Positions 1 through 64,000 of a stretch of DNA of 64,000 bases are shown one piece after another. Source of the DNA: an uncultured Lentisphaeria bacterium (lineage in GTDB: Bacteria; Fidelibacterota; UBA8477; JABMPR01); assembly GCA_964508765.1 (NCBI GenBank), contig CAZDVD010000004.1, positions 66,784 to 130,783 of the forward strand, read 5' to 3'. Each line of letters begins with the position of its first letter. Position 1 is the first letter of the stretch. The position numbers and the translations under genes are program-made. The notes beneath the pieces are model-generated. The model did no database searches. It was not told where the DNA came from and saw nothing but the letters and a program-made list of their open reading frames with translations.

Positions 1-1045
1 TGGTGGAGAAAGCATAGAGAAAAGGTGCATCTGCTTTCTGGGACAATTCACTGAAACGTGCATTCAACATTTCGTGGTAAATCCGTTCCACAATATTATC
101 ACGATATTCACCGGCGGTGCGATCAACCCGAGCAGGATGTTTAAAAAGAATATTCACACTGGAACGGGTCGCTTCAGGATCAGAGGCAACAGCATATAAT
201 ACTTCGGCATGACCCGGTGCATCAAAAACAGTTCTTTCCCTGGTTTCAGATCGTTTTGGAATGGCTCCAAAAAGCGCTTTAATCCTGGCTTCAATATCAG
301 CAGGATCAAAATCTCCGACGGCGACAACAGCCATAAGATCTGGACGATACCAGTCCTTGTAAAAACGTCTTACTGTTTCATAACTGGCGTTCTCGATGAC
401 ATCCATAGACCCAATGGGGAGTCTGTCTGCATAACGAGAACCCTTGAACAGGATAGGGATTTGTTTGTCAAAAATACGTTGACCAGCACCCTGGCCCAAA
501 CGCCATTCTTCAATAACAACTCCACGTTCTTTGTCAATTTCTTCACCTTCAAGACTCACTTTGTGAGCCCAGTTTTCTAAAATCTTAAAACCTGTTGCCA
601 TCTGGTTGACACTATCAGTGGGAACCTGAAGCATATATACGGTTTCATCAAAACTTGTATATGCATTAAGATCGGGACCGAAACGCATTCCAATACCTTC
701 CAGATAGTTCACCAGATCCTGCTTGGGGAAATCTTCTGTACCGTTGAAGGCCAGATGTTCCAGGAGATGAGCCAAACCCAATTGGTCTTCATCTTCCAGT
801 ATGGAACCAGCATTAATAACCAGACGCAATTCAGCGCGATTCTCTGGTTTACTGTTTATCTTGATAAAATATTTTAAGCCATTGTCCAGTTGTCCTTCGA
901 TCAAACTGGGATCGACTGGCATTTGAGCGTTTAAGTCAATACTACTTTCAACAGCATCCTGACCTGTAAAAACACAGGCTGATAGTACTAGAGTGAGTGC
1001 GACCAGAAGTGACAGAAGACCTAGATGTGATCGTGAGCGGTGCAT
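1..1045 (-). CDS. M16 family zinc peptidase (insulinase/PqqL-like), N-terminal part; the gene runs off the window start
   Basis: Hand translation of the minus strand from the ATG at 1045-1043 gives MHRSRSHLGLLSLLVALTLVLSACVF (a lipoprotein-type signal with LSAC), followed by GLAHLLEHLAFNGT, the inverted HxxEH zinc motif of M16 peptidases. No stop occurs before position 1, so the gene is absent from the ORF track and the + and - ORFs at 209-580 are shadow frames. Confidence 0.75.
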   Translation of the reverse strand, partial: MHRSRSHLGLLSLLVALTLVLSACVFTGQDAVESSIDLNAQMPVDPSLIEGQLDNGLKYFIKINSKPENRAELRLVINAGSILEDEDQLGLAHLLEHLAFNGTEDFPKQDLVNYLEGIGMRFGPDLNAYTSFDETVYMLQVPTDSVNQMATGFKILENWAHKVSLEGEEIDKERGVVIEEWRLGQGAGQRIFDKQIPILFKGSRYADRLPIGSMDVIENASYETVRRFYKDWYRPDLMAVVAVGDFDPADIEARIKALFGAIPKRSETRERTVFDAPGHAEVLYAVASDPEATRSSVNILFKHPARVDRTAGEYRDNIVERIYHEMLNARFSELSQKADAPFLYAFST

Positions 1046-1173
1046 ATACATTTCTCCCTTAATTCGATATCAAAAAATTGCCTGCCAGTATAATTCTAAA
1101 CTGATGGGAATGTTATGTTTACTTGCTCACAGTAAAATAACGAGAAAAACAAGTATATCGTGTGAAAATGGCC

Positions 1174-1884
1174 TTATTTTGATGACTCGGCGACCAGCCA
1201 TTTGAATAAATCAATACCGACAATATCATTCGTTTCAGATTCGGGATGCCATTGAACTGCAATGAGGGGAATGGAGTTGTCTTTGGGTTCCAACACTTCA
1301 ATAAGTCCATCTGAACTTCGACCAGCTATACTCAAAGTTCCTGGTACATCCCTGACCGCCTGATGGTGAGAACTGTTTGCATCCACCTGCAATTGACCTG
1401 TCAGTTTATGGAGGAAGGACCCCTCTTCCAGCATGACGTCATGACGGGCTTCAAACCAATCCCCGATTTTGTGAACCAGCGGCTTTTTTGTTTGCGCTGG
1501 AATATCCTGATACAGAGATCCGCCTAAAAATACATTCACTTCCTGCATACCCAGACAGATAGCCAGAGTCGGTATTTTGTGCTCCCAGATATATTCAAAT
1601 ATCTGTCGATCATGTTCACCACGTCTTAGATGGAAAGGGTTTGGTGTCAGAGGGTCGCTGGACTCCCCATAATACTTGGGGTGCAGATCGTCTCCACCAG
1701 TGAGAACAATACCATCCAGTTTCTGGATGAGCTGAACCAAGTCTGTTTGCTCGATTATTGGAGGTATCAATACGGGAAGACCACCGGCGCGCTGAACGCT
1801 ATCCGTATATGATTTACCCAGGATACTTCTATCCATTTCCTTGTGTTCATAATATGAAGGAGTTAATCCGATGAGCGGCTTCAT
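1174..1884 (-). CDS. class I glutamine amidotransferase-like / gamma-glutamyl-gamma-aminobutyrate hydrolase family (PuuD-like, peptidase C26)
   Basis: 236 aa. A catalytic Cys lies in the LAICLGMQ context and a His in VQWHPE, the usual C26/GATase1 triad pattern. The start overlaps the upstream amidohydrolase stop (1881-1884). Confidence 0.75.
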   Translation of the reverse strand: MKPLIGLTPSYYEHKEMDRSILGKSYTDSVQRAGGLPVLIPPIIEQTDLVQLIQKLDGIVLTGGDDLHPKYYGESSDPLTPNPFHLRRGEHDRQIFEYIWEHKIPTLAICLGMQEVNVFLGGSLYQDIPAQTKKPLVHKIGDWFEARHDVMLEEGSFLHKLTGQLQVDANSSHHQAVRDVPGTLSIAGRSSDGLIEVLEPKDNSIPLIAVQWHPESETNDIVGIDLFKWLVAESSK

Positions 1885-3455
1885 ACTTTTTTCCCATCCA
1901 TGTAAACTGCCCTCACCAATCCCTCAGGAATTTCATCAACAGCATCGAGATGTTGAAAGTCAGGATCAAGGATGACAAAATCAGCAAGATGCCCGGCTTT
2001 TAACGTGCCGAGATCATGTTCACGAAAGCCTGCGAAGGCGGCATGATGTGTATGTGCTTTTACTGAGTCAACCATGCCCACTGCTTCATTCATATACCAA
2101 CCTGCCCGATGAATGGCTCCGTGAATAGTGGCAATGGGATCAGCTGGTGACACTGGCCAATCCGAGCCAAAAGCCAGTAAAGCATCAGTTTTCTGTAGTG
2201 ACTGGAAGGGATAGGCATAATCACAGCGGTTTCCCAGCAATTTTTCGCCATATAGTGCATCATCCACGCAATGGGCGGGTTGAACCGAAGCAATGATTCC
2301 CAGTTGGGCAAATCGAGATTGGTCATGGGGATGAATGTGCTGGGCATGCTCAATACGGAAGCGACGATCACGGGGACCATTCTCTTTGATAACCGATTCA
2401 TAAACATCCAATACTTCACGCACTGCGCGGTCACCGATGGCATGGATGACTGTTTGATAACCCAGCTTATCAGCCTCGGCTATCGTCTCTCGAATCAACG
2501 CAACATTTTTCCATTGATTGTCATAGATTCCTGAGGATTCGGGGCTATCCTCGTAAGGATCCAACATAAGGGCAGTATGGGAGCCAAGGCTACCATCGCA
2601 AAAACCTTTTAATCCCATATATTGAAAATACTCGCCTTCATGGATACCCGCTTCGATAAAGGTTTTCATCTCCTGCCATTCCAGAATCGGAGTATAGGCA
2701 GTTACTCGTACTTTAAGCTTTCCCTGACGAGCCATATCCTGGAGAAATCGAAAGTGATTCATATCGTAGATCATATCACCCACAGAAGTGACCCCGCGTT
2801 CCAGTAAATAATTTTGAGCAGCATCCAGATTATTGATAAGCTCTGCTTCAGACTCATCAGGCATTTTTTGAAACACTATCTCCATCGCGGCATCTCGCAG
2901 GATGCCTGTGGGTTGTCCATCTTCATCTTTATCTATGACGCCACCATAGGGGTTAGGAGTCTCCGAATTGATACCGGCCAGTTCGAGGGCTGCTGTGCTG
3001 GCTATGGCTGAATGTCCATCATGACGCGTAAGTAGCATGGGGTGCCCGGGTGCTGCTTCATCGAGCCACTTACGCTGAGGAAAGCTGTGATCATTAAAAT
3101 GGTGCTCGTTCCAGCCCCCACCTTTTAGCCAGGAACCAGTTTGACGACCCTTAGCAAATTTTCTTACGATATCTATGAATTCTTTTTTTGATCTAGCATC
3201 ATGGGCTGGAATTGTGAGCAGGGACTCCCCACCCCACAAAAAATGGACATGGGCATCAATAAAGCCTGGTACAACTACGGCACCCTCTAAATCGATGGTT
3301 TCTGTTTCTGCACTAATATGCTTGCTAAGATCATTTCCTACAGCTAGTATTGATTTGCCACTTGTGGCCAGTTGTGAAACCTGGGTTCTTTCAGCATCCT
3401 GGGTAAGAATGATGCCATTAACATATAAATTTTCGGCAATCTGCATATTTATCAA
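1881..3455 (-). CDS. metal-dependent amidohydrolase (Amidohydro_3 family)
   Basis: 524 aa. The HVHFLWGG metal-binding motif is near the N-terminus and the length and overall pattern fit large amidohydrolases. It overlaps both flanking genes by 4 bp, indicating translational coupling. Confidence 0.7.
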   Translation of the reverse strand: MINMQIAENLYVNGIILTQDAERTQVSQLATSGKSILAVGNDLSKHISAETETIDLEGAVVVPGFIDAHVHFLWGGESLLTIPAHDARSKKEFIDIVRKFAKGRQTGSWLKGGGWNEHHFNDHSFPQRKWLDEAAPGHPMLLTRHDGHSAIASTAALELAGINSETPNPYGGVIDKDEDGQPTGILRDAAMEIVFQKMPDESEAELINNLDAAQNYLLERGVTSVGDMIYDMNHFRFLQDMARQGKLKVRVTAYTPILEWQEMKTFIEAGIHEGEYFQYMGLKGFCDGSLGSHTALMLDPYEDSPESSGIYDNQWKNVALIRETIAEADKLGYQTVIHAIGDRAVREVLDVYESVIKENGPRDRRFRIEHAQHIHPHDQSRFAQLGIIASVQPAHCVDDALYGEKLLGNRCDYAYPFQSLQKTDALLAFGSDWPVSPADPIATIHGAIHRAGWYMNEAVGMVDSVKAHTHHAAFAGFREHDLGTLKAGHLADFVILDPDFQHLDAVDEIPEGLVRAVYMDGKKV

Positions 3456-4264
3456 AGTAGATTCTGACGCGCCTGGACCAATGCCTCAATCCGCTGAGGA
3501 TCGGGTTCATTCTTCCAGTTTCCGTCCTTTTTGAAATAGCTACCCACGATAAATGCGTCTGCCATATCAATGATTTGAGGTAGACCAGTTGGCGTTACTC
3601 CACTCCCTACTAGAACTGGAAGTTGTGCAGAAGCATATACACCACCAAGCTCATCTTGATTTACTGGTTTGCCTGTATGGGTCCCGGTGATAATGACACC
3701 ATCACTGAGAAAAAACTCCGCTGCTTCCACCGTATCCTCCAGGGACACATCTGATGTCATGGCATGACTACTATGCTTTTTCTTGATATCGGTGAATATG
3801 TGAATCTGATCGGCACCGATATGCTTCCGAAAGCGCAGGAGCTCACCAGCGTCGGATTGAAGCAATCCTTCATCAGCCATATGGCCAAAAACAAAACCCT
3901 CCGCTCGGATAAATTGTAATTCGGCAGCCTGAGCAACCGATAGAGCGGCCTGATTTGCTCCGGCTAGAATCTGGAGTCCCATGGGGAGTTCACTAACGGC
4001 ACGCACCTCTGAGCATATCCGGGTCAGGGTGGAGGTGATTTCTGGACCTACCTCTCGATTCAAATAGGGTACGTCATGCATATTTTCCAGCATGATGGCT
4101 TGCATTCCACTGGTAGCCAGAACTTTTGCTTCTTTCACTGCCTGGGCAGCAATTTCAGAAACAGACAAATGGTTTTGAGGGGTTCCTGGTAGAGCCTGCA
4201 CATGGATCATACCAATGAGACTCTTCTTCTCTGGAAATAAATTAGAAAACTTGGGTGTATTCAT
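3452..4264 (-). CDS. BtpA/SgcQ family TIM-barrel protein
   Basis: 270 aa, with N-terminal LIGMIHVQALPGTP and the glycine-rich TIM-barrel signature of BtpA/SgcQ proteins. It is the first gene of a three-gene overlapping operon. Confidence 0.65.
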   Translation of the reverse strand: MNTPKFSNLFPEKKSLIGMIHVQALPGTPQNHLSVSEIAAQAVKEAKVLATSGMQAIMLENMHDVPYLNREVGPEITSTLTRICSEVRAVSELPMGLQILAGANQAALSVAQAAELQFIRAEGFVFGHMADEGLLQSDAGELLRFRKHIGADQIHIFTDIKKKHSSHAMTSDVSLEDTVEAAEFFLSDGVIITGTHTGKPVNQDELGGVYASAQLPVLVGSGVTPTGLPQIIDMADAFIVGSYFKKDGNWKNEPDPQRIEALVQARQNLL

Positions 4265-4365
4265 ATGTAAAGTCCTGTCGTTATTTTGGGCTTACAATAT
4301 AGTGTGATATTGGGAGGAGTGAATTGATGTGACGATTTAAGTTATCTAAATATTTTGTCATTCAC

Positions 4366-5088
4366 TCACAAGGAGGTTTCGAGAAAGAGTTGTCGGGGTC
4401 TTTTAATGCCGAACTGTCTTAAGTTCTCTTTGATACTCTCCGCTTTAATTGACAGCGCATTAAATTCTTGTCTTTTTATCTCTCCTTGAAGGATTTCATT
4501 TATAATAGTTTCTATATTACTGATTTCCTCGTCATTCAGGACAACCTGCTTATCGTTGAGTAAAATTTCTTTTTTTAATATGTATAGTCCTGCCCCAACA
4601 ACGAGATTTTCAATCTCATCAGAGCTATAAGTGCTATCGTGAAATATTCCATTTAATCGATCTATTTCGGCGCGCAGGCCGTGAAAGTGACAGTAAGTAT
4701 GTTCTGCTTCAGTAAGATCATTACTTATCAGCTCGGTAATGACAATCTGACCCTGTGGCTTGATCAGTCGCATAAGCTCTGCAAGCACAGCGGGTTTATC
4801 CTGGAGATGATGCAAGGTATTCGATAGGGTTATGGTGGAGAAATGATCTGCTTCAATATCAAGGGGGAGCTTTTCTTGGACAATAAAACGGATGTCCACA
4901 TCAGCTAACGTTGCCCGCGCCTTCTCTACAGATTTTGGATTGATATCAACAGCGGTAACCGTATTGAAGGAAGTGTTGCGGTCCAGGACATATCTGAGGA
5001 ATCCTCCACCACCACAACCAAACTCCAGATAATCACCAAGATTCAGATTCTTAACCAATCTGGTAAGTGAATCATATTCATTGTACAT
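4366..5088 (-). CDS. class I SAM-dependent methyltransferase
   Basis: 240 aa with motif I LEFGCGGGGFLRYV (GxGxG SAM-binding). Confidence 0.75.
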   Translation of the reverse strand: MYNEYDSLTRLVKNLNLGDYLEFGCGGGGFLRYVLDRNTSFNTVTAVDINPKSVEKARATLADVDIRFIVQEKLPLDIEADHFSTITLSNTLHHLQDKPAVLAELMRLIKPQGQIVITELISNDLTEAEHTYCHFHGLRAEIDRLNGIFHDSTYSSDEIENLVVGAGLYILKKEILLNDKQVVLNDEEISNIETIINEILQGEIKRQEFNALSIKAESIKENLRQFGIKRPRQLFLETSL

Positions 5089-5114
5089 ATATGATTCCTA
5101 GCACCCCTAAGTAG

Positions 5115-6104
5115 TTAGTTTCCATATATTGAGAAATCCTCAATCATTTTATCAAAGAGGGTGTTGAGGTGAGTATCAATCTTCTGACGTTGTGGGGCTG
5201 CTTCATACCAGGCAACAATTTCCCTGGCGCCTTCTTCAAACGGAATCTCAGCCGAAAAATCTGGAACCAGCGTCTTAATTTTTGAATTGTCAAATATCAT
5301 GCTGTGGGCTTTGTCTCCCAATAACCCCTCGCCAAAAACAGGATCATAGCGGGCAATGATCTCAGAAGGAATATGAACGAGTTTTGGCTCAATGCCCAAG
5401 GCAGATCCCAGGTGATGAAAGATATTGTCCCAGGATAACCATTCATCTGAAGTGATATGATAGGCCTCATTGATGGCTTCCTGCTTGCCCAACAATCCAA
5501 CCAAACCTTTGGCAAAATCCTTGTGGTGGGTGAGGGTCCAAATGGAAGCACCATCGCCATGGGAAACCACAGGGAGGCCCTGTTTTAGGCGCATGAGTGT
5601 GGTGATCCCGCCTTGCAGGGGAATAAGCGTTTTGTCGTAGGTATGAGAGGGACGCACAATGGTGTAAGGAAAACCTTGCTCCTGATACGTTTTCCTCAAG
5701 AGGTCTTCGCAGGCAATTTTCTTGCGGGCATATTCCCAAAATGGATTGCTTAAAATTGTATCTTCGGTTATGGGCAACCTGCTGGGAGGTGTTTCATAGA
5801 GCGCAGCCGTGCTAATGTAAACATACTGCTCGGTTCGATCAGTAAACATATCAATATCACTCTGAATATGCTCTGTCGTGAAAGCTATCCAATTGACCAC
5901 GACATCAAAATGATGATCCCCTAAGGCAGCCTGTGTCTCAGCAAAATTTCGGATGTCTGCCTGGATGGTTTTCACCCCTGAGATGGGTCTCAAGCTCGAG
6001 CTTTTACCTCTATTCAGATGGTAGAGATCAATACCTCTCGAAACAGATAACTCTGAACAAGCTGAGCTGATGATACCGGTTCCACCAATAAATAATACTT
6101 TCAT
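5115..6104 (-). CDS. NAD-dependent epimerase/dehydratase family protein (extended SDR)
   Basis: 329 aa with the N-terminal Rossmann motif MKVLFIGGTGIISSA. Confidence 0.75.
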   Translation of the reverse strand: MKVLFIGGTGIISSACSELSVSRGIDLYHLNRGKSSSLRPISGVKTIQADIRNFAETQAALGDHHFDVVVNWIAFTTEHIQSDIDMFTDRTEQYVYISTAALYETPPSRLPITEDTILSNPFWEYARKKIACEDLLRKTYQEQGFPYTIVRPSHTYDKTLIPLQGGITTLMRLKQGLPVVSHGDGASIWTLTHHKDFAKGLVGLLGKQEAINEAYHITSDEWLSWDNIFHHLGSALGIEPKLVHIPSEIIARYDPVFGEGLLGDKAHSMIFDNSKIKTLVPDFSAEIPFEEGAREIVAWYEAAPQRQKIDTHLNTLFDKMIEDFSIYGN

Positions 6105-8350
6105 TCTTTCTCTTCCTTTATCAACTTATTTCTATTCAACCAGAACCGCTGCTCCTGGTTACCAACCTGCAATAGAAATGACCCATCCTCCAACACAGTC
6201 TGTCCCAACTTATCGGGAAAACTTAAGTCCCTCTCAGGATGTAACTCAAATTGATACGTGACGGTTTCATTGGGTTGGATATTCTTTTTCTCAAAGTAAA
6301 CCAGCTCTTTTATTGGTCTGGTAATTGATCCTACCTCATCAGCCACAAACCACAATACAGCCTCTTTCCCCGCACGATCTGAAGTGTTGGTAACGTCCAC
6401 TGATATCTTGATTGGAGCAGATCCCGAAGTTAGTGAAGTGTCCATTTTGAGATTTGTATAACTAAACTCAGAATAACTCAGACCCTCACCAAAACTTGCT
6501 ATGCTATAGCGTTTTAACTCATCTGAAACCTGTCTAATCGTAGAATATTCTGATCGTTTATGATTGTACGAGATTATATGGCCAGATTTTTTGGGGTAGG
6601 TAAATGCCATTTTTCCCGAAGGATTTACTTCTCCTGAGATTATTTCTGCGATGGCTTGCGCACCATAAATACCAGGTAGCCCGGCAAAGAGAACAGCTTC
6701 AATCTCATCATATACATCTGGAATCAAGCGGGGGCGTCCCTCCGTTAGTATGAGTACAACAGGCTTATTGGTTGCTATTGCTTCTTTTATTAGCGTGAGC
6801 TGAATTACATCGAGAGTGAGGTCATCGATACTCCCGCCCGTTTCTGCATAAGCATGATCTTCTCCAGTAGCGATGACAATAATATCTGCTTTTCGCGCAG
6901 CCTTCTTGATTGATCGCTTGCCCTGGTAGAGGAGTTTCTCTGAGCCAAACTCCTTTTCAAGGGCGTCTTTTATTGTCAACATATCTTCAGGAAACCAGCG
7001 ATCGCTATCCGCGGCAAAGCGGTAAGTCCATCCACCACATAGTGAAACCTTTTTATCATGAGTAAACCCCGTCAGTAGGATTTTCTTATCCTTCAGGGGC
7101 AGTGTTGCCTTTTCATTCTTCATTAATACCATCGACTCACGAGCGGTCTGTAGAGCCAGCTCAATATTCTGAGGGGAATTGATTTTATCGATATATTCAG
7201 TGGTGGGCATATAGAATTCAAATAATCCCAGATCCTGTTTCACCTTCAATATGCGCCGCACTGATTCATCAATACGTGACATAGGAATCCGGCCTTCTTC
7301 CACCAATTCCTTGAGGTATACACAGTAACTGGTATCAAGAGGCACCATTGACATGTCAACACCAGCCATGATAGCCTGAAAAGTTGCCTCTTTCTCATCT
7401 TCAGCTATAAAATGCATGGTTTCCAATGCTTTGATATCCAACCAGTCTGTCACGGCGATACCCTCAAAACCAAGTTCATCCCTGAGTATTTTTGTTAAGA
7501 TTTCATATGAGGCGTGTACAGGAATGCCGTTAATCTCACCACTGTTTATCATAATGGTAGCAGCTCCTGCATCGATGGCCGCCTTAAAAGGGGGGAGGAA
7601 AAATTCGCGAAGAATCTGATCTGGGATTTCTGCAGGGGATCGATCCCACCCCGATTTTGGATCGGAGTATCCCAGATAATGTTTTGCACAAGCCGCTACT
7701 TTATACGGTTTGGAGGCTGATTCATTTTGAAGTCCATTGACAACAGCCACACCCATTTGACTGGTTAAATATGGATCCTCACTAAAGGTCTCATAGAACC
7801 GACCCCAACTTTTGGCTTTGCCAATTCCAAGCACAGGTCCAAACACCCAATTGTGACCGAGGTGAGCCGTTTCGGAAACGGTTGTGATGGCAGCGTTATA
7901 GGCATGGGTCGTATCAAAACTACAACCCACATTCATATTGTGAGGGAAAATAGTACCGTTTTTTAGATAGCTCGCACCATGGACATGGTCAATCCCGTAT
8001 AAAATTGGAATCTCTGAGTATTCTGCATTGATGCTTTGAATGGTACTGGTTACGTACACCCAGTTTTCAGGAGTAACTGCACGTCCATTTAGAAAGGATC
8101 CGATATGCCAATTTTTGACATAGTCGATGACTTTAGCTGTATCCAATTCATAATCTGTCACCTCGCCATAATTTCGGGCAATACGATCCTTGACCAGGGT
8201 GGTGATATTAAGTTGGGTCATTTGGCCAATTTTCTGTTCCAGGGTCATTTCAGTTAGAAATTTATCGATCTTTGATTCTGTATTTTCTGCTGAGAGCAGC
8301 TGAAATGAGGTAAGTAGTAAAAGTAATATAATGCGGAAATATTTAGACAT
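6101..8350 (-). CDS. glycoside hydrolase family 3 (beta-glucosidase/BglX-like), secreted
   Basis: 749 aa with a signal peptide. The GH3 N-domain motifs GIDHVHGASYLKNGTIFPHNMNVGCSFD and ...ITDWLDIKAL (catalytic Asp region) are present, and the C-terminal fibronectin-like domain fits the length. The stop overlaps the epimerase start. Confidence 0.85.
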   Translation of the reverse strand: MSKYFRIILLLLLTSFQLLSAENTESKIDKFLTEMTLEQKIGQMTQLNITTLVKDRIARNYGEVTDYELDTAKVIDYVKNWHIGSFLNGRAVTPENWVYVTSTIQSINAEYSEIPILYGIDHVHGASYLKNGTIFPHNMNVGCSFDTTHAYNAAITTVSETAHLGHNWVFGPVLGIGKAKSWGRFYETFSEDPYLTSQMGVAVVNGLQNESASKPYKVAACAKHYLGYSDPKSGWDRSPAEIPDQILREFFLPPFKAAIDAGAATIMINSGEINGIPVHASYEILTKILRDELGFEGIAVTDWLDIKALETMHFIAEDEKEATFQAIMAGVDMSMVPLDTSYCVYLKELVEEGRIPMSRIDESVRRILKVKQDLGLFEFYMPTTEYIDKINSPQNIELALQTARESMVLMKNEKATLPLKDKKILLTGFTHDKKVSLCGGWTYRFAADSDRWFPEDMLTIKDALEKEFGSEKLLYQGKRSIKKAARKADIIVIATGEDHAYAETGGSIDDLTLDVIQLTLIKEAIATNKPVVLILTEGRPRLIPDVYDEIEAVLFAGLPGIYGAQAIAEIISGEVNPSGKMAFTYPKKSGHIISYNHKRSEYSTIRQVSDELKRYSIASFGEGLSYSEFSYTNLKMDTSLTSGSAPIKISVDVTNTSDRAGKEAVLWFVADEVGSITRPIKELVYFEKKNIQPNETVTYQFELHPERDLSFPDKLGQTVLEDGSFLLQVGNQEQRFWLNRNKLIKEEKE

Positions 8351-8455
8351 AAATGTCTTCCTTTAATTGATTGGATCGATCTTCTTTTTGCATCAACACC
8401 CCCAATAACGCAAAATCTATTTAACAGTTATCTCTAGGCGTGGGTTTTGGGCAAT

Positions 8456-8893
8456 TTACCCAGAAGACCCCATAGCCAATGGTGAAACTTGTGCAAACCA
8501 CGGGGCTGGGAAAACATCAGTATACATTCTCCATGAATAACATCCAACCCATGCTCCTTGCAATACTCGATAGCCTGAGCTGAAGTCCGAGCCCTGCTGC
8601 ATCCAAACTTTCTTGATACCTACCTTATGAGCCTCTTGAACCAGTTTCTCAGTCTGTGCCGGAGGGACCACATTAACAAGACCGCCCACATCATCTGGCA
8701 ATTCAAATAGAGATCCATAGCAAGTGACCCCATTTATTTCCTTTGCTGAGCGATGAACCAAAAACAATTTATAGTCTTTGCTACTCAACTCCTTATAAAC
8801 TGCATTACCAAATTTATTAGCTGTGCTGGATGCTCCTGCCAGTGCCAGTCTTCTCTCCGCGAGAAACGACTCAATAATACTTTGATCTACCAT
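8456..8893 (-). CDS. CoA-binding domain protein (YccU-like)
   Basis: 145 aa. The N-terminus RRLALAGASSTANKFGNAVYKELSSKDYKLFLV fits a CoA-binding Rossmann-like domain. Confidence 0.6.
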   Translation of the reverse strand: MVDQSIIESFLAERRLALAGASSTANKFGNAVYKELSSKDYKLFLVHRSAKEINGVTCYGSLFELPDDVGGLVNVVPPAQTEKLVQEAHKVGIKKVWMQQGSDFSSGYRVLQGAWVGCYSWRMYTDVFPAPWFAQVSPLAMGSSG

Positions 8894-8911
8894 AGCCCTC
8901 TCCCCTAATTT

Positions 8912-9361
8912 TTATCTCCGTCTAATGGACTGAATGACCACATCTAATTTCTGGAGAAATTCTGAACGATCTCGTTGTGTGAGAGGCGCTGGCCCCCCGG
9001 TGATTTCTCCAGCTCCCCTTAGCTCCGTCAGGAGATCTCGGGTAGCCAGGGTCTGACCAATATTATCATCGGTAAAGCGTTTTCCGGAAGGTCCCAGAAC
9101 TTCTGCCCCACCGGATATACAGCGACCAGCCAGTGGTATATCTGCGGTGATGACCACATCACCTTCCTGGACATGATCCACAATCCAATCGTCAGCTTCA
9201 TCAAAACCATCGCCAACAACTTCCAATTTGATCCGTGAACTTTGCGGTACTCGCATCCTGGAATTGGCCACAAGGGTGACCTTAAGCTCATATCTGTCTG
9301 CTACCCTGTAAATTTCGTTTTTAACAGGACAGGCATCAGCATCTATATAGATGTGCAACAA
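8912..9361 (-). CDS. YaiI/YqgV family protein (DUF188/UPF0178)
   Basis: 149 aa with N-terminal MLHIYIDADACPV, typical of DUF188. Confidence 0.7.
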   Translation of the reverse strand: MLHIYIDADACPVKNEIYRVADRYELKVTLVANSRMRVPQSSRIKLEVVGDGFDEADDWIVDHVQEGDVVITADIPLAGRCISGGAEVLGPSGKRFTDDNIGQTLATRDLLTELRGAGEITGGPAPLTQRDRSEFLQKLDVVIQSIRRR

Positions 9362-9414
9362 TTTATTACGTTCCCCTTGGGTTGGTCAGGTTCAAATAAA
9401 ACGCGACGTCTCAA

Positions 9415-10254
9415 TCAGGGCTTTTTGTAACCATCAATCTTCTTATGTGTTTTCAACCATTCCTGTCCCGCTGTGGTCAGAAAAAAGTCCATCCATTGAT
9501 AATACATACGCTTATTTTTTTCAACCGTAACCCAGTGGCTGGACCCGATGGGAATATGTAATATCTCCCACTCATGAAATCGGATTGAATCTGAATCCGC
9601 ATAAACCATAGCATCATTACCAGACAATCCCAGGAACAGCTGATCCAACATGGGATGCTCATGAGCACCTACTGCATCGGGACCCTTGGTGTCTACGGTT
9701 CCCATGGCAACCCTGGGCGCATGGTTTTTTGGTAGAACTGTGCGACTTATTGTGTTGGGACTCTTAATTTTCTCTGTATATGCTTCACATTCACTAAAAT
9801 TCCTGAAATAGATACCACTTCTATTCTCTGGGGGAAATGTTTTAATCTCTTTCATATCCAGCTTAGACAACTGCTTCTGTATGTGGACATAGTGAAGGGT
9901 GTCACCAGCAGCAACTACAAGTTCAACCTTCTTTTGGTTGTTGGTTAGTGCAATGGCTTCTGGTTCAATCTTGTAGGTGTCTGATCCCGATATTAAGGTG
10001 CCATTTCCCATAATAAAAATAAGGATGTGATCCTTTTTTCGGCCAAGTTTTTCACGATGTGACTGCGGACCAACAAGAATCTTGTGCTCAACTCTTGTTT
10101 CTGCAATTTCACCTATCATCAGCTTTTCTGTAAAATACTGATCACCAACAGGCATCTCCATGGTCAACGTCTGCAAGTGAATTTCGGAATTATCTCCATT
10201 GACAAGCGGTACTAGAGCAAATACGCTCAATATTATCATCAGGCTTCTTTTCAT
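9415..10254 (-). CDS. secreted hypothetical protein with a C-terminal cupin-like domain
   Basis: 279 aa with a signal peptide (MKRSLMIILSVFALVPLVNG). The C-terminal GAHEHPMLDQLFLG ... HIPIGSSHWV resembles the two cupin His motifs. Confidence 0.4.
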   Translation of the reverse strand: MKRSLMIILSVFALVPLVNGDNSEIHLQTLTMEMPVGDQYFTEKLMIGEIAETRVEHKILVGPQSHREKLGRKKDHILIFIMGNGTLISGSDTYKIEPEAIALTNNQKKVELVVAAGDTLHYVHIQKQLSKLDMKEIKTFPPENRSGIYFRNFSECEAYTEKIKSPNTISRTVLPKNHAPRVAMGTVDTKGPDAVGAHEHPMLDQLFLGLSGNDAMVYADSDSIRFHEWEILHIPIGSSHWVTVEKNKRMYYQWMDFFLTTAGQEWLKTHKKIDGYKKP

Positions 10255-10287
10255 GTCTTCCCTCCAAGTGGTAAGATAATGGATATT

Positions 10288-11211
10288 TTAGAACTGTTTA
10301 TTTTTCTCATTTTCCTTCAAATGTTTGTCCAGTAATGCGATCAATTCATCGCGGGAATAATTGTGTCGGGGATTTGCATTGGCCTGTAACAACTTTTCAA
10401 ACAAAGCATTTATAACCCTGTCCCCCTCCCATTTGGTACCTACCAAATAGCTATCTTGAGGATAGTCAGAAAAAAGGGCATGAAATACGGCGTCAGAGAC
10501 AATTGAAGGGTCAGAGGGTTTCCGATTGGTAGCTGATTCTAGTGCATCCGCTGCTTCAGGCGGTGGGGGGTTCTCAAAAGAAGCTAAAATTTCATCTGCT
10601 TCTGCTTTAAAGGGTGGTCTGGCTCGCTTTAACCGCTCCACAATCCCCGGCATACTATTGGGTCCAATATTGGAGACGACACCTCCCGGCTGAACAATAC
10701 TGACATGGATACCATAGGGCTCCAGCTCTTCTCGCATGGCTACCGTGTAGGCCTCCAGGGCATGTTTGGTCATCGTATAGGGTCCAAAGTACTTCTGGGT
10801 GATCTGGCCCCCTTGTGAGCCAATATTCACAATGCGCCCTCTGGACTCAATCAGTAATTCTAAAAAGGCATTACTCATTCGCCAGGGACCATAAACATTC
10901 ACATCAAACAACTCTTGAAGCTCTGCTTCACTCCAAGTGTAGAAAGCACCCAGTCCGCCTAAACCAGCGTTATTTACCAGCCCATACAGACTGGTACCTC
11001 TCGATTTTATATGCGATAATGCAGCATCAATTTCTTCTTTCCCGGTGACATCAAGATTGAGGGGTTCAGCGTTTTCGATTTTTGCCACTTTTTTCATGTC
11101 ATCTGGTGTTCTTACAGTGGCATAAACGCGATGTCCACGACTGGCTAGACTCCTCACGATATCGAGACCGATTCCTGTGCTGGCTCCTGTGACTAAGATG
11201 GCTTTTCTCAT
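10288..11211 (-). CDS. SDR family oxidoreductase
   Basis: 307 aa with a TGASTGIG cofactor motif and NAG at about residue 90, the classic short-chain dehydrogenase pattern. Confidence 0.85.
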   Translation of the reverse strand: MRKAILVTGASTGIGLDIVRSLASRGHRVYATVRTPDDMKKVAKIENAEPLNLDVTGKEEIDAALSHIKSRGTSLYGLVNNAGLGGLGAFYTWSEAELQELFDVNVYGPWRMSNAFLELLIESRGRIVNIGSQGGQITQKYFGPYTMTKHALEAYTVAMREELEPYGIHVSIVQPGGVVSNIGPNSMPGIVERLKRARPPFKAEADEILASFENPPPPEAADALESATNRKPSDPSIVSDAVFHALFSDYPQDSYLVGTKWEGDRVINALFEKLLQANANPRHNYSRDELIALLDKHLKENEKNKQF

Positions 11212-11245
11212 ATCTATTCAACTTTCGCGTGAAGAAAGGGGGTAA

Positions 11246-12046
11246 TTATCCTTTGGTGGGTATTACACCGATCAATTTCAATGCTTGTCGGGTGATTTCC
11301 TTATGATATTTAGCCTGCTCATTTGAAGTAATCTCAATATTTGTGGCAAAAAACCAGACTTGTTCTTGCTTTTCCACATAGCCTACCCACCAGGTGTGTT
11401 GGCCATCGCCCCGAACCGCCCATCCCGTTTTGGCACGCAAGGTATACTCATCTGATTGCTCTACTATCATGATATCTTTCACCAATCGGAGGTGATCCTG
11501 ATGGAAGGGTAAGTCATTGTTGTATAAGTTTTCAAGAAATGAAATTTGATCTTCAGCTGTGATTCGTAATTCACCATTTAACCAGAATCTGGTGACATCT
11601 GGACCTGTCTGCATATTGCCATAGTTTAGCTGTTTCAAATGATTTTGATATTTCTCATCTCCCACCCGTCTGGCCAATTCCTGGTAAAACCAGACACAAG
11701 AAACGGGAAAAGCTGTTCTCAGTGAATGATCCTGGTTCCAGGCATCAACAAATCGCACTTCACCATCCCATTTGAACACTTCATCGGGACTGGAAATGAC
11801 TGCCTCCTCCATGGCAATGAGGGTGTTGGGGATTTTAAAAGTTGATGCCGGAAGAAAGGGGGTTTTTGCCCTTTCCGGATAGGCTACATATTTCTGTCCG
11901 GTGGCAGCGTTGATTATGAATATCGTTCCCTCAACTCCTCGCTTTGTAAAAATGGCTTCTAATTCTTCCTGAATTGTTGCCTTCGTACAGGTACCAAGAG
12001 TTAGAACTGCAAGCATCAGGATTAAGTTTTTATTGATGATTTGCAT
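11246..12046 (-). CDS. class D (OXA-type) beta-lactamase
   Basis: 266 aa with a signal peptide. All class D active-site motifs are present in the correct order: STFK (active Ser/carbamylated Lys), SCV (SxV), YGN, KTG and WWVG (WxxG). Confidence 0.85.
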   Translation of the reverse strand: MQIINKNLILMLAVLTLGTCTKATIQEELEAIFTKRGVEGTIFIINAATGQKYVAYPERAKTPFLPASTFKIPNTLIAMEEAVISSPDEVFKWDGEVRFVDAWNQDHSLRTAFPVSCVWFYQELARRVGDEKYQNHLKQLNYGNMQTGPDVTRFWLNGELRITAEDQISFLENLYNNDLPFHQDHLRLVKDIMIVEQSDEYTLRAKTGWAVRGDGQHTWWVGYVEKQEQVWFFATNIEITSNEQAKYHKEITRQALKLIGVIPTKG

Positions 12047-12096
12047 ATATCGTCCTGTTTTATTGATGTTACCTATACAGTCAAATAATGGAGTGG

Positions 12097-12795
12097 CTAA
12101 CCCGGACTATTGAATTTTTCCCCGGCTTGAACAACTGCCTCTACCATTTTTTTATCATCCACTAACTTATCACCTTCTTCAAGGAATAGATCATAGACTT
12201 TGAGAGCCATAATGGCTAATTGAGTAGCATTACCAGGTAATTCACCGGGAGGAAACAGCTTCGATTTGTTTTTTAAAAATGAGGCTGATTTTTTAGCAGC
12301 CTTCTGAAGCTCAACATCTTCAGGTTTTGTCAGACTAAATTTCCAGCGTTCAACTTGCCGGTTAATGAGGATTTTGTCTTTTCCACTTATCTGAATGCCC
12401 GTCGCCGGGAATATTCTGCAATCATAGCTACGGCAGGTTAAAGGACGGTGCTCATAGATGGAACAGGCCCCGTTTTTGAGCATGGGGCAGTGACCCTTCT
12501 CGTCATAGCCCATGAGCACGTTTCCCTCTGGTAAACCTGGGGCAGGAAATAAGAGTTCTCCAGGGATATGAGACAGGGTATCTGTTTCGTCGGGTTTGAT
12601 ATGGATAAAGTAGGATGATCTACAGCAGGAATTACATTTCCCACAAGGGACATCCATCTCAGTATCATTTTTTAGTGCTGTGAGAGTATCTCTAAGCCAG
12701 CTCGAAAATTCTCCTGCTTCAATTTCCTGCAGTTTTAACATAGCCTTTAGAATGCGCCCCATTTTTGTTTCCCAGGGATATAATAGGAGGGGCAA
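12097..12795 (-). CDS. YkgJ family cysteine-cluster protein (UPF0153, Zn/Fe-chelating CxxCxxCC)
   Basis: 232 aa containing CGKCNSCC and the downstream Cys cluster typical of YkgJ. The true start is probably the internal Met at about 12741, which removes the 49-bp overlap with the next gene. Confidence 0.65.
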   Translation of the reverse strand: MPLLLYPWETKMGRILKAMLKLQEIEAGEFSSWLRDTLTALKNDTEMDVPCGKCNSCCRSSYFIHIKPDETDTLSHIPGELLFPAPGLPEGNVLMGYDEKGHCPMLKNGACSIYEHRPLTCRSYDCRIFPATGIQISGKDKILINRQVERWKFSLTKPEDVELQKAAKKSASFLKNKSKLFPPGELPGNATQLAIMALKVYDLFLEEGDKLVDDKKMVEAVVQAGEKFNSPG

Positions 12796-13274
12796 AGGAA
12801 GCGGAACATTTTAGCAATGCTATGGGCTCGATCAGCTTTTTCCTGACTTTCTTCCAGCATTTTCTGAAGCTCTTCACCGAAGGTTTCTGCAAAGTAAGTG
12901 TCTGCAGCTTTTTCCCGATCTGATTCGGTGGTGAATTGATCACGGATTTGACCCAGTTCCCCAGCATCCAGCCAAAAACCACCACAATTGGCGCATTCAT
13001 CAACTTCCACATCACGTTTGACACTCATGAAATGTTTCATCATAATCACACCCTCACACTTGGGGCAGGCTCGTTTTTGACTGTAGTCTACAGTAACACT
13101 TGGATTCTTTTTTGTATTGAGAAGGGCTTCTCCAGCGGCTTCGTGTTTTTCATCGACATGCTTCAGCTCATAATTATCAAACCAGAGACCTCCACAACCA
13201 TTTTTACAGACATCAACTGTGATCTCACCAACCTTTGTTGCAACAAGTGTATTGGCACATGCCGGACATTTCAT
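12747..13274 (-). CDS. tandem zinc-ribbon protein (two zf-TFIIB-like CxxC...CxxC modules)
   Basis: 175 aa. It contains MKCPACANTL...CKNGCGGLWFD and a second copy CPKCEGVI...CANCGGFWLD, i.e. two copies of a Zn-ribbon module. Confidence 0.5.
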   Translation of the reverse strand: MKCPACANTLVATKVGEITVDVCKNGCGGLWFDNYELKHVDEKHEAAGEALLNTKKNPSVTVDYSQKRACPKCEGVIMMKHFMSVKRDVEVDECANCGGFWLDAGELGQIRDQFTTESDREKAADTYFAETFGEELQKMLEESQEKADRAHSIAKMFRFLCPSYYIPGKQKWGAF

Positions 13275-13372
13275 TTCAAACCCCTATTCTATGCATTGAT
13301 TTAACTATAATCGTTCGATGGATAATTTCCAGTTTAAAGCGGAGTATCAAAGCTAAAATTTTCTAGGGCGAG

Positions 13373-13738
13373 CTATTCTTCATCGCGATGAACAGACGCT
13401 GGAGAAAATGCTGGTAAACACACCGCGATATATTCAGCACCGTCCTCCCCAGGGGTACTATAACGAACCCATTCTCCAGGGTCTGTGATAATGGATTGTC
13501 CAGTTATCACGTCGCTTGCACCATCGGCATACTCAACGTGAAGTCGCCCCTTTAAAACCAGGGTGATTTCCATAAATTCAGGCCGTTGACCTGGTTCCAC
13601 CCATCCCCCTGGTGATACCATGCGAGCCACACTCACTTCTCCCTGATTTGAATTGACATGGCCCACGAATTCTTCAATACGCTTGGGTTTGTTACCTACC
13701 GATTCGATGATGGTTGGTGATTCTATTATTTTGGGCAT
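13373..13738 (-). CDS. cupin domain protein
   Basis: 121 aa with the cupin core pattern (GxxxxxH...E...G and P.G..H). Confidence 0.5.
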   Translation of the reverse strand: MPKIIESPTIIESVGNKPKRIEEFVGHVNSNQGEVSVARMVSPGGWVEPGQRPEFMEITLVLKGRLHVEYADGASDVITGQSIITDPGEWVRYSTPGEDGAEYIAVCLPAFSPASVHRDEE

Positions 13739-14031
13739 TTTTTAATCTTCCTCTCAGGAGTGGATTCGGGCTCCACTTATTTTAATAGGAGCACCTTGTG
13801 TGTTGAGACGAAGTTCCCCTGCTCCAATTTCACAAAATAAATACCTGCTGAAACATGGCAACCTGACTGTCATCATAGAGTAAATCAAGATCACTACCAC
13901 TCAAAAGGCTGCAAAGAAGTCCCAGTGAAATAAGCACATTTTTCATCATGCAAAGGTAGCTTTGGAAATGGCCCAGAGAATTGATTCCTCGTCACATATT
14001 AAAAATAAATTGGCCGACCCTTCTCCGTAGG

Positions 14032-15750
14032 TCATCCCTGATCGGTTCTTCTCAGAACAGAAATAAGGCCTTCGATAACCATCCAGATCGCCAGGAGGAA
14101 TACAATGGCATTGAGAAAAATCAATAGACCATGGCCGCTTTCCCAATAACTGATTTCGTTGAGAAAGATCGCCCAAATGGTCATGGTCAGAATGATCAAT
14201 GCTGGGATTGCTGTTATCAAATATGTGAGACCTTTTCTTTTCTTCTTCAGATAAATGCTTATGACGATCAAAGCCATTCCAGCCAGAAGTTGATTGACTG
14301 CCCCAAATAGAGGCCAGAGTGTCAATGCCCCTTTGCCATCTGCTCCAGTGATAAATGCCAGTGCAGCAGCAGTCAGGACAGCAAAGGCTGTGGCAATGTA
14401 GCGATTGGTGAATACTTTCACTTTTATATCGCGGAACAATTCGGTGATGACATAGCGCTGGATACGAGTTGCTGAATCCAGGGTCGTCCCTGCAAATGAA
14501 GCAATAAAGACGCCGATGATGATGATCCCCAGGCTTTTGGGAATCCAGATCGATTCCATCATGTTGGCTGAACCAATAATGACGGCGTTAATTTTTGAAG
14601 CTAAACCCTGGGAAGCCGCCCAAGTCGCGTAGTGCTGATGCCAGGCTGCGGTACCAGTTAGGATGGAACCATCAGCCTGCTCATAGGCAAGACCGATCCC
14701 CGCCCCCACTGCAATCACCACGAGAGTTGCCAGGATGGCTTCCATGAGCATGGAGCCATAACCAATGAAGAGAGCATCCGGTTCATTGGCAATCTGTTTG
14801 GAAGTGGTTCCAGAAGAGACGACAGCGTGAAACCCCGAAAGCGCCCCGCAGGCGATGGTGATGAACAGGAAAGGCAGGAGTGGTGGTGCCCCGGCTGGTG
14901 AAACATTGAGAGCGGGTGCCACCATTTCCAAATCTCCCCACAATCCGGATATCATGATTCCCGCTACCAGAACACCCATTGCGATAAAGAGCTGCCAGGC
15001 ATTTATATAATCTCTGGGTTGCAACAAACGGTTCACGGGAATGACGGAAGCAACTCCGGCGTAAATCAACAGGATGATGGTCCAGACACCCGTTGCAGGC
15101 AAACCACCGATAGCAGGCATGCTAAAGGGCAGATAGTGCCCCAGAAATACGGTTATATACATCAAGGTCACTGCTGCTGCAGTTGAAATGAGAATATTGG
15201 CACTGCGTTTATATATCAACCAGCCCAGAGTGATTGCTATGGGGATTTCCATCCAGACAGGAAAAACGGATTGGGGGAACATCTGAAAGATCATGGCAAT
15301 AATGACCCCAAAAATAGCGATGATGATCAGTAACTCCAAAAAGATGATGAGAAAAGCGATATATCGCATTCGCAAATTGACATAGCGGGCAGCAAACTCT
15401 GAAAGTGATTCGCCCCTGTTTCTCAGGGATAACACCAAAGATCCAAGATCATGGACAGCCCCCATAAAAATAGAGCCGAAAAAGATCCATATCATGGCCG
15501 GCACCCAGCCCCAAATTATTCCGATGGCAGGACCCACAATTGGTCCCGTGCCAGCAATGGAGGTATAGTGGTGACCAAAGATGATACTCTTCCTGGTTGG
15601 GATAAAGTCAACCCCGTCTTCCAACTCTCGTGAGGGTACCTGACGATCAAGCTTTAATTTGAAAATCTTGCGTGCCAGAAATTTACCATAGGTATGATAG
15701 GCAATCAGATAACCCACAAATGAAAACAGCATCAAGGCTACAACTTTCAT
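14032..15750 (-). CDS. cstA: carbon starvation protein A (CstA family peptide/pyruvate transporter)
   Basis: 572 aa polytopic membrane protein. The N-terminal YHTYGKFLARK and overall length match CstA. Confidence 0.85.
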   Translation of the reverse strand: MKVVALMLFSFVGYLIAYHTYGKFLARKIFKLKLDRQVPSRELEDGVDFIPTRKSIIFGHHYTSIAGTGPIVGPAIGIIWGWVPAMIWIFFGSIFMGAVHDLGSLVLSLRNRGESLSEFAARYVNLRMRYIAFLIIFLELLIIIAIFGVIIAMIFQMFPQSVFPVWMEIPIAITLGWLIYKRSANILISTAAAVTLMYITVFLGHYLPFSMPAIGGLPATGVWTIILLIYAGVASVIPVNRLLQPRDYINAWQLFIAMGVLVAGIMISGLWGDLEMVAPALNVSPAGAPPLLPFLFITIACGALSGFHAVVSSGTTSKQIANEPDALFIGYGSMLMEAILATLVVIAVGAGIGLAYEQADGSILTGTAAWHQHYATWAASQGLASKINAVIIGSANMMESIWIPKSLGIIIIGVFIASFAGTTLDSATRIQRYVITELFRDIKVKVFTNRYIATAFAVLTAAALAFITGADGKGALTLWPLFGAVNQLLAGMALIVISIYLKKKRKGLTYLITAIPALIILTMTIWAIFLNEISYWESGHGLLIFLNAIVFLLAIWMVIEGLISVLRRTDQG

Positions 15751-15881
15751 GACGTGATCCCCTCCTCTTTCAGTTCTGAATTTTAGTCGGGCAGGAAGAT
15801 AATGAATCAGGGTTTTGAGCCAAGGGGGAAGTCATAGCTGTAGGGATTGACATTTCGATGAACTCAATGTCCAGGTAGGAG

Positions 15882-16826
15882 TTATGATTTTACTTCAGTA
15901 AGAATAACCTTGCGGGCAGCGACAATTCCGATATTCAACTCAAAGCCAATAATGATAGCGAGAGCATAACAAAAAACCATTAACATGATAATGGGGAGGG
16001 TCCCAATGGAACCATATAGGGCATTGTAGCGACTAAAATGATCGATATAGAATCCAAAACCAGTGGTAATCAAAATAGATAGGACTGTAGCCAGACTCGC
16101 CCCAGCTGAGATGAATCGGTATTGGCTCTTCTTTGAAGGACCCCAATAATAGAGGAAAGAATATGCAAAATAGAATACGGTTAGAATCACCACCCATTTA
16201 CCAGTATTCACCATATAGTATAGCCAACCCTGTATCATGAGTTCTTTGGCAACCAAAAAATCCATCAGTCTGTGGGTGATGGTCATGAGAGAGACACCAA
16301 TTGTGACCAGGGAAAACAGGGAGATTACCAGCACCAGAGCAACGGCGCGCTGCATCAACCAGCTACGACTCTCCTCCACGTGGATAGATACATTAAAAGC
16401 ATCTATGAGTGCGACAATACCGTTGGTGGAAAACACCAAAGCAAAGGCAAAACCAAATGACAACAAACCACCATGTTTGATCGTTATGATATCCTCAATG
16501 ATTCTCTGAACCACTACATAAGTACTGGCAGGCAGAATGGATTGAATCATCAGAAGGAGATCAACTTGAAAATTATCAACGGGAATCAGGGGTATGAGGG
16601 TAAAGAGGAAGAGAATGGCTGGAAAAACAGCTAAAACCAGATTAAACGAGACTGCTTCAGCTCTTGAAATCACGCGGCCATCACGAATACCCCTAAAGAA
16701 AAATAAAAGCACATTGAATACGGGGACCCGGTCAAAACCAGGGAAAGAGGCCTGCTTGGCTCTATTGATATAGGGAATCATCCAGCGAAACTGTTTTCTA
16801 TGGTAAAAGTGGTGTTGGTCATTCAT
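15882..16826 (-). CDS. YihY/BrkB family inner-membrane protein
   Basis: 314 aa with about 6 TM segments and the FNLVLAVFPAILFLFTLIPLIP motif of YihY/virulence factor BrkB. Confidence 0.75.
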   Translation of the reverse strand: MNDQHHFYHRKQFRWMIPYINRAKQASFPGFDRVPVFNVLLFFFRGIRDGRVISRAEAVSFNLVLAVFPAILFLFTLIPLIPVDNFQVDLLLMIQSILPASTYVVVQRIIEDIITIKHGGLLSFGFAFALVFSTNGIVALIDAFNVSIHVEESRSWLMQRAVALVLVISLFSLVTIGVSLMTITHRLMDFLVAKELMIQGWLYYMVNTGKWVVILTVFYFAYSFLYYWGPSKKSQYRFISAGASLATVLSILITTGFGFYIDHFSRYNALYGSIGTLPIIMLMVFCYALAIIIGFELNIGIVAARKVILTEVKS

Positions 16827-16894
16827 AGTTAATCAGAGAACCTACAAAAATTAATTCTGCATTCAATTTCTTTTGATGTTCAAACATTAATCAT

Positions 16895-17674
16895 CTAAAA
16901 ATTATATTCCCTATTCAATACTGCAGAACGAGCCTCAATCACAGCCGCTTCAGCATCAAGTGTAATGGCAATATAGACTTTTAGAATCTCAGAATATTCT
17001 TCAATTTTCTGGATGGTTTCTTTTTCCTCTGGCAATTCTGCAGCATGCCCAACTTCAATCAGCTTCTCTTTGTATCTTTTTATCCTGTTATCAATACGCC
17101 TCACCACAATTCGAGTATAATTCTGTCTACGATAAATATCGTGGAGTTCTTTCATTAATCGATTATCCAACATCTCAGGATGAAATAGAAACAGATCATT
17201 AATTTGATCTCGCAGAGGGTTGATCTTTAAAGCTTCACTGGCTGCCTGAGAGTACAATCTAGTTACCTCATTGATCAATTTGATGGTATCCTCTGAGATT
17301 CCACTAATGCGATAATCCTTCATCTCTTCAAACCATTTAAGCTCTGAACTGAGATGGTCGATGGTTTGTTGCTCGAAATGAGGGGCAATGCTTCGAATTA
17401 AGGAGACGAGGTCATTCATGTTGTCGATAAGTTGGGCACGCAATCGGCTACGTTTTTGTCGGACACGCAAAACTGATTCAATAATTCTAACACTCAGCCA
17501 GACTCCCAGTAACTCTGTACCAATATTCGGAACAATGGCTTCAAAAAACAGGGATTCAGGGTTTCCGCCCTCAACACTGTTGATGTAGTAAATCACCAAA
17601 GCCAGACCAACACCAAAGACAGGTATATCTATAAATGACCAGCGGAAAAACCATTTTTTTAACCAGTCCATCAT
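16895..17674 (-). CDS. hypothetical membrane-anchored coiled-coil protein
   Basis: 259 aa with one N-terminal TM helix followed by charged helical sequence. No family recognised. Confidence 0.35.
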   Translation of the reverse strand: MMDWLKKWFFRWSFIDIPVFGVGLALVIYYINSVEGGNPESLFFEAIVPNIGTELLGVWLSVRIIESVLRVRQKRSRLRAQLIDNMNDLVSLIRSIAPHFEQQTIDHLSSELKWFEEMKDYRISGISEDTIKLINEVTRLYSQAASEALKINPLRDQINDLFLFHPEMLDNRLMKELHDIYRRQNYTRIVVRRIDNRIKRYKEKLIEVGHAAELPEEKETIQKIEEYSEILKVYIAITLDAEAAVIEARSAVLNREYNF

Positions 17675-17731
17675 AGTGGATGCTCCCGAGCTAGATACAG
17701 GGTAAGTAATATTACTTGTTAAAAGCCTGAC

Positions 17732-19111
17732 TTAATGAACATCATAAATACTGCCACCTATAAATTCACGGAAATGCGAGGTTTCGGGGATGGGAGATTC
17801 GTCTGCAACTGGAGTGACAGATTCCAGCATTTCCCGTACTCTTTTGGCTCTTAGATAGGCATCTACGCGACGTGGATCATTCTTATAGTCCTGCTCCCAC
17901 TCCCTGAAGTGCTCCAGTAGACGATTTCTCATCACCGGCAATTCATAGGGTACAGCTCCATTGATGATATAATCAGCCGTTGTGATATAGGGTAGGATAT
18001 TTCGCAATTCTGCATTGCGGACGTAATGCCAGTGTGTCAATGTTTGACGGGGATCATAAGCACGGTGCTGTTCATCACGAATCATGCGACGCATGAGTCT
18101 CAGATCAGTCCAGCGGATAAATTTTCCGTTAGCACCTTTCATCTGCAACAAAGTTTCGATATACACTTTAAAAACGGTGCTCTGGTCAATTCCGTTGAGC
18201 ATGTCACCGTAAAGTCCATGGAGGCTATCAATGAGGATGACATCTGTGGATTTAATCTTCAGGGGAATCTGATCCAGAGTCCGTGTGCCTGACTTGAAAT
18301 CGTAGGATGGAGTGAGCACTTCCTCACCTGCCAACAATTGTTTAATATGTTGATTGATAAGGTGGAGATCCAGAGCTTGAGGGGTCTCAAAATCATGGTC
18401 ACCAAATTCATCTACAGGATGCATTTCGAGATCAAAAAAGTAGTGATCAACATTCAGCTCAACCAGACCCATGCCCTTTTTTGAGAGATAGTGAGCCAGC
18501 TTGCGCGTCGTGGTGGTTTTTCCCGATGAGGATGGACCCGCCACAACCACGATCCGAATGTATCCATCACGCTCGCTGATCAGTTCGGCAGCGGCTTGAA
18601 CATCAGATTCATAAGCAGCATCTGCTTCCAGACAAATCTGGGGAAATTCACCATTGGCAATTCGCTGGTTTAATTTTTCAACGGAATTGAGATCATGATC
18701 TGAAGCCCAGACTAATACCTCATAAATTTTCTGATACGGGATATTCCCTGTGTGAACCGTGCTTTTGCTGAGCTTGGCCTTGCGCTTTTCATTCTGAGTT
18801 GCCCTGTATATAATAAAGTGTTTGGCAACGGTGGCATGGCCTTCTTCAATGAGCACTTTTTCAACGATATCCTGGATAGCTTCCACCATGGGTGGTTGTT
18901 CAACAGAATAGTTCTCACAGATAATGCCCTCGATTTTCAGCGCGAGTTCATCAGCTTTGTCCTTATCACGTCCACCTACTGCTACAGCGGCCCTATAAAT
19001 GGCGTTGCTGATACGTTTGCGGGAATAGGGAACGTAGGTTCCATCACGTTTAAATACATGGGTCAGCTTACAAACTTCACTCATCGCTATCACCAAACTT
19101 GATCTCGTCAC
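17732..19111 (-). CDS. ATP-cone domain fused to a uridine kinase/phosphoribulokinase-like P-loop kinase
   Basis: 459 aa. The N-terminus (VFKRDGTYVPYSRKRISNAIYRA) is ATP-cone-like. Walker A VVAGPSSSGKTTTTRKLA and ILIDSLHGLYG match the PRK/UK nucleoside kinase family. Confidence 0.6.
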   Translation of the reverse strand: MTRSSLVIAMSEVCKLTHVFKRDGTYVPYSRKRISNAIYRAAVAVGGRDKDKADELALKIEGIICENYSVEQPPMVEAIQDIVEKVLIEEGHATVAKHFIIYRATQNEKRKAKLSKSTVHTGNIPYQKIYEVLVWASDHDLNSVEKLNQRIANGEFPQICLEADAAYESDVQAAAELISERDGYIRIVVVAGPSSSGKTTTTRKLAHYLSKKGMGLVELNVDHYFFDLEMHPVDEFGDHDFETPQALDLHLINQHIKQLLAGEEVLTPSYDFKSGTRTLDQIPLKIKSTDVILIDSLHGLYGDMLNGIDQSTVFKVYIETLLQMKGANGKFIRWTDLRLMRRMIRDEQHRAYDPRQTLTHWHYVRNAELRNILPYITTADYIINGAVPYELPVMRNRLLEHFREWEQDYKNDPRRVDAYLRAKRVREMLESVTPVADESPIPETSHFREFIGGSIYDVH

Positions 19112-19538
19112 TTAATTCATTGACATCGTCTGCTGCCACAGGAAAGTATTTTGCCAGATTTTCACCTAATTTGTGAATACCAGCCAATAATCCTTCACGC
19201 ATATTACCCTGACCAAATTGAGCTCTCATCTCATCCACGGTTTCTTCCCAGAAGTCTACCGGAACTTTTTCATGGATACCCACATCGCCATAAACAGCAA
19301 ATTTATGCTCAGAAAGAAAAAGAACGATGAGTGTGGCATTACGCTCTTTAGTCTGATGAAGCTTCGCTTTTTCGAATATTCGCTTGGCAGTTTTATAGGG
19401 TTGATTGTGTGAGCTTGTATTAAAACTGATGACAATCTCACCACTGGTTCGACCTTCAAAAGTTTTTATCTCAGCAGATATATCCTGCAAATCCTGGTCA
19501 CTAAAAATCTCTTTTGCCAGTTTCTCAGCTTTGCTCAT
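19077..19538 (-). CDS. TPM domain protein (TLP18.3/Psb32/MOLO-1-like phosphatase fold)
   Basis: 153 aa with GEIVISFNTSS...LIVLFLSEHKFAVYGDVG, typical of the TPM domain. Its 3' end overlaps the kinase gene start. Confidence 0.55.
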   Translation of the reverse strand: MSKAEKLAKEIFSDQDLQDISAEIKTFEGRTSGEIVISFNTSSHNQPYKTAKRIFEKAKLHQTKERNATLIVLFLSEHKFAVYGDVGIHEKVPVDFWEETVDEMRAQFGQGNMREGLLAGIHKLGENLAKYFPVAADDVNELSDEIKFGDSDE

Positions 19539-19558
19539 AAACGCTCCTCAGATCGACA

Positions 19559-21115
19559 TCAATAATCGTCGGTGATGTCTTTACCTTGTTTCTTACTGAT
19601 CACTCGGAATTCATCCATGTTTTTGGATTCATCCTCGACAATTTCAACTTTGATAAAATGCTGCCACTGAATAGAGCGGACCACATTTTTACGACCAGAT
19701 CTTAAAAATTTCGCCAATTCAGGATTGACCACCAGTTGAAGTCTAAATTCACGTTTCTTGGAATGAAAGCGACGGAACCAACCCTCAATCTGTGTGGTAA
19801 GGGCAGCTTTGGACATAATGCGACCCCGTCCCTTACAAACGGGACATTCCTCAGTAGCAGAAAGCAATAAGCTGAGACGAATGCGTTGGCGGGTCATTTC
19901 CAGGAGACCGAAATCGGAAATGTAACTTACAGCTACCTTAGCACGGTCTTTACGTAATTCACGTCGGAGTTCGTAATAGACTTTCTTCTTATTGTCCTCA
20001 CGGGACATGTCAATAAAGTCAATAACGATTAATCCACCCAGATCTCTGAGACGTAGTTGCTGAGCAATCGCTCTGGCAGATTCTAGATTGATCTTCACAG
20101 CATTGGCTTCATGGTCTTTGCGGCCAATAAATTTTCCTGAATTCACATCGATGGAAACCAGAGCTTCCGTCTGTTCAATAACGATAGAAGCGCCACTCTT
20201 CAGGCCCACTTTGCGAGACATGGAGATATCGATAGCCTTCTGGACATTATAGGCATCAAACATGGGCAATTTTTTATTGTAATGAATGAGTCGATCCAGC
20301 AATTGGGGAGCAGCCCCTTTGAGATAGCTGCTGGTTTGCTTGTACATAGATTTATTATCAGTGATGACACGCTGAACATCATTGGTAAAAAGATCCCGAA
20401 TAAGACTGGAGACCGTCTCCATGTCTTTATAGACAAGCACAGGACCAGGTTTGCTTTTTACCACCTTTTCCATGCGTTTGTAGGAGTCCATGAGGTTATT
20501 TAAATCAGCACCCAGGGCTTCATCATCTTTGCCTTCTGTAACCGTTCTGGCGATCAAACCAAAGCCTTCAGGTTTCAATTCCTGACAAGTACGTCTAAGG
20601 CGACGCCGCTCAAAATTGTTGTAAATTTTCCGCGAGATTCCAATAGAATTTGAATTCGGTACCAAAACCAGGAAACGACCTGGAAGGGAGATATTCGTTG
20701 TAACTCGAGCCCCTTTACCCATATAAGGTTCTTTGATAACCTGAACGAGAATCTGCTGTCCCGTCTTTAATTTTGGGGCATTGTGCCTTCTATGATCATG
20801 ACGTTGATTCTGATTTCTTGAACGACCACGCCCACCTTTGCGAGGTTTTTCATCCTCATCGTCCTCATCCTGATCCAGGAGAAAGGATTCACCTTCTACC
20901 TCAGAAAAGGGCAAAAATGCATTGGCTCCAATGCCAATATCAACAAAAGCCGCCTGCATACCAGGCAACACATTTTCAACAACGCCTTTGTAGATATTGC
21001 CAACAATCCTGATGTTTTCGGGTTTTTCAACATAAAGTTCTACGAGAACGTCATCCTCATGGATGGCAATCCGAGTTTCCTTATGTGTTTGGTTTATAAA
21101 GATGTCCTTCTTCAT
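19559..21115 (-). CDS. rng: Rne/Rng family ribonuclease (RNase G-like)
   Basis: 518 aa with an N-terminal S1 domain (IVGNIYKGVVENVLPGMQAAFVDIG) and the DNase I-like catalytic core. A basic/acidic insert (DEDDEDEKPRKGGRGRSRNQNQRHDHRRH) lies inside the S1 region. Confidence 0.85.
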   Translation of the reverse strand: MKKDIFINQTHKETRIAIHEDDVLVELYVEKPENIRIVGNIYKGVVENVLPGMQAAFVDIGIGANAFLPFSEVEGESFLLDQDEDDEDEKPRKGGRGRSRNQNQRHDHRRHNAPKLKTGQQILVQVIKEPYMGKGARVTTNISLPGRFLVLVPNSNSIGISRKIYNNFERRRLRRTCQELKPEGFGLIARTVTEGKDDEALGADLNNLMDSYKRMEKVVKSKPGPVLVYKDMETVSSLIRDLFTNDVQRVITDNKSMYKQTSSYLKGAAPQLLDRLIHYNKKLPMFDAYNVQKAIDISMSRKVGLKSGASIVIEQTEALVSIDVNSGKFIGRKDHEANAVKINLESARAIAQQLRLRDLGGLIVIDFIDMSREDNKKKVYYELRRELRKDRAKVAVSYISDFGLLEMTRQRIRLSLLLSATEECPVCKGRGRIMSKAALTTQIEGWFRRFHSKKREFRLQLVVNPELAKFLRSGRKNVVRSIQWQHFIKVEIVEDESKNMDEFRVISKKQGKDITDDY

Positions 21116-21635
21116 TTCAATTCCTTAGATATGAATTGAACCGGTAAAAGAAGAAGGTTGAGGCATTTACTCTCAACGGGGAGGTCATTCACTCTCCTTG
21201 AATGAACCTTTCACAAAATTTTTGTGGCGCTTACTCTACTTGAGCGGACTCTCTGTAGTCCTATTCTATCTGATCTTGCGCACTATCGATTCGGAATTTT
21301 TTCAGGAATCGATTAAATTCTTTTACCAATTCTGGTTTTAGCAGTCTTATGAGCTGCTATTAATTCAGGTGCATCAAAAGATGTTCACCTGTTTTGCAGT
21401 CGTAAAAAGCGTTCCCCTTGCTTGGGTCGAATTTTTATATAAGCGGGAACGTAATGACCTGACAGTAATCCTAGAATAAACAGATTTCAGAATATCCCAC
21501 CGATCTAAACCTCAATGTTTTTAGGTATGCCGGGGTTGTCTCTCAGAGACAAACATGGATAAACCGCTATACAGACGGGAGGTGTGGATCTGTTCAGGTT
21601 CTTTTTACAACGGTACTCACCGATCGTCCAACCAA

Positions 21636-24209
21636 TCACGCTGTGAAGTTCATGAAAACAGCTTCTCTTTGAACAGTGTGTATTGGTAGGCTTTCGATCG
21701 GAACTTCAAAAAACGCGGGGAGAAATTCGTTTAATCGGATTCCCTTCCCGTTTTGAACCAGAGTGATAACTTCGAGGCTATTACCCTTTATTTCAATAGA
21801 CTGGATATATACTTTTATATCCAGGGATATTACGCGCTGTTTTCGCTCGCGTTTAATATACACATTTTTCTTCTGTTCAAAGTTTTGTTTCAATTCCTCC
21901 AGAGACATTTCAGCAGGAATATCTTCCAGGTCAATTCTCTGTTTAATGGAGGAAATCTGACCCGTCACAGAATCTATTCTACCCTTGTGCCACGCCACTT
22001 CAAGCACAGCAACACCAGCAGGTAGATATTTATTTAAACCCTCAACGATTGAATCAACTTGGCGAAAGAGTAGAATATCCATGTATTCAGCTTCAGATGT
22101 GTAACCCAGTGGTAACGCTGGTCCACTGGATATTTTAGGACGGCTATTAAAACCCTGAGAAAAAACAACAGGTAAACCGGCTAGACTGATAGCTCGCATA
22201 AAGGAGTTCTGAACATCAAGATGACCGAGATAACTGGCCATGCCTGACTTTGAATATCTCAAGCGGGCAGTATGCACCGGTGTGGTGTTTAGCAGCTCGG
22301 GAAGGGGCTCTCTTTCAGGGGCAACATAGGGTTCTGGTTTGATAGTGGATTCACCTGCTGTACCATCTTTGACAACCCGCATAAAGAGTTCGTCGAAATC
22401 GCAAACACCACAAGCCAGACAGCCATCTCGACAATCAATAACGGTTGCTTCTTGATACGCATTCCGTTTTTCTCGACGTAGAAACTTTTTCAGGATGCCG
22501 TTATCCACAATATCCCAGGGTAGAATCTCTTGATCATCCCGGGCATCCAGATAATCCTGGTAATTAATACCTGCCGTTTCAAAGGCATTCATCCAGCGAT
22601 CATAGCGGAAGTAATCACCCCAGCTATCAAAGCGGGCACCTTCTCGCCATGCTTCATAGATGGCGGCAGCAACCTTTCGATCCCCCCTGGATAACACTCC
22701 CTCAATCTCGGAGTATTTCGGATCACGATAGGAAGCTTTCACATTTTTATGCTTCAAATTTTTCATCAGGAAATCAACCTTTTCCCGGATGACCTCCTTG
22801 CTGTCTTGTGCTTCCCATTGGAAGGGTGTTTCCGGTTTGGGAATGAAGGTGGACAGGGTCACATTAATTTTTATCCTACCGTACGGGTTGGACATTTTAC
22901 GGACATCATTGATGAGATCTACGATTCCCTGCAAATCAGCCTGTGTTTCTGTGGGCAGACCCAACATGAAATAGAACTTGAGTGTCTTCCAGCCCCCATC
23001 CAGAGCAATCTGTACCGATGAGTATAAATCTTCATCACTGATCACCTTGTTGATGACCCGGCGCATCCGCCACGTACCGGCTTCAGGAGCAAAGGTTAAA
23101 CCTGATTTGCGCTCCTCTGAAGCAATTGAAGCAATCTCTTTGGTAAATGTATCTAGGCGCATTGACGGAAATGAAACTGAGACCCGATTTTCTCTGAGAT
23201 AGGGTTTCATACCCTCAACCACTTCAGTCAGACCTGTATAGTCACTGGTAGATAGCGACAAGAGCGACATGTTTTTCTGACCAGTATTGGCTAGTGTGGT
23301 TTTGGCTGTCTCAATGAGTTCTTCGGGTTTACGCTCGCGAACAGGACGATATACCATGCCAGCATGACAGAAACGACATCCCTGTGTGCAGCCCCGCATG
23401 ACTTCCAGGGCAAACCAGTCCTGGGCTGTTTCAACAATGGGAACGATGGGCTTTGTGGGATAATTGGAGGCTTCCAAAACGGGGATTTTGGCGCTTTTCA
23501 CCCGATCAGGAGCTTTATCAAAATTTTTGGTGATGGCGATTAATTTACCCGAGGTATCCGTTTCAAAGTCATAGAACGCTGGCACATACACACCTTCAGG
23601 CATAGATGCCAGATCCTCCAGTATCTCACGCCGGGAGCGTTTTACTCGACGTCCTTCGCCAATACGGCGCACCAGTTCAACCACCAGTTCCTCGGCATCT
23701 CCAATGATCACAAGATCAAAAAAATCTGCCACGGGTTCTGGATTGTAGGCATTGGTTCCACCAGCAATAACAAAGGGATCTTCCTCATTCCTGTCTTTTG
23801 TCCAGATGGGGATATCAGATAAATCCAGCATGGTCAAAATGTTGGTGTAGAGAAGATCATAGGGTAGTGAAAACCCTACAATATCAAAGTCACGCAAATG
23901 ATGCTTGGTTTCAAGACTATGCATGGGCAAGCCATGCTCGCGCATAAGTCCTTCCATATCAGGCCAGGGTGCATAGACCCTTTCTGCTGCGATATCTGCT
24001 TCCCGATTCAGGATATGATACAGTATCTGGAAACCATTATATGGCATGGCTGTATCATAGACATCAGGAAAAGCTAAAGCGATACTTGCTCTAATTTTAT
24101 CCCAATCTTTGATGATAATGTTGTATTCGTTTCCCAGATATCGTCCGGGTTTGGCTACTTTGGGAAGTACCCGCGTATGTAAAATGTGTTCTATTTCTTT
24201 GGGTTGCAC
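21636..24209 (-). CDS. B12-binding radical SAM protein (TIGR03960-like) fused to a C-terminal DUF2344 (TIGR03936-like) domain
   Basis: 857 aa. The CxxxCxxC motif appears as MRGCTQGCRFCHAG, with an N-terminal B12-binding-like region before it. The C-terminal roughly 230 aa match the radical-SAM-linked DUF2344 family. Confidence 0.7.
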   Translation of the reverse strand: MQPKEIEHILHTRVLPKVAKPGRYLGNEYNIIIKDWDKIRASIALAFPDVYDTAMPYNGFQILYHILNREADIAAERVYAPWPDMEGLMREHGLPMHSLETKHHLRDFDIVGFSLPYDLLYTNILTMLDLSDIPIWTKDRNEEDPFVIAGGTNAYNPEPVADFFDLVIIGDAEELVVELVRRIGEGRRVKRSRREILEDLASMPEGVYVPAFYDFETDTSGKLIAITKNFDKAPDRVKSAKIPVLEASNYPTKPIVPIVETAQDWFALEVMRGCTQGCRFCHAGMVYRPVRERKPEELIETAKTTLANTGQKNMSLLSLSTSDYTGLTEVVEGMKPYLRENRVSVSFPSMRLDTFTKEIASIASEERKSGLTFAPEAGTWRMRRVINKVISDEDLYSSVQIALDGGWKTLKFYFMLGLPTETQADLQGIVDLINDVRKMSNPYGRIKINVTLSTFIPKPETPFQWEAQDSKEVIREKVDFLMKNLKHKNVKASYRDPKYSEIEGVLSRGDRKVAAAIYEAWREGARFDSWGDYFRYDRWMNAFETAGINYQDYLDARDDQEILPWDIVDNGILKKFLRREKRNAYQEATVIDCRDGCLACGVCDFDELFMRVVKDGTAGESTIKPEPYVAPEREPLPELLNTTPVHTARLRYSKSGMASYLGHLDVQNSFMRAISLAGLPVVFSQGFNSRPKISSGPALPLGYTSEAEYMDILLFRQVDSIVEGLNKYLPAGVAVLEVAWHKGRIDSVTGQISSIKQRIDLEDIPAEMSLEELKQNFEQKKNVYIKRERKQRVISLDIKVYIQSIEIKGNSLEVITLVQNGKGIRLNEFLPAFFEVPIESLPIHTVQREAVFMNFTA

Positions 24210-24377
24210 CCCAATGTTCCTTTCATCAGCTCCCAGCTAAGCCCGCGATTATAATGGTGTTTTATCAAGAAACCATCTTTTCGTGAACTTTCAAATTGCG
24301 GCCTCTCCCTTTTTACATTGAGCAAATCAGTACATTTATAGTTAAGTTTAGGCCTTAACTATAAACAGGAGGTAGTC

Positions 24378-24632
24378 ATGAATATGAGTGATGAAAAAAA
24401 GTGGGTTGAACTTCGGACTGTTGAAGGTGATATTACTGCTGAAATGCTTCGTGGTGCCCTTGAAAATGCTGATATCCCTTGCGAAATTAAACGCAGTATG
24501 CTGGCCTCTGGATTGGGTGCTCATTCTGTCTCCCTGGCAGGAAACCAAGCCACCCTTATGGTCCCTGAAGAAAATCTGGAAGCAGCCGAAGCCGTTTTGG
24601 AAGCCATCGATTTTGAACCAGGAGAAGAATAG
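24378..24632 (+). CDS. DUF2007 small protein (putative signal-transducing protein)
   Basis: 84 aa. The pattern WVELRTVEGDITAEMLRGALENADIPCEIK resembles DUF2007. Confidence 0.5.
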   Translation: MNMSDEKKWVELRTVEGDITAEMLRGALENADIPCEIKRSMLASGLGAHSVSLAGNQATLMVPEENLEAAEAVLEAIDFEPGEE

Positions 24633-24710
24633 GTTTCGATTAGCTCAAATCTAACTGCTCCCCACGGTTAGAGATGCAAATTATCCAAGAAATCAATTCT
24701 CACTGAGAAA

Positions 24711-25280
24711 CCCATGATTTCAATCATGGGCAGGTGTCCAGATCCAATAGCAACCGCAACCATTTTAATGGTTTATTAGTAGTTTATGGTTTTCCATTAA
24801 CCTTTCATATTCTTCTAAGAAGGTCATGGTTCGATGATGTTCTTGTTGATTCTGGATATAGTATTCGACCTTGCCCACAGCGGATTCACTTACTGAAAAT
24901 CCTCCATAACCTACTTGCCAGGCAAATTTAGCATGGATCATATCATTCTGATTTACCCAATGAAATGATTCACCTTTGATCGATTTCATTACTTGAGCAA
25001 TAGAAAGCTCCCTGGGCAACAAGAACAACGCATGGATGTGGTTACTTGTGCCGTTTATACTCCTTACCCCACAGCCTGTCTTCTCCATTTCTTGCTGGAT
25101 ATGTAAGAATAGTTCTTTTCGTATATCATCCTTTATCAATGACCTGCGCCCCTTGGTTCCAAATACGCTGTGTATCCATATCCTAGTTAGTGAGTGGCTC
25201 ATCTTGGTGTATCTCCTTTAAACCGTTGAAACGGTTTTCGTTTTTGGGGGCATATTTTACCCCACGATTAAAATCGTGGG
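24711..25280. mobile_element. IS200-like minimal element or RAYT unit bounded by near-identical hairpins
   Basis: The left hairpin CCCATGATTtcAATCATGGG (24711-24730) and right hairpin CCCACGATTaaAATCGTGGG (25261-25280) have the same architecture and differ by one compensatory pair. Additional hairpins AACCATTttAATGGTT (~24760) and AAACCGTTgAAACGGTTT (~25222) lie inside the element. Confidence 0.5.
24765..25202 (-). CDS. tnpA: IS200/IS605-family Y1 (HuH) transposase / REP-associated tyrosine transposase-like
   Basis: 145 aa. The HuH motif HIHALF is present and the overall TnpA_IS200 pattern fits, with YxxxQ in the C-terminal half (YYIQNQQEHH). Confidence 0.8.
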   Translation of the reverse strand: MSHSLTRIWIHSVFGTKGRRSLIKDDIRKELFLHIQQEMEKTGCGVRSINGTSNHIHALFLLPRELSIAQVMKSIKGESFHWVNQNDMIHAKFAWQVGYGGFSVSESAVGKVEYYIQNQQEHHRTMTFLEEYERLMENHKLLINH

Positions 25281-25537
25281 TAGCGATTCCCATTTATTAG
25301 TTATTCTGGAATTCCAAGCTATAAAGCTTGGTGTTCTAACCGTATTTTGCATGGAATGAGACTAAATTTGGGATTGTGGGTTAGCTAAGCCCTTAAAATA
25401 TAATCATGAAAGCCACCGTTTCAATTATGAGCTGATTATTCCCAAAAAACATACTTAAGAGCTTCCTTTTTTTCATGAAAGTGGTTTTACTCTGCATGCC
25501 CTTTTCAAAGTTGCCTGAACGATGTCCAATAAACGTC

Positions 25538-25566
25538 TTGACGTTATAGCGTCATAACGCTATTTT
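25538..25566 (+). promoter_or_regulatory. putative sigma70-type promoter with overlapping inverted repeats (candidate antitoxin operator)
   Basis: TTGACG (25538-25543), a 17-nt spacer, then TATTTT (25561-25566). The inverted repeats GACGttatagCGTC and AGCGTcataACGCT overlap the spacer. GGAGGA (25579) sits 9 nt before the ATG at 25594. Confidence 0.35.
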
Positions 25567-25593
25567 CACTCCCTATCTGGAGGAGAATAGCCT

Positions 25594-25827
25594 ATGAAAA
25601 AACTATCAACTCGGGCAACGGTTTATCTGGAGCCCACTATTCACAAAGCTTTGAAGTTAAAAGCAGTAGAGACATCCCTCTCTATTTCCCAGATTATCAA
25701 TGATGCCTTGCGTTCTGATTTATTTGAGGATGCAGAAGATCTGGAAACTTTTCAGAATCGAATTGATGAGCCCTCATTGGATTATGAGACTTTTGTTCAG
25801 GAATTGAAGCGAGATGGCATTCTATAA
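25594..25827 (+). CDS. type II antitoxin (ribbon-helix-helix, ParD/RelB-like)
   Basis: 77 aa, located immediately upstream of the RelE/ParE toxin and overlapping it by 14 bp. The N-terminal ATVYLEPTIHKALKLKAV resembles an RHH domain. Confidence 0.6.
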   Translation: MKKLSTRATVYLEPTIHKALKLKAVETSLSISQIINDALRSDLFEDAEDLETFQNRIDEPSLDYETFVQELKRDGIL

Positions 25828-26071
25828 GATTGAATTTAAAAAATCGGTCAAAAAGGATCTTAGACACCTTCCCAAAAATGATATTGTTAAAATTTTAGAC
25901 CGCATACATAGATTGTCCACCAACCCTAGACCTCAGCAATCAAGAAAATTGTCCAGCCAAGAAAAATATCGTTTACGGCATGGGAAATATCGGATCTTGT
26001 ATGAAATCCGAGACCAGTTATTGCTTATTACAATTGTAAAGGTTGGCCATAGAAAAAATATCTATCAATAG
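25814..26071 (+). CDS. RelE/ParE family toxin
   Basis: 85 aa. YKIEFKKSVKKDLRHLPKNDIVKILDRIHRL...RLRHGKYRILYEIRDQLLLITIVKVGHRKNIY is the classic RelE/ParE pattern. Confidence 0.75.
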   Translation: MAFYKIEFKKSVKKDLRHLPKNDIVKILDRIHRLSTNPRPQQSRKLSSQEKYRLRHGKYRILYEIRDQLLLITIVKVGHRKNIYQ

Positions 26072-26130
26072 GACTCAATTCTATATTGTATGGCTGATGC
26101 AGTGAACCCAAAGATGAAAGCGACCTAGTC

Positions 26131-27390
26131 ATGCCGCAAAAAGTACAACGTGTAAAAGGTGTCAATGACATACTCCCTGGTGAGACGAAACAATGGCAAG
26201 CCCTGGAATCAGTTGTGAAGCATGTCATGGATAGCTACGCTTTTGGTGAGATTCGTCTGCCCATTTTTGAAAAAACTGAGCTCTTCGCCCGGGGTGTTGG
26301 TGAAGATACTGATATTGTTTCCAAGGAAATGTATTCCTTTACGGATATGAGCAAATCATCTCTGACTTTGAGACCTGAGCTTACAGCAGGTGTTGTACGC
26401 AGCTATATTCAGAACAATCTCCAGCAGATTTCACCAGTACAAAAGCTTTGGTATGAGGGACCTATGTTCCGCCAGGAACGTCCCCAGAAAGGACGCTATC
26501 GTCAATTCTGGCAATTTGGGGCAGAAGCCATTGGTTCACCCAATCCTGAACAGGATGCCGAGATGATCGCCCTTTTTTATGCCATTCTCAAAGAGTTGGG
26601 TATTGAGAAATCAGTGACCCTTAAAATTAATAGTGTGGGTGATAGTGAAAGCCGGGCGATTTATCGTCATTCGCTACAGGAATATCTACGACCACAGCTC
26701 AGCTCACTTTCTGAAACCAGTCAGAAACGTTTTGAATCAAACCCACTACGAATTCTAGACAGCAAAGCACCCAATGACAAAGAGCTTGTGAAAGATGCTC
26801 CGAAAATTCGCGAATGTCTCAATGAAGCATCAGCAGCACATTATTCCGAAGTCCTGAAAATGCTTGAAGCCATGGACATACCTTATGTTCAAGACGACTT
26901 ATTGGTGCGTGGATTGGATTACTACACCCACACCATTTTTGAATTCACCAGTGATGCTCTCGGTGCACAGGATGCCATCTGTGGCGGTGGACGCTATAAC
27001 GATCTGGTCAAGGAGTTGGGTGGACAAGATGTACCTGCTATTGGCTGGGCCTCTGGCATTGAAAGGCTCCTTCTGGTTGTGGAAGCGTTACAACCTCTGA
27101 AAACCGATTCTGGATTGGACATTTTCCTTACTGTTCAGGGTGAGGCTCTGAGAGTTCAAGCACCAAAACTTATTAATGCATGGCGAAGCGCTGGATTGAA
27201 GTGTGACATGGACACCCTACGTCGAAGCATGAAGGCTCAGATGCGGGAAGCGAATCGTCAGAAAGCACGTTATGTGGCTATCCTCTGGGAAGAAGAATTT
27301 GGACAAGGCATCGTGCAGCTCAAGAATTTCGAAACGGGTGAGCAGGAAGCTGTTGCTTTTGATGATGTGGTCGATGTTGTCCAGGGATAG
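26131..27390 (+). CDS. hisS: histidine--tRNA ligase
   Basis: 419 aa with class II aaRS motifs and the HisRS-specific N-terminus RVKGVNDILPGE. Confidence 0.9.
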   Translation: MPQKVQRVKGVNDILPGETKQWQALESVVKHVMDSYAFGEIRLPIFEKTELFARGVGEDTDIVSKEMYSFTDMSKSSLTLRPELTAGVVRSYIQNNLQQISPVQKLWYEGPMFRQERPQKGRYRQFWQFGAEAIGSPNPEQDAEMIALFYAILKELGIEKSVTLKINSVGDSESRAIYRHSLQEYLRPQLSSLSETSQKRFESNPLRILDSKAPNDKELVKDAPKIRECLNEASAAHYSEVLKMLEAMDIPYVQDDLLVRGLDYYTHTIFEFTSDALGAQDAICGGGRYNDLVKELGGQDVPAIGWASGIERLLLVVEALQPLKTDSGLDIFLTVQGEALRVQAPKLINAWRSAGLKCDMDTLRRSMKAQMREANRQKARYVAILWEEEFGQGIVQLKNFETGEQEAVAFDDVVDVVQG

Positions 27391-27397
27391 CAACATC

Positions 27398-27535
27398 ACG
27401 TCTTTGCGAGGAGCCCTTCGACTGCGCTCAGGACAGGCTCCGCGACGAAGCAATCTCGGATTCGAGATCGCCGCGCTTCCTCAACTCTTCGAGTTGATTC
27501 GCTCGCGATGACAATTCTCTTTTTTATGTGTGAGA
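27398..27535. repeat. intergenic inverted-repeat element ('LRFARND'-type extragenic repeat), copy A
   Basis: It shares GCAATCTC..ATTCGAGATCGCCGC and ATAGCAACATC with copy B at ~32540-32770. Its termini GTCTTTGCGAGGAG and TCGCTCGCGATGACA are mutual reverse complements. Confidence 0.5.
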
Positions 27536-27567
27536 ATAAAATTCTGCTATCCAAGGAAGGTCTGTAA

Positions 27568-28326
27568 ATGTCGTCACTCCCCTCACTTCTAACCAACGCC
27601 CAAACCGCCAGCTACCGGGCTCTCAAACGCTCTAAATTCCGCAAGCAGGAAGGTCTTTTCTTGTTAGAGGGTGCCAGGCTTTGCGAAGAAACCCTTCAGT
27701 CAGACCTGGAGATCATTGCCTGTATTACCTCCAAGAATTTTGATAAATTTCCGATTCCTTCTGATGTAAAGCACTTCGAGGCAACTCCAGTTCAAATCGA
27801 ACAAATTTCAGATAGCAAAAGTCCCCAGGGAATCATTTGTGTGGCTCGCATTCCTGGGGTTCAGACAGAACCTGACTTGGAAAATACGAAAATCCTCCTG
27901 GTACTAGATCGTATCTCTGATCCAGGCAATATGGGTACCATTTTCAGGTCAGGTCGATGGTTTGGAGTCACGGATATCCTCCTGGGACCGGAATGCGTGG
28001 ATCCCTTTAGTCCAAAAGTAGTACGAGGCAGTATGGGAGCCGTCGCCACTCTGAATTTACACACATCCAGCGATCTCTTATCAAGTGCTGAGGAATGGAA
28101 TGTCGCTGGAGGTGAGGTTGCCGCTTTGCATATGCAGGGCACTGCCATACAAACCTTCAAGCCAGGCAAGCCCCTCTTTCTTATTGTGGGTTCTGAGGCT
28201 CATGGCGTTGATCAGAATCTACTTCAAATATCGACACTCCTCTCCATAGAGAAACCTGGTGCAGGTGAATCACTCAATGCTGCCATGGCTACAGGTATTG
28301 CTCTATTTGAGCTCACCAAACCCTAG
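27568..28326 (+). CDS. TrmH/SpoU family RNA 2'-O-methyltransferase (RlmB-like)
   Basis: 252 aa with the SpoU motifs LVLDRISDPGNMGTIFRS and IVGSEAHGV...SLNAAMATGIALFE. The SD AAGGAAGG precedes the ATG. Confidence 0.8.
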   Translation: MSSLPSLLTNAQTASYRALKRSKFRKQEGLFLLEGARLCEETLQSDLEIIACITSKNFDKFPIPSDVKHFEATPVQIEQISDSKSPQGIICVARIPGVQTEPDLENTKILLVLDRISDPGNMGTIFRSGRWFGVTDILLGPECVDPFSPKVVRGSMGAVATLNLHTSSDLLSSAEEWNVAGGEVAALHMQGTAIQTFKPGKPLFLIVGSEAHGVDQNLLQISTLLSIEKPGAGESLNAAMATGIALFELTKP

Positions 28327-28551
28327 CTGCTCGTCATCACCAACTTAAAGGCATCCAGGAACATCGTCTTGGTATCAGTCTTCAACCCATATATATTGCT
28401 TGGCCTTACCCTGATGGGTGAGGGAAAGCATTGAAAATTACAAAGATGAAGCCGGTGGGAGACATTACCTAATTCCAATAAATGGTAGCGGCTAAATTTG
28501 ATTATAAAATTGACCGTGTGATCAACACATTGAACTGAAAAAGGATCAACA

Positions 28552-31500
28552 ATGGATTTTCTAAAACCTCGTGACATGGTGAAAACCCTCATGGCACTTT
28601 TCGTGCTGGTATTCACCTTTTTGATTTACCTGGACACCATGGCGCCGACGGTTTCATTCTGGGATTGTGGTGAATTTATCGCTGTTTCGCATACCCTAAG
28701 TGTGCCTCACCCTCCTGGCTCACCACTTTATCTCCTCTTGGGGCGAGTCATTTCCATGCTTCCCATTGTAGGTGGCGCTGCCCTTGATCCTGTTTTAAAT
28801 GAACCCCAGTTCCACAATATTGCCTATCGTATCAATCTTTTGTCACCGCTGGCTACTGCTTTTGCCAATATGTTTCTATTTCTTATCATCGTCCGTTTGG
28901 TTGAAGAGTGGCGTGGAAGAATTAAAGAAACAGCCGACAAGTGGATCGCATATGGTGGTGCGTTGGTGGGATCACTCACCATCGCCTTCTCTGATAGCCA
29001 TTGGTTTAATGCAGTGGAAGCTGAAGTTTATTCCATGAGTATCTTTTTTACAGCTATTGTAGTATGGCTAATTCTTAAATGGTCCGAGAAGGTGGACGAA
29101 GGCGGAGCTGGTTCCCGCTACATTCTGATCATCTCCTATATGATGGGTCTGGCCATCTCGGTTCACATGCTCAACTTGCTTACGATTCCATTTATCGCTC
29201 TCATCATGTACATGAAGCTTAATCCTAAAGAGGATGGCATCGAGATGATGACCCATATGCTGGCTGTTGTGGCTATCATGGCCATCGCCCTCTTGATTGG
29301 TGTTGAAATAGCACTCCCCGACACCTCTGGTGAATACATGCGTCTTCCCTCCAGTGATTTGAGCTCAGCACTTATGGTTCTCGGGGTGATTTTTGCCATT
29401 ATAACCGGTGGTGGACTCTGGGGTTTATCCCAGGCTTTTAAGGGTGAACGACGCAGCCGATTCTGGAAGCAAGTTCTGCTTATGGGTGCAGCTGGCGCTT
29501 CTTATCTCGTCATATATCTTGGAATTATCAAGGGCATGCCCAAACTGGCCAACTTCATGGGCAACATGATGAATACGGAGAATGCCGTATCAGCCATTGG
29601 CGCTACATTTACAGTAAGTATTCTCATTCTCATGGCTTTGATCTGGTTTGCTCCATCAATCTATCGTGCCCGTGCAACTGAGATCAGACTTTCTGTAATG
29701 GCTCTTCTCATGGTACTTGTGGGTTTCACCTCTTACGAAACCATATTCATCCGTTCAGCCCAAAACCCTAATATTGATGAAAATGATCCTGAAACTGTAT
29801 CTCGAGCCGTATCCTATCTGGAACGTGAGCAGTATGGTAGTTATCCCATGTTTTACCGCGATCGCTGGGGTGAAACCCCCCTCAATAGAAATTCTGCAAC
29901 TCCTGGACGTGTTGTCAAGATCAACAGCACCGGAAAAATCGGAGAGGTTGTTTCTGTTAATGGAGATCAGGTTGTGGTGGGTGTTGGAGGACGAGATGTT
30001 AATCAGCGGATGAACAATTTGAGTGTCATCAATGGTGGTTATCGATCGAATTCAGAGTTTTTCTGGCGATATCAGATAAATAAAATGTACATCCGTTACT
30101 TTGCCTGGCAATTCTGGGGACGAGATGGGGATAGACCGGATGTTTCTCAGCTCTGGGGCATTCCCTTTCTTTTGGGTCTAGCGGGAATGATTCATCATTT
30201 TTCCAAGGATTCACGCCGAGCTTTTGCTGTAATGGCTCTATTTATGCTGACAGGATTTGCCATCCTGCTCTACCTTAATCAGGATGATCCCCAACCGCGC
30301 GAGCGAGACTATTCGTATGTGGGGTCCTTTTACGCCTTTGCCATCTGGATAGGTATAGGTGCAGCCGCCCTCCTTGAAAAACTCAAAGATTGGCGCAAAG
30401 ATTCTCCAATATATTTTGGTTCAGCCATAGCAATAATGCTCCTGGCCGCACCAGCGAATATGCTGAAAGCCAATTATCATACACATGATCGTTCCGGCAA
30501 TTATGTCGCCTGGGAATATTCATATAACTTGCTCAATACCTGCGAGCCCGATGCCATCCTTTTTACAAATGGAGATAACGACACCTTCCCACTCTGGTAT
30601 TTACAGGAGGTAGAGGGGATACGCAAGGATGTGCGTGTGGTTAACTTGAGTCTGCTCAACACGCCCTGGTACATCAAACAATTAAAACACATGGAGCCGA
30701 AGGTCCCCATCAGTCTCGAGGATGACGAAATTGAAAAGATGAGTCTCTGGAGATGGGAGGAACGTCAAATGACCCTTCCTGGACCGACTCGTTCTGGTGA
30801 TAAGCCGGAATCTGGATCCTTGGAACAGGACTCAGCCGGTATTACCTGGAATTTGCAGCCTACCATCTCAAGGCAAAAAAATCCCCAAACGGGCAAACTC
30901 ATGGGCGGTCTACGCGTACAGGACATCATGATTTTTGATATCATGCGGATGAATGAATGGAAACAACCCATATACTTTGCCGTAACCGTTTCCCCCAGTA
31001 ATCAAATTGGTCTGGGAGATTACCTGCGTATGGATGGACAAGCTTATCAAGTGATGCCATATAAGGTGGGCCTGAGTATCGATGTGGATGTCATGTATGA
31101 CAAAATCATTGACACATATCGCTATACCAACCTGGATGACCCAGATGTGTACTATCCACCAAATGTCCAGCGTCTGCTACAAAATTACCGCAAGGGTTTC
31201 CTCCAGCTCGTTTATGAATATGGTTTAGATGGTGATGAGAACCGCGCGAAGGCCCTGCATGTCCTGCACAAAATGGACGAACTGGTTCCCGATGAAACCA
31301 TTCCTGTGACTTATATGGATCTTTATCTTCAAATCGCTCAGATGTATTACCAGCTTGAAGATGACTCCAGCGCCTATCGCTATATGGAAAATGCCTTTAG
31401 TAACGGTCGTGAAAACGCCCCTCTCATGGAGCGGGTCAAGGTTGCTTCCATCTGGAACGACCTCTTTGATGAGACGGAGAAAAGTTTGGATATCCTGCTT

Positions 31501-31692
31501 CCCCTCAGCATGGAAGCGCCTATGAATGCACAGCTCATCTACGAGATTGCCCGCGCCTATGTGAAAGACGGCAACACGGTTGATGGTGAGGAGTGGGTCT
31601 CTCGTCTGGCCGCAATCGCGCCTATGGCCAGAGAAACCCGTACCCTTCAGAATGCGATAACCAAGCTCAAGGCAGACTCGACGGATTCATAA
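28552..31692 (+). CDS. DUF2723 family large polytopic membrane protein (putative GT-C-like glycosyltransferase) with a C-terminal TPR region
   Basis: 1046 aa. The N-terminal YLDTMAPTVSFWDCGEFIAVSHTLSVPHPPGSPLY is characteristic of DUF2723. About 11 TM helices and a soluble C-terminal helical/TPR-like domain are present. Confidence 0.65.
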   Translation: MDFLKPRDMVKTLMALFVLVFTFLIYLDTMAPTVSFWDCGEFIAVSHTLSVPHPPGSPLYLLLGRVISMLPIVGGAALDPVLNEPQFHNIAYRINLLSPLATAFANMFLFLIIVRLVEEWRGRIKETADKWIAYGGALVGSLTIAFSDSHWFNAVEAEVYSMSIFFTAIVVWLILKWSEKVDEGGAGSRYILIISYMMGLAISVHMLNLLTIPFIALIMYMKLNPKEDGIEMMTHMLAVVAIMAIALLIGVEIALPDTSGEYMRLPSSDLSSALMVLGVIFAIITGGGLWGLSQAFKGERRSRFWKQVLLMGAAGASYLVIYLGIIKGMPKLANFMGNMMNTENAVSAIGATFTVSILILMALIWFAPSIYRARATEIRLSVMALLMVLVGFTSYETIFIRSAQNPNIDENDPETVSRAVSYLEREQYGSYPMFYRDRWGETPLNRNSATPGRVVKINSTGKIGEVVSVNGDQVVVGVGGRDVNQRMNNLSVINGGYRSNSEFFWRYQINKMYIRYFAWQFWGRDGDRPDVSQLWGIPFLLGLAGMIHHFSKDSRRAFAVMALFMLTGFAILLYLNQDDPQPRERDYSYVGSFYAFAIWIGIGAAALLEKLKDWRKDSPIYFGSAIAIMLLAAPANMLKANYHTHDRSGNYVAWEYSYNLLNTCEPDAILFTNGDNDTFPLWYLQEVEGIRKDVRVVNLSLLNTPWYIKQLKHMEPKVPISLEDDEIEKMSLWRWEERQMTLPGPTRSGDKPESGSLEQDSAGITWNLQPTISRQKNPQTGKLMGGLRVQDIMIFDIMRMNEWKQPIYFAVTVSPSNQIGLGDYLRMDGQAYQVMPYKVGLSIDVDVMYDKIIDTYRYTNLDDPDVYYPPNVQRLLQNYRKGFLQLVYEYGLDGDENRAKALHVLHKMDELVPDETIPVTYMDLYLQIAQMYYQLEDDSSAYRYMENAFSNGRENAPLMERVKVASIWNDLFDETEKSLDILLPLSMEAPMNAQLIYEIARAYVKDGNTVDGEEWVSRLAAIAPMARETRTLQNAITKLKADSTDS

Positions 31693-31722
31693 GTCTTTAG
31701 CCTGACAGACAAAGAAACTCAA

Positions 31723-31751
31723 AGCCCCGGATTATTTCGGGGCTTTTTTTT
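31723..31751 (+). terminator. Rho-independent terminator after the DUF2723 gene
   Basis: AGCCCCG gattattt CGGGGCT followed by TTTTTTT. Confidence 0.6.
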
Positions 31752-31815
31752 AAAACTTCCATGGTTATTTTTAAAAAATAATCTTTAGATTAAGCACCAA
31801 CCCCGGGAGACTCCT

Positions 31816-32178
31816 TTGAATAGAAAAAGTCCGAGCTGCAATTCCAAAAAAACGGGTCGTCCATTAATGGAATATGACTCCAAGGCCGAGGCAAACTCTG
31901 CGGCCAAGCACGCCAATCTTAACTATGCTGGAAACCACATGGTTCCGTATAAGTGTAGCAAATGCGGATTCTGGCACCTTTCACCAGAAGATCGGCAAAC
32001 CCCTAGCAAGACCTGTACAATTTGCCGAGGCGCGGATGGTAACTTGAAAGAGTCCTATGCCACGGAACGTGATGCTCTCCGACGAGCGGGTCATCTGCGT
32101 AAGGAGCAGGGTGTTAAATTACATGTTTATGAATGCGAACACGGGAACGGCTGGCATTTAACAAAAAATCAGAATTAG
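31816..32178 (+). CDS. hypothetical protein with two tandem Cys-containing modules (putative zinc ribbon)
   Basis: 120 aa with the internal duplication ...NYAGNHMVPYKCSKCGFWHLS... and ...KEQGVKLHVYECEHGNGWHLT.... The start is uncertain; an internal Met at ~31867 is possible. Confidence 0.35.
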   Translation: MNRKSPSCNSKKTGRPLMEYDSKAEANSAAKHANLNYAGNHMVPYKCSKCGFWHLSPEDRQTPSKTCTICRGADGNLKESYATERDALRRAGHLRKEQGVKLHVYECEHGNGWHLTKNQN

Positions 32179-32504
32179 CTTTCCAGAGGATCAATGGTGG
32201 ATTGCCATTGATATTGCCGTAAGGGTATCACCCCGGCAACCGTGAATACCACACCTTCATCTTCCAATAATTTCCGCTGAACCGCTCCACCCATATCGAG
32301 GTTCAAACTGATTTTGCCCTGTGCATTGATAACTCGGTGCCAGGGAATATCATCTGATGGAACCGCATGGAGAGCATAGCCCACCTGCCGTGCTTGACGG
32401 TAATACCCAGCCAATGTGGCGATTTGTCCGTAGGTGGCAACCTTACCTGCAGGAATCTGCTTCACCACAGAATAAATCTGTTCCCATTTACTAAGTTTGG
32501 TCAT
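32175..32504 (-). CDS. alkyltransferase-like protein (ATL; MGMT DNA-binding domain with Trp replacing the active-site Cys)
   Basis: 109 aa. YGQIA...PWHRVIN replaces the PCHRV of O6-alkylguanine transferases, which is the hallmark of ATL proteins. No N-terminal methyl-acceptor-independent domain is present. Confidence 0.7.
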   Translation of the reverse strand: MTKLSKWEQIYSVVKQIPAGKVATYGQIATLAGYYRQARQVGYALHAVPSDDIPWHRVINAQGKISLNLDMGGAVQRKLLEDEGVVFTVAGVIPLRQYQWQSTIDPLES

Positions 32505-32535
32505 TTACACCTGCTTCATTAATATAACGGTTTTG

Positions 32536-32770
32536 CATTGCATGAGTAGTCATTGCGAGGACACCGCTTTAGGCGGGGGACGTGGCAATCTCTATTTTCG
32601 AGATCGCCGCAGTCCTTACACTCCCTCGCGAAGACAGTAAACAAGGACATTGTGCTTGTCGAAGGGTTTCATCAGATAGCAACATCCTCGATGACAAAGA
32701 GTCGACGTTCCGCTCACGCTTCGTCCCTCGACTCCGCCGGGATGACACATGCTCAGCGTGACGACTTAAT
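32536..32770. repeat. intergenic inverted-repeat element, copy B (two sub-units)
   Basis: AGTCATTGCGAGGACACC ... CACTCCCTCGCGAAGACAGT form inverted termini. It shares CGAGATCGCCGC and ATAGCAACATC with copy A. Confidence 0.5.
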
Positions 32771-32829
32771 GACCTAATTACGGCGGTTCAAGCTAGCTCA
32801 GTCATCGATAATGAGAATTGCCTCTTTCT

Positions 32830-33267
32830 CTACTCCACCCGCTGGAGGGTAAGGATCGTTTTGAATAAGAGATAGCCCTCATCTCGGGTTCCATCATTGG
32901 CCACATTGTCCTTAATCTCAAGACGCATCTCATCATCATCAATATCACACTGATAGATAGCTCTACCACCCACAAAAGCAGGTGTCTTTGCTACCTCAAC
33001 ATAGGTGGTCAACTCCGTGCCTGACAATTCATAGCGACCCGTATTGGTCACGATGGAGTTATAACTCTGAACCTTTTCTGCATCATTTGGATGCCACTGA
33101 TCGGCATAGGCTTCCTGCTGCACTTTTAGAGGCATCCAGGTCATACTATAATGATCCTCTGTAAAAATGAAGAGACCAGGAAGTGCTGGGTCAATGGTCG
33201 TGACGTCTTCGCCAGATACATAAACGACAGTCAATAGCTTCCACACACCAACAATGGCATTCCCCAT
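32830..33267 (-). CDS. hypothetical lipocalin-like domain protein
   Basis: 145 aa. MGNAIVGVWKLLTVVYVSGED... resembles lipocalin-like (DUF, calycin) beta-barrel N-termini. No catalytic motifs. Confidence 0.35.
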   Translation of the reverse strand: MGNAIVGVWKLLTVVYVSGEDVTTIDPALPGLFIFTEDHYSMTWMPLKVQQEAYADQWHPNDAEKVQSYNSIVTNTGRYELSGTELTTYVEVAKTPAFVGGRAIYQCDIDDDEMRLEIKDNVANDGTRDEGYLLFKTILTLQRVE

Positions 33268-33271
33268 AGCT

Positions 33272-33727
33272 CTAGCCCTTCTTTTTCTTTCTGGACTTAC
33301 GCTTCTTCTTTTTTATCAGATGTCTATTCTCATGGAAAAAACTGGCCATGATTTTCGAGACCGCAGCAGGAACCACTTTTTTAATGGCTTGCTTGGGAGT
33401 GAGCAATTTCCGCTTTCGAAAATGTTTCTCATCCCAGTTGTCTTTGAGCTTGGTGACCTCCATGTAATAGAGACGCACCTTGTAGCTACCCCCCAGTTTT
33501 TCATAGGTGTAGGTCCCGATTTCATCAGGAAGAACTTCTCCTTTGATTCCGGCTTCCTCCAAGGCTTCCTTGGCAGCAGATTCCTGGGCTGAAAGCTCCC
33601 AGTCAATGGATCCCTTGGGAATAATCCAGCGTTTGCTACCTCGGGCGGTAATAACCACTACCCTCCCCTTGCAAACAGGGATCACCCCAGACTGTTTAAA
33701 ATATTTTAGCTTTATTTTTGAAGACAT
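33272..33727 (-). CDS. NUDIX hydrolase
   Basis: 151 aa with a Nudix box: GSIDWELSAQESAAKEALEEAGIKG. The C-terminus is a lysine-rich tail. Confidence 0.8.
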   Translation of the reverse strand: MSSKIKLKYFKQSGVIPVCKGRVVVITARGSKRWIIPKGSIDWELSAQESAAKEALEEAGIKGEVLPDEIGTYTYEKLGGSYKVRLYYMEVTKLKDNWDEKHFRKRKLLTPKQAIKKVVPAAVSKIMASFFHENRHLIKKKKRKSRKKKKG

Positions 33728-33745
33728 CTAATCGAATACAAAAGA

Positions 33746-34363
33746 CTAAGGGTTTCTTAATTCTGCGATGCGCTTAACCAGGCTACCGTCTTCCAGGTAA
33801 CGATAGATATCCTTACCAGGACACAAAGTCTCTGTATAGTCTTTATGGCTTTTGATCAGGTCATTGGATACAGCATACTTATCTGCCAGCATGGCTGTCA
33901 ACAGGGCGAGTTGTTCGAACTGGATTTTACTCAGAATCTGGTGCTCATAATTGCCCATAACGCAAATAAGGGCATGTCCACGTACATCATAGTCCGTGTT
34001 TGTGTCACCAGGATATTCGATGGGACGTGCTTCATAGATATTTCCCTTCAAGTCAATCATATAGTGATAAGGATTATCAATCCAGTTTTTGTCAGATCGA
34101 CTCCAGGATTGTAAACCAATCAAATATTTGATAGCATCCTTGTCTTCGGGGAAATCCTCACCGCCGTGATGGATGGTGATGTATTTGATCTCATGAGTTG
34201 GAATGGTATCAGTGAGAGAGACCCATCCCCATTCAGCGCGTGTCATAATCTCAAGTTGGGGGGCAATAGGTTCAGGTGTAACTGTCACCACATTTTCCAC
34301 CTGGGGGGTGCAACAAGCCAGGAATAGTGCAGCAACAAGTACGAGGAGAATTCTTGGGGCCAT
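33746..34363 (-). CDS. N-acetylmuramoyl-L-alanine amidase (Amidase_2/PGRP-like) lipoprotein
   Basis: 205 aa with a signal peptide and Cys (LFLACCT). ITIHHGGE...HYMIDLKGNIYEARP...VRGHA...CPGKD matches the amidase_2 Zn-binding pattern. Confidence 0.75.
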   Translation of the reverse strand: MAPRILLVLVAALFLACCTPQVENVVTVTPEPIAPQLEIMTRAEWGWVSLTDTIPTHEIKYITIHHGGEDFPEDKDAIKYLIGLQSWSRSDKNWIDNPYHYMIDLKGNIYEARPIEYPGDTNTDYDVRGHALICVMGNYEHQILSKIQFEQLALLTAMLADKYAVSNDLIKSHKDYTETLCPGKDIYRYLEDGSLVKRIAELRNP

Positions 34364-34382
34364 TTTCGTTTCTTTCTTTTGA

Positions 34383-34997
34383 TTACAAGGTATTGAGTGA
34401 CTGGCCTGAAGTCAGCATATTTATACATTTCTTAATGCGATTCTGGCGAGTCGTTTCTCTTTTGGCCTGAGCAATCCATCCTAAGTATTGCTGTCGATGA
34501 GATGGTGGAAGTTTGTCCCACTTGTTCCTGAGACCTATTGAGGCTTCCAGGGCTGATGCTAATACCCGGGATATTTCAAATTGATTGGGACTCGTGCGAA
34601 TCACATCCCACTCCCCTGTGGCTCGGGCATGATCGATGAGAACCTGACCAGGTGCTTCAATGAGACCTGCCTCCTCAAGTTTGCTTACGCGTTTCTTGTT
34701 AACTTCTGACCACTGACTGTCAGGTTTCCGAGGTGTAAACTTCTGCATATACTTTTCATCATCAATGCCTTTGACCAGACTATCAATCCAACCAAAACAG
34801 ATAGCATCATCCAGTGCTTCAATTTTGGTAATTGTTTGTTTACCTGAATCTTTTTTATAGATAACCAGCCATACCTCATCACGATTACTATAATTGTGCT
34901 CCAACCATTCTCGCCATTCCATGCGAGATTTCACACGCAATGCTGGTTTTCCATCGATGAAATGATTCTGTATCTCAGTCCCATTTTGGAATGTCAA
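34383..34997 (-). CDS. YdeI/OmpD-associated family protein
   Basis: 204 aa. WREWLEHNYSNRDEVWLVIYKK...CFGWIDSL is typical of YdeI/DUF1801-like 'bacteriocin-protection' family proteins. Confidence 0.55.
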   Translation of the reverse strand: MTFQNGTEIQNHFIDGKPALRVKSRMEWREWLEHNYSNRDEVWLVIYKKDSGKQTITKIEALDDAICFGWIDSLVKGIDDEKYMQKFTPRKPDSQWSEVNKKRVSKLEEAGLIEAPGQVLIDHARATGEWDVIRTSPNQFEISRVLASALEASIGLRNKWDKLPPSHRQQYLGWIAQAKRETTRQNRIKKCINMLTSGQSLNTL

Positions 34998-35112
34998 AAT
35001 ATAGTCTCCTCCTTTTTAATTCAAATGATCCACTCTCTGAAAACTGCAAGAACATAAAAAAATTTGCGTTTTCTGATTTCGGAGTATTTTCATGGCAGAA
35101 AAGGAGTCTTCA

Positions 35113-35877
35113 ATGCGGATAGTTTCATGGAATGTTAACGGTATACGTGCCGTTGTTAAAAAGGGTTTTTGGGATTGGTTTAACCTGGCTACACCGGATA
35201 TTATGTGCTTTCAAGAAACCAAGGCACAGCCTGATCAACTGGATGAGTCTTTGACAAAACCTCTGGGATATCATGCCTATTATCATTCGGCAGAAAGAAA
35301 AGGCTACAGCAGTGTGGCAACTTGGTGTAAAACAGAACCTCTTTCTGTAGAGACAGCCATTTTGGATGATGCATTCAATCGTGAAGGCCGCATTGTCCTC
35401 ACCGAGCAAAAAAAATTCTTTTTGTATAATGTCTACTTCCCCAATGGACAAAAAGATCAGGACCGCCTCGATTATAAATTACGTTTTTATGGTGCCTTAC
35501 AGGAACACATCAGAGAGAAGGATAAAATTAAGCCGGTAATTGTCGTGGGCGATTTTAACACGGCTCATACAGATCTTGACCTTGCTCGTCCAAAGCCCAA
35601 TGAAAAAACCTCAGGCTTTCTACCTGAAGAGCGAGTTTGGATAGACCGATATCTGGATACGGGATTTGTTGACACCTTTCGTCAGGAGCATCCTGGCGAC
35701 AAAGGTTACTATTCCTGGTGGAGCTTTCGATCCAATGCCCGCGTTAACAATGTGGGTTGGAGAATTGACTACTTCCTGGTCAGCGAAAAAATTGCTGATG
35801 CTGTGGATGCTTCCCGTATTCATCCCAACGTCACCGGTTCTGATCACTGCCCCATCAGCCTCGTCCTTAAGGCTTAA
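35113..35877 (+). CDS. xth: exodeoxyribonuclease III
   Basis: MRIVSWNVNGIRA start is preceded by AAGGAG (the ORF track begins 21 nt earlier at 35092). ExoIII/AP-endonuclease motifs are present throughout (IMCFQETK, GDFNTAH, SDHCPI). Confidence 0.85.
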   Translation: MRIVSWNVNGIRAVVKKGFWDWFNLATPDIMCFQETKAQPDQLDESLTKPLGYHAYYHSAERKGYSSVATWCKTEPLSVETAILDDAFNREGRIVLTEQKKFFLYNVYFPNGQKDQDRLDYKLRFYGALQEHIREKDKIKPVIVVGDFNTAHTDLDLARPKPNEKTSGFLPEERVWIDRYLDTGFVDTFRQEHPGDKGYYSWWSFRSNARVNNVGWRIDYFLVSEKIADAVDASRIHPNVTGSDHCPISLVLKA

Positions 35878-36090
35878 TTATCTTCTTGTACAAAAAGTTT
35901 TCAACCGCGAAGGGCACAAAGAGCGCAAAAAAAGTGAAATACGAAACGCTCACAACCCCTTCTCAATCTCAGGGAAGAAATGATCAATGGTTATGAGTTC
36001 TATCCTGCTGATAAATATTCAAACTTTGCGTCCTCAGCGTCCTTTGCGGTTTGACTGTGCGATTTCCACATTCAATTTGGCTGAAGTTTA

Positions 36091-36888
36091 GTGCCTGAAC
36101 TTCCTGAAGTAGAAACCGTCGTACGAGGTCTTCAGAACACCATCGTAGGTGAGACCATCGTGGATTTGGAAGTTCCCTGGGAAAAAGCCCTGGTAGCCGA
36201 TGATCCATATGAGTCCATTGTTGGCAAAGCCATCACGGGGGTGCGTCGAAGAGCCAAATATATTGTTATTGAGTTAGACCACGGCGCCCTGCTTGTTCAT
36301 TTGCGCATGACCGGCAAACTCACACCGGTTTTTCCAGAAAAGCACGTGACTGTTATTCTGAATTTTGAATCAGGAAGTAGTCTGTATTTTCAAGATACAC
36401 GCAAATTTGGGCGCATGGAATATGTCCATAACCCTGATGATACCCTGGACCACCTGGGACCAGAACCACTCAGTGTGGAATTCACTGTGGATGCGTTTTA
36501 TGATATGCTCAGGGGTAAAAAACGGCAGATAAAACCTCTGCTACTGGATCAAACCTTTCTGGCGGGTCTAGGGAACATCTATGTGGATGAGGCTCTTTTC
36601 CAGGCGGGTATTCAACCCTTGAGTATTGCCTCTGTCATACCGAAGGCTCGAGTGGATAGCCTTCATTCAGCAATTCAGTCCATTCTCTCAGCCAGCATTA
36701 AGGCTCAGGGAACCACAGTACTCAATTTTAGTCATGGGGATAATCAGAGTGGGACTTATCAGGCTGCTCTACAGGTTTATGGTCGTAAAGATGAGCCCTG
36801 TCTCATCTGCGATACCCCTGTTACCAAAATCAAGGTTGGTCAGCGAGGTACCCACTATTGCTCGAGCTGTCAGAAGAAATTCACATAA
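36091..36888 (+). CDS. mutM: formamidopyrimidine-DNA glycosylase
   Basis: GTG start giving MPELPEVETVVRGL (catalytic Pro2/Glu3). The H2TH motif and a C-terminal zinc finger (CLICDTPVTKIKVGQRGTHYCSSCQ) are present. Confidence 0.85.
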   Translation: MPELPEVETVVRGLQNTIVGETIVDLEVPWEKALVADDPYESIVGKAITGVRRRAKYIVIELDHGALLVHLRMTGKLTPVFPEKHVTVILNFESGSSLYFQDTRKFGRMEYVHNPDDTLDHLGPEPLSVEFTVDAFYDMLRGKKRQIKPLLLDQTFLAGLGNIYVDEALFQAGIQPLSIASVIPKARVDSLHSAIQSILSASIKAQGTTVLNFSHGDNQSGTYQAALQVYGRKDEPCLICDTPVTKIKVGQRGTHYCSSCQKKFT

Positions 36889-36919
36889 TTATTTTAATGA
36901 TTTTTAAGAAGGAAGTTAT

Positions 36920-37354
36920 ATGCTTTTAGAACAAATCGTTCCCGCTCTCCAGCTTTCCATCGGACCAGTTATTGTCATCTCTGGTGCCGGTCTTGTGTTG
37001 TTATCCATGACCAACCGCTATGCTCGTGTAATTGATCGTGCACGTTCACTGGCTGAAGCACTACGGCAAATTTCAGGTGGAAAAAACCAGCGCATTCAAT
37101 CTCAAATTCAGATTATCTCTCGTCGAGCCCGTAATCTTCGTTTAGCCATAGTGTTTGTTTCCACGTCCTTATTGCTGGCAGCCGTACTGGTAATATCTCT
37201 ATTCCTTATTGCTCTATTCGATCTTCATGCCGTCGGTTTGATTATGGGGCTTTTCATTTTGTGTATGGGTGCATTAAGCATCGGGCTGATTATTTTTATC
37301 CTGGATGTGAATGATTCGATGTCTGCCTTGAAAATTGAAATCGATGGAGAATAA
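36920..37354 (+). CDS. DUF2721 family membrane protein
   Basis: 144 aa with two TM segments. The N-terminal LSIGPVIVISGAGLVLLSMTNRYARV is the DUF2721 signature. The SD AAGGAAG precedes the ATG. Confidence 0.6.
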   Translation: MLLEQIVPALQLSIGPVIVISGAGLVLLSMTNRYARVIDRARSLAEALRQISGGKNQRIQSQIQIISRRARNLRLAIVFVSTSLLLAAVLVISLFLIALFDLHAVGLIMGLFILCMGALSIGLIIFILDVNDSMSALKIEIDGE

Positions 37355-37661
37355 TTGGAGTCGGATAACTAGAATTCTTTTAATGATCTAGATGCCAATG
37401 AAAGCATGTTGTTCCGGCAACACAATCATTCTTATTCATACTTACTTACAGAAACTCACTCCTGAGTAAATCCTACAATTGAGCTATGAACAAGAGGTTT
37501 TCAACCCCCTTCATTTCAATTATTCGGTGAGGAGAAACAACGTGATTCAAAGCAAAAGCATGAAAACCAGTTCTCAATGGATGTGGAGATTTGTTACCTG
37601 AAAGACGGTTCTATTTAGAGATGCGTTAGTTGTTTTCTATTCGAGTTGAGTGATTTATTGA

Positions 37662-38534
37662 TCAGAAACTTTGAACATCACCGAAGTTATGTAGAGTTAC
37701 CTGATCCTCATCAATCTTAAGTTGGGCAATCCCACTCCCCCCAACGAATAATTCAGCCTCAAATTCTTCACACAAACTCCGAAGTTCCTCGAGCTCAGCT
37801 TGGGCTTCAGGTACATTTTCAATATATACTGAAGAAAGGTACACGCGTTCAGGCTTGAATGACTCAAAGACGCTTATTGTATCACCTGCTGGGGTTTTTT
37901 GACCGCTGAAAAGGACTTGAAAACCGCGTTGCTCCAGGAGGTGTTGAACCATTTTAGCTGGTATATCATGAAGCTCCTCACTCAAAGTAAGAACGAAGGC
38001 TTTACCCTGTGATTTTTCCGGTTTGACGACCACATCCTGGAGTTGAATGATGTCATCACGAATGGTTTGAGAAGCAAGATGCTCCTGAGAAACGCTTAAC
38101 TTTCCATCCATCCATAATTCACCGATTTGATGGAGTACGGGTGTAAGCAAGTCATCATAAATACTAGCTAAATTTTGATTCACCATATACAGACCATTCA
38201 AAACTGTTTTGACTGAGGACTGATCGCAGTAGATAGCTCGATCCAGAATGTAGGGAATGAGTTCAACATAGTCAGCTCGTAATATCTGGTGGCTAAGCTC
38301 AAGATTCAGCTGGTTGTCCAGAGGTAACAGGGACAAGCGTTGTGAATACTTCTCATGCTCCATGGCAAAGGCGGCAAGATGTCTCAGTAAGAATTTTCTA
38401 TGCCCACCAGCAGTTTTGACACAGTCCAGTTTACCGGAATCTGTCCATCGCTTTACTGTGGCGACATTCACACCAAGGATTTTGGCAACATCAACGCTGC
38501 TGATTAAAGAGGTACTATTGGCAGTTTTTTGCAT
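37662..38534 (-). CDS. HTH (excisionase/MerR-like) transcriptional regulator with a CarH/LitR-like cobalamin-binding domain
   Basis: 290 aa with the N-terminal HTH VDVAKILGVNVATVKRWTDSGKL. The central B12-binding_2 signature is LTPVLHQIGELWMDGKLSVSQEHLAS. A Rossmann B12-binding region follows, with an ELHDIP variant of the DxHxxG motif. Confidence 0.6.
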   Translation of the reverse strand: MQKTANSTSLISSVDVAKILGVNVATVKRWTDSGKLDCVKTAGGHRKFLLRHLAAFAMEHEKYSQRLSLLPLDNQLNLELSHQILRADYVELIPYILDRAIYCDQSSVKTVLNGLYMVNQNLASIYDDLLTPVLHQIGELWMDGKLSVSQEHLASQTIRDDIIQLQDVVVKPEKSQGKAFVLTLSEELHDIPAKMVQHLLEQRGFQVLFSGQKTPAGDTISVFESFKPERVYLSSVYIENVPEAQAELEELRSLCEEFEAELFVGGSGIAQLKIDEDQVTLHNFGDVQSF

Positions 38535-38575
38535 CTATCATCATTCCTGTTCGGTTTCAAAATAACCCGTTAGAC

Positions 38576-40843
38576 TTAAATTTCTGCACTTATTCCAATG
38601 GTGGGCAAAATCCCAAAACCCTGGTTCTCCGAAACCTCACCCGTATTTGGATCAAAAGCGGGGGCAGAAGATGATTTGCGGTTATAAACATTCTGTACAT
38701 CAATGTAAGTAATCAAACCCCAACCGTTATTGGCCCAACGACGATCCAGACGCACATCGAGATTATGGTTTGCATCCAACCGGAGTGCATTATATGCCTC
38801 GGTCATCTGAACTCCTGAATCATTGAGGGGTGTGTAGGGTCGACCAGAAGCATAGCGGAACTTGGCACTGAACTCCCATTTCTCATTGAATACATATCCA
38901 CCACCCAGATTCATGATCCAGGTCTGATCAAAACTTCCTGGACGCTCAATACCATCCAGAGCCGTAAACATGGACTGGTTATAGCTCATACTGATAGTAC
39001 CATAGTAGGGAACCTCAGACATTTTCTTCTGGACAAAGAATTCCAGTCCACGTGCCCAGCCTGTTCCTTCACTACTGAGAGGATCAACACCAAAGGATGC
39101 AAAACCTTCCGTTGAGCCACCAAAGCCAGCACCTGTATTCACCATAACGAGATAATCTCGAGTTAGACTTACTGGATACTTACGATACTGTTTCGTATAT
39201 GCTTCCAGAGTGACTTTTGTATCTGAACGCCAGAGATACTCCAAACCCAGAACGAGTTGATCGGCCTGAATGGGATCAAGATCTCGGTTGCTCTCATTGG
39301 AGACCAACCAGATCGTGCTGGGGAATTGGTTATATCTCCCAATACTGGTTGATACGCTCACATCACCACTTAGCTTGTAGTTCATGGAAAAGCGGGGTGA
39401 CAAAACTGGATCTGTATTTAAAAAGGTTGAGTGGTCTGCTCTTAGACCGGCTGTATAGTTAAATCGGAAAAAGCGCTGGGATAATTGAGTATAAACACCG
39501 GATTTATAACCCACCTTCGCATACTCCTCTTCAATGCTCAAGGTACCAATACCCGGAACGTCATTTTGATTGAGAACCAGGTCTGAAGCAAAATCAACTC
39601 TACTCAATTTTGCTCCGGTACTGAGACGGAGTGATTTACTCAGCTTCCAGGTCAAATCTGATTTAAGGGCGGTCTGTCGGTCATAACTGGCATTGCTAAA
39701 AACGGGTGTTAGGTCGGCATTTCTCTGAAGAAAATCATATTCCACATTCACCTGACTCAGGCTTGTGGTAAAAAAACCAGAACTCATTAAATGTCTGTAA
39801 TTGATACCGGCGACGAACTGCTGCTGGTCACTTCCCAATATCTGGCTATTTGAGTTGCGCTGTTCTTTGGTATCATTAAACCACTTCACATTATTCAGAG
39901 CTGCAATACCCAGGAAGGTAATCTGATCAGTCTGATTTAAATCGAAGGTGGCTTTTGTTAAAAAATCCCAGTATTCTGGTACGAAACCAAAACCTGCAGC
40001 TTTAAACAAAAAATCAAGATAGCTACGTCGTGCTGAGAAAAGAAAATTACCATTTTGGGGTAAGGCACCTTCCAGGTTGAATCCAAACTGGCTGGCTGAG
40101 ATGGTTGTTTTTGAAGCGAGTTGGTCGCTGAGACCTTCACGAAGTGAGATGTCCAGGACAGAGCTGAGACGATCACCATATTTGGCAGTAAAGCCACCTG
40201 TGGAGAATGATGTTTCATCAACAAAATCCAGATTTACATAACTCTGCGGACCTCCACTGGCACCCTGAGTTCCAAAGTGATTGATGTTAGGTACTTCAAT
40301 ATTGTCAATAATATAGAGGTTTTCACTGGGGGCTCCACCACGAACAATGAGGTCATTCCGACCACCATCAGCCTGGGCAACACCAGGAAGAATAGAGATC
40401 GCACGAACGACATCTTCAAATCCACCAGGAAGTCTTCTAATCTCTTCACTTGATTGGACCTGAGTGCTGGAGGGTGTATCGGGGCTTTTTGTGAAATATT
40501 CTGCAACTACAACTGTGGCTTCCAGCTCGAGAATGGTTTCCTGTAATTCAATATTGATAACAGCGGGTCTATTTGATTTTACCACGACATCACTCATGAT
40601 ACGTGATTTATAACCGATGTAATCCACTCTCAAACGATATGTACCAACGGATACGGACTGGATATAAAAATTGCCATCAATATCTGTTGCTGATCCGCGG
40701 TTCGCGTCTTCTACAATGACATTTGCTCCAATAATAGGCTGTTGAGTCATTTCATCAATCACCTTACCCTGTATGGAACTGCTCCCCTGGCCAAAGAGGG
40801 TTGTAGCGCTTAATATGATGATACTGAACAGTAGGTTTTTCAT
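38576..40843 (-). CDS. TonB-dependent receptor with an N-terminal carboxypeptidase-regulatory-like domain
   Basis: Likely start MKNLLFSIIILSATTLFGQ at 40843 (the ORF track extends to 40930). The plug motifs are IRRLPGG..DVVRAISILPGV...GGRNDLIVRGG...NLYIIDNIEV, followed by a long C-terminal beta-barrel. Confidence 0.8.
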   Translation of the reverse strand: MKNLLFSIIILSATTLFGQGSSSIQGKVIDEMTQQPIIGANVIVEDANRGSATDIDGNFYIQSVSVGTYRLRVDYIGYKSRIMSDVVVKSNRPAVINIELQETILELEATVVVAEYFTKSPDTPSSTQVQSSEEIRRLPGGFEDVVRAISILPGVAQADGGRNDLIVRGGAPSENLYIIDNIEVPNINHFGTQGASGGPQSYVNLDFVDETSFSTGGFTAKYGDRLSSVLDISLREGLSDQLASKTTISASQFGFNLEGALPQNGNFLFSARRSYLDFLFKAAGFGFVPEYWDFLTKATFDLNQTDQITFLGIAALNNVKWFNDTKEQRNSNSQILGSDQQQFVAGINYRHLMSSGFFTTSLSQVNVEYDFLQRNADLTPVFSNASYDRQTALKSDLTWKLSKSLRLSTGAKLSRVDFASDLVLNQNDVPGIGTLSIEEEYAKVGYKSGVYTQLSQRFFRFNYTAGLRADHSTFLNTDPVLSPRFSMNYKLSGDVSVSTSIGRYNQFPSTIWLVSNESNRDLDPIQADQLVLGLEYLWRSDTKVTLEAYTKQYRKYPVSLTRDYLVMVNTGAGFGGSTEGFASFGVDPLSSEGTGWARGLEFFVQKKMSEVPYYGTISMSYNQSMFTALDGIERPGSFDQTWIMNLGGGYVFNEKWEFSAKFRYASGRPYTPLNDSGVQMTEAYNALRLDANHNLDVRLDRRWANNGWGLITYIDVQNVYNRKSSSAPAFDPNTGEVSENQGFGILPTIGISAEI

Positions 40844-41078
40844 GGTAAATCTCCGATAATCAAGGTCAAATCTGTCATTTTTATTCTGCATACATGACGA
40901 ATATAGACATGATTTATCCGAACGCAACAAAAAAGAGCGTTATGCGCGTTTTGTTTTAACAACCACAAACGGGAACGCCCTGTTGCAGTTGTTTTCACGC
41001 CTTTTTGCTACTGCATGGATTGCGCGTTTTGTCTGTGTATCATAGATTATTGAAGAGAAGTGTACTTAATGGAGCTGC

Positions 41079-42380
41079 TTAAGCGCTTGTAGGCGCTTCA
41101 ACTTTATAGATAAACACCAGTAGTCCAGCCGCAACCAAACTCAGACTAAGGGTATAGAGTGGAATGGTTCCGAATGATTCAACGATAAGACCGGCGACTG
41201 AAATGTATACAACGATAAAAGGTGCTACTGCTGTATCCAGAGCAGCGTAATACAGTTTTCGGTCTCCCAGTTCTCCAGCAAACTCATAAACAAAGACCAT
41301 AAAGGAAGACTGACCAGCCCCAAACCCCATGCCCACAAAGAGGAAGGCGAGGTAGGCCATCCATGGCTCTGTAGCCAGGATCGCTGTGAGACCTGCCAGG
41401 AAATGACCAATAAAGAATCCGCTGATGGCCATCTTGCGACCAAAGATGTCGCCAATATATCCAAACACAATGTTGAAGATGGCCTGGCCCACAACCAGAA
41501 AGAAGGTGAAGGTACCCGCTGAACTCAGAGGCAAATCAAACCTGTTTTGTAAATCAACACCATAAAAAGCCAGGGGCATCATGGTCGCTGCTGCCAAGGC
41601 TCGGCTGAAAATATAATTACGGAAATTCCTGTCCTGAGTGTAGATCGTTTTTAAGCGTGTCCACCAGTGATCAACGAGTTCTTTCTTTGCTAACGGAGGA
41701 TGAATAACCCTCATGAAGATGAAAAAGATATTCCCCACGAGTATGGCCAGGGTCATAATAAGAAAGGCCACGCCAAAATTGCTGGGGAAGCTTAAGGATT
41801 CTAGGGAAAGGACTTCTTTCAGAACGTACCCTCCCACCATCCCAAGTATGGCATTCACTGTAAAGGTGATCCCGAAAAATCTTCCTCGACGACCTGCCAC
41901 TGTCACAGAAGCTAAAAAATCAGCCCAAACGGGAACCAGAAACCCCACCCCCAATGACCAGATAACCCACAGTATCAAATAAACCATGATTCCGGTCTGG
42001 CCAACAAACTCAAAATAGTAGAACGCCAGACCTATCAGAAATGCAATAGGAGCCATGGCAAAATGTAAACCCACATTGAGCTCTTTAATTCGCGTTGAAC
42101 CACGAAAAAGATTAGCTGAGAGCAACTGGGGAAGGGCAACGAGTAAGATAAACCCTCCCGGTATCAAGCCAATGATGAAGGCAGAAGCGCCCATTTGGGC
42201 AAGAAACATGGGAATGACTGAATTCATATTGTGAAAAGCCATAGCAAAGCCCCACAAACCCTCACCGCTTGCATTGAGAACCGTATTGCGTGTATGAATC
42301 TGTTGTGGGTTGGTACTCCTCATGCCTGGAATATAATCGGCACGGCGAATCAAATAATATTTTGATTTGATGCTCTGCAA
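41079..42380 (-). CDS. MFS transporter
   Basis: 433 aa with 12 predicted TM helices and MFS-type loop motifs. Confidence 0.75.
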   Translation of the reverse strand: MQSIKSKYYLIRRADYIPGMRSTNPQQIHTRNTVLNASGEGLWGFAMAFHNMNSVIPMFLAQMGASAFIIGLIPGGFILLVALPQLLSANLFRGSTRIKELNVGLHFAMAPIAFLIGLAFYYFEFVGQTGIMVYLILWVIWSLGVGFLVPVWADFLASVTVAGRRGRFFGITFTVNAILGMVGGYVLKEVLSLESLSFPSNFGVAFLIMTLAILVGNIFFIFMRVIHPPLAKKELVDHWWTRLKTIYTQDRNFRNYIFSRALAAATMMPLAFYGVDLQNRFDLPLSSAGTFTFFLVVGQAIFNIVFGYIGDIFGRKMAISGFFIGHFLAGLTAILATEPWMAYLAFLFVGMGFGAGQSSFMVFVYEFAGELGDRKLYYAALDTAVAPFIVVYISVAGLIVESFGTIPLYTLSLSLVAAGLLVFIYKVEAPTSA

Positions 42381-42416
42381 TGAAAGATTGGGACACGAAG
42401 CAAAAAAAGGAAAGAT

Positions 42417-43055
42417 ATGTCCATCTTCATAGATTCAACAGATCTGACACATGTTAAAAAAGCGCTTGAGCAAGGATGGGTTAAGGGTATTACGACCAAC
42501 CCGCTGCTTCTGGCTCAATCTAGTCTGGAAACCTCCGCATTGCTCAAGGCACTCAAGCAGCTGAGTGATGGACCCATTTTTTACCAACTAACATCAAACT
42601 CCTTTGACTCATCTATTACAGAAGCCCATCAAGCCCTGGATATCCTTGAAAAACAGTTGGTGGTTAAATTGCCACCCACCGATCTGGGCTTTCGATTGTG
42701 TGCAGAGTTGTCATCCCGAATGGTCTGCTGTCCCACAGCTATCTACGCACCCGCTCAAGCCCTGGTTGCCCGTGAGGCTGGCGCTCAGTATCTGGCTGTT
42801 TATGTTAATCGCGCGACTCGCCTCATGGGTGATGGAATCAAATTGATTGAGGATATTGCTGTGATTTTAGAGGGTAGCTCAACCCGGCTTCTCGCTGCCA
42901 GTCTGAAATCATCAGAAGAAACCAGCCAGGCATTTGCCGCTGGAGCAGATGATTTGACGCTGCCCTATCAAACCCTCCTGGAAATGACAAAGCATCCTCT
43001 GAGCGAGGAGGCCATTAAGCAGTTCCAAAGTAAGGGTACCGGTATAGTCGGATAG
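42417..43055 (+). CDS. transaldolase family protein (fructose-6-phosphate aldolase/TalC-like)
   Basis: 212 aa. MSIFIDSTDLTHVKKALEQGWVKGITTNPLL is the hallmark N-terminus of FSA/short transaldolases, and the Schiff-base Lys region VKLPPT is present. Confidence 0.8.
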   Translation: MSIFIDSTDLTHVKKALEQGWVKGITTNPLLLAQSSLETSALLKALKQLSDGPIFYQLTSNSFDSSITEAHQALDILEKQLVVKLPPTDLGFRLCAELSSRMVCCPTAIYAPAQALVAREAGAQYLAVYVNRATRLMGDGIKLIEDIAVILEGSSTRLLAASLKSSEETSQAFAAGADDLTLPYQTLLEMTKHPLSEEAIKQFQSKGTGIVG

Positions 43056-43127
43056 GTTCTTAGCCGGTAGTGGCAGGGTCGGATTGCAATCCGACCTTAC
43101 ATCTGATAGTTCGCCACAAATCCTTAC

Positions 43128-44036
43128 CTAAACCAGGCCTAATAGGATAGAACGATACTTGCTCTCTGCATCATCAGAGCGGCTCACAAGAAGAATGGGC
43201 ACACGGGCTCCAACAATGACTCCTCCAATTTTGCAACCCCCCAAAACGGAGAGCCCTTTCACAAGATGATTGGCTGCTGTCGTATTGGGCATAAGGAAGA
43301 CATCGATCTCCCCCGATATTTCAGAATCCAGACCTTTTTTCATGGCTGCCTTTTTGGAGAGAGCGACGTCTGGTGCAATGGGTCCTTCGATAGAAACCCT
43401 TTTTGATAAGTTCTTAACCACATTCTGAGCGACAACCGTCTCAGGAATTTTATCACTCACATTCTCCACGAGAGTCATCATTCCAAAACGCGGGTCATCA
43501 ATACCAAGTTGCTTCAAGTATTGAGTGTTATTTACTATCATTTGTTCAAAAACATGCTCATCGAGATGAAGATTTATACCGCCGTCACTAATGAAGAGAA
43601 GCTTGTGATAATAGGGAGATTCGATGACAGCAATATGGTTCAGCAGTTCACCCTGACGTAAACCTGTCTCCTTATCTAGGATGGCCCTTAACAATTCACC
43701 TGTCTGAATCCTGCCCTTCATCAACAGATCAGCCCGGCCAGCATGAATGTGCTTGATTGCATCATCAGCTGGATTTTGACTATCTACGATTTCAAAAGCT
43801 GCTACATCCGGTGGAATAAGTGATTCAATTTTTCGGGCATCCCCAAATAGTATGAATTGAGCAAGACCTTCTTCCTGGGCGCGTGTGGCTACTTGAATGA
43901 GTACTGGATCTTCAGCAGCAACAACAGCAACCCGCTTAGGTGTGGCGTCTTTGACTAATTGATGAAGTTCTTGGAAACTGGATATCATATTTCGTTGCGT
44001 GTGTTGTGTATGAGCCGAAGATCTCAACAAGCTCAA
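43128..44036 (-). CDS. phosphate acetyl/butyryltransferase (PTA_PTB family)
   Basis: 302 aa. RVAVVAAEDPVLIQVATRAQEEGLAQFILFGD matches the Pta/Ptb N-terminus. The probable true start is the internal Met (MISSFQEL, ~43988). Confidence 0.75.
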   Translation of the reverse strand: MSLLRSSAHTQHTQRNMISSFQELHQLVKDATPKRVAVVAAEDPVLIQVATRAQEEGLAQFILFGDARKIESLIPPDVAAFEIVDSQNPADDAIKHIHAGRADLLMKGRIQTGELLRAILDKETGLRQGELLNHIAVIESPYYHKLLFISDGGINLHLDEHVFEQMIVNNTQYLKQLGIDDPRFGMMTLVENVSDKIPETVVAQNVVKNLSKRVSIEGPIAPDVALSKKAAMKKGLDSEISGEIDVFLMPNTTAANHLVKGLSVLGGCKIGGVIVGARVPILLVSRSDDAESKYRSILLGLV

Positions 44037-44087
44037 TTATCGGCCAAATCTGAACATTGAGCTTGTCGAAATATCTGATTCTATAAA

Positions 44088-44687
44088 TTATTCTCCCAGA
44101 AAGGAGCGAATACCAAATTTTATGAGCAGTTGCTGAGTATCGATATCGTTGACATCAGTACCTTTTTCGAAATTGTACTCTGCCTCAACTGTGAGACCCA
44201 CATTTTTTGCGAGATTTAATAAGAGACCAGCACTGGCAACCAGACCGAGCTCAGATTCATCCCTGAAAATTTCATCATCATTATAGAGAGTTTTATTCAC
44301 GAGGTAGTTTGCACCCCCTTTGATAAAGGGGGTTAGTTCGCTATTTTTTCCACCGAAAAAGAAATATACCCTTGGTCCAAGTGACAGGGTGACATTTTCA
44401 AGAACATTGGGATCGTCCTCATCACCGCTTTCATCCATTTCCTTTCCATAGCCCAGATCAATTCCAGCTGCAAACTGGGGAAACAAAAATAAAGCGATAT
44501 CAGAATTGATGCCCCATACTGAGGATCTCAAGTCCTCACTCAGATCCGTTTGATAAGATCCTGTTCCTGAGATCATAATAGTTCCAGAGCCCCGGGATGT
44601 TGAATAGCTTGATTGAGCAAACGCTGCGGTGGCGAATGTCAAAACAGTGAGTGTCATAAAGATTTTTTTCATATTTTTCTCCTTCAT
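44088..44687 (-). CDS. outer-membrane beta-barrel protein (OmpW/porin-like)
   Basis: 199 aa with a signal peptide (MKKIFMTLTVLTFATAAFA). It shows the alternating amphipathic beta-strand pattern and a C-terminal aromatic-rich terminal strand. Confidence 0.5.
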   Translation of the reverse strand: MKEKNMKKIFMTLTVLTFATAAFAQSSYSTSRGSGTIMISGTGSYQTDLSEDLRSSVWGINSDIALFLFPQFAAGIDLGYGKEMDESGDEDDPNVLENVTLSLGPRVYFFFGGKNSELTPFIKGGANYLVNKTLYNDDEIFRDESELGLVASAGLLLNLAKNVGLTVEAEYNFEKGTDVNDIDTQQLLIKFGIRSFLGE

Positions 44688-44784
44688 TAACCAGTACTAA
44701 TTAAAATCCACAAAAAGTAGCCTGTCTTCAATGTTTATATGTGATGGTGATCATTTTTTATCTGAGTTGTGATTTCAAACACAA

Positions 44785-45126
44785 TTAGTCCCAATTCTCA
44801 CTTCTGAACTTGTTTATGCGCACATCCGTTCTGGTGAGCAAGCCTTCCTTGAGCATGGGCTCGATTTGATCAACAAAACTGTCAATTTTTGGAATCCTTC
44901 CAACAAACTCCAGCAGAAGAGGTAAATTATCGGACATGCGGAGGATTTTCATTGAATGAATCTCACCATGTGCGCCAAAACCTTCTCTACCCCGAATGAC
45001 AGTGCCGCCAGATAATCCATTCTCCAGAGCTATTTCCAGAAGGAGCTCATATAAAGCGCGACCCTCATATTTATCATCCTCTCCAATAAATATGCACAAC
45101 TTTTGTCCGGTATAATCTTCATTCAT
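44785..45126 (-). CDS. DUF190 (COG1993, P-II-like fold) protein
   Basis: 113 aa. KLCIFIGEDDKYEGRALYELLLEIALENGLSGGTVIRGREGFGAHG...NLPLLLEFVG is the DUF190 pattern. It is a paralogue of the N-terminal domain of the next gene. Confidence 0.7.
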   Translation of the reverse strand: MNEDYTGQKLCIFIGEDDKYEGRALYELLLEIALENGLSGGTVIRGREGFGAHGEIHSMKILRMSDNLPLLLEFVGRIPKIDSFVDQIEPMLKEGLLTRTDVRINKFRSENWD

Positions 45127-45283
45127 GATGTTCCCTGCAAACTCTAAAAAGGTTCAAAAAACTTCACAACAATTTGCACGAATGATACGAATCTAAAACA
45201 ATAAATCAAATTACTTCATTGGTTTCTTTAGATTTTTTGTAGAACAAGGGAATTGTATATCAAAGATTGTTTTTTGTGTTTAA

Positions 45284-46498
45284 TCACTTTTTAAATAGCT
45301 CTGAAAAATAATTTTTCATATCTTCTTCTTTGTTATCCTTATCCTGAATCTTCTGGTCTTTACTGGCACTTTCACCCTGTTCATCCCCCGATGAATCAAC
45401 CGGCTCTTTATCCGAAGTTGTTTTACCCACAGAATCTATATCTGTGTCAACCATACTGGCCCCGCCGACCTCTTTAAGCATATCGTCAAAAGTGCTTTCA
45501 AATTTCTCGTTACGCTCATCAAATAACTTGTCAATATCTTCTTCTGTCTTCGGTTCTGCAGATTCAGTTCCATTAGATTTATCCTCCACGGTTCCGTGTG
45601 AGTCATCCATTTCGAACTTGTCCGCACTACTTTCTTCAGCCTGCGTTTCACTCATATCTGTCAATTGGTATACTGGATCGTCTTCATTAGGTCCTTCATC
45701 AGGTCCTTCATCAATAAATGAATCTCTTTCAGCATCAGGAGCATCATTCACAGCATTTTCTTGGATATGATTGTCATCCATCGAAGTATCTGGTTCGTCC
45801 TCATCTCCCTCCGCTCCAACAAATGAATCCCCTGCAACGGGGGGATCAGGAACCTCTTTTACTTCATCTTCACGAATGCTCTCTGGGTCTGTATCCAAAG
45901 ATTCAAAGGCAGGGCTGGAATTGTCGTCGTCATCCTCAAATGAAGGAATCTCGATATGAGGTTCAGCGGTATCAACCTCGTCTTCCTCTGTCGTCTGATC
46001 CTGATCCAGTTCAAGAAATTCAGATTCACTTTTTTTATCTTTATCCACCTTAAATTCCTGGCCTGGTGGGTGTGAGTCGGGGATGTCTGCCCCTTCAACA
46101 TCTTCATCAAATATTTGTGATTGATCCTCGTTTTCCTGGTCTTGAAAATCGGTAGTGTCTTCATCGGTTGAGTTGAATTTGGTGATCCGGACATCTGTTC
46201 TGGTAAAAAGCCCATCTTTTATCATCGGTTGAATACGTTCGATATATCTATCAATTCTATTCGTCATGCCCTGAAATTCCAAAACCACAGGTAAGTTTTC
46301 AGAGGACCTAAGGATCTTTAGCCTGGTGGATTCATCCTGAGCTCCAAAAAAACCTTTATCCCCTATGGTGACAGTGCCACCTGACAAACGGCTATTGAAG
46401 GCAATCTCTAAAAGCAGTTCATAAAGAACGATGCCTTCATACTTATCGTTTTTACTGATAAAAATACAGAGCTTCTCGCCTGGGTAATCTTCATGCAT
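45284..46498 (-). CDS. DUF190 (P-II-like) domain fused to a ~290-aa poly-acidic low-complexity C-terminal tail
   Basis: 404 aa. The first ~110 aa are paralogous to the protein at 44785-45126 (KLCIFISKNDKYEGIVLYELLLEIAF...GGTVTIGDKGFFG...NLPVVLEFQG). The remainder is D/E/S/T-rich with no TM segment or motif. Confidence 0.65.
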   Translation of the reverse strand: MHEDYPGEKLCIFISKNDKYEGIVLYELLLEIAFNSRLSGGTVTIGDKGFFGAQDESTRLKILRSSENLPVVLEFQGMTNRIDRYIERIQPMIKDGLFTRTDVRITKFNSTDEDTTDFQDQENEDQSQIFDEDVEGADIPDSHPPGQEFKVDKDKKSESEFLELDQDQTTEEDEVDTAEPHIEIPSFEDDDDNSSPAFESLDTDPESIREDEVKEVPDPPVAGDSFVGAEGDEDEPDTSMDDNHIQENAVNDAPDAERDSFIDEGPDEGPNEDDPVYQLTDMSETQAEESSADKFEMDDSHGTVEDKSNGTESAEPKTEEDIDKLFDERNEKFESTFDDMLKEVGGASMVDTDIDSVGKTTSDKEPVDSSGDEQGESASKDQKIQDKDNKEEDMKNYFSELFKK

Positions 46499-46516
46499 AT
46501 TTGAATTCCATTTTCA

Positions 46517-46915
46517 TCACCACAACTTAGCGATACTAACCCCAGCCCACACGGCAATAAGTGTCCCAACAATATTGGCAAGAATATTCAAACCAGCAAA
46601 CATCCACTCTCCATTTCGCATGAGATTGAGTGTCTCTAAAGAGAAGGTTGAATAGGTGGTAAACGCACCTAGCACACCAACTAGGAGAAACAATCTCATC
46701 TCCTGATTTACAATCATCTTTTCCAGAAAAAGCGTGGCAAAGAGTCCCAGAACAAAACTACCCAACAGGTTAACAGATAAGGTCCCCAGGGGGAATCTGT
46801 CGCTCAATTTCTGAGCCAGACCACTGATCCAATAACGTCCGACAGCACCCAAAAATCCACCCAGGCCAATAGCAATAATTTTACTCATATCCATCATTTT
46901 ATTGCTCCACTTCAT
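46517..46915 (-). CDS. crcB: fluoride channel CrcB/Fluc
   Basis: 132 aa with 4 TM helices. Motifs GGFLGAVGRY, GTLSVNLLGSFVLG and GVLGAFTTYSTFSLE match the CrcB signature. Confidence 0.85.
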   Translation of the reverse strand: MKWSNKMMDMSKIIAIGLGGFLGAVGRYWISGLAQKLSDRFPLGTLSVNLLGSFVLGLFATLFLEKMIVNQEMRLFLLVGVLGAFTTYSTFSLETLNLMRNGEWMFAGLNILANIVGTLIAVWAGVSIAKLW

Positions 46916-47753
46916 GGGGCAGTGGAATCAAGTAGACTTCCTCACAGACCACGGGTTTCATACTTTTAAAATATAACCATCCCGCGCTGAAGAGCACCAC
47001 CGAGACAATAATCCAGGTAAGCCCCAGGTCACCCAGTGTGGATGCTTCTTCATCCAACCCCAAAAACAGACCGGAAAATGCTGAAAGATTAAACAGGGCA
47101 TGGGTTAGCATGGGAATCAGAATATTGCCTGTCTTCGCCATAAGCCAGGCCAACAAAACACCCAAGGCGAGGAGCTCTAACATCGCTGGCAAATAAAACA
47201 GGTAGCCCACATGGAAGAGGGCAAAAATGACGGTGGGAATCACCATAGATGGTATGAGTGATCCAAAATGATAAAACAAGCTTTGCTGAAGCAGTCCCCT
47301 GAAAAGGAATTCTTCAACAATCGGGGCAACCAGGATTGCTGCAGAAATCAGCACAATATTGGCAAGAATACCCCCATCAAAGAGTGTTTCGTCCAAAGCC
47401 CGTAAAAAGTCTGGTACAGGGAAATATGGTAAAATAAGGACCTCAAATACAGAAACCAGACCAATGATTCCACCAATAAATAATACCGACATGGCCACAG
47501 TCACTGGAGACACCTTATGGAAGGGAAGCACATCAAAAAAGCCAAGCTTACGCTGGTTTAATATGAACAGGGGTGGAACCAGAATAGCGATTTCACTAAA
47601 GAGCATGACGAGTCGATCAAGGAGTTCATTGTTCTCAATTCCGGAAATCATACTCTGGAGGCTCAGGCCAACAAATAAACCTAGAAACATACTTGCAGCC
47701 ACCATGAGGTAGGCTTCTCGCGTACTAAAAATATGGAATGAAAATCGTTTCAA
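46899..47753 (-). CDS. CPBP family intramembrane glutamic endopeptidase (CAAX protease/Abi)
   Basis: 284 aa polytopic protein with motif 1 PIVEEFLFRGLLQ and motif 2 FALFHV. The track start is TTG; the probable ATG is at 47705. The 3' end overlaps crcB by 17 bp. Confidence 0.7.
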   Translation of the reverse strand: MKRFSFHIFSTREAYLMVAASMFLGLFVGLSLQSMISGIENNELLDRLVMLFSEIAILVPPLFILNQRKLGFFDVLPFHKVSPVTVAMSVLFIGGIIGLVSVFEVLILPYFPVPDFLRALDETLFDGGILANIVLISAAILVAPIVEEFLFRGLLQQSLFYHFGSLIPSMVIPTVIFALFHVGYLFYLPAMLELLALGVLLAWLMAKTGNILIPMLTHALFNLSAFSGLFLGLDEEASTLGDLGLTWIIVSVVLFSAGWLYFKSMKPVVCEEVYLIPLPHEVEQ

Positions 47754-47866
47754 TCAACGCCATCTTTTCTAAGAGTTATTTGCTTCTAGAAACAAAAACG
47801 GGGCGAAAATAAAAGTTGAGATTACAACCATCACTTTCACCCCATGAGAATTGTCAGTGAGTCAGG

Positions 47867-48310
47867 TTATTCTTTAATAACCCAGACTTTAACTTCAGCT
47901 TTGATATCTGTGGCAACCTTGATGGGAACATTATAGATACCCAGTGCTTTGAGGGGTTCCTCAAGCAGGATGTCACGTTTGTCAATCTCATAGCCTTTTG
48001 CGGCCAGGAGTTCAGCAATATCAGCAGCTGTAACGGCACCAAAAACCTTATCTTCCTCACCAACCTTCACAGAGGTTTCGAGGGAGATGTTTCCGAGCTT
48101 GGCAGCCAGTTGCTCAGCCTGTGCAGTTGCACGGGCGTTGCGGTTATCCTTCAATTTTTTCTCTTCTTCGAAAACACGAGAAAAACTACGGGTTGCTGGA
48201 TAAGCAAGCTTCTGAGGAATTAGATAATTCCTGGCATAACCATCTTTTACATTGACGGTTTTGCCAGCCTGCCCTAGAGATTCAATATCTTCACGTAAAA
48301 TAATTTTCAT
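47867..48310 (-). CDS. rplI: 50S ribosomal protein L9
   Basis: 147 aa. MKIILREDIESLGQAGKTVNVKDGYARNYLIP is the canonical L9 N-terminus. Confidence 0.9.
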   Translation of the reverse strand: MKIILREDIESLGQAGKTVNVKDGYARNYLIPQKLAYPATRSFSRVFEEEKKLKDNRNARATAQAEQLAAKLGNISLETSVKVGEEDKVFGAVTAADIAELLAAKGYEIDKRDILLEEPLKALGIYNVPIKVATDIKAEVKVWVIKE

Positions 48311-48326
48311 GATCAGATCCTTTCTC

Positions 48327-48560
48327 TTAGGCGTTCTTTACGTCATTGGTATATGGCAGTAAAGCAATATTCCGGGCACGTTTGATAGCTGTTACCAGTG
48401 ATCTTTGATGCAGGGAGCAAGTACCTGTAATACGACGTGGTAAAATTTTTCCCTGCTCTGTCACAAAGCGACGTAGCATGGAGGGGTTTTTGTAATCAAT
48501 TTCCATTTTCTTATTTTCACAGAATTTGCAAATCTTTTTTCTATAGGTGAACATTTTCAT
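48327..48560 (-). CDS. rpsR: 30S ribosomal protein S18
   Basis: 77 aa. [38 protein letters not shown]...LVTAIKRAR is canonical S18. Confidence 0.9.
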
Positions 48561-48591
48561 ATAGAATTCTCTCTTTCTCTAATCCGGCCGA

Positions 48592-49254
48592 TTACTCTGC
48601 GTCAGCAGGCTTTTCAGCTTCTTCTTCAGGTTTTTCGTCTGCGGATTCTTCAACTGCAGGTTCAGCTTCAGCTACGGCAGGCTCTTCAGCCACAATTGCT
48701 TCTTCAACAACAACTTCAGTTGCTTCCTCTGTGACTTCAACCGGTGTCTCTTTAACCACTTCGGCTACTTCAGCTTTTTCTTCAGCTGCTTCAACAACAA
48801 CTTCAGCGCCATCTTCAGATGCTACTGCTGCTGGTGCTTCAGCTGGTTTTTCTTCATAGCGTCTTGGTCTGTGACCATCTCTGGAATCTCTAGAATCTCT
48901 ACCTCCAGGACGTCTTCCACGGTCAGCCTCGAAAGCCTGTGGAACAGTCAGTGTTTCAAAATCAGGAAACTCATCGAGACGAATAGTCATATAATGAAGC
49001 ACGCCTGATTCGATTTCAAATTCACGAGCAAGCTCAGAGATATCTGGGTTTTCGCCTTGAAAATGCATTAAAACATAATTTCCATAGCGTTCTTTATCGA
49101 TAGCGTAAGCCAGCTTGCGTTTGCCCCAATGTTGGGTATTTGCAAGCTCACCGCCTACATTCTTCAGGACTTCTTCCACTCTTGCAACAACGGCGGAGAT
49201 TCCTTCACTATCAAAGTTGATATTTACAATATAAAGGCACTCATACTTTTTCAA
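48592..49254 (-). CDS. rpsF: 30S ribosomal protein S6 with a ~110-aa Glu/Ala/Pro-rich C-terminal extension
   Basis: The N-terminal 100 aa are canonical S6 ([11 protein letters not shown]...[10 protein letters not shown]). The remainder is a low-complexity acidic tail. Confidence 0.85.
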
Positions 49255-49266
49255 GAGCGAACCTCC

Positions 49267-51429
49267 TTATAGACCTATGGTTGCAATCAGTGGTGCAATC
49301 ACCAGTGATACAACCGACATTAATTTTATCAAAATATTCAGTGATGGTCCTGAGGTATCCTTGAAAGGATCACCCACGGTATCACCAACGACGGCAGCCT
49401 TGTGAACATCGGAACCTTTTCCATACTTAATTCCGTTTATCTCTACTCCGTCTTCTACCATTTTTTTAGCATTGTCCCAGGCGCCACCAGCATTTGACTG
49501 GAAGATGGCCATAAGAACACCTGTTACCGTCACACCGGCAAGTAAACCACCCAGAGCTTCAGCACCAAATATGTAACCCACAACTACTGGTGTTAGAATA
49601 GCCAGTAAACCGGGAAGCATCATTTCTTTGATAGCAGCTTCAGTGGAAATCGTAACACATTTACCATACTCAGCTTTACCATCAGCAGCATCAAAGACCT
49701 TCTTGTCTTCTACAGACATTTCCTCATCTTCTTCATACTTTTTCATCACAACCAACGCTGCAGCAAGCTCAGGGATGGTTTTAAACTGACGACGGACTTC
49801 TTCAATCATAGCCATGGCGGCACGACCAACAGCTCCCATTGCCATTGATGAAAAGACAAAGGGTAGCATACCACCAACAAACAAACCTGCCATAACCGTG
49901 GGATCTGTAATACTGATACTCATTGAGCCGCCACCACGAATAACTTCTACTGTGGTGCGAAAAGCAGCAAAAAGAGCCAGTGCTGTTAAAGCAGCTGATC
50001 CAATTGCAAAACCTTTTCCTACAGCTGCAGTGGTGTTACCCACAGCATCCAGCTTGTCAGTACGCTTACGAACCTCAGGTGGCATTTGAGCCATTTCAGC
50101 AATACCACCGGCATTATCAGAGATAGGACCATAGGCATCAATTGCCAGCTGCATTCCAGTGTTGGCTAACATTCCCAGGGCAGCCATGGCAATACCATAG
50201 AGACCTGCAAATTCAAAAGCTGCCATAATACTGGCTGCGATAATCAGTACAGGAACAGCGGTTGACTGCATACCTACACCCAGACCAGCGATCAAGTTGG
50301 TTGCTGCGCCTGTCTGTGATTGGTTTACGATGGAGTTCACAGGTCCTGAATTGGTTCCGGTATAGTGTTCTGTAATAAAACCAATACCCAGACCGGCAGC
50401 CAGACCAATGGTACTGGCCCAGAACACGCCATAACTGGTATATTCAACACCACCCAGCGTGAATGTGGCCGGTAGCATCATGGTAATCATGAAAAACATG
50501 ACTACAACCATGATACCCGATGAACCAAACTCACCAATATTGAGACCCCTCTGAGGGTCTCCACCTTCTTTTACAGAAACCATAAAGGTACCTGTAATAG
50601 AAACGAGGATTCCTGCTGCTGCAATGAGCAAAGGCAAGAATACGAATTCAGGTGCTAGAGCGCCACTCACCATAATGGTGGCTCCCAAAACCATTGAACC
50701 CACAATTGATCCTACATAGGATTCGAAAAGATCAGCACCCATACCAGCAACATCACCAACGTTGTCACCCACATTATCAGCAATAGTGGCAGGATTCAGA
50801 GGATGATCCTCAGGAATACCGGCTTCAACCTTGCCAACAAGATCAGCACCAACATCAGCAGCTTTGGTATAAATACCGCCACCGACACGGGCAAACAATG
50901 CAATGGAGCTGGCTCCCAGTGAAAAACCGGAAAGCACAGACATCACCATGCTCATATCTGTAAATATTTCTCTATAGACCAGGAATAGACCACCCAGACC
51001 AATCACGCCTAACCCTACAACGCTCAGACCCATGACGGATCCACCAGCAAAGGCAACGCCCAGAGCTTTAGCCAGACCTGTACGGGCTGCTTGAGATGTG
51101 CGATAATTGGCTTTGGTAGCAACGCGCATACCCAGAAAGCCAGCCAGGCCAGACGCCAGGGCACCCACAACAAATGATGCGGCTACGAGGGGACTTTTCC
51201 CTTCCCCACTATTGGCTACACCCAATAGAATGGCTACTGCCACAATAAAGATTGCCAGTACACGATATTCAGCTTTCAGGAAGGCCATGGCACCATCAGC
51301 AATGTGCTTGCCGATAAGTTTCATCTTATCTGAACCTTCATCCTGTTTATTGACCCAGCCTGTTTTCCAAAACGCAAACGCCAAGGCAACAAATCCCGAG
51401 ATGGGGACCCAGATCATCATTTCACTCAT
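49267..51429 (-). CDS. hppA: membrane-bound proton/sodium-translocating pyrophosphatase
   Basis: 720 aa with about 16 TM helices. Conserved motifs [20 protein letters not shown] and DNVGDNVGD are present. Confidence 0.9.
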
Positions 51430-51430
51430 A

Positions 51431-52030
51431 TTAATTTTCCTCCTTTAAATCCTCAGCCTGAGCTTTACGGGGATTGATATTGAAACGATTCATCGTGTTA
51501 TCAATATCATCTTTCAACCAATACTCGAGAGCATCAGCCGCTTTACCCAACTGCTCAGGGAGAACAGTCAAATCATTTTTGGAATAATTCTCTAATACAA
51601 AATCTTCAGAAAGTCGACGACCCTGATCTCCACCAATGCCCATGCGAATGCGTGGGAAAGTTGTGTCGCTCAGGTGTTGGATGACCGATTGCATACCTCT
51701 GTGAGTTCCAGCACCACCCTGCTTACGCAGACGCATTTCTGGAAAGAGAATGTCAAGATCATCAAAAACAATCATACAGTCTTCTGTGGCAATTTTGAAA
51801 TAATCGACCAAATGACGTACGGCCTGGCCACTGTTATTCATATAAGTGGTTGGCTTCATCAGGATTGCATCCCGTTGTGCGCTTTTAGCAAAGACATAAC
51901 TGCCCTTGCCTGGTTTAAAGCTGACCTGCCAACGTTGGGCAAGTTCATCAATGACCATGAAACCGGCGTTGTGTCGGGTCTTTGCATACCGATCACCCGG
52001 ATTTCCAAGACCAATGATTGCTCGTAGCAC
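51431..52030 (-). CDS. pth: peptidyl-tRNA hydrolase
   Basis: 199 aa. [21 protein letters not shown] is the canonical Pth N-terminus, and the gene sits in the conserved prs-ctc-pth order. Confidence 0.9.
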
Positions 52031-52051
52031 AATACGTCTCTTTGATATCGA

Positions 52052-52729
52052 TTATTTTTCGTCACTACCTGTATCAGATTCTTTTTTCTCACCGTCTTCT
52101 GATTCTGATCCTTCTTCATCCTCGAATTCCAGATCATCTTCATCAACTTCAACAACAACTTCTTCCATTTTCTGTGGTAGAACGACAGAAATGATTGTGA
52201 TGTCTTCAGCAATGAGAACTTCATAGTCATCACTCTGGATATCACTGGCGTGGATACCGTCACCGATGTTCAATTCAGATACATCGACTTCAATGGAATC
52301 AGGTACATCCTCACCTTTACAGCGAACCACAACCTCATGGATAGGCTGCTGGAGAACACCACCTTCTTGTACACCAAGTGCCAGTCCATTAGCGATCACG
52401 GATACGGGAATTTCGATGATGTCACGAAGACGTACACCGAAGAAATCCATATGCAGGATTTTGTCTGTTACTGGATGCCATTGGACATCTTTCACCATGG
52501 CTCGGCGTTGCTCGCCGTCAATAGTGATGTTAAAAATTTGTTCTCCTGAATGCATAGCTTCGCGCAGATGTGTTTCGGTCATAACATAGGACTGAGCTTC
52601 TTCACCACCTGAATAGAAATTCACGGGGACATAGCCATTCCTGCGGAGTGCTTTTGCAGCTTTCCGACCAAATTCACTTCTCTGCTCAATCTGCAATTCG
52701 AAACGTTCTTTTTTCTTTGCTTGAGCCAT
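52052..52729 (-). CDS. rplY: 50S ribosomal protein L25/general stress protein Ctc with an acidic C-terminal tail
   Basis: 225 aa with a Ctc-form L25 N-terminal beta-barrel and C-terminal domain, followed by a D/E-rich tail. Confidence 0.85.
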   Translation of the reverse strand: MAQAKKKERFELQIEQRSEFGRKAAKALRRNGYVPVNFYSGGEEAQSYVMTETHLREAMHSGEQIFNITIDGEQRRAMVKDVQWHPVTDKILHMDFFGVRLRDIIEIPVSVIANGLALGVQEGGVLQQPIHEVVVRCKGEDVPDSIEVDVSELNIGDGIHASDIQSDDYEVLIAEDITIISVVLPQKMEEVVVEVDEDDLEFEDEEGSESEDGEKKESDTGSDEK

Positions 52730-52753
52730 TTTTACTTCCTTTATCTCTTTATA

Positions 52754-53686
52754 CTAAATATCAAATAAAACACTGATTGATTCTTCGTTATGAATCCGCT
52801 GAATCGCTTCCCCGAAAACGGGAGCCACGCTAATGGACATCAATTTATCGATGCGCTTTTTAGCGCCGATATTGATGGTGTCCGTTACCAGGATGTGATC
52901 AATAGGTACCTTGCTTAGGCGCTTAATGGCAGGACCCGAAAGCACACCATGGGTGACAGCGGCATTTACTGAAAGGGCTCCCATCGCTCGCGCTTTTTTT
53001 GCTGCTGCGACCATGGTACCAGCTGTATCGACCATATCATCCATGATTAACACATTCTTTGCTCCAACCTTACCAATCAAGTGCATAACTTCAGCCTTAT
53101 TGTGTTCAGGTCGACGTTTGTCAATAATTGCTAAACTCGCGTCCAGTAGCTTTGCATAAGATCGTGACATGGGGACAGAACCAATATCTGGTGCCAATAC
53201 GACCATATTTTCAAGACCAAGATCCTTAATCGCCCCGACCAAGACTTTCTTGGAGTAGAGGTGATCGAAGGGAATGTTGAAATATCCCTGGATCTGGCTA
53301 CTGTGAAGATCCATTGAGACCACACGGTCAGCTCCAGCAGTTTGAATAAGATCAGCAAACAATTTGGCGCTGATGGGGACGCGGGGTTGATCTTTACGAT
53401 CCTGTCTCGCATACCCGTAGTATGGAATGACGGCCGTGACACGTCGAGCTGAAGCTCTTTTAGCTGCATCCAACATCAACAACAATTCAATCATATTCGT
53501 ATCTGGTGGATTGGTGCTTTGGATAATAAAGACATCTTCGCCACGAATATTCTCATCGAAGCGAATCCATAGCTCACCATCACTAAATGGCTTGATTGTC
53601 ATTTTCCCTAACTCAATGTTCAGATACTTGGCGATAGCTTTGCCAAACTCTGGGTTGGCTCTACCACAAAAAAACTTGGGATTCAT
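52754..53686 (-). CDS. prs: ribose-phosphate pyrophosphokinase
   Basis: 310 aa with the PRPP-binding motif VLIMDDMVDTAGT and the N-terminal FSDGE region. Confidence 0.9.
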   Translation of the reverse strand: MNPKFFCGRANPEFGKAIAKYLNIELGKMTIKPFSDGELWIRFDENIRGEDVFIIQSTNPPDTNMIELLLMLDAAKRASARRVTAVIPYYGYARQDRKDQPRVPISAKLFADLIQTAGADRVVSMDLHSSQIQGYFNIPFDHLYSKKVLVGAIKDLGLENMVVLAPDIGSVPMSRSYAKLLDASLAIIDKRRPEHNKAEVMHLIGKVGAKNVLIMDDMVDTAGTMVAAAKKARAMGALSVNAAVTHGVLSGPAIKRLSKVPIDHILVTDTINIGAKKRIDKLMSISVAPVFGEAIQRIHNEESISVLFDI

Positions 53687-53796
53687 TCGCTCTACTTCCG
53701 TTTGTTGGTTGGCGTTTTGGGTAAGTGCCTATTCAAGTCGTCCCAGCTCTGACTTTTGTCAGGGCCCAGGTACATGTTGACTTGAAATAGAAAGTG

Positions 53797-53867
53797 TTCC
53801 GGGAGGAGGATTCGAACCCCCATGACCAGCTCCAAAAGCTGGTGTCCTACCTTTGAACGATCCCGGA
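53797..53867 (-). tRNA. tRNA-Gln (anticodon UUG)
   Basis: Hand-folded cloverleaf on the minus strand. The acceptor UCCGGGA/UCCCGGA has a U1-A72 pair typical of tRNA-Gln. The D-stem is GUUC/GGAC, the anticodon stem CCAGC/GCUGG with loop UUUUGGA (UUG), and the T-arm GGGGG-UUCGAAU-CCUCC. CCA is not encoded. Confidence 0.8.
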
Positions 53868-53876
53868 AGGCAATAT

Positions 53877-54722
53877 TTAGATGACGGGGAGGGTGATCTG
53901 GGTATGGTAACGGTTTATAAAAAACGATTGAGCAACTTTTGCTTGTTCAAGGTTGTCAAAGATGCCATACACAGTCGAGCCACTACCCGACAAACTGGCA
54001 AAATATGCTCCTTGATTAAGGAGTTCGCTTTTTAGCGTGCCAATTTCTGGATGTATATGAAAAACTACAGATTCAAATTCGTTATCAAAAAACCGTACCA
54101 GTGTTGCCTTTTCTAAAAGGCGGCCAAAAGTAAACGGAGCCTTAGGGGGTGTCAATGGTATTTTTAGTGCTTCAAATGCCTGTTTTGTAGAGACATGAAT
54201 GGGCGGAATAATGAGTAGTATAAACCCTTCGAAGCCCAACTTCAGTTTCTCAAGTTTCTCACCAACACCTTGACCGTGCTGTAAGCCGCCTTCAATAAAG
54301 AAAGGTACATCAGCTCCCAACTCCAAAGCCAGCTCAAGCAAATGCTCAGTTGACAGTGGAAAACCAGCAATCTGATTTAAGCCTTTGAGCACAGCCACAC
54401 CATCGGCACTCCCCCCGCCAAGCCCAGATCCAGGTGGCACTTTTTTCTCAAGGGTAATCTTTACTGGAAGTGCTTTCCCAGTGGCTTCTCTGAAGAGTTG
54501 CTTCGCATGAAGACAGATATTATTGCCACCATCATCAAAGCTAAGGCCCTCCATACTGAAACTGAATTTTTCTGCTGGTTCGAAATGGAGGATGTCACCC
54601 CAATCCAACTCCTGAAATACTGTATCCAGGTCATGATAGCCATCTGGTCTTTTACGGATAATGCGTAACTTTAAATTTACCTTGGTGTGAGCAGAAATAT
54701 CGAATGGTTTAAAGGGCTTCAT
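53877..54722 (-). CDS. ispE: 4-diphosphocytidyl-2-C-methyl-D-erythritol kinase
   Basis: 281 aa. KVNLKLRI..RPDGYHDL (N-terminal), the GHMP kinase motif PPGSGLGGGSADGVAV, and the conserved ispE-prs neighbourhood. Confidence 0.85.
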   Translation of the reverse strand: MKPFKPFDISAHTKVNLKLRIIRKRPDGYHDLDTVFQELDWGDILHFEPAEKFSFSMEGLSFDDGGNNICLHAKQLFREATGKALPVKITLEKKVPPGSGLGGGSADGVAVLKGLNQIAGFPLSTEHLLELALELGADVPFFIEGGLQHGQGVGEKLEKLKLGFEGFILLIIPPIHVSTKQAFEALKIPLTPPKAPFTFGRLLEKATLVRFFDNEFESVVFHIHPEIGTLKSELLNQGAYFASLSGSGSTVYGIFDNLEQAKVAQSFFINRYHTQITLPVI

Positions 54723-55604
54723 TTCTCAATCAATTTAGACCAGAACTGTGGATGCTCAAAGTGTTGCCAGTTTGAATTTGTGATGAGCATTTGCACAACA
54801 ATCGATTTTCACACTACTTGCCACAAAGCATGTATACTTTTATACTCAACGGTTTGACTTGTTATCAGATCGAACAGGACAAACATAAACATTTACATGC
54901 GGGAAATTCACATGTCACTTTTTAGAATCAGTTTCATCTAGAGCTGGGACTCTCAAGCGGCATAAGCAAGCATCATCTCAAAGGCAGCATCTTTATTTCT
55001 AAGCTGGAGAACTATATCTTTGCCCGAGTAGACTCCAGTGTTAATCGAGTCTTTCTCCCTTGTAATGAACCAAAGGTATCCAAGGTCTTCCAGAATTTGG
55101 ATCAGGCCCAGCAACTGGGGTTTGAACTCACAGCAGATGGTGTCATCATACCAGCACTCCACTATGAGTTTGCCATCGCCTATACTTGAGGTGAAAATCT
55201 GGACAATGATACACCTCTCCCAGAAATGCCACCCCTTGAAACCGTATTGAATTTGAGGTACAGCTTTAAAGCACTACCCCTGTGGGTTCAGACAGAGGGA
55301 CGCTGGGTCAGTGATCAGGATCGTGTGTCTGTGGAAAAGGGTGAAACGGCCACAAAAGGGTTTCAGGTTTATAACATCAAATCCGGGTTCTCAATGGAGA
55401 ATGGATTGTCGCTCAGGGTTTCAACAATATATTTGACACGGCTTACCATGAACACCTCAGTCGCAATTTTATTAAAAACACAGCAGATAGTGGCCTACCG
55501 CTTTATGAACCTGGCAGGAATATTATTCTGGTTGTTGCTTATAAACTTTGAAAGGGTGAAACCAAAGCAGTTCCGTTTTTGCTTCAACTCAAGGGCAATA
55601 TTTT

Positions 55605-56054
55605 TTAAAGTGTTCTTAAATATTCGAGGATTGCCCGAGCGTCATCTTCAGTCACGTTCTGAAAAGTCATAGGCACAAAGTACTCAGCCAACATGGCTTT
55701 CACTTCAGGATGTTTCTTGACCATTTCATCCGGGTTCAGAATCATATTCAGAATGAATGCAGGTGAGCGTTTATTTGTCACACCAGCAAGAGGTGGTCCT
55801 ACCAGACGCTCACTCACTTTATGACAGGCCACACATTTTACTGTAAAAACATCAAGTCCTTTTTGGACCAGAGCATCATTCTGCGGACCGAGGGTGAACG
55901 AAACAATGGGGCCAATCCCATGTTTAATCTGATCTTGAGTGAGGCCTTCCGGGCTCAATTTTGGTACGTTTGCTTCCCTGGCAGTTTCGCTATCACCACC
56001 ACAACTCATTAGTATCAAGGCCAAAATCAGGATTATTCCTGTCTTTTTTATCAT
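55605..56054 (-). CDS. mono-heme c-type cytochrome, lipoprotein
   Basis: 149 aa with a signal peptide and lipobox (LMSCGG). It has a single CVACH heme-binding site and a downstream Met ligand candidate. Confidence 0.7.
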   Translation of the reverse strand: MIKKTGIILILALILMSCGGDSETAREANVPKLSPEGLTQDQIKHGIGPIVSFTLGPQNDALVQKGLDVFTVKCVACHKVSERLVGPPLAGVTNKRSPAFILNMILNPDEMVKKHPEVKAMLAEYFVPMTFQNVTEDDARAILEYLRTL

Positions 56055-56165
56055 TCTTTTCTCCTATTCATATCACGCAAGAATGTGTGAGATTATTTGT
56101 CATATTTTCGGTCAAAAAAAGAGTCTAGTATTCTTTTGTTTGCCTCATATTGCTTATTTGTATCG

Positions 56166-56795
56166 TCAATGTGTATCTTTTCCTTCAGAGAGATTCTCTT
56201 TGACGATGGCATAACGATGAATGAGAAAAGCACTTACAATTGCCACAATCACAATGGATACAGCAGTATTATAGCGTTTGAGATAGACTCCGATCTGCTC
56301 CCAATTTTCACCAATTGTGCTACCCAGCCAAATTAAGGTGCCATTCCATAACAAGCTGGAAATGGTTGAGAGAATGATAACTTTCCAGATATTGAGTTTT
56401 CCGATCCCTGAAAAGAGCCCAACCACACTTCTCAGTCCTGCCAGAAAGCGGTTGATAAGCACAACGCCGTAACCCCATTTTTCAAACAAGAGTTCAACCC
56501 GCTGTAAGCTTTTTGGTGAAAACCAGGTCTGTTGTTTGGAGTACATAAATCCCCGTCCATACTTGTATCCCGCCAAATAGAGAGTGAGAAAACCCAGGAC
56601 ACTGCCCATGAGGGTTGTGACCAAGGCCATGGAAAAGGAAAGTTCACCTCGACCAACAAGGTAAGCACCAAAAATCAGGATGGTATCACCAGGAACAGGG
56701 GGGAAAATGTTTTCTATATAAGAGGCTAAAAAAACAGTAAGGAAAACCAGCCAGGCTGGCGATTGTTCGATAAAGCATAAGAGGGGTTCCAACAT
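56166..56795 (-). CDS. DedA family membrane protein (SNARE-associated/TVP38)
   Basis: 209 aa. The motif FLASYIENIFPPVPGDTILIFGAYL is the DedA signature. Confidence 0.8.
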   Translation of the reverse strand: MLEPLLCFIEQSPAWLVFLTVFLASYIENIFPPVPGDTILIFGAYLVGRGELSFSMALVTTLMGSVLGFLTLYLAGYKYGRGFMYSKQQTWFSPKSLQRVELLFEKWGYGVVLINRFLAGLRSVVGLFSGIGKLNIWKVIILSTISSLLWNGTLIWLGSTIGENWEQIGVYLKRYNTAVSIVIVAIVSAFLIHRYAIVKENLSEGKDTH

Positions 56796-56810
56796 GTTAG
56801 AACAACTGGG

Positions 56811-57323
56811 TTATCGTTTTGAAAGGAAACAAACAGCCTGGGCAGCTACCGCATCTCCACTTCCAGTCATACCCATACCTTCTGTTGTTGTCGCTTTTAC
56901 AGATACAAGATCAATGGGAATTTCCAGGGCATCTGCCAGGTGTTGGCGCATCTCTGGTAAAAACCCCATGACTTTGGGTCGCTGAAGTATAAGGGTCGCA
57001 TCAAGATTTGAAACCCCATAGCCCCGTTCCCGAATCAGGGAATTCACATGCTTCAAAAGATCGATGGAATAAACTCCTTCAAATTCAGGGGATGTATCTG
57101 GAAAATGTTGACCGATATCCCCCAAGGCTAGCGCACCAAGAACAGCGTCTGCAATCGCGTGGGTTAGAGCGTCTCCATCAGAATGTCCCAATGTACCTTT
57201 TTCGAAAGGAATTTTAACGCCGCCCAAAACCAAATCCCGACCTTCCACCAGACGATGGACATCATAGCCTGTACCTACTCTGAGGTTAGGGGTTAGGGGT
57301 TGGGTGTTAGACGTTTCACTCAT
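56811..57323 (-). CDS. ispF: 2-C-methyl-D-erythritol 2,4-cyclodiphosphate synthase
   Basis: 170 aa. RVGTGYDVHRL...GHSDGD...H is the IspF metal-binding pattern. Confidence 0.85.
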   Translation of the reverse strand: MSETSNTQPLTPNLRVGTGYDVHRLVEGRDLVLGGVKIPFEKGTLGHSDGDALTHAIADAVLGALALGDIGQHFPDTSPEFEGVYSIDLLKHVNSLIRERGYGVSNLDATLILQRPKVMGFLPEMRQHLADALEIPIDLVSVKATTTEGMGMTGSGDAVAAQAVCFLSKR

Positions 57324-57414
57324 ACTATTTTACAATGCTCTCGCAAAGTGCGCAGAGACGCAAAGTTATTTAACCGCTCTTTTCGAGAATATTCGTGTCG
57401 ACATAATTATACTT

Positions 57415-58470
57415 TTACGAAATGAACATGGCATCGCCATAACTGAAAAAGCGATACTTCTCTTCGACTGCAATGTTATAGGCCTTGAGAATTTTCTCCT
57501 TGGATGAAAAGGCTGAAACCAGCATGAGAAGCGTAGATTTAGGTTGGTGAAAATTGGTGATAATGCCATCAACCACCCTGAAAATATAGGGGGGATAAAT
57601 GAACTTATTTGTCCAGCCATCACCTGGTTCCAACTCACGAGGATACATCACGGCTGATTCAAGAGCCCGTACGACCGTGGTCCCCACACCGATGATCCGC
57701 CGACCTTCTTCTTTAGCTTTTTTTATTGCGGTAACCGTTTCTTCAGGGACATTAAAATATTCAGCATCCATCTGATGCTTCGTGATGTCTTCAACATTTA
57801 CCGGCCTGAAGGTTCCCAGTCCAACATGGAGGGTCACGTATTGAATTTCCACCCCTTTGGCCTTGGCCTTTTTCAAAAGTGCTTCAGTAAAATGCAATCC
57901 AGCAGTAGGAGCTGCCACAGCACCACGATGCTTGGCATAGACAGTTTGATAACGATCTTTGTCATCATCATTGGCTTCACGAACGATATAGGGAGGCAAT
58001 GGCCATTTACCGACTTCATCAAGAATGGAATAGAAATCACCACCATTTTTATCAAAACGCACGACACGTCCACCCGAGACCGTATTGTCTACCACATCGC
58101 AGGTGATTTTGTCTTCGATAACCAGCTTGTTACCAACTCTAACCTTGCGGGCAGGTTTCACCAGCGTTTCCCATAAATTGTTTCCCAATTCACGAAGCAA
58201 AAACAATTCGATTTCTGTGTCGGTTTTATCCTTGCGGGCATAGAGTCTTGATGGAAAAACTTTAGTATTATTGAGAACGAGAACATCTCCTGATTTTAGA
58301 GAATCTACCACATTCGAAAATTTGCTATGCTCCACTTCACCGGATTGGGCATCCATAACAAGCAATCTGGATCCATCACGTTTGGCGGTTGGATGTTGGG
58401 CAATTAACTCATTTGGTAATTCATAATCAAAATCAGATAAGGTCAGGGCTTTTGCGCGATCAAACAGCAT
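57415..58470 (-). CDS. queA: S-adenosylmethionine:tRNA ribosyltransferase-isomerase
   Basis: 351 aa. The N-terminus LSDFDYELPNELIAQHPTAKRDGSRLLV is canonical QueA. Confidence 0.9.
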   Translation of the reverse strand: MLFDRAKALTLSDFDYELPNELIAQHPTAKRDGSRLLVMDAQSGEVEHSKFSNVVDSLKSGDVLVLNNTKVFPSRLYARKDKTDTEIELFLLRELGNNLWETLVKPARKVRVGNKLVIEDKITCDVVDNTVSGGRVVRFDKNGGDFYSILDEVGKWPLPPYIVREANDDDKDRYQTVYAKHRGAVAAPTAGLHFTEALLKKAKAKGVEIQYVTLHVGLGTFRPVNVEDITKHQMDAEYFNVPEETVTAIKKAKEEGRRIIGVGTTVVRALESAVMYPRELEPGDGWTNKFIYPPYIFRVVDGIITNFHQPKSTLLMLVSAFSSKEKILKAYNIAVEEKYRFFSYGDAMFIS

Positions 58471-58473
58471 ATA

Positions 58474-59508
58474 TCATTCTTTCTTTCTTTGGAACATGTT
58501 GGTTTGGGATAACTCGGCTTTTAAAACAAAGCCTAAATGTCTATAAGCTTGAGGAGTTGCCTGTCTGCCACGGGCAGTTCGAACCAGAAACCCCTCCATA
58601 ATCAAGAATGGTTCATAAACTTCTTCCAGGGTATTGGCTTCTTCACCAACTACTACTGAAAGCGAGCTTAGTCCAACAGGACCACCGTCAAATTTTTCTA
58701 TAAGTGCCTTGAGTATGCGTTTATCCATATCATCGAGACCATACTCATCGACGTTTAACATGCCGAGGGCATCATCAGCTACTTGTTTGGTAATGGAGCC
58801 ATTGCCTTTAACCTGGGCAAAATCTCGGGTCCTTCTAAGCAGGCGATTGGCAATACGAGGTGTGCCCCTGCTGCGACGGGCCAGCTCTAAGGCACCATCA
58901 TCATCAATGGGAACATTTAAAATATTGGCTGAGCGTTTTACAATTAGTTGAAGCTGCTCTGGTTCATAAAAATCCATGCGGAGTACCACACCAAAACGAG
59001 CACGCATAGGGGGCGTTAAAAGACCAGCACGTGTGGTGGCACCAACCAGAGTGAATGGTTCAAGATTCAGCTGAACACTCCGAGCACTCGGCCCTTGATC
59101 AATCATGATGTCAATGCGATAGTCTTCCATGGCTGAATAGAGATATTCTTCAACTACAGGGTTCAAGCGATGCACTTCATCAATAAAAAAGACATCCCGC
59201 TCCTCGAGATTGGTGAGTAAGCCGGCCAAATCAGCAGCTTTAACAAGCACAGGTCCAGAGGTAATTTTAATACTCACGCCTAATTCTTTGGCGACCAGCA
59301 TTGCCAGAGTGGTTTTACCCAGTCCCGGAGGTCCAAATAGAAGGACGTGATCCAAAGCTTCATTACGCTGTTTGGCAGCCTCAATAAAGATTTTTAGTTG
59401 AGCAACTGTATCCTCCTGACCGACGAAATCTTCCAGACTTTGTGGTCGCAGAGCACGGTCAAACTCCTGTTCTTCGGTCAATAGTTGGGGTTGTGTTAAA
59501 TCACTCAT
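58474..59508 (-). CDS. ruvB: Holliday junction branch migration helicase RuvB
   Basis: 344 aa. Walker [15 protein letters not shown], Walker B FIDEVHRL and sensor motifs are present. It is 4 bp from the queA start. Confidence 0.9.
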
Positions 59509-59665
59509 CTTATCAATCTTTACTTGCCTCTCTTTGAATTTTGGTCTCTGGAACTTCTATTCAAAATGTGCCGGCAAATATAGTCGGTGGGGGTGCCTGT
59601 TTCCAAGTGAAGCCTTGGAGGGGCTATTCGCACACTATTCGGATATGTCCTTCCTGGAGACAATA

Positions 59666-62488
59666 TTATTTCGCCAACATGTCTTTGAGGTAATATCCTG
59701 TATAGGATTGCTTAACCCTGGCGACTTCCTCAGGAGTTCCGGAGGCCAGGAGTTCTCCACCTCCATCACCACCCTCAGGTCCGAGATCGATCACGTGGTC
59801 AGCAGACTTAATCACATCAAGATTATGCTCAATGACCAGGACGGTATTGCCCTTGTCAACCAGGCGATTCAGAACCGTCAATAGCATGCTTACGTCGGCA
59901 AAGTGGAGGCCAGTTGTGGGTTCATCCAGAATATAAAAAGTACGGCCCGTACCCACCTTGCTTAGCTCACTGGCAAGTTTCACCCTCTGGGCTTCGCCGC
60001 CGGATAGCGTAGTGGCCTGTTGTCCCAGCTTGATGTATCCAAGACCCACTTCGACGAGCGTTTTAAGTTTTCTCTTGAGAGCTGGTATGGCTTTAAAGAA
60101 GCCGAAGGCTTCCTCCACTGACATATCCAGTACTTCAGAAATGTTTTTTTTCTTGTACTGAATCTGTAATGTTTCTCTGTTGTAACGTTTTCCCTTACAG
60201 TCTTCGCACTGGACATAAACATCGGGTAAGAAGTGCATCTCAATTTTGCGGATACCATCACCCCGACAACTTTCGCAGCGTCCACCCTTCACATTAAACG
60301 AGAATCGACCTGGCTTATAGCCACGCAACTTCGCTTCAGGAAGCTGGGAGAAGAGATCCCTGATAAATGTGAAAGAGCCTGTATAGGTAGCGGGGTTGGA
60401 TCTGGGGGTCCTGCCAATGGCGGATTGATCAATATTAATGACCTTGTCGATATATGCCAAACCTTCTACACGATCATACGGTAGCGTGGTAATCTTCGTA
60501 TTGTATATGGACCGTGCCATGGCTGGATAAAGAGTTTGATTAATGAGGGATGACTTACCTGATCCAGATACCCCAGTCACACAGATGAATTTCCCCAGGG
60601 GGAAATCAATGTTAAGTTTTTGAAGATTATTCCCACGAGCTCCAACCAGACTGATTTTACTGTTTCTTCCTTCTCGTCTTTGCATGGGAACCGGGATAGA
60701 TAATTCACCCGTTAAGTATTTTGCAGTGAGGGAGTTTTTGTTTTTCAAGAACGTTTTTGGTGGGCCTATGGCCACAATCTCGCCACCATGTTCACCTGCA
60801 CCAGGACCCATATCTACCAATATATCTGCCTCTTCCATGGTTTCCTGATCATGTTCAATAACAATAACCGTATTGCCCAAATCTCTAAGATGTTTTAAGG
60901 TTTCAATTAGACGTCGATTATCACGCTGATGCAGACCAATTGATGGTTCATCCAAAATATAAAGCACGCCGACCAGTTGCGAGCCTATTTGGGTTGCCAA
61001 GCGAATTCGCTGCGCCTCGCCACCAGATAAAGTTCCAGCGGTGCGGAATAAGTTTAAATAATCCAATCCAACATTAACTAGAAAACTTAATCTTTCTTTA
61101 ACTTCTTTTAAGATTTGTTTTCCAATCTGCTCTTCTGTTTTAGAGAGTTTTAATTCATTGAAAAACACAAGCAGTTCTTTAATTGGTAAATAGCTCAGAT
61201 CTGTGATACTCTTTTTCCCGAGGAGGATATGATTTGCTTCAATACGAAGACGAGAACCGCCACATGTTTCACAGGGTAAAGAACTCATGTAGCCCTCAAT
61301 CCATTTCCTTACGCCTGGTGATGTAGTCTGTTTATATCTGCGTTCCAGATTGGGGATAACCCCTTCAAAACCGCCTTCGTACTCACCTTTCCACCGATCT
61401 GATTCATAGGCCATTTTGATTTTCTTGTCCCCGGTACCCCTTATAATGGCCTCCTTTGCCTCATCACTGATACTGCTCCAGGGTTGAGTGAACTTGAAAT
61501 TGTAATGTGAAGCCAAGCTTTTAAGGATAGCAGCGTACCAGTTTCCGCGGGGCTGCTCACCAAGCGGTGCTATGGCGCCCTGTAATAGGGACTTCCTTTT
61601 ATCAGGCACGATGAGTTTAATATCTATACTTGTTTGCATACCTAGTCCATCACAACTGGGGCAAGCGCCATATGGGCCATTAAAGGAAAACAAACGAGGT
61701 TCAAGCTCAGGATAACTTATCTCGCAATAAGGACAAGCGTAGTGCTCAGAGAATACATGTTCTTCTTCACCTACAACATCAATAATGACCATGCCTGTTC
61801 CATGTTTTAAGGCCAACTCAACGGACTCTGTCAACCTATCTTTAAACTCTTCATTGATAACAAGACGATCTATGACAATTTCAATTTTATGTTTTTTGTT
61901 TTTATCAAGATTTATTGATCGACCAACTTCTTGAATCTTTCCATCTACACGTACCCTTACAAACCCCTCTCTCTTTATTTCCTTAAATATTTCTTTAAAC
62001 TCACCCTTGCGACTCTTAACAATGGGAGCTAGAATTTGTATGTGTGCATCGGCTTTTAGATTTAAGATGGAGTCAACTATCTGTTGAACCGTTTGCCGGG
62101 TAATTGGCCGGCCACAGTTATAGCATTCCGGTTTTGCTATTCTAGCAAAAAGCAAACGGAGGTAATCATGAATTTCTGTAACTGTCCCCACGGTGGACCT
62201 TGGATTTCTTCCAGCTGATTTTTGTTCAATCGAAATAGCAGGGGATAGGCCATCAATATAATCCACATCTGGTTTTTCCATTAACCCCAGAAATTGACGT
62301 GCATATGCAGAGAGAGATTCTACATAACGTCTCTGACCTTCGGCGTAGATGGTATCGAAAGCCAGGGAAGTTTTACCTGAGCCGGAAAGTCCAGTTATAA
62401 CTATAAATTTATCTCGTGGGAGTTCGAGATTAACATTTTTCAGATTGTGCTCACGGGCACCATGTACAACTAATTTATCACTTCTCAT
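59666..62488 (-). CDS. uvrA: excinuclease ABC subunit A
   Basis: 940 aa with two ABC ATPase modules ([19 protein letters not shown] and [15 protein letters not shown]) and zinc-finger Cys clusters. Confidence 0.9.
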
Positions 62489-63511
62489 AAAATCCTCAAT
62501 TCAAACTTTTAAGATATTTGGAGGACTAGCCTGGTGGAAGCAGAATTTAGATTTTCCTGTATAAATATTGTAATTGATTCCACAAGTACAAGTTTGTTGG
62601 AATACCACAAAAATAATGCCTGTATGTGCACCACCTGCCTTTGCATCATACTGTACGCTTCAATATTCATTTACCTCCACTCATGACCTCTGCATAGGAC
62701 CTAACATAGCCTTGGCTTAAGGGCTCTGATACTGTGTGATAGTTATCCACACTTATGACCTGCTTTCCAGGTTGCTCTCGATTCCGCAGAATTCTCTCTT
62801 TGCAAGCCACCATGCATACGTCAATTGCCTGTATTAATGGGTTTAGTAGGTTTTAATGTCAATTTTAGAAATTTATCTTCTTCATTTATCAAATTACTAT
62901 TGTCGCAATTATGGCTCATATTGACCAGCTGGTCATAAGGCTATCTATTGTTCCCCGTCTGGCGTAAAAAGCTTTAACCTGTTTTATTGTCTGTATTTGC
63001 TGCTCCAAAACGCTACATTTTACCCGCCTTGCCGTATTGTGCACCACAAAATTATTGCTATTCACCTGGGCTTCCTAAGATCTATTATCGGTGAGAAATT
63101 CTAAATCAAATCAGCCTTTCTGGTCAATTTCACTCATTTTCGAATGATCTCTGCTCTTTAACAGCACTGAGCCCAGCTTTTTAACCAACCCTTACCCACA
63201 AACCGCTATTTCAACCTTATGAAAACACCATTATTAATTAAAACTCTCAGCTCGAAACCAAGAATACATAAAACTATTATATTCGATTTATTAACTATAA
63301 TTCATAATATTGTTCTTTATCAATTAACCTCATAGTACCCCCATCACACCGTTCCTCTTTTCATGATTTCCTTTTATATTTCAATGTCTTAGTCGATAAC
63401 CTATGCCGGTTAGCGTCCCTGTTTTCAACTCAACGAATATTTCCCACCTTCTCAACAACCCGTTTATATTGATCCGATTTTGAAAAACATCTTCATATAA
63501 GGATTCACTGC

Positions 63512-64000
63512 ATGAATGCTCTGTCGCTCAACAATATTACAAAAACCTTCAATGATTTTACTGCTGTGGATCAGCTTTCACTGGAGGTCCCGGAAGGTAG
63601 CATCTATGGCTTTATAGGTCCTAATGGCTCTGGTAAGACAACTACAATACGTATGATCATGAATATTTTGCATCCAGACAATGGCGATATTCAAATTTTG
63701 GGTTTTCCTCGAGCATCCATTGATAATGACCTTGTTGGTTACCTTCCTGAAGAACGCGGATTATACAAAAAGATGAAAATCCGTGAGTTGCTTCAATTCT
63801 ATGGTCAACTCAAAACAGGACATAGGGTTTCAGAGGACGTTGACTTTTGGTTGGAAAAACTTGATCTCTCTGAATGGGGCAATAAGAAGGTGGAAGCCTT
63901 AAGTAAGGGTATGAGTCAAAAGGTGCAGTTCATTGCAACCGTTGTTTCCCATCCCAAGCTTGTCATTCTTGATGAGCCCTTCAGTGGACTTGATCCAGTA
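63512..64000 (+). CDS. ABC transporter ATP-binding protein (ABC-2 type), 5' part; continues beyond the window end
   Basis: ATG at 63512. Walker A GFIGPNGSGKTTTIRM, Q-loop and signature region LSKGMSQKV, and Walker B LVILDEPFSGLD at the window edge. Confidence 0.8.
   Translation, partial: MNALSLNNITKTFNDFTAVDQLSLEVPEGSIYGFIGPNGSGKTTTIRMIMNILHPDNGDIQILGFPRASIDNDLVGYLPEERGLYKKMKIRELLQFYGQLKTGHRVSEDVDFWLEKLDLSEWGNKKVEALSKGMSQKVQFIATVVSHPKLVILDEPFSGLDPV

Follow-up and report, generated by a model that had tools for sequence, protein, structure and literature searches.

Genes and features of the locus

The window is the whole stretch of DNA that was analysed (64,000 nucleotides). All of the features considered here lie on its minus strand and are listed in the direction of the genes, with the residues of the fusion protein given in brackets.

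21636..24209, minus strand: fusion gene TIGR03960-TIGR03936 (radical SAM plus DUF2344), 857 aa, GTG start (open reading frame and family matches)
23580..24035, minus strand: N-terminal Rossmann-like domain, PF19864 Radical_SAM_N2 (aa 59-210; Pfam, 4.5e-60 to 3e-59)
22911..23405, minus strand: radical SAM core, PF04055 (aa 269-433; Pfam match)
22401..22433, minus strand: second Cys motif, CRDGCLACGVC (C593-x3-C597-x2-C600, with C603 following), putative site of an auxiliary [4Fe-4S] cluster (translation checked)
21657..22268, minus strand: DUF2344/TIGR03936 domain (aa 648-851), predicted TruA-type pseudouridine-synthase fold
21116-21635, minus strand: conserved structured non-coding leader of 520 nt between the fusion and RNase genes, candidate 5' UTR or regulatory RNA of rng
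19559..21115, minus strand: Rne/Rng-family endoribonuclease, short form, 518 aa (PF10150 RNase_E_G, 2.7e-96; TIGR00757, 462.5 bits versus 326)
19077-19538, minus strand: TPM-domain protein gene, downstream of rng (Pfam match)
17732-19111, minus strand: ATP-cone and PRK/uridine-kinase-like protein gene, downstream of the TPM gene (Pfam match)

The nuclease is composed of an S1 domain with an acidic/Arg-rich insertion, a catalytic domain and a Zn-link (CPVCKGRG at aa 424), and a thioredoxin-like domain was also matched in the profile searches. Its scores are below the equivalog cut-offs of both RNase G (NF008689, 369.3 versus 594) and RNase E (294 versus 908), and 'Rne/Rng family' is the name that its sequence makes defensible. 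The earlier note had stated that the fusion gene immediately precedes an RNase G gene on the same strand. The gene order and the strand were correct, but the name RNase G is not sustained by the score, and the two genes are not immediately adjacent because the 520-nt leader separates them.

The fusion protein and its family

A protein 100% identical to the fusion protein, also of 857 aa, is present in public data. The fusion protein matches TIGR03960 with 709.3 bits (curated NCBIfam cut-off, 462.3), aa 13-605 covering positions 2-600 of the 605 in the model, and TIGR03936 with 136.9 bits (cut-off, 71.9) over aa 648-851. DUF2344 (PF10105) is matched at aa 649-822 (6e-35, 121 bits versus a Pfam cut-off of 23.8). 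The domain identities are thus established, and both the fusion of a radical SAM module to a DUF2344-like C-terminus and the family of the C-terminal domain are as the earlier note had proposed. The AF2 model of the full-length protein has a pLDDT of 89.8 and a pTM of 0.91.

The protein is an ordinary further member of a very large, catalogued family of bacterial enzymes, in this case an orthologue from a Marinimicrobia (SAR406/Fidelibacterota) genome. DUF2344 alone is matched by 7,734 clusters at 50% identity, and the family spans most anaerobe-rich phyla. The TIGR03960/TIGR03936 family, the fusion architecture and the membership in the pseudouridine-synthase clan are already in public databases, and the names of the TIGRFAM models, rSAM_fuse_unch and sam_1_link_chp, already express the fusion and what it means. 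The searchable literature yielded neither biochemical nor genetic data on any member. DUF2344 occurs only with the TIGR03960 radical SAM enzyme: no other Pfam family was matched in the 69 full-length standalone DUF2344 members that were scanned, and 10 mid-length matches are truncated fusions.

Cysteine motifs and the N-terminal domain

The CX3CX2C motif of the radical SAM core (C274/C278/C281 in CTQGCRFC, nt 23367-23390, translation checked) is invariant in 54 of 54 close and 75 of 75 distant homologues. The same holds for C593/C597/C600 of the second motif (54/54 and 75/75, at least eight phyla), so that the two CX3CX2C motifs comprise six invariant cysteines in total, and C603 is kept in just 42 of the 75 distant homologues. 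From this second motif we infer that C593/C597/C600 may carry an auxiliary Fe-S cluster.

No invariant cysteine was seen in aa 1-260 among these 54 close and 75 distant homologues. The PF19864 domain is B12-binding-like only distantly, and the B12-binding Pfam model PF02310 remained below threshold (16.6 bits versus 32.1, E 0.007). Therefore, in the previous description of the protein as a B12-binding radical SAM enzyme, the radical SAM part was confirmed by C274/C278/C281 but the B12 part was not; 'B12' is a family label, the similarity to cobalamin enzymes is at the level of the fold, and cobalamin binding is putative. The structural neighbours of the radical SAM part include the cobalamin enzymes MgmA, CysS, OxsB and Mmp10, the best single match being MgmA (9ccb, E 5e-15), as well as the non-cobalamin enzymes MiaB, RimO and AprD4. 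AprD4 has a similar fold and is not known to use cobalamin.

DUF2344 has a predicted pseudouridine-synthase fold

The AF2 model of the DUF2344 domain (pLDDT 95.3) was compared with the PDB using Foldseek, and the top 31 matches were all pseudouridine synthases or chains of assembly complexes with the pseudouridine-synthase fold. Pus1, TruA and PUS3 rank best (E 9e-7, TMq up to 0.66), the matches 4iqm, 1dj0, 8q70, 2nqp and 9enc ranging from 9e-7 to 2e-5 in E-value and from 0.5 to 0.66 in TMq, and Cbf5 and TruB are likewise at the top of the list. DUF2344 is thus predicted to have a complete TruA/Pus1-type pseudouridine-synthase fold, a result that is new here, although the Pfam clan already places DUF2344 beside PseudoU_synth_1 (PMC7955657). 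The conserved basic residues R649, K654, R672, R787, K790, R825 and R848 fit nucleic-acid binding.

The catalytic D60 of Escherichia coli TruA (GRTDAGVH) pairs in hhalign with a proline (P61 in domain numbering, P700 in the full protein; E 0.02-0.04), and the hmmsearch match with Thermus thermophilus TruA gives the same register. These alignments are statistically weak (E 0.02-0.06) and mutually consistent. The corresponding column is P, A or S across the DUF2344 family, and neither PF01416 (PseudoU_synth_1) nor any other Pfam pseudouridine-synthase model matched any of the 69 members, even at E = 10. Judged from these alignments, DUF2344 probably lacks the catalytic Asp and is thus likely to be inactive as a pseudouridine synthase.

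Linkage to Rne/Rng

The gene neighbourhood was examined at 80 species-level loci from at least eight phyla, which are the best 80 of 597 confirmed matches and are therefore biased towards sequences similar to the query. Among these, TIGR03960 and TIGR03936 are fused in 44 loci and split into adjacent genes in 32, in accordance with the earlier statement that they are two adjacent genes in many genomes. In 44 of the 67 loci from this best-80 set with enough flanking sequence, the following gene is an Rne/Rng gene in the same orientation, against a chance expectation of about 1% or less, and the enrichment near rne/rng that the earlier note had stated is therefore strong. Wherever the homologue is near, it invariably lies downstream in the same orientation, in most cases at a distance of 50-500 nt. 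A second neighbour count placed it downstream in 35 of 55 loci, by far the most frequent neighbour.

The linkage is found in Calditrichota, Desulfobacterota, Bacillota, Actinomycetota, Nitrospirota, Methylomirabilota and Marinimicrobia, with varying other neighbours. L21/L27/Obg genes (rplU, prp, rpmA) follow in 21 of 55 loci and RnpA/YidC genes in 7 of 55, and mreB/PBP2 genes are located upstream in 9 of 53. All of the Marinimicrobia (SAR406/Fidelibacterota) relatives examined retain the pair of fusion gene and Rne/Rng gene. The order fusion-rng-TPM-ATP-cone/PRK is kept in relatives to 63% identity (loci L082-L087) and is lost in L088; the TPM and ATP-cone/PRK genes, which travel with the pair in Marinimicrobia, may be regarded as candidate members of a functional unit.

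A structured leader before rng

The 520-nt leader is more conserved (identities to relatives of 0.81, 0.66 and 0.59) than the third codon positions of the flanking genes (0.50, 0.47 and 0.44). Its minimum free energy is -150.1 kcal/mol (z -4.77). Twenty-six pairs have changed on both sides, whereas shuffles gave 8.5 +/- 2.3 and slid controls 3-11 such pairs. Of all cells, 93.5% are paired, versus about 40% when slid, and the G-U pairs agree with the gene strand. The leader is restricted to one Marinimicrobia clade, and in relatives further removed it is shortened to 240 and 164 nt. No family was matched in a search of the 520 nt against Rfam.

Possible function

We consider that the fusion protein is most likely an RNA-modifying radical SAM enzyme tied to RNase E/G-dependent maturation of stable RNA, with DUF2344 as a degenerate TruA-type fold, and assign a probability of roughly 0.55 to this reading. 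The radical SAM gene precedes an RNase E/G gene in numerous phyla, and an RNA-modifying role is therefore likely. Likewise, the likely targets would be precursors of stable RNA (rRNA or tRNA) or else further RNase E/G substrates, given that the gene is kept before Rne/Rng and, in many cases, before rplU-rpmA-obg or rnpA-yidC-jag. In its overall three-part layout and its structural neighbours, the protein also resembles the tRNA methylthiotransferases MiaB and MtaB, which were solved with RNA. The RNA-directed radical reaction that the earlier note had envisaged is supported, for a function that we infer: neither of the two refuting outcomes that the note had named, an unrelated family for the C-terminal domain or a lack of enrichment near rne/rng, was obtained, and the idea is strengthened by the predicted TruA-type fold of DUF2344.

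In the proposed mechanism, the degenerate DUF2344 domain would serve as the docking site for a structured RNA and expose the target nucleotide by flipping it out. A [4Fe-4S] cluster on C274/C278/C281 would cleave SAM to yield a 5'-deoxyadenosyl radical, which would abstract a hydrogen from that nucleotide. The putative second cluster on C593/C597/C600 would have one free iron and could bind the substrate or give an atom such as sulfur, and a methyl transfer might draw on cobalamin bound in the N-terminal Rossmann-like domain. A more specific proposal is tentative: the product may be an undescribed nucleotide modification (radical C-methylation or thiolation) on an rRNA/tRNA precursor or other RNase E/G substrate, with a mechanistic link to RNase E/G processing in those many bacteria that keep the genes side by side, and the leader of approximately 500 nt may be an RNA for self-control by the nuclease, possibly also by the modifier, in this Marinimicrobia clade.

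The enzyme could instead modify a protein, either a ribosomal protein or the Rne/Rng nuclease, with DUF2344 as a protein-binding or chaperone module. MgmA, which ranks first among the structural neighbours, is a C-methylase of protein glutamine, RimO (the S12 methylthiotransferase) also modifies a protein and is found among the neighbours together with Mmp10, and the L21/L27 genes often lie downstream. However, the DUF2344 model has no confident match other than to pseudouridine-synthase folds, and every such fold known to us binds RNA. Marinimicrobia and many Desulfobacterota and Nitrospirota loci, moreover, keep Rne/Rng without ribosomal-protein genes, and we regard a protein target as unlikely. 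A different type of objection concerns the linkage itself, which might be a functionally unspecific remnant of an old mreBCD-pbp2-rodA/rng/rplU-rpmA-obg supercluster, the substrate then being possibly of the cell envelope or otherwise not RNA. The upstream mreB/PBP2 genes point in this direction, and E. coli keeps mreBCD-yhdE-rng but is not known to have this radical SAM enzyme. Two findings that count against RNA as the substrate also favour this explanation, namely that Rne/Rng is absent nearby in about a third of the informative loci (23 of 67) and that, in Actinobacteria, the phyletic distribution of the homologue SCO2606 is that of the mre cell-shape cluster (PMC4255298). However, the adjacency of fusion gene and rng survives with reshuffled neighbours where the mre and rplU blocks are missing (Marinimicrobia loci L087 and L088, Desulfobacterota, Calditrichota and Nitrospirota), the order and strand of the two genes are constant, no other neighbour approaches Rne/Rng in frequency, and the fold of DUF2344 is an independent pointer to RNA. 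Inherited gene order by itself is therefore an improbable explanation.

It is also conceivable that DUF2344 is still a catalytically active, if divergent, pseudouridine synthase with a non-canonical acid, such as D665 or E708, and that the radical SAM part then modifies the pseudouridine so made, both steps of the hypermodification being carried by a single polypeptide. The modelled two-lobe TruA-like fold is complete, E708 is invariant and H663 and D665 are near-invariant in close homologues, and sequential pseudouridine-then-alkylation pathways exist in rRNA. Nevertheless, we consider this highly improbable: the position of the universal catalytic Asp aligns to Pro, Ala or Ser across the family, D665 is replaced by Glu or missing in some members and maps, by the order of secondary structures, to a non-catalytic N-terminal motif of TruA, and the Pfam synthase models fail throughout, as described above.

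The DUF2344/radical SAM family is located in one of the most conserved neighbourhoods of RNA processing and ribosome biogenesis. If its members are RNA modifiers, a new radical SAM RNA modification would be added, together with the first case of a pseudouridine-synthase fold that another enzyme has taken over for targeting. The gain from the window is modest: the annotation is confirmed, and the hypothesis is sharpened by the predicted fold, the probable lack of the Asp and the putative second cluster. The window also reveals a clade-specific structured leader RNA before an RNase E/G gene.

Comparison with known systems

The fusion protein resembles MiaB, MtaB and RimO (7mjz, 7mjy, 9a6d and 4jc0; E 1e-8 to 3e-11) in its three parts, which are an N-terminal flavodoxin/Rossmann-like domain, a radical SAM barrel and a C-terminal domain for binding of the substrate (RNA), and in having two Fe-S clusters, as predicted here. 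However, the auxiliary cluster of MiaB/RimO is held by three cysteines in the N-terminal UPF0004 domain, whereas the second triad of the fusion protein follows the barrel, and a TruA-like fold takes the place of the C-terminal TRAM domain. Identity as a MiaB/RimO methylthiotransferase was rejected: the conserved N-terminal cysteines are missing, no TRAM domain was matched in the Pfam scan, and the TIGR00089 score is far below the cut-off (32.6 bits versus 251). With the class B radical SAM methylases (MgmA, Mmp10, CysS and OxsB), the protein has in common an N-terminal Rossmann-like domain ahead of the barrel, and a link by name, as NCBI calls the TIGR03960 family 'B12-binding'; unlike them, it possesses a pseudouridine-synthase-like domain.

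The entire modelled DUF2344 domain superposes on the catalytic domain of TruA, and both have an 'LN..LP.G' strand-turn motif at matching alignment positions. It differs from TruA, Pus1 and PUS3 in being approximately 50 residues shorter, in having 'ALP(L/V)G' in place of the GRTD catalytic-Asp loop and in never lacking a radical SAM partner. Compared with its own family, TIGR03960 (rSAM_fuse_unch) and TIGR03936 (sam_1_link_chp)/PF10105, the domain order, the invariant cysteines and the fusion are as in thousands of database entries. Nothing of substance differs; what sets this locus apart is solely its long structured spacer ahead of rng. This spacer has no sequence or covariance-model similarity in the Rfam search to the autoregulatory 5' UTR of E. 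coli rne (Rfam rne5), but resembles it as a long, conserved and structured leader directly before a gene of the RNase E/G family.

Domain architecture and family membership

The locus under analysis consists of two genes and the spacer between them, with three Pfam matches in the fusion protein.

21636-24209, minus strand: fusion ORF, 857 aa, GTG start
aa 59-210 of the fusion protein: Radical_SAM_N2 (PF19864), Pfam match
aa 269-433 of the fusion protein: Radical_SAM (PF04055), Pfam match
aa 649-822 of the fusion protein: DUF2344 (PF10105), Pfam match
21116-21635, minus strand: 520-nt spacer between the fusion and Rne/Rng genes, candidate conserved structured non-coding RNA
19559-21115, minus strand: Rne/Rng-family nuclease ORF, 518 aa, PF10150 at 3e-96

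The fusion of a radical-SAM enzyme to DUF2344, which an earlier note had read from the sequence, was confirmed by the PF10105 match and by NCBIfam scores that far exceed the curated cut-offs for both TIGR03960 (709 versus 462 bits, aa 13-605) and TIGR03936 (137 versus 72 bits, aa 648-851). The CxxxCxxC motif is also present, as CTQGCRFC (C274/C278/C281). The B12 label was not borne out by the Pfam B12-binding model, against which the protein scores 16.6 bits, below the cut-off of 32.1. The nearest proteins (76-100% identity) are metagenomic, those with names being from Candidatus Marinimicrobia/Fidelibacterota, and all of the 120 best matches contain the same three Pfam domains. A query with the DUF2344 domain yielded 7,734 representatives of 50%-identity clusters (E <= 1e-3), a mixture of standalone proteins of ~200-260 aa and fusions of ~820-900 aa. 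Other architectures, such as a fusion to Rne/Rng, were considered for the mid-length matches, but 10 of 10 proved to be N-terminally truncated radical-SAM fusions.

JGI labels such proteins 'radical SAM family uncharacterized protein/radical SAM-linked protein'. No functional study of TIGR03960, TIGR03936 or DUF2344 was found in the searchable literature by identifiers, names, COGs, neighbourhood or Streptomyces locus tags. In Streptomyces, phage phiJoe and related elements, as well as SCO2603-type integrative elements, have their attB at the 3' end of the SCO2606-like gene, the radical-SAM homologue, 74 bp from that end (PMC5311408); the 3' end of the family is therefore a recurrent integration hotspot in this genus.

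The downstream nuclease belongs to the Rne/Rng family (TIGR00757, 462 bits versus a cut-off of 326; PF10150), but the more specific name RNase G given to it earlier does not hold, as it falls under both equivalog cut-offs (RNase G, 369 < 594; RNase E, 294 < 908). The order and strand of the two genes are as described, although 520 nt separate them and they do not abut.

Some features around the pair deserve mention. The S1 domain of the nuclease is split by a run of acidic residues that leads into an Arg-rich part, DQDEDDEDEKPRKGGRGRSRNQNQRHDHRRHNAPK (20771-20884, minus strand; aa ~78-115), which recalls the Arg-rich RNA-binding segments in the C-terminal half of RNase E. Behind the nuclease gene, 17732-19538 (minus strand) encodes a TPM-domain protein and an unusual fusion of ATP-cone and PRK/uridine-kinase-like domains, with a 35-nt overlap; in every Marinimicrobia relative of at least 63% identity, these two genes likewise lie behind that of the nuclease, and they may therefore belong to the same operon. 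On the other side, the region from the DUF2007 gene to hisS (24633-26130) spans ~1.5 kb in the window versus only ~135 nt in one Marinimicrobia relative (L082). The added DNA holds an IS200/IS605 Y1 transposase (24765-25202, minus strand) and a ribbon-helix-helix antitoxin with a ParE toxin (25594-25827 and 25814-26071, plus strand), and looks like a recent mobile insertion beside the fusion locus.

Gene neighbourhood across genomes

One genome per GTDB species was scanned, and the best 80 of 597 confirmed hits, a non-random sample, were fetched; they span Calditrichota, Desulfobacterota, Bacillota, Actinomycetota, Chloroflexota, Nitrospirota, Myxococcota, Bdellovibrionota and Methylomirabilota. 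According to tblastn, the radical-SAM and DUF2344 parts are fused in 44 of these 80 loci, and 32 have them as two neighbouring genes, in agreement with the claim that two adjacent genes occur in many genomes. No DUF2344 was seen in the remaining four. Two of these lie at contig ends, and in the other two (L060 and L067, both Chloroflexota) no DUF2344 gene was found within the full 10-kb flank downstream of the TIGR03960 gene; some Chloroflexota thus depart from the otherwise strict pairing. L067 carries two convergent (tail-to-tail) TIGR03960-like ORFs.

Among the 67 of these loci with at least 2.5 kb downstream, an Rne/Rng homologue was detected by tblastn in 44 (66%), always downstream and on the same strand (44/44). 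With one or two such genes in a genome of 2-6 Mb, adjacency by chance would be expected in ~1% or less. The gap is usually 50-500 nt but reaches 1.2-2.2 kb in Actinomycetota and some Lachnospiraceae; the nuclease of Actinomycetota has a long N-terminal extension. In the Marinimicrobia relatives (L082-L088), the fusion-to-rng order is preserved from 85% to 57% identity, whereas the flanking genes vary. The claimed linkage to rne/rng is thus well supported by this frequency and by the order kept in Marinimicrobia. Rne/Rng is the commonest and nearest partner of the radical-SAM gene and is retained without any other neighbour block in 10 loci.

Neighbours of the radical-SAM gene
Rne/Rng, downstream: 35/55 loci
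L21 and L27, downstream: 21/55 loci
Obg, downstream: 18/55 loci
RnpA/YidC (with Jag), downstream: 7/55 loci
MreB/PBP2, upstream: 9/53 loci

In six Desulfobacterota loci (L006, L014, L021, L023, L029 and L036), fusion-rng is followed not by rplU-rpmA-obg but by rnpA, (yidD), yidC, jag/KhpB and more genes, and in L028, rnpA lies directly behind the fusion gene without rng.

Fold of DUF2344 and cysteine motifs

The AlphaFold2 models are of high confidence (pLDDT 95.3 for the DUF2344 domain; pLDDT 89.8 and pTM 0.91 for the full-length protein). The best PDB matches to the domain are Pus1, TruA and PUS3, with E 9e-7 to 2e-5 and a TMq that reaches 0.66; Cbf5 and TruB come next. Each of the top 31 is either a pseudouridine synthase or a PUS-fold chain from an RNP/ribosome-assembly complex. 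Pfam groups DUF2344 beside PseudoU_synth_1 in the pseudouridine-synthase clan (PMC7955657). Taken together, these matches and this placement show that the modelled domain has a TruA-type fold in complete and compact form.

A profile of 69 standalone DUF2344 proteins aligned weakly with TruA of Thermus thermophilus (E 0.06), TruA of Escherichia coli (E 0.04) and a TruA alignment (E 0.024). The last of these was built in the hope of a deep TruA profile, but searching with E. coli TruA recovered no homologue below 81% identity, and it reproduced the alignment without improving it much. The three weak alignments share one register, anchored by an 'LN..LP.G' motif common to both families, and all pair the catalytic Asp60 of TruA with Pro61 of the domain, which is P700 in the whole protein, a column occupied by Pro, Ala or Ser across the DUF2344 family. 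None of the 69 members matched the Pfam pseudouridine-synthase models, even at E = 10. We thus conclude, at moderate confidence, that DUF2344 lacks the canonical catalytic Asp and works as a binding module, not as a synthase. Conserved basic residues are R649, K654, R672, R787, K790, R825 and R848. Neither a motif search nor tblastn turned up a truA gene in the window or in any of the 88 loci fetched.

Structural neighbours of the radical-SAM part are MgmA (E 5e-15), MtaB/MiaB (including RNA complexes), AprD4, CysS, OxsB, RimO and Mmp10, which comprise both cobalamin-dependent methylases and cobalamin-independent enzymes. Alignment of 54 close and 75 distant homologues revealed no conserved cysteine in the N-terminal domain and an invariant second triad, C593-x3-C597-x2-C600, a feature absent from the earlier note. 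This triad is predicted to bind an auxiliary [4Fe-4S] cluster in which one iron site stays open.

Proposed function

The best-supported reading, to which we assign a probability of roughly 55%, is that of an RNA-modifying radical-SAM enzyme acting on stable-RNA precursors of the RNase E/G neighbourhood. Starting from the domain identities, fold, cysteines and linkage established here, we infer a mechanism in which the pseudo-synthase domain would hold a structured RNA and present a nucleotide, the SAM cluster would generate the 5'-deoxyadenosyl radical, and the auxiliary cluster, possibly with cobalamin, would finish the chemistry, which could be methylation, thiolation or a different radical transformation. 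Substrates would come from the RNase E/G, ribosome-biogenesis and RNase P neighbourhood, namely stable-RNA precursors. The RNA-directed function proposed earlier is reasonable and now better founded.

That the substrate is instead a protein seems unlikely: MgmA and RimO are among the structural neighbours and the gene adjoins rplU/rpmA in some genomes, but the pseudouridine-synthase fold has an RNA-only record. We regard as similarly improbable the explanation that the rng adjacency is simply inherited synteny of an mre-rng-rplU-obg supercluster; SCO2606 does track the mre cluster in Actinobacteria (PMC4255298), but the radical-SAM gene/rng pair remains where the mre and rplU-obg blocks are lost. 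Least probable is an active, non-canonical pseudouridine synthase, for which the completeness of the TruA-like fold and the invariance of E708 would speak, whereas the lack of Asp at the catalytic position and of any Pfam synthase match argues against it.

The spacer upstream of rng

The spacer contains no conserved ORF and has no Rfam match, either at the gathering threshold or at E <= 10. Its identity to relatives (0.81, 0.66 and 0.59) exceeds that at the third codon positions of the flanking genes (0.50, 0.47 and 0.44), and the gene-strand RNA folds at -150.1 kcal/mol (z = -4.77). In a consensus structure of 121 predicted pairs from seven sequences (six distinct, closely related), 93.5% of cells form a standard pair, versus 89.3% in shuffled and ~40% in slid controls, and 26 pairs are changed on both sides, versus 8.5 +/- 2.3 and 3-11, respectively. 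Because the sample is small and closely related, this covariation above controls is suggestive of a structured RNA but not conclusive. The candidate is specific to close Marinimicrobia relatives; the spacer shortens to 240 and 164 nt in remoter Marinimicrobia, and a metagenome pattern scan for the leader found nothing beyond additional close relatives. A scan for consensus promoters and terminators gave no convincing signal, with promoter counts at shuffle level, and a hairpin with a T-run just before rng, considered as a terminator, is better read as one arm of a long-range helix with the upstream GGTAAAAGAA.

Most simply, the spacer would serve the nuclease gene as a long, structured 5' leader; a separate small RNA or part of a read-through operon is also possible. 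E. coli rne possesses an autoregulatory leader.

Relation to known families

The fusion and its linkage are already recorded in the names of the NCBIfam models, rSAM_fuse_unch and sam_1_link_chp, and the family itself, the fusion within it, its place in the pseudouridine-synthase clan and the fact that it is uncharacterised are likewise public knowledge; to this TIGR03960/TIGR03936 family, the window contributes one further member.

Follow-up and report, generated by a model that had tools for sequence, protein, structure and literature searches.

The 64-kb stretch of DNA analysed here (the window) carries on its minus strand a tnpA gene (24765–25202) that is apparently intact and encodes a 145-aa HUH/Y1 transposase of the TnpAY1 subclass 1.2 type. 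Around it lie a DUF2007 gene and a ParD/ParE toxin–antitoxin pair, then hisS, and no TnpB partner is found at the locus. The toxin–antitoxin pair, hisS and the lack of TnpB had been pointed out in an initial annotation of the sequence, as had the nature of the encoded protein, and these descriptions were confirmed. The tnpA product scores 82.2 bits with Pfam PF01797 (Y1_Tnp; cutoff 23, E 4e-23) across profile positions 3–121 of 121, that is, the full model, whilst its match to the IS200 model of NCBIfam (NF033573; 56.7 bits, cutoff 55) is borderline. The HuH motif is H55-I-H57 (NHIH) and the Y motif Y115-I-Q-N-Q119; on alignment with IS608 TnpA, these pair with the HuH and YIENQ motifs of that protein.

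In an alignment of 37 homologues, H55, H57, W95 and H123 do not vary, whilst Q96, Y115, Q119 and H122 are conserved at 90% or above. Conservation extends into the C-terminal tail (residues 121–145), where it includes H122, H123, E131 and the motif MTF.EEY. A profile built from the 37 homologues retrieves the TnpA structures of ISDra2 (2xm3, 2e-15) and IS608 (2a6m, 7e-14) from the PDB as well as those of Sulfolobus (2f4f, 2ec2), all with E-values of 2e-15 to 2e-11, and nothing else at E ≤ 1; there are no TnpA_REP chains among the matches at that threshold. Judged from the profile and the Y motif, the predicted tnpA product is a member of the IS200/IS605 TnpA class (class 1) and not of the RAYT class (class 2). 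The gene evolves with a dN/dS of 0.12–0.18, from which it appears that the protein has been kept functional.

Within class 1, TnpAY1 subclass 1.2 is defined by the signature [DN]H[IV]H, WQ and Y---Q--HH (YIKNQKEHH); its members are ~148 aa long, with a short core and a conserved ~30-aa C-terminal tail, occur at low copy number and are close to IS200 TnpA yet distinct from it (Quentin, Siguier, Chandler and Fichant 2018, PMC6006769). The window protein likewise has NHIH, WQ and YIQNQQEHH, is 145 aa long and is present at low copy number, and on the signature motifs given in Table 1 of that paper, the length and the tail, we assign it to this divergent subclass.

Hairpins flanking the transposase gene

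Four hairpins, all perfect in the window and all described here on the minus strand, lie close to tnpA. The two outer ones, hairpin A at the left (upstream) end (25261–25280) and hairpin A' at the right (downstream) end (24711–24730), are CCCACGATT-TT-AATCGTGGG and CCCATGATT-GA-AATCATGGG, respectively, in the tnpA sense (CCCACGATTAAAATCGTGGG and CCCATGATTTCAATCATGGG as read in the window). In each, a 9-bp stem without mismatches closes a loop of 2 nt, following the pattern CCCAYGATT-NN-AATCRTGGG; at stem position 5, A and A' differ by a T-A/C-G change that is compensated. The initial annotation had reported two near-identical hairpins with a compensatory base change at exactly these positions. 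It had also noted further hairpins just inside them, and these too are found: hairpin B at the left end (25220–25237; AAACCGTTTCAACGGTTT in the tnpA sense, AAACCGTTGAAACGGTTT as read), which ends just before the AAGGAG ribosome-binding site upstream of tnpA, and hairpin C at the right end (~24759–24774; AACCATTAAAATGGTT in the tnpA sense, AACCATTTTAATGGTT as read), which overlaps the last codons and the stop codon. Read in the tnpA sense, the module begins with hairpins A and B, ~25 nt apart, continues with the ribosome-binding site and tnpA, and closes with hairpin C at the stop codon and, after another ~25 nt, hairpin A'.

In general form, the outer hairpins are a 9-bp palindrome, CCC-NNNN-TT/AA-NNNN-GGG, nearly alike at both ends, and the inner ones a shorter palindrome, AACCNTT/AANGGTT. 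The foot of the hairpin is AR-CCC and not GT[AG]G, the 5' foot usually seen in canonical REPs. An 11-bp stem for hairpin A, suggested by a set of sites ascertained by the pattern itself, was rejected, the two outer pairs being mostly unpaired in a less biased set. A search of the 64 kb for CCCAYGATT-NN-AATCRTGGG with up to two mismatches returned A and A' only (0.00 matches expected from 100 shuffles), and single-stranded DNA folding gave −8.5 and −7.2 kcal/mol for the two outer hairpins, with no shuffled sequence as stable; the inner hairpins B and C are likewise stable in single-stranded form. An Rfam scan of the whole window identified one tRNA and nothing at the element. Terminator and promoter scans gave counts at chance level (2 vs. 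1.5 and 5 vs. 4.1 in shuffles, respectively), and no regulatory role can therefore be claimed for the hairpins.

Occupied, empty and decayed sites

Comparison with a close relative, L147, shows that tnpA and all the hairpins lie within a 900-bp segment (24633–25532, minus strand) that is cleanly absent there. The genes flanking the site are 89–98% identical at the protein level between the two. The empty site in L147 reads GAGAAATAA joined seamlessly to ACGTCTTGACG; in the window the corresponding sequence is GAAGAATAG, then the 900 bp, ending in CCAATAA, and then ACGTCTTGACG. The 570-bp element proposed in the initial annotation, bounded by the outer hairpins, was thus drawn too narrowly. A 5-nt direct repeat, AATAR, marks the junctions of the occupied site, AATAG on the left (24628–24632), which includes the DUF2007 stop codon, and AATAA on the right (25528–25532), and the empty site has one AATAA. 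The repeat, seen at one junction pair, could be a target or cleavage motif or could equally reflect a deletion by microhomology. The ends of the 900-bp indel do not coincide with the intact hairpins, an observation that sits awkwardly with an insertion sequence.

Decayed copies of hairpin A are found within the 900-bp unit, outside the four intact hairpins, and each has a counterpart in L006, in which the locus is syntenic. A half-site at 24660–24669 (CCCCACGGTT) aligns with a nearly intact downstream hairpin in L006, a second half-site at 25368–25382 (TTGGGATTGTGGGTT) aligns with a half-site, and a degenerate full copy at 25408–25432 (GAAAGCCACCGTTTCAATTATGAGC; 76%) aligns with a hairpin in which eight of nine positions are paired.

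The locus is full, with tnpA and hairpins, in the window, L163 and L149/L006. In L146, the closest relative, tnpA carries a nonsense mutation at codon 114, just before the catalytic tyrosine, and the A' hairpin is degraded; in L160, the syntenic locus has hairpins only. At eight further loci besides that of L147, hisS follows DUF2007 without tnpA. The gene has kept its locus between lineages that have reached saturation at synonymous positions (tnpA dS 1.39; flank dS 1.0–1.7). Such sharing of a locus is RAYT-like behaviour and not what is expected of an IS. Simple vertical co-divergence does not describe the comparison with L146, where the dS of tnpA (0.64) is far above that of the flanks (0.04–0.30), which points either to replacement of the allele by recombination or to faster mutation in this region.

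Neither the 64-kb window nor the 20-kb flanks of three relatives contain a further copy of the element or of the hairpin. The exact TnpA protein occurs in one context in eight contigs and has no near-identical paralogues, the next protein cluster being 82% identical, and there are few contigs per TnpA protein cluster; an insertion sequence of this family would be expected in several near-identical copies per genome. The single context and the lack of near-identical paralogues mean that there is no sign of recent transposition in this lineage.

The module in other genomes

Homologues chosen by protein alone were examined (P0010, P0015, P0003, P0019, P0025, P0035 and the distant P0056), which come from Marinimicrobia, KSB1, Cloacimonadota and Phycisphaerae. 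Hairpins A and B are found upstream of tnpA in all eight other lineages chosen in this way, and A' is recognisable downstream in every homologue except P0025, where no hairpin is seen downstream of tnpA (L142). P0019, P0025 and P0056 lack hairpin C, which is kept at the tnpA stop codon in L006, L012, L016, L054, L097 and L145. The hairpins retain their pairing as their sequence changes: in 34 stem cells both sides have changed, where shuffles give 12 ± 2.8 (none of 500 reaches 34), and 88% of cells are paired, a figure that falls to 30–45% when the 3' partners are slid by 1–3 columns. By these measures, pairing of the stems is under selection. In the Phycisphaerae homologue, which is 40% identical, the outer hairpin is CCCGGCGTT-GA-AACGCCGGG, in the same frame.

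The module is found in at least six unrelated contexts (hisS/DUF2007, hsdS/hsdR, cysS, BatA/BatD, methylase/ResIII and purB/purS) and at no fewer than nine further loci ascertained by the hairpin. Such recurrence of a hairpin-bounded tnpA module in unrelated surroundings identifies it, on comparative grounds, as a unit that is mobile across lineages. Hairpins A and B occur together at a spacing of 23–29 nt in 32 of the 146 hairpin-A sites, where 2.3 would be expected. The outer hairpin is not confined to this family: a canonical IS605 with both tnpA and tnpB (L042) has an identical hairpin, CCCACGATTGAAATCGTGGG, ~70 nt upstream of tnpA, where it is the left-end hairpin. A literature search with the hairpin arm sequences returned unrelated primer matches only.

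Units of 150–240 bp with the arrangement A-B...C-A' but lacking tnpA are found at L034, L080, L058, L136, L099 and L025, and none was found in the 64-kb window. Two further examples, L070 and L127, lie on different contigs of one MAG and have relatives in L120 and L086. The genomes that carry such units belong to Latescibacterota, Bacteroidota and Ignavibacteriota. The existence of these tnpA-less copies in other genomes indicates that the module has been mobilised. A symmetric, REPIN-like structure was considered for them and rejected, as the spacer at the left end does not correspond to the reverse complement of that at the right.

The hairpin is also scattered without tnpA in many other genomes of the FCB (Fibrobacterota–Chlorobiota–Bacteroidota) group. 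Our census covers at least 120 tiles, all outside the source genome, and its per-genome counts are lower bounds; tnpA is lacking in at least 109 of the tiles, and single genomes can contribute several (at least seven tiles in Cloacimonadales OY782781.1, at least five contigs in a Cytophagales MAG and at least four contigs in IGN16). These tiles cannot all be taken as REPs of the subclass 1.2 family, as many belong to other elements: some are ends of canonical IS605 elements of the L042 type, with 'tcat-A-ttttcc' flanks and mostly from archaea or DPANN, and others are species-specific repeats. Clusters or arrays of hairpins lie beside tnpA in L006, L088, L105 and L142. It had been proposed that an abundant hairpin would denote a REP and a rare one the ends of an IS, but this dichotomy proved to be a false one, since both patterns occur, in different genomes.

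Nature of the element and its relatives

What is directly observed is the family and motifs of the transposase, the covarying hairpins, the recurrence of the module in unrelated contexts, its tnpA-less derivatives and the presence/absence polymorphism. In our view, the locus is probably a minimal, tnpA-only single-stranded DNA transposon of IS200 type that has long been resident, and not a domesticated RAYT/REP system. Of the two identities originally offered, minimal IS200 or RAYT, the first was largely right, given the class 1 profile, the YIQNQQEHH motif, the module in unrelated contexts and the tnpA-less derivatives; the second fails as a statement of family membership, there being no YIxxNP motif and no match to TnpA_REP, but captures some of the behaviour of the element. 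That RAYT-like behaviour comprises a single copy, a locus that is kept at saturated dS, extra hairpins near the gene and scatter of the hairpin without tnpA in other genomes.

Analogy with IS608 and ISDra2 suggests how such an element might move. Each end would consist of a pair of hairpins (A with B on the left, C with A' on the right), and a TnpA dimer would bind those on one DNA strand whilst it is single stranded, for example on the lagging-strand template. Cleavage beside the hairpins would then be carried out by Tyr115 with the metal site formed by H55 and H57, and excision as a single-stranded circle would leave a seamless donor, the circle subsequently re-inserting. Miniatures of the form A-B...C-A' could be mobilised by the same TnpA. 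The single-strand cut-and-paste chemistry, which of the hairpins TnpA would bind, the positions of cleavage and whether this copy moves today are matters of inference. The copy in this marine Marinimicrobia lineage is presumably old and single, inherited mostly vertically in the DUF2007/hisS spacer, surrounded by decayed extra hairpins and apparently in the course of being lost from close relatives, as the nonsense allele, the hairpins-only locus and the empty sites would suggest.

The element might instead be an immobile fossil, a former IS200-like element whose functional ends have decayed and whose intact ORF is a relic not yet degraded and without current activity. The three decayed hairpin copies within the 900-bp unit, the lack of recent copies, the truncated tnpA and degraded A' of the sister lineage L146 and the position of the indel ends away from the intact hairpins are all what such a history might leave behind. 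Against this, hairpins A, B, C and A' are all perfect in the window, every catalytic and family-invariant residue is retained and dN/dS is 0.12–0.14 even against the closest alleles, which would not be expected of a long-dead gene. We therefore think the fossil somewhat unlikely as a description of the window copy.

A little less likely still is a domesticated system of RAYT/REP type, in which the host would keep an immobile, single-copy TnpA to process or disseminate the hairpin as a REP, and the flanking hairpins would form a 'REPtron'. Such a system would account for the presence of the exact protein at one locus only, for the syntenic position in a relative that has reached saturated dS, with decayed hairpins at equivalent positions in both, for purifying selection on tnpA (dN/dS about 0.14), for the hairpin arrays that adjoin tnpA in some genomes and for the occurrence of the hairpin at many tnpA-less sites, several of them in one genome. 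It also recalls by description the 'IS200 Group 3' of Bertels (2017), which has no duplicates but abundant flanking 16-mers. The protein is, however, of the wrong class, and its hairpins lack the canonical foot; there is no dispersed hairpin in the 64 kb or in the 20-kb flanks of relatives; and the tnpA-less copies, being asymmetric and including the inner hairpins B and C, resemble deletion derivatives of the whole element and not REPINs. Moreover, the closest relatives have either a nonsense allele (L146) or no unit at all (L147), which argues against a fixed function of benefit to the host. Finally, it is highly improbable that the hairpins are ordinary terminators, insulators or host-factor sites that flank the gene by chance and are not transposase substrates: hairpin B scores as terminator-like on the plus strand and TTTC follows A', but terminators and promoters are no more numerous than in shuffles, the same 20-nt palindrome accompanies tnpA genes of this family in operons and phyla that have nothing else in common, its sequence changes along with the protein in the distant homologue and it is the left-end hairpin of a canonical IS605.

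Returning to the IS200-type reading, the element can be set beside the known Y1 systems. IS200 proper is about 700 bp long and has a left-end hairpin. Like IS200 and other tnpA-only members, the window element has a single small Y1 tnpA, hairpins near both ends and no classical inverted terminal repeats, is very small and is of a kind often showing low activity. Unlike IS200, it has two hairpins per end, the outer ones being perfect palindromes that differ little between the two ends and are conserved in sequence across phyla; its hairpin B stops short of the ribosome-binding site and does not sequester it; and its transposase belongs to a separate subclass that scores barely above the NCBIfam IS200 cutoff. 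IS608 and ISDra2, of the IS605 group, have solved TnpA–hairpin complexes, their subterminal hairpins serving as recognition elements, and excise seamlessly; elements of the IS200/IS605 family insert 3' of a specific tetra- or pentanucleotide and do not duplicate their target. They are the best structural relatives of the TnpA family by profile, the clean empty site in L147 would fit seamless excision and the canonical IS605 in L042 bears the same hairpin upstream of tnpA; the window locus differs from them in having no tnpB, and as a possible target motif it shows only the AATAR repeat, at one junction pair.

RAYT proteins (TnpA_REP) are reportedly associated with REP/REPIN sequences (Nunvar 2010; Bertels and Rainey 2011; Ton-Hoang and Messing 2012). 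The window element resembles them in having a single-copy Y1 gene between two copies of one palindrome with extra palindromes clustered nearby, in its long vertical persistence and in the dispersal of the palindrome in some genomes, and differs in the class of protein (YIQNQQEHH in place of YIxxNP), in the missing GT[AG]G foot, in having miniatures that are asymmetric left-end/right-end units in place of symmetric REP doublets and in the dispensability of tnpA in close relatives. MITE/PATE-type elements are non-autonomous derivatives of IS200/IS605, and the A-B...C-A' units resemble these in keeping both ends, without tnpA, at different loci of one genome.

As for subclass 1.2 itself, its published description gives it no REPs and, in general, no terminal structures of IS200 type, with Cyanobacteria and Bacteroidetes as its hosts (PMC6006769); we found no follow-up in a literature search. 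By contrast, the homologues examined here have conserved flanking hairpins and there are tnpA-less derivatives, a difference from a descriptive property of the subclass that leaves its definition by sequence unaffected, and the hosts are Marinimicrobia, KSB1, Cloacimonadota, Latescibacterota, Ignavibacteriota and Phycisphaerae. The sole published description found no DNA partner for these transposases, and the double-hairpin ends and tnpA-less miniatures, as a candidate substrate for subclass 1.2 TnpA, would fill this gap in the Y1-transposase landscape.

More tentatively, subclass 1.2 transposases may represent a distinct and very widespread family of minimal single-stranded DNA transposons with matching miniatures, found in the FCB superphylum and beyond, with double-hairpin ends and a near-constant outer 20-nt palindrome (CCCACGATT-NN-AATCGTGGG) that canonical IS605 elements, some of them archaeal, also carry. 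If so, the code between protein and hairpin would be unusually rigid, transposases of one subclass might mobilise elements of another, and the family would be an evolutionary intermediate, with selfish IS200 elements on one side and RAYT-like residents in single copy on the other. The element is ordinary in kind, a small member of an IS family that involves no new biological principle. Like an IS, it is a mobile unit with miniature derivatives and has been lost or pseudogenised in close relatives; like a RAYT, it is single, has long been resident by vertical inheritance and has hairpins clustered nearby. This mixture of traits bears on the drift of transposases towards domestication. For annotation, the 20-nt palindrome can serve as a marker of such elements, and of what is left of them, in phyla that are little studied and mostly uncultured.

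The transposase and its flanking hairpins

The 145-aa tnpA ORF (24765–25202, minus strand) lies between two outer hairpins, A' (CCCATGATT-TC-AATCATGGG, 24711–24730) and A (CCCACGATT-AA-AATCGTGGG, 25261–25280). These are the sole matches in the 64-kb window at up to two mismatches (0.00 expected from shuffles), and folding as single-stranded DNA gives −7.2 and −8.5 kcal/mol, respectively, with no shuffle as stable. Within them, hairpin B (AAACCGTTTCAACGGTTT in gene sense, 25220–25237) ends immediately before an AAGGAG ribosome-binding site and hairpin C (AACCATTAAAATGGTT, ~24759–24774) overlaps the tnpA stop codon. The element's neighbours are a DUF2007 gene (24378–24632), a ParD-like/ParE pair (25594–26071) and hisS (26131–27390); no tnpB was found amongst the genes beside tnpA in the window. 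The initial annotation had described the outer pair, a Y1 transposase without TnpB between them, extra hairpins inside the element and a toxin–antitoxin pair and hisS nearby, all of which agrees with the sequence.

Pfam Y1_Tnp matches the ORF end to end (E 4e-23) and NCBIfam IS200 barely above its cutoff (56.7 bits versus 55). Against solved structures, the single sequence gave weak matches to the IS608 and ISDra2 TnpAs, and a profile of 37 homologues matched ISDra2, IS608 and Sulfolobus TnpAs (2e-15 to 2e-11) and nothing beyond these, with no match to REP-associated TnpA at E ≤ 1. Residues H11, H55, H57, K76, F93, W95, Y99, H123 and E131 are invariant in the family alignment and Q96, Y115, I116, Q119 and H122 at least 90% conserved, the family motifs being [DN]H[IV]H, WQ and Y-I-x-x-Q-x-x-H-H. 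The same motif set, a size near 148 aa and conservation of the C-terminal tail form the signature of TnpAY1 subclass 1.2, which is reported with low copy number and without REP (Quentin et al. 2018, PMC6006769); on these three features, the protein is, by sequence, a bearer of that signature. RAYT (class 2) membership is supported neither by the Y motif nor by the structure matches. A possible equivalent is the aberrant 'IS200 Group 3' of Bertels et al. 2017 (PMC5581495), described as free of duplicates and rich in flanking 16-mers.

Conservation of the module in homologues

Homologues are assigned by their sources to Marinimicrobia, KSB1, Cloacimonadota, Latescibacterota and Phycisphaerae, with few contigs each. 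Seven were picked by protein only and their contigs examined (P0010, P0015, P0003, P0019, P0025, P0035 and P0056). The upstream half (outer A, ~25 nt, inner B, ribosome-binding site, tnpA) is kept in all seven; downstream, C at the stop codon followed after ~25 nt by outer A' is usual, no hairpin being found 3' of tnpA in P0025 (locus L142). Their gene contexts are unrelated: hisS/DUF2007, hsdS/hsdR (inside a type I restriction operon), cysS (adjoining), batA/batD, methylase/ResIII and purB/purS. The Phycisphaerae homologue, 40% identical, keeps the frame with the stem altered to CCCGGCGTT-GA-AACGCCGGG and the inner hairpin altered too.

Pairing was assessed across 29 hairpins, none selected by the strict search pattern. 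In the 9-bp stem 88% of cells are paired, versus 30–45% after shifting the 3' partners by 1–3 columns, and two-sided changes occur in 34 cells versus 12 in shuffles (0/500 reach 34). The stem is constant at its CCC/GGG base and its T-A closing pair; two extra outer stem pairs were unsupported.

Several subclass 1.2 modules sit within restriction-modification operons (L012 5575–13642, L097 and L142 1102–6020), co-oriented with them: in two Marinimicrobia the module separates hsdS from hsdR in a type I system, and in another case it separates an N6/N4 methylase gene from that of a ResIII helicase. In L142, five tandem half-sites (agcccacggcatYatcgt, ~2830–2990) directly precede the full hairpin A and tnpA start, and look like a local amplification of one hairpin arm.

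Hairpins beyond tnpA

Scanning one genome per species with the strict pattern gave at least 120 matching genome pieces (tiles), those listed coming overwhelmingly from bacteria of the FCB (Fibrobacterota-Chlorobiota-Bacteroidota) group, with some from archaea. A tnpA homologue is found in only 11 of the 120 listed tiles, adjoining the hairpin in all 11; the remainder are a mixture of A+B composite ends, tnpA-less miniatures, canonical IS605 ends and species-specific longer repeats. Perfect B-type hairpins accompany 32 of 146 hairpins in the listed tiles, mostly 23–29 nt away (2.3 expected by chance). The only Marinimicrobia tiles among the matches listed, L048 and L097, both contain tnpA. No further hairpins were found in the 64-kb window or in the 20-kb flanks of three relatives.

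Complete miniatures have the form A-25-B-(13 to 170 nt)-C-25-A' (for example L034, L080, L058, L136, L099 and L025). A single MAG carries one Latescibacterota miniature family twice, on separate contigs (L070 and L127; relatives L120 and L086), with similarity extending from ~6 nt 5' of A to ~30 nt 3' of A'. The left and right halves of miniatures are non-symmetric, which points to derivation from the complete module by deletion rather than to REPIN-type doublets.

The hairpin also occurs, as exactly CCCACGATTGAAATCGTGGG, ~70 nt 5' of tnpA in a canonical IS605-type element of Bacteroidales UBA1736 (L042 1915–3533, DCIC01000136.1; tnpA 131 aa with YIENQ, tnpB 380 aa). Its context there, tcat-hairpin-ttttcccgc, is met again in further tiles, Micrarchaeota and Nanoarchaeota among them (L023, L047, L063, L068, L089 and L104). 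From its presence in both kinds of element, the hairpin appears to be used by two transposase subclasses.

In Cloacimonadales OY782781.1 the hairpin lies within a species-specific repeat unit of ~265 bp (L077 4438–4986; also L061, L066 and L087) with a second small hairpin, CCCCAACGGGG; the unit occurs three times in tandem and is dispersed over at least seven tiles of the 3-Mb chromosome, none of which contains tnpA. In Micrarchaeia KM4345-25, inverted hairpins with ~17-nt flanks (L050 18–37 and 2309–2328) bracket a 709-aa Ski2-like helicase gene; they may represent a pair of IS ends, or the whole may be composite.

What is already known is the IS200/IS605 kind of element and protein subclass 1.2. 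The conserved double-hairpin ends, their cross-phylum sequence constancy, the end hairpin common to canonical IS605 and the tnpA-less subclass 1.2 derivatives appear to be undescribed in the literature searched, and the double-hairpin ends and tnpA-less derivatives contradict the published summary of the subclass (PMC6006769).

History and nature of the window copy

In GCA_014382775.1 (L006/L007) the corresponding hisS/DUF2007 spacer contains P0010, which is 71% identical, and the flanking proteins are 79–96% identical. Between window and L006, dS is saturated (tnpA 1.39, flanks 1.0–1.7), tnpA dN/dS is 0.14, and decayed window hairpins (24660–24669, 25368–25382 and 25408–25432) align with better-preserved L006 copies. 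Because of the shared spacer, saturated dS and aligning decayed hairpins, the two copies appear orthologous and old.

With the DUF2007 neighbour as query, 18 syntenic loci were recovered. The element is full in the window, L163 and L149. L146 (flanks ~96% identical in nucleotide sequence) is otherwise full, but its codon 114, right before Tyr115, is an in-frame stop and its A' is degraded; L160 has hairpins only and the cactgagaaa flank common to the window A'. tnpA is missing from L147, L159 and eight loci with hisS directly after DUF2007. L147 is a clean empty site (radical-SAM protein 98% identical, ParDE retained): the window carries an extra 900 bp (24633–25532) between AATAG and AATAA, L147 a single AATAA. 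Between the window and its closest relative, L146 (24765–25202 versus 3388–3825), tnpA dS is 0.64 against 0.04–0.30 in the flanks, i.e. 2–5 times, with tnpA dN/dS of 0.13; the raised dS suggests that recombination has replaced one allele of the element by a divergent one, or that the mutation rate is locally elevated, and speaks against plain co-divergence.

A minimal single-strand transposon of IS200/IS605 type, with tnpA as its sole gene and double hairpins at its ends, fits the evidence. As judged by comparison, it has demonstrably been mobilised as a whole in the course of evolution and given rise to miniature derivatives, and the window copy is, on the same comparisons, single, long-resident and slowly decaying in its lineage. 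A dead relic is possible, a reading weakened by four perfect proximal hairpins and purifying selection on tnpA. Of the alternatives in the initial annotation, minimal IS200 is largely borne out, and a RAYT with REPs accounts for part of the behaviour (a single copy that persists vertically, with clustered hairpins) but fails on protein class and hairpin type, and is weakened too by the gene's dispensability in the closest relatives. By analogy with IS608 and ISDra2, a TnpA dimer would bind the hairpins on single-stranded DNA, Tyr115 would cleave, and a circular single-stranded intermediate would leave a seamless donor. The AATAR repeat at the junctions gives no more than a hint of a candidate cleavage position.

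Presence of the ParD/ParE pair varies amongst the syntenic loci and does not follow that of tnpA: the window, L146, L147, L159 and L160 have the pair, and L006/L149, L148, L150–L155 and L157 lack it. The DUF2007/hisS spacer is therefore a minor hot spot of accessory DNA. Directly 3' of hisS, a GC-rich segment of ~125 bp in AT-rich surroundings (27395–27520) carries inverted repeats, imperfect, at its ends (CGTCTTTGCGAG ... CTCGCGATGACA) and is a source of spurious ORFs (for example GACPERSRRAPRKDV); a 27-nt stretch has a partial copy 5 kb away (32597–32623, 78% identity), and the segment may be another miniature repeat family.

What the first reader, a model, noticed from the sequence alone, without database searches (positions are those of the whole stretch)
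37662..40843. TonB-dependent receptor followed by an HTH regulator with a CarH/LitR-like B12-binding domain
The regulator carries the diagnostic B12-binding_2 motif (GELW..G.LSVSQEHLAS) and a His-containing Rossmann B12 site, but has an excisionase-type HTH rather than the canonical MerR domain. It lies 41 bp downstream of a TonB-dependent receptor on the same strand. This suggests a cobalamin- or light-responsive switch coupled to outer-membrane uptake, possibly of corrinoids. I saw no B12 riboswitch in the receptor leader. That would fit protein-based sensing rather than RNA-based sensing.
Basis: partly seen in the sequence, partly recalled or inferred. Interest (0 to 1): 0.55.

Follow-up and report, generated by a model that had tools for sequence, protein, structure and literature searches.

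The report
B12 light-switch regulator controlling an outer-membrane receptor
A marine Marinimicrobia (SAR406) genome carries a two-gene unit in which a vitamin-B12-based light-sensor regulator (a relative of CarH and CtMerR) most likely switches on an outer-membrane TonB-dependent receptor and itself through a newly inferred DNA operator; nothing found here shows that the receptor imports B12.

Summary
The regulator is ORF 37662-38534(-), 290 aa. It lies 41 bp downstream of a 755-aa TonB-dependent receptor (TBDR, 38576-40843(-)), and there is no cobalamin riboswitch. The regulator matches full length the solved, light-responsive AdoCbl protein CtMerR (8JBS, E=1.5e-27). It keeps Wx9EH, the His ligand and GxxxP. 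Its HTH resembles BldC, not CarH.

New here is a conserved operator of two tandem 9-bp direct repeats (AAAACGCGC-ATAACGCTC, 40932-40952(-)). It sits directly upstream of the TBDR promoter and is the only such site in the window. The same motif lies upstream of the regulator gene, of carotenoid operons and of TBDR orthologues in Calditrichota, KSB1 and Marinimicrobia genomes.

The best reading is a dark-state AdoCbl-dependent repressor that light removes, derepressing the TBDR-regulator operon. This would make the operon part of a photoprotection-type regulon.

The corrinoid-uptake idea has no independent support. There is no BtuB model hit, 0 of 47 family loci carry a cobalamin riboswitch, and most orthologues lack the regulator. 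The receptor's substrate remains unknown.

I rate this a new member of the CtMerR/CarH kind with a new output.

The parts
37662..38534 (-). Regulator gene (290 aa): a BldC-type winged HTH fused to a CarH/CtMerR-type cobalamin-binding domain.
   Evidence: Pfam. Full-length phmmer match to 8JBS CtMerR, E=1.5e-27. AF2 model pLDDT 85; Foldseek top hits are TtCarH and the CtMerR CBD, TM 0.84, rmsd 2.3 A.
38358..38495 (-). HTH DNA-binding domain (residues 14-59). K28-R29-W30 and A42-G43-G44-H45-R46-K47-F48 are invariant in the family.
   Evidence: HTH_17 and MerR_1 hits. Aligns with BldC 6AMA residues 7-57; R29 in TVKRW corresponds to BldC Arg30 in TVTRW (PMC5859096). Invariant columns.
38058..38225 (-). 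Four-helix-bundle cap (B12-binding_2, residues 104-159). It contains G138-x-x-W141 and E151-H152 (nt 38079-38114).
   Evidence: The GxxW and EH signature is from PMC11796333.
37731..38003 (-). Rossmann B12-binding subdomain (residues 178-268). It has the predicted lower axial ligand His189 (nt 37968-37970) and G211-QKT-P215.
   Evidence: PF02310 at 29.7 bits, below the cut-off of 32.1. His aligns with the corresponding His of TtCarH and CtMerR (the papers number these H177 and H204). Invariant E187, H189, G211, T214.
38535..38575 (-). 41-bp spacer between the receptor and regulator genes. No terminator-like or sigma-70-like site was found, so co-transcription is likely.
   Evidence: A spacer of about the same length is kept in relatives.
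38576..40843 (-). TonB-dependent receptor-like outer-membrane protein (755 aa). It has a signal peptide, a CarboxypepD_reg N-terminal domain, a TonB-box-like EATVVVA, a plug and a barrel.
   Evidence: Pfam. 7326 homologues at E<=1e-10. 42% identical over its full length to a receptor inside a Calditrichaceae carotenoid operon. The TonB box was read from the sequence and is an inference.
40898..40930 (-). Putative promoter: TTG at 40927-40925 (or 40930-40928) and TATATTCG at 40905-40898. This resembles the Bacteroidetes-type -33/-7 pattern.
   Evidence: Sequence. Conserved in Marinimicrobia upstream regions. Across 91 operator sites TTG most often starts at index 25 from the operator start, and an A/T-rich box begins near index 47; the window matches both. 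Promoter identity is inferred.
40932..40952 (-). Predicted operator: two tandem 9-bp direct repeats, AAAACGCGC and ATAACGCTC, followed by a T-tract.
   Evidence: It is the only long invariant block in an alignment of 11 upstream regions. PWM score 33.1 bits; the next best site in the whole window scores 8.0. There were 118 sites >=16 bits in 83 sequences (82 related loci plus the window) against 0 in shuffles. A regex taken only from the Marinimicrobia footprint is enriched upstream of regulator genes in other phyla, p=8e-25.
41010..41030 (-). Weak single repeat (AAAACGCGCAAT) 78 bp upstream of the main operator. It may be an auxiliary site.
   Evidence: 8.0 bits. The same half-site occurs at the same place in L001, L010 and L017.
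41079..42323 (-). MFS transporter gene upstream on the same strand. It is syntenic in Marinimicrobia but has no operator of its own and is not shown to belong to the unit.
   Evidence: It is not homologous to the MFS next to a receptor orthologue in L089.

Best explanation
The region is a two-gene operon (TonB-dependent receptor, then regulator) in a Marinimicrobia/SAR406 genome. It is under the control of its own product.

The regulator belongs to the CtMerR branch of the CarH/LitR B12 photoreceptors. It has a BldC-type winged HTH joined to a CarH-type adenosylcobalamin-binding module.

Inferred mechanism:
- In the dark, the AdoCbl-loaded protein oligomerises, as CtMerR and CarH do (both form tetramers).
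- Its DNA-binding domains then sit head-to-tail on two strong 9-bp direct repeats (40952-40935) and on the next, degenerate 9-bp registers, which cover the TTG (-33/-35) element. This blocks the promoter.
- Light cleaves the Co-C bond, the oligomer falls apart, and the receptor and regulator are transcribed.
- Without B12 the apo-protein would also fail to repress.

The receptor is a highly conserved outer-membrane protein of the FCB group with unknown substrate. It has been placed repeatedly in this regulator's light regulon, alongside carotenoid synthesis, an ECF sigma factor, SDR, SRPBCC, DUF1295 and lipocalin genes.

Shown here: the domain identities, the operator motif and its positions, and the cross-phylum co-occurrence. 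Inferred: AdoCbl binding, the polarity (repression in the dark) and co-transcription.
For: Regulator identity:
- Pfam domains.
- Full-length match to CtMerR 8JBS, E=1.5e-27, and to CarH CBDs, E about 1e-11.
- AF2/Foldseek hits to CarH and to the CtMerR CBD, TM 0.84.
- W141, E151, H152, H189, G211 and T214 are invariant, and P215 is nearly so, in 25 homologues at 43-84% identity.

DNA-binding domain:
- It aligns with BldC; the Arg that reads the G is conserved.
[quoted passage not shown] That matches the 9-bp period and the A-tract-then-C shape of AAAACGCTC.

Operator:
- Invariant block in 11 Marinimicrobia receptor leaders.
- 33.1 bits, and unique in the 64-kb window.
- 118 sites against 0 in shuffles.
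- Genes downstream of sites: the regulator itself in 39 loci, receptor orthologues in 18, lycopene cyclase or CrtI (first gene of carotenoid operons) in 12, DUF4397 proteins in 7, ECF sigma in 3, RibA in 3, SDR in 2.
- Non-circular enrichment, p=8e-25.
- Two operator-like sites lie directly upstream of the CtMerR orthologue of C. thermophilum B.
- Fixed geometry relative to TTG and an A/T box.

Coupling to the receptor:
- Synteny MFS-receptor-regulator in 12 Marinimicrobia loci, with regulator identity falling to 58%.
- A receptor 42% identical sits inside a carotenoid operon divergent from the regulator.
- No terminator in the 41-bp spacer.
Against: - There is no experiment on this protein or on its operator.
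- The two strong repeats lie just upstream of the -35/-33 element rather than on it, a position also used by activators. Repression depends on occupancy of the degenerate third and fourth registers.
- One of the four published signature elements (GxxH) reads EELH here, and that Gly is not conserved in the family.
- PF02310 is 2.4 bits below its gathering score. The NCBIfam CarH equivalog scores 65 against a cut-off of 400.
- Some close relatives come from MAGs whose names suggest dim or dark water (BS150m, SI036). There the protein would act mainly as a B12 sensor.
- The receptor's role in a light response is unexplained.
Confidence: 0.65

Rival explanations
1. This is the first reader's reading, a corrinoid-uptake feedback loop. 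The receptor imports cobalamin or other corrinoids. The regulator represses it when AdoCbl is plentiful and releases it when B12 is scarce or photolysed. It would be a protein replacement for the cobalamin riboswitch.
For: - CarH-type proteins need AdoCbl to bind DNA (PMC4557120, PMC11796333), so any target is automatically repressed by B12. That is the right logic for an importer.
- No riboswitch precedes the receptor.
- In Marinimicrobia the receptor is the only operator target found next to the regulator.
- Some relatives come from dim or dark water, to judge by MAG names.
Against: - No BtuB model matches; the only NCBIfam hits are the N-terminal domain.
- No solved TonB-dependent transporter is close beyond that domain.
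- 0 of 47 loci with this receptor family have a cobalamin riboswitch. From my own knowledge, B12 transporters of Bacteroidota usually do.
- Only 8 of 83 orthologue loci have the regulator within 1.5 kb.
- No btuF, btuCD, cob or pduO genes were seen in the neighbourhoods examined: precomputed Pfam tables for ten loci, Pfam scans of 36 window ORFs, and the operator-target representatives. The 82-locus census used no B12-gene queries.
- The regulon elsewhere is carotenoid and photoprotection genes.
Confidence: 0.15
2. The polarity is reversed. The AdoCbl-bound oligomer bound at about -45 to -62 activates the promoter in the dark, or when B12 is present, and light switches the receptor off.
For: The two strong repeats end 7 nt before the TTG element. 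That position is typical of class I/II activators. BldC can act positively or negatively (PMC5859096, PMC6428758).
Against: - The same operator in the same orientation precedes carotenoid operons and an ECF sigma factor. In characterised CarH/LitR systems these are light-induced by relief of repression (PMC8156234, PMC11519972).
- A tetramer spanning four 9-bp registers would cover the -35/-33 element.
Confidence: 0.1
3. The cobalamin domain no longer binds B12, as in CarA or class II LitR. The protein would then be a light-independent regulator, or an effector of another sensor.
For: The GxxH glycine is replaced (EELH). PF02310 is below its gathering score.
Against: - W141, E151, H152, H189 and G211-x3-P215 are conserved across the family.
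- The CBD model superposes on AdoCbl-bound CtMerR at 2.3 A.
- In CtMerR the contact from that Gly is through a main-chain carbonyl (PMC11796333), so a side-chain change need not matter.
Confidence: 0.05
4. The adjacency has no regulatory meaning. The regulator acts elsewhere and merely sits after a housekeeping receptor gene.
For: The receptor family is very large, and most orthologues have neither regulator nor operator.
Against: - The only operator in the 64-kb window lies at the receptor promoter.
- Operators precede receptor orthologues in 17 other loci and in three gene arrangements: receptor then regulator, regulator then receptor, and divergent.
- Two contigs have perfect operators before a receptor with no regulator nearby.
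Confidence: 0.04

Closest known systems
CtMerR of Chloracidobacterium thermophilum (WP_157850694; PDB 8JBS/8JBT; PMC11796333)
   Same: - Same domain order and length class.
- Full-length alignment, residues 7-279 against 14-292, E=1.5e-27.
- Same BldC-like HTH.
- GxxW, EH, the His ligand and GxxxP are kept.
- The position of CarH His132 is not His in either protein (Met here, Arg in CtMerR).
- An operator-like 9-bp repeat precedes the C. thermophilum B orthologue of CtMerR (P0242, 89% identical).
   Different: - Only distantly related in sequence, and from another phylum.
- GxxH is ExxH here.
- The neighbouring target differs: a TonB-dependent receptor here, a polyprenyl synthase gene cluster in C. 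thermophilum B.
- The CtMerR paper did not define an operator or regulon.
CarH / class I LitR (Thermus thermophilus, Myxococcus xanthus, Bacillus megaterium; PDB 5C8A-F)
   Same: - Cobalamin-binding module: four-helix bundle with Wx9EH plus a Rossmann fold with a His ligand.
- An operator made of tandem direct repeats next to or over the -35 element.
- Autoregulation and control of carotenoid genes across the family.
   Different: - The DNA-binding domain gives no sequence match to the CarH DBD.
- The NCBIfam CarH equivalog is far below its cut-off, 65 against 400.
- No second His for a bis-His light state.
- The local target is a receptor, not crt genes.
BldC of Streptomyces (PDB 6AMA/6AMK; PMC5859096)
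   Same: - The HTH is close to BldC over 51 residues, E=8.8e-7, with Arg30 conserved.
- The predicted operator consists of 9-bp head-to-tail repeats with an A-rich start and a C at position 9.
   Different: - BldC is a 68-residue stand-alone domain that oligomerises only through its wHTH. Here the domain is fused to a B12 module that would supply ligand- and light-dependent oligomerisation.
- The NCBIfam BldC model scores 40.5 against a cut-off of 77.
BtuB with a cobalamin riboswitch (canonical B12 uptake control)
   Same: An outer-membrane TonB-dependent protein whose expression would fall when AdoCbl is abundant.
   Different: - No BtuB family match.
- No riboswitch here or in 47 family loci.
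- An extra CarboxypepD_reg N-terminal domain.
- No btuF or btuCD genes nearby.
SusC/RagA-type TonB-dependent transporters of Bacteroidota
   Same: CarboxypepD_reg N-terminal extension, then plug, then barrel.
   Different: - TIGR04056 scores 67.7 against a cut-off of 368, and only over the first 165 positions.
- 755 aa rather than about 1000.
- No SusD-like gene follows.
- The plug is unusually conserved across phyla, with 64% mean column identity over the whole protein.

Membership tests
CtMerR-like B12 photoreceptor regulators (HTH_17/BldC-type DBD + CarH-type CBD) | Full-length homology and the same domain order as CtMerR. | tested here: met
   phmmer E=1.5e-27 over residues 7-279. Pfam HTH_17, B12-binding_2 and B12-binding. 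Foldseek to 8JBS: TM 0.84, rmsd 2.3 A.
CtMerR-like B12 photoreceptor regulators (HTH_17/BldC-type DBD + CarH-type CBD) | Light-responsive CBD signature GxxW, EH, GxxH, GxxxP (PMC11796333). | tested here: inconclusive
   GELW, EH and GQKTP are present. GxxH reads EELH: the His is kept and the Gly is lost, and that Gly is not conserved in the family.
CtMerR-like B12 photoreceptor regulators (HTH_17/BldC-type DBD + CarH-type CBD) | Binds AdoCbl; tetramer in the dark, monomer after green light. | not testable with these tools
   Needs purified protein, UV-visible spectroscopy and SEC-MALS.
CarH / class I LitR | Wx9EH in the helical bundle and a His lower axial ligand in the Rossmann fold. | tested here: met
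   W141, E151, H152 and H189 are invariant in 25 homologues and align with the TtCarH residues.
CarH / class I LitR | CarH-type MerR DNA-binding domain; passes the curated CarH model. | tested here: not met
   NF052513 scores 65.1 bits against a cut-off of 400 and matches only residues 124-241. No CarH DBD hit for residues 1-68 at E<=1. Pfam MerR_1 does pass at 28.8 against 21.6.
CarH / class I LitR | His132-equivalent that forms the bis-His light state. | tested here: not met
   The residue after W141 is Met (GELWMDG). It is Arg in CtMerR (PMC11796333).
BldC family (DNA-binding domain only) | BldC-like wHTH with the guanine-reading Arg30. | tested here: met
   6AMA E=8.8e-7; TVKRW aligns with TVTRW. 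The whole-protein NCBIfam BldC score, 40.5, is below its cut-off of 77 because this protein is a fusion.
BldC family (DNA-binding domain only) | Binds 9-bp direct repeats head-to-tail. | tested here: inconclusive
   A conserved tandem 9-bp repeat lies at the target promoters. Binding itself was not tested.
BtuB (cobalamin outer-membrane transporter) | Matches a curated BtuB model. | tested here: not met
   No BtuB family among the NCBIfam hits at E<=0.01. No BtuB structure among PDB sequence hits.
BtuB (cobalamin outer-membrane transporter) | Cobalamin riboswitch in the leader, or B12 salvage or transport genes nearby. | tested here: not met
   None in the window. None in 47 loci with this receptor family. 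No btu or cob genes in the neighbourhoods whose Pfam content was inspected.
TonB-dependent transporter (general) | Plug domain plus a beta-barrel, with a signal peptide and TonB box. | tested here: met
   Plug 35.2 bits (cut-off 23.9) and OMP_b-brl_3 32.8 bits (cut-off 27). Some orthologues also hit PF00593. The signal peptide and the EATVVVA box were read from the sequence and are inferences.
SusC/RagA | Passes TIGR04056 and is paired with a SusD-like lipoprotein gene. | tested here: not met
   67.7 bits against 368. The next gene is the regulator.

The most novel reading that the evidence does not exclude
In SAR406/Marinimicrobia, an abundant, uncultured and non-phototrophic ocean lineage, a B12-based photoreceptor directly gates one conserved TonB-dependent outer-membrane transporter. 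Light, and the cell's B12 status, would then set what crosses the outer membrane.

In the strongest version the receptor imports corrinoids, or another light-linked compound such as a carotenoid or retinoid precursor. The system would be a protein-based, light-aware counterpart of the cobalamin riboswitch. The recurrent presence of three receptor subfamilies in this regulator's neighbourhoods would then point to an unrecognised outer-membrane step in bacterial photoprotection.
Probability: 0.15. Interest if true: 0.75.

Novelty: new member of a known kind. Interest (0 to 1): 0.45.

Why it matters
- It gives a concrete, testable operator, AAAACGCTC x2 with a 9-bp period, for the CtMerR branch of B12 photoreceptors. 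The CtMerR paper (PMC11796333) left its DNA site and regulon undefined. The operator may help optogenetic design.
- It links the BldC head-to-tail binding mode to a ligand- and light-controlled oligomerisation module.
- It suggests that Marinimicrobia, Calditrichota and KSB1 bacteria sense light with B12.
- In Marinimicrobia the only output found in the regions examined is a highly conserved outer-membrane receptor of unknown substrate. The papers I searched do not report light control of such a receptor.

Tried and rejected
- **Cobalamin riboswitch.** Permissive Rfam scan of 36000-44000, gathering scan of the whole window, and scans of 47 receptor loci. Nothing found.
- **BtuB or SusC membership of the receptor.** Not met.
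- **MFS-receptor pair as a conserved uptake unit.** The MFS next to a receptor orthologue in L089 is unrelated (E=0.23), and the window's MFS has no operator. I dropped this idea.
- **Fpg, ExoIII, NUDIX and lipocalin genes beside the regulator as co-regulated photodamage genes.** No operator there, so I treat them as conserved synteny only.
- **Other light or B12 genes in the window.** Pfam scans of 36 window ORFs and tblastn with carotenoid and photoprotection proteins from related loci found only housekeeping genes and no crt hit. About 20 shorter ORFs were not scanned, and no rhodopsin, photolyase, btu or cob query was run as such.
- **Sigma-70 promoter and terminator consensus scan.** Not informative. 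Counts were at or below shuffle expectation, and the likely promoter is of the Bacteroidetes type.
- **Literature searches.** I looked for a light-regulated TonB receptor tied to CarH/LitR, and for Marinimicrobia B12 photoreceptors. No direct precedent. The MliR paper (PMC9478572) turned out to be unrelated. A diel study only shows that SAR406 TonB receptors are highly transcribed.
- **Receptor orthologues in regulator-less genomes.** Contexts vary. A PLP-dependent decarboxylase gene gave a tblastn hit within the 1.5-kb flanks of 10 of 83 loci (directly upstream in the two checked, L090 and L091), which gave no functional clue.


Full report
**1. The observation**

The regulator is 37662-38534(-), 290 aa. 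The receptor is 38576-40843(-), 755 aa from the ATG of MKNLLF. A longer TTG-initiated ORF reaching 40930 exists, but more than 30 orthologues are 755-757 aa. The spacer is 41 bp.

Pfam gives the regulator these hits:
- HTH_17: 35.5 bits.
- MerR_1: 28.8 bits.
- B12-binding_2: 38 bits. These three are above their cut-offs.
- B12-binding: 29.7 bits, E=6e-7, just below its cut-off of 32.1.

The receptor has CarbopepD_reg_2, Plug and OMP_b-brl_3. A permissive Rfam scan of 36000-44000 and a gathering-score scan of the whole window found no cobalamin riboswitch. The best homologues of both proteins, at 82-93% identity, come from Marinimicrobia (Neomarinimicrobiota, SAR406) MAGs.

**2. What the regulator is**

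The best solved relative is 8JBS, 'putative cobalamin binding protein', aligned over residues 7-279 with E=1.5e-27. CarH/LitR cobalamin domains follow at about 1e-11.

8JBS is CtMerR of Chloracidobacterium thermophilum. [quoted passage not shown] That paper noted that its DNA-binding domain differs from CarH's, implying 'an alternative DNA-binding site', which it did not define. It proposes the signature GxxW, EH, GxxH, GxxxP.

The window protein has GELW, EH and GQKTP, but EELH in place of GxxH. In an alignment of 25 homologues (43-84% identical), G138, W141, E151, H152, E187, H189, G211 and T214 are invariant, and P215 is nearly so. The GxxH glycine is not conserved in the family.

An AlphaFold model (pLDDT 85.2) retrieves TtCarH and the CtMerR cobalamin domain first (TM 0.84, rmsd 2.3 A).

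The N-terminal 68 residues match CtMerR and then BldC (6AMA, E=8.8e-7). They give no CarH DNA-binding-domain hit. R29 in TVKRW lines up with BldC Arg30 in TVTRW. More precisely, this is a BldC-type winged HTH fused to a CarH-type B12 module.

The family has at least 364 members at E<=1e-5, mostly from Marinimicrobia/Fidelibacterota and Calditrichia and from other MAGs variously labelled FCB group or Deferribacteres. Some are already auto-annotated as 'light-induced transcriptional regulator'.

**3. Genomic context across the family**

I used precomputed gene tables for six homologues, an 80-locus scan of species-representative genomes and a tblastn census. These cover 82 non-redundant loci and show three recurring neighbourhoods:
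- In 12 Marinimicrobia-type loci, with regulator identity down to 58%, the order MFS, receptor, regulator is kept, followed by convergent Fpg and ExoIII genes.
- In 33 loci (Calditrichia, KSB1 and others) the regulator is divergent from a carotenoid operon: lycopene cyclase, two CrtI-like genes, CrtB, an acyltransferase, a glycosyltransferase and a Caroten_synth gene.
- In other loci it precedes SRPBCC, SDR, DUF1295, lipocalin and pyrimidine-dimer glycosylase genes.

A receptor of the same family lies next to the regulator in 29 of the 82 loci. In one Calditrichaceae MAG it sits inside the carotenoid operon and is 42% identical to the window receptor over its full length.

**4. The operator**

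I aligned the receptor leaders of 11 Marinimicrobia loci. The alignment shows one long invariant block, AAAACGCGCATAACGC-C, followed by T-rich sequence and TTG.

In the window this block is AAAACGCGC ATAACGCTC at 40952-40935, about 90 bp upstream of the ATG. TTG follows at 40927-40925 and TATATTCG at 40905-40898, which resembles a Bacteroidetes-type -33/-7 promoter.

A position weight matrix built from such sites gave:
- 33.1 bits for the window site, against 8.0 bits for the next best site in the whole window on both strands.
- 118 sites of at least 16 bits in 83 sequences (the 82 loci plus the window), against none in shuffled copies.

The first gene downstream of these sites is:
- the regulator itself in 39 loci;
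- a receptor orthologue in 18 loci, counting the window;
- lycopene cyclase or CrtI, the first gene of a carotenoid operon, in 12;
- DUF4397 secreted proteins in 7;
- an ECF sigma factor in 3;
- GTP cyclohydrolase II in 3;
- an SDR in 2.

To avoid circularity I took a regular expression from the Marinimicrobia footprint alone. It hits 33 times in 70 non-Marinimicrobia loci, and 19 of those hits fall in the 300 bp upstream of the regulator gene. That region is 1.9% of the sequence (p=8e-25).

Across 91 distinct sites, TTG most often starts 7 nt after the second repeat, and an A/T-rich box starts about 22 nt further on. The window has exactly this geometry.

The C. thermophilum B orthologue of CtMerR also has two operator-like sites directly upstream (20.6 and 11.1 bits). 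No other site in its 21-kb locus exceeds 7 bits. It is divergent from a polyprenyl synthase gene.

The 9-bp period and head-to-tail orientation agree with the BldC-DNA structures. In those each subunit occupies a 9-bp direct repeat of the form AATTxxxx(C) (PMC5859096).

**5. Mechanism**

*Shown.* The domain identities, a conserved directional operator at the receptor promoter, its uniqueness in the window, and its recurrence at autoregulated, carotenoid and receptor promoters in several phyla.

*Inferred by analogy with CtMerR and CarH.* The AdoCbl-loaded protein oligomerises in the dark. Its BldC-type domains occupy the two strong repeats and the next one or two degenerate registers, which carry the TTG element, and transcription is blocked. 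Light, or lack of B12, dissolves the oligomer and derepresses the receptor and regulator.

Co-transcription is suggested by the 41-bp spacer, which has no terminator-like or promoter-like site and keeps its length in relatives.

The weak point is polarity. The strong repeats lie just upstream of the -35/-33 element, which would also suit an activator.

**6. Is the receptor a corrinoid importer?**

The logic is attractive, because any CarH-type target is repressed by AdoCbl. I found no independent support, however.
- No BtuB model or structure matches.
- The family is very large, with 7326 hits at E<=1e-10, and about 55% identical across Ignavibacteria, Bacteroidota and Acidobacteriota. Its plug is unusually conserved.
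- In three regulator-less genomes the context is unrelated to B12 or light.
- In 83 further loci only 8 have the regulator within 1.5 kb, and about 9 have an operator.
- None of 47 loci scanned with Rfam has a cobalamin riboswitch.
- No B12 metabolism or transport gene appears among the operator targets or in the neighbourhoods whose Pfam content I inspected. The 82-locus census used no B12-gene queries.

The theme of the regulon is photoprotection. I therefore rank the corrinoid reading at about 0.15.

What keeps it alive is that the receptor is the only operator target found next to the regulator in Marinimicrobia. Some related MAGs also come from dim water, to judge by their names, and there the protein would act mainly as a B12 sensor.

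**7. Comparison and novelty**

The regulator is a new member of the CtMerR branch of the CarH/LitR photoreceptors. That architecture and its light response were published in 2024. It is not a CarH equivalog (65 against 400 bits).

I did not find the following in the searchable literature:
- the predicted operator and its BldC-like 9-bp logic;
- the reconstructed regulon;
- the recurrent placement of TonB-dependent receptors under this regulator. In SAR406 it is the only output found so far.

The receptor's substrate remains unknown.

**8. The rest of the window**

The rest of the window holds ordinary housekeeping genes. Examples are CstA, RNase E/G, HisRS, H+-pyrophosphatase, ribosomal proteins, QueA, RuvB and UvrA.

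Noticed in passing
L172:9830-9850 and L172:10004-10024 (C. thermophilum B, CP002514.1): The orthologue of the crystallised CtMerR has two operator-like 9-bp tandem repeats just upstream of, or at, its annotated start: AAAACGCTCAAAGCGGTCAAG and GAAACGTTCAAAACGTTCACC. It is divergent from a 186-aa ORF plus a polyprenyl synthase gene. A type III-B Cmr CRISPR cluster lies on its other side.
   Followed up: partly
window 36920-37354 (+): A DUF2721 membrane-protein gene sits between Fpg and the regulator. It is absent at this position in relatives L001, L003 and L008, where Fpg directly follows the regulator.
   Followed up: no
window 32830-36888: A run of damage-repair-flavoured genes is syntenic with the regulator in all close Marinimicrobia relatives: Lipocalin_5, NUDIX, Amidase_2, OmdA/DUF8412, exonuclease III and Fpg. 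No operator site lies there, so co-regulation is not indicated.
   Followed up: partly
L008:9978-9998 (also L012, L013, L014, L016): In several Marinimicrobia relatives a second operator-like site (AAAAACGCGCAAAAGGCGAAT, 20.6 bits) lies in the receptor-regulator spacer, ending 2 nt before the regulator ATG. The window's spacer lacks it.
   Followed up: no
L112:1439 and L124:1423 (soda-lake sediment contigs): Near-perfect operators (35.9 and 32.6 bits) lie about 40-60 bp upstream of a receptor orthologue, with no regulator gene within 1.5 kb. This implies control in trans.
   Followed up: no
L005:13278-16653, L053:9569-12900: A third, distant receptor subfamily (27% identical to the window's) is paired with a DUF4249 gene. 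It lies in regulator-led clusters with SRPBCC, SDR, DUF1295, pyrimidine-dimer glycosylase and lipocalin genes.
   Followed up: partly
L038:15469-15576, L039, L048, L055, L057, L061, L007: Secreted proteins made of DUF4397 repeats, several with a Por_Secre_tail (T9SS) signal, are operator targets in 7 loci. Their function is unknown.
   Followed up: no
L090:8583-9941, L091:1-1061 and 8 further L092-L171 loci: A PLP-dependent decarboxylase (Pyridoxal_deC) gene gave a tblastn hit within the 1.5-kb flanks of receptor orthologues in 10 of 83 loci; in the two checked (L090, L091) it lies directly upstream.
   Followed up: no
window 41010-41030 (-): A single operator half-site (AAAACGCGCAAT) lies 78 bp upstream of the main operator. 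It is conserved at the same place in L001, L010 and L017.
   Followed up: partly
window 24210-26130: An ORF-poor stretch of about 1.9 kb, with only one 145-aa ORF, lies between a radical-SAM/DUF2344 fusion gene and hisS. Rfam at gathering score found nothing there.
   Followed up: no
window 45284-46915 (-): A 404-aa protein with an N-terminal DUF190 domain lies next to a CrcB-like gene, as in relatives. No fluoride riboswitch was detected by the whole-window Rfam scan.
   Followed up: no
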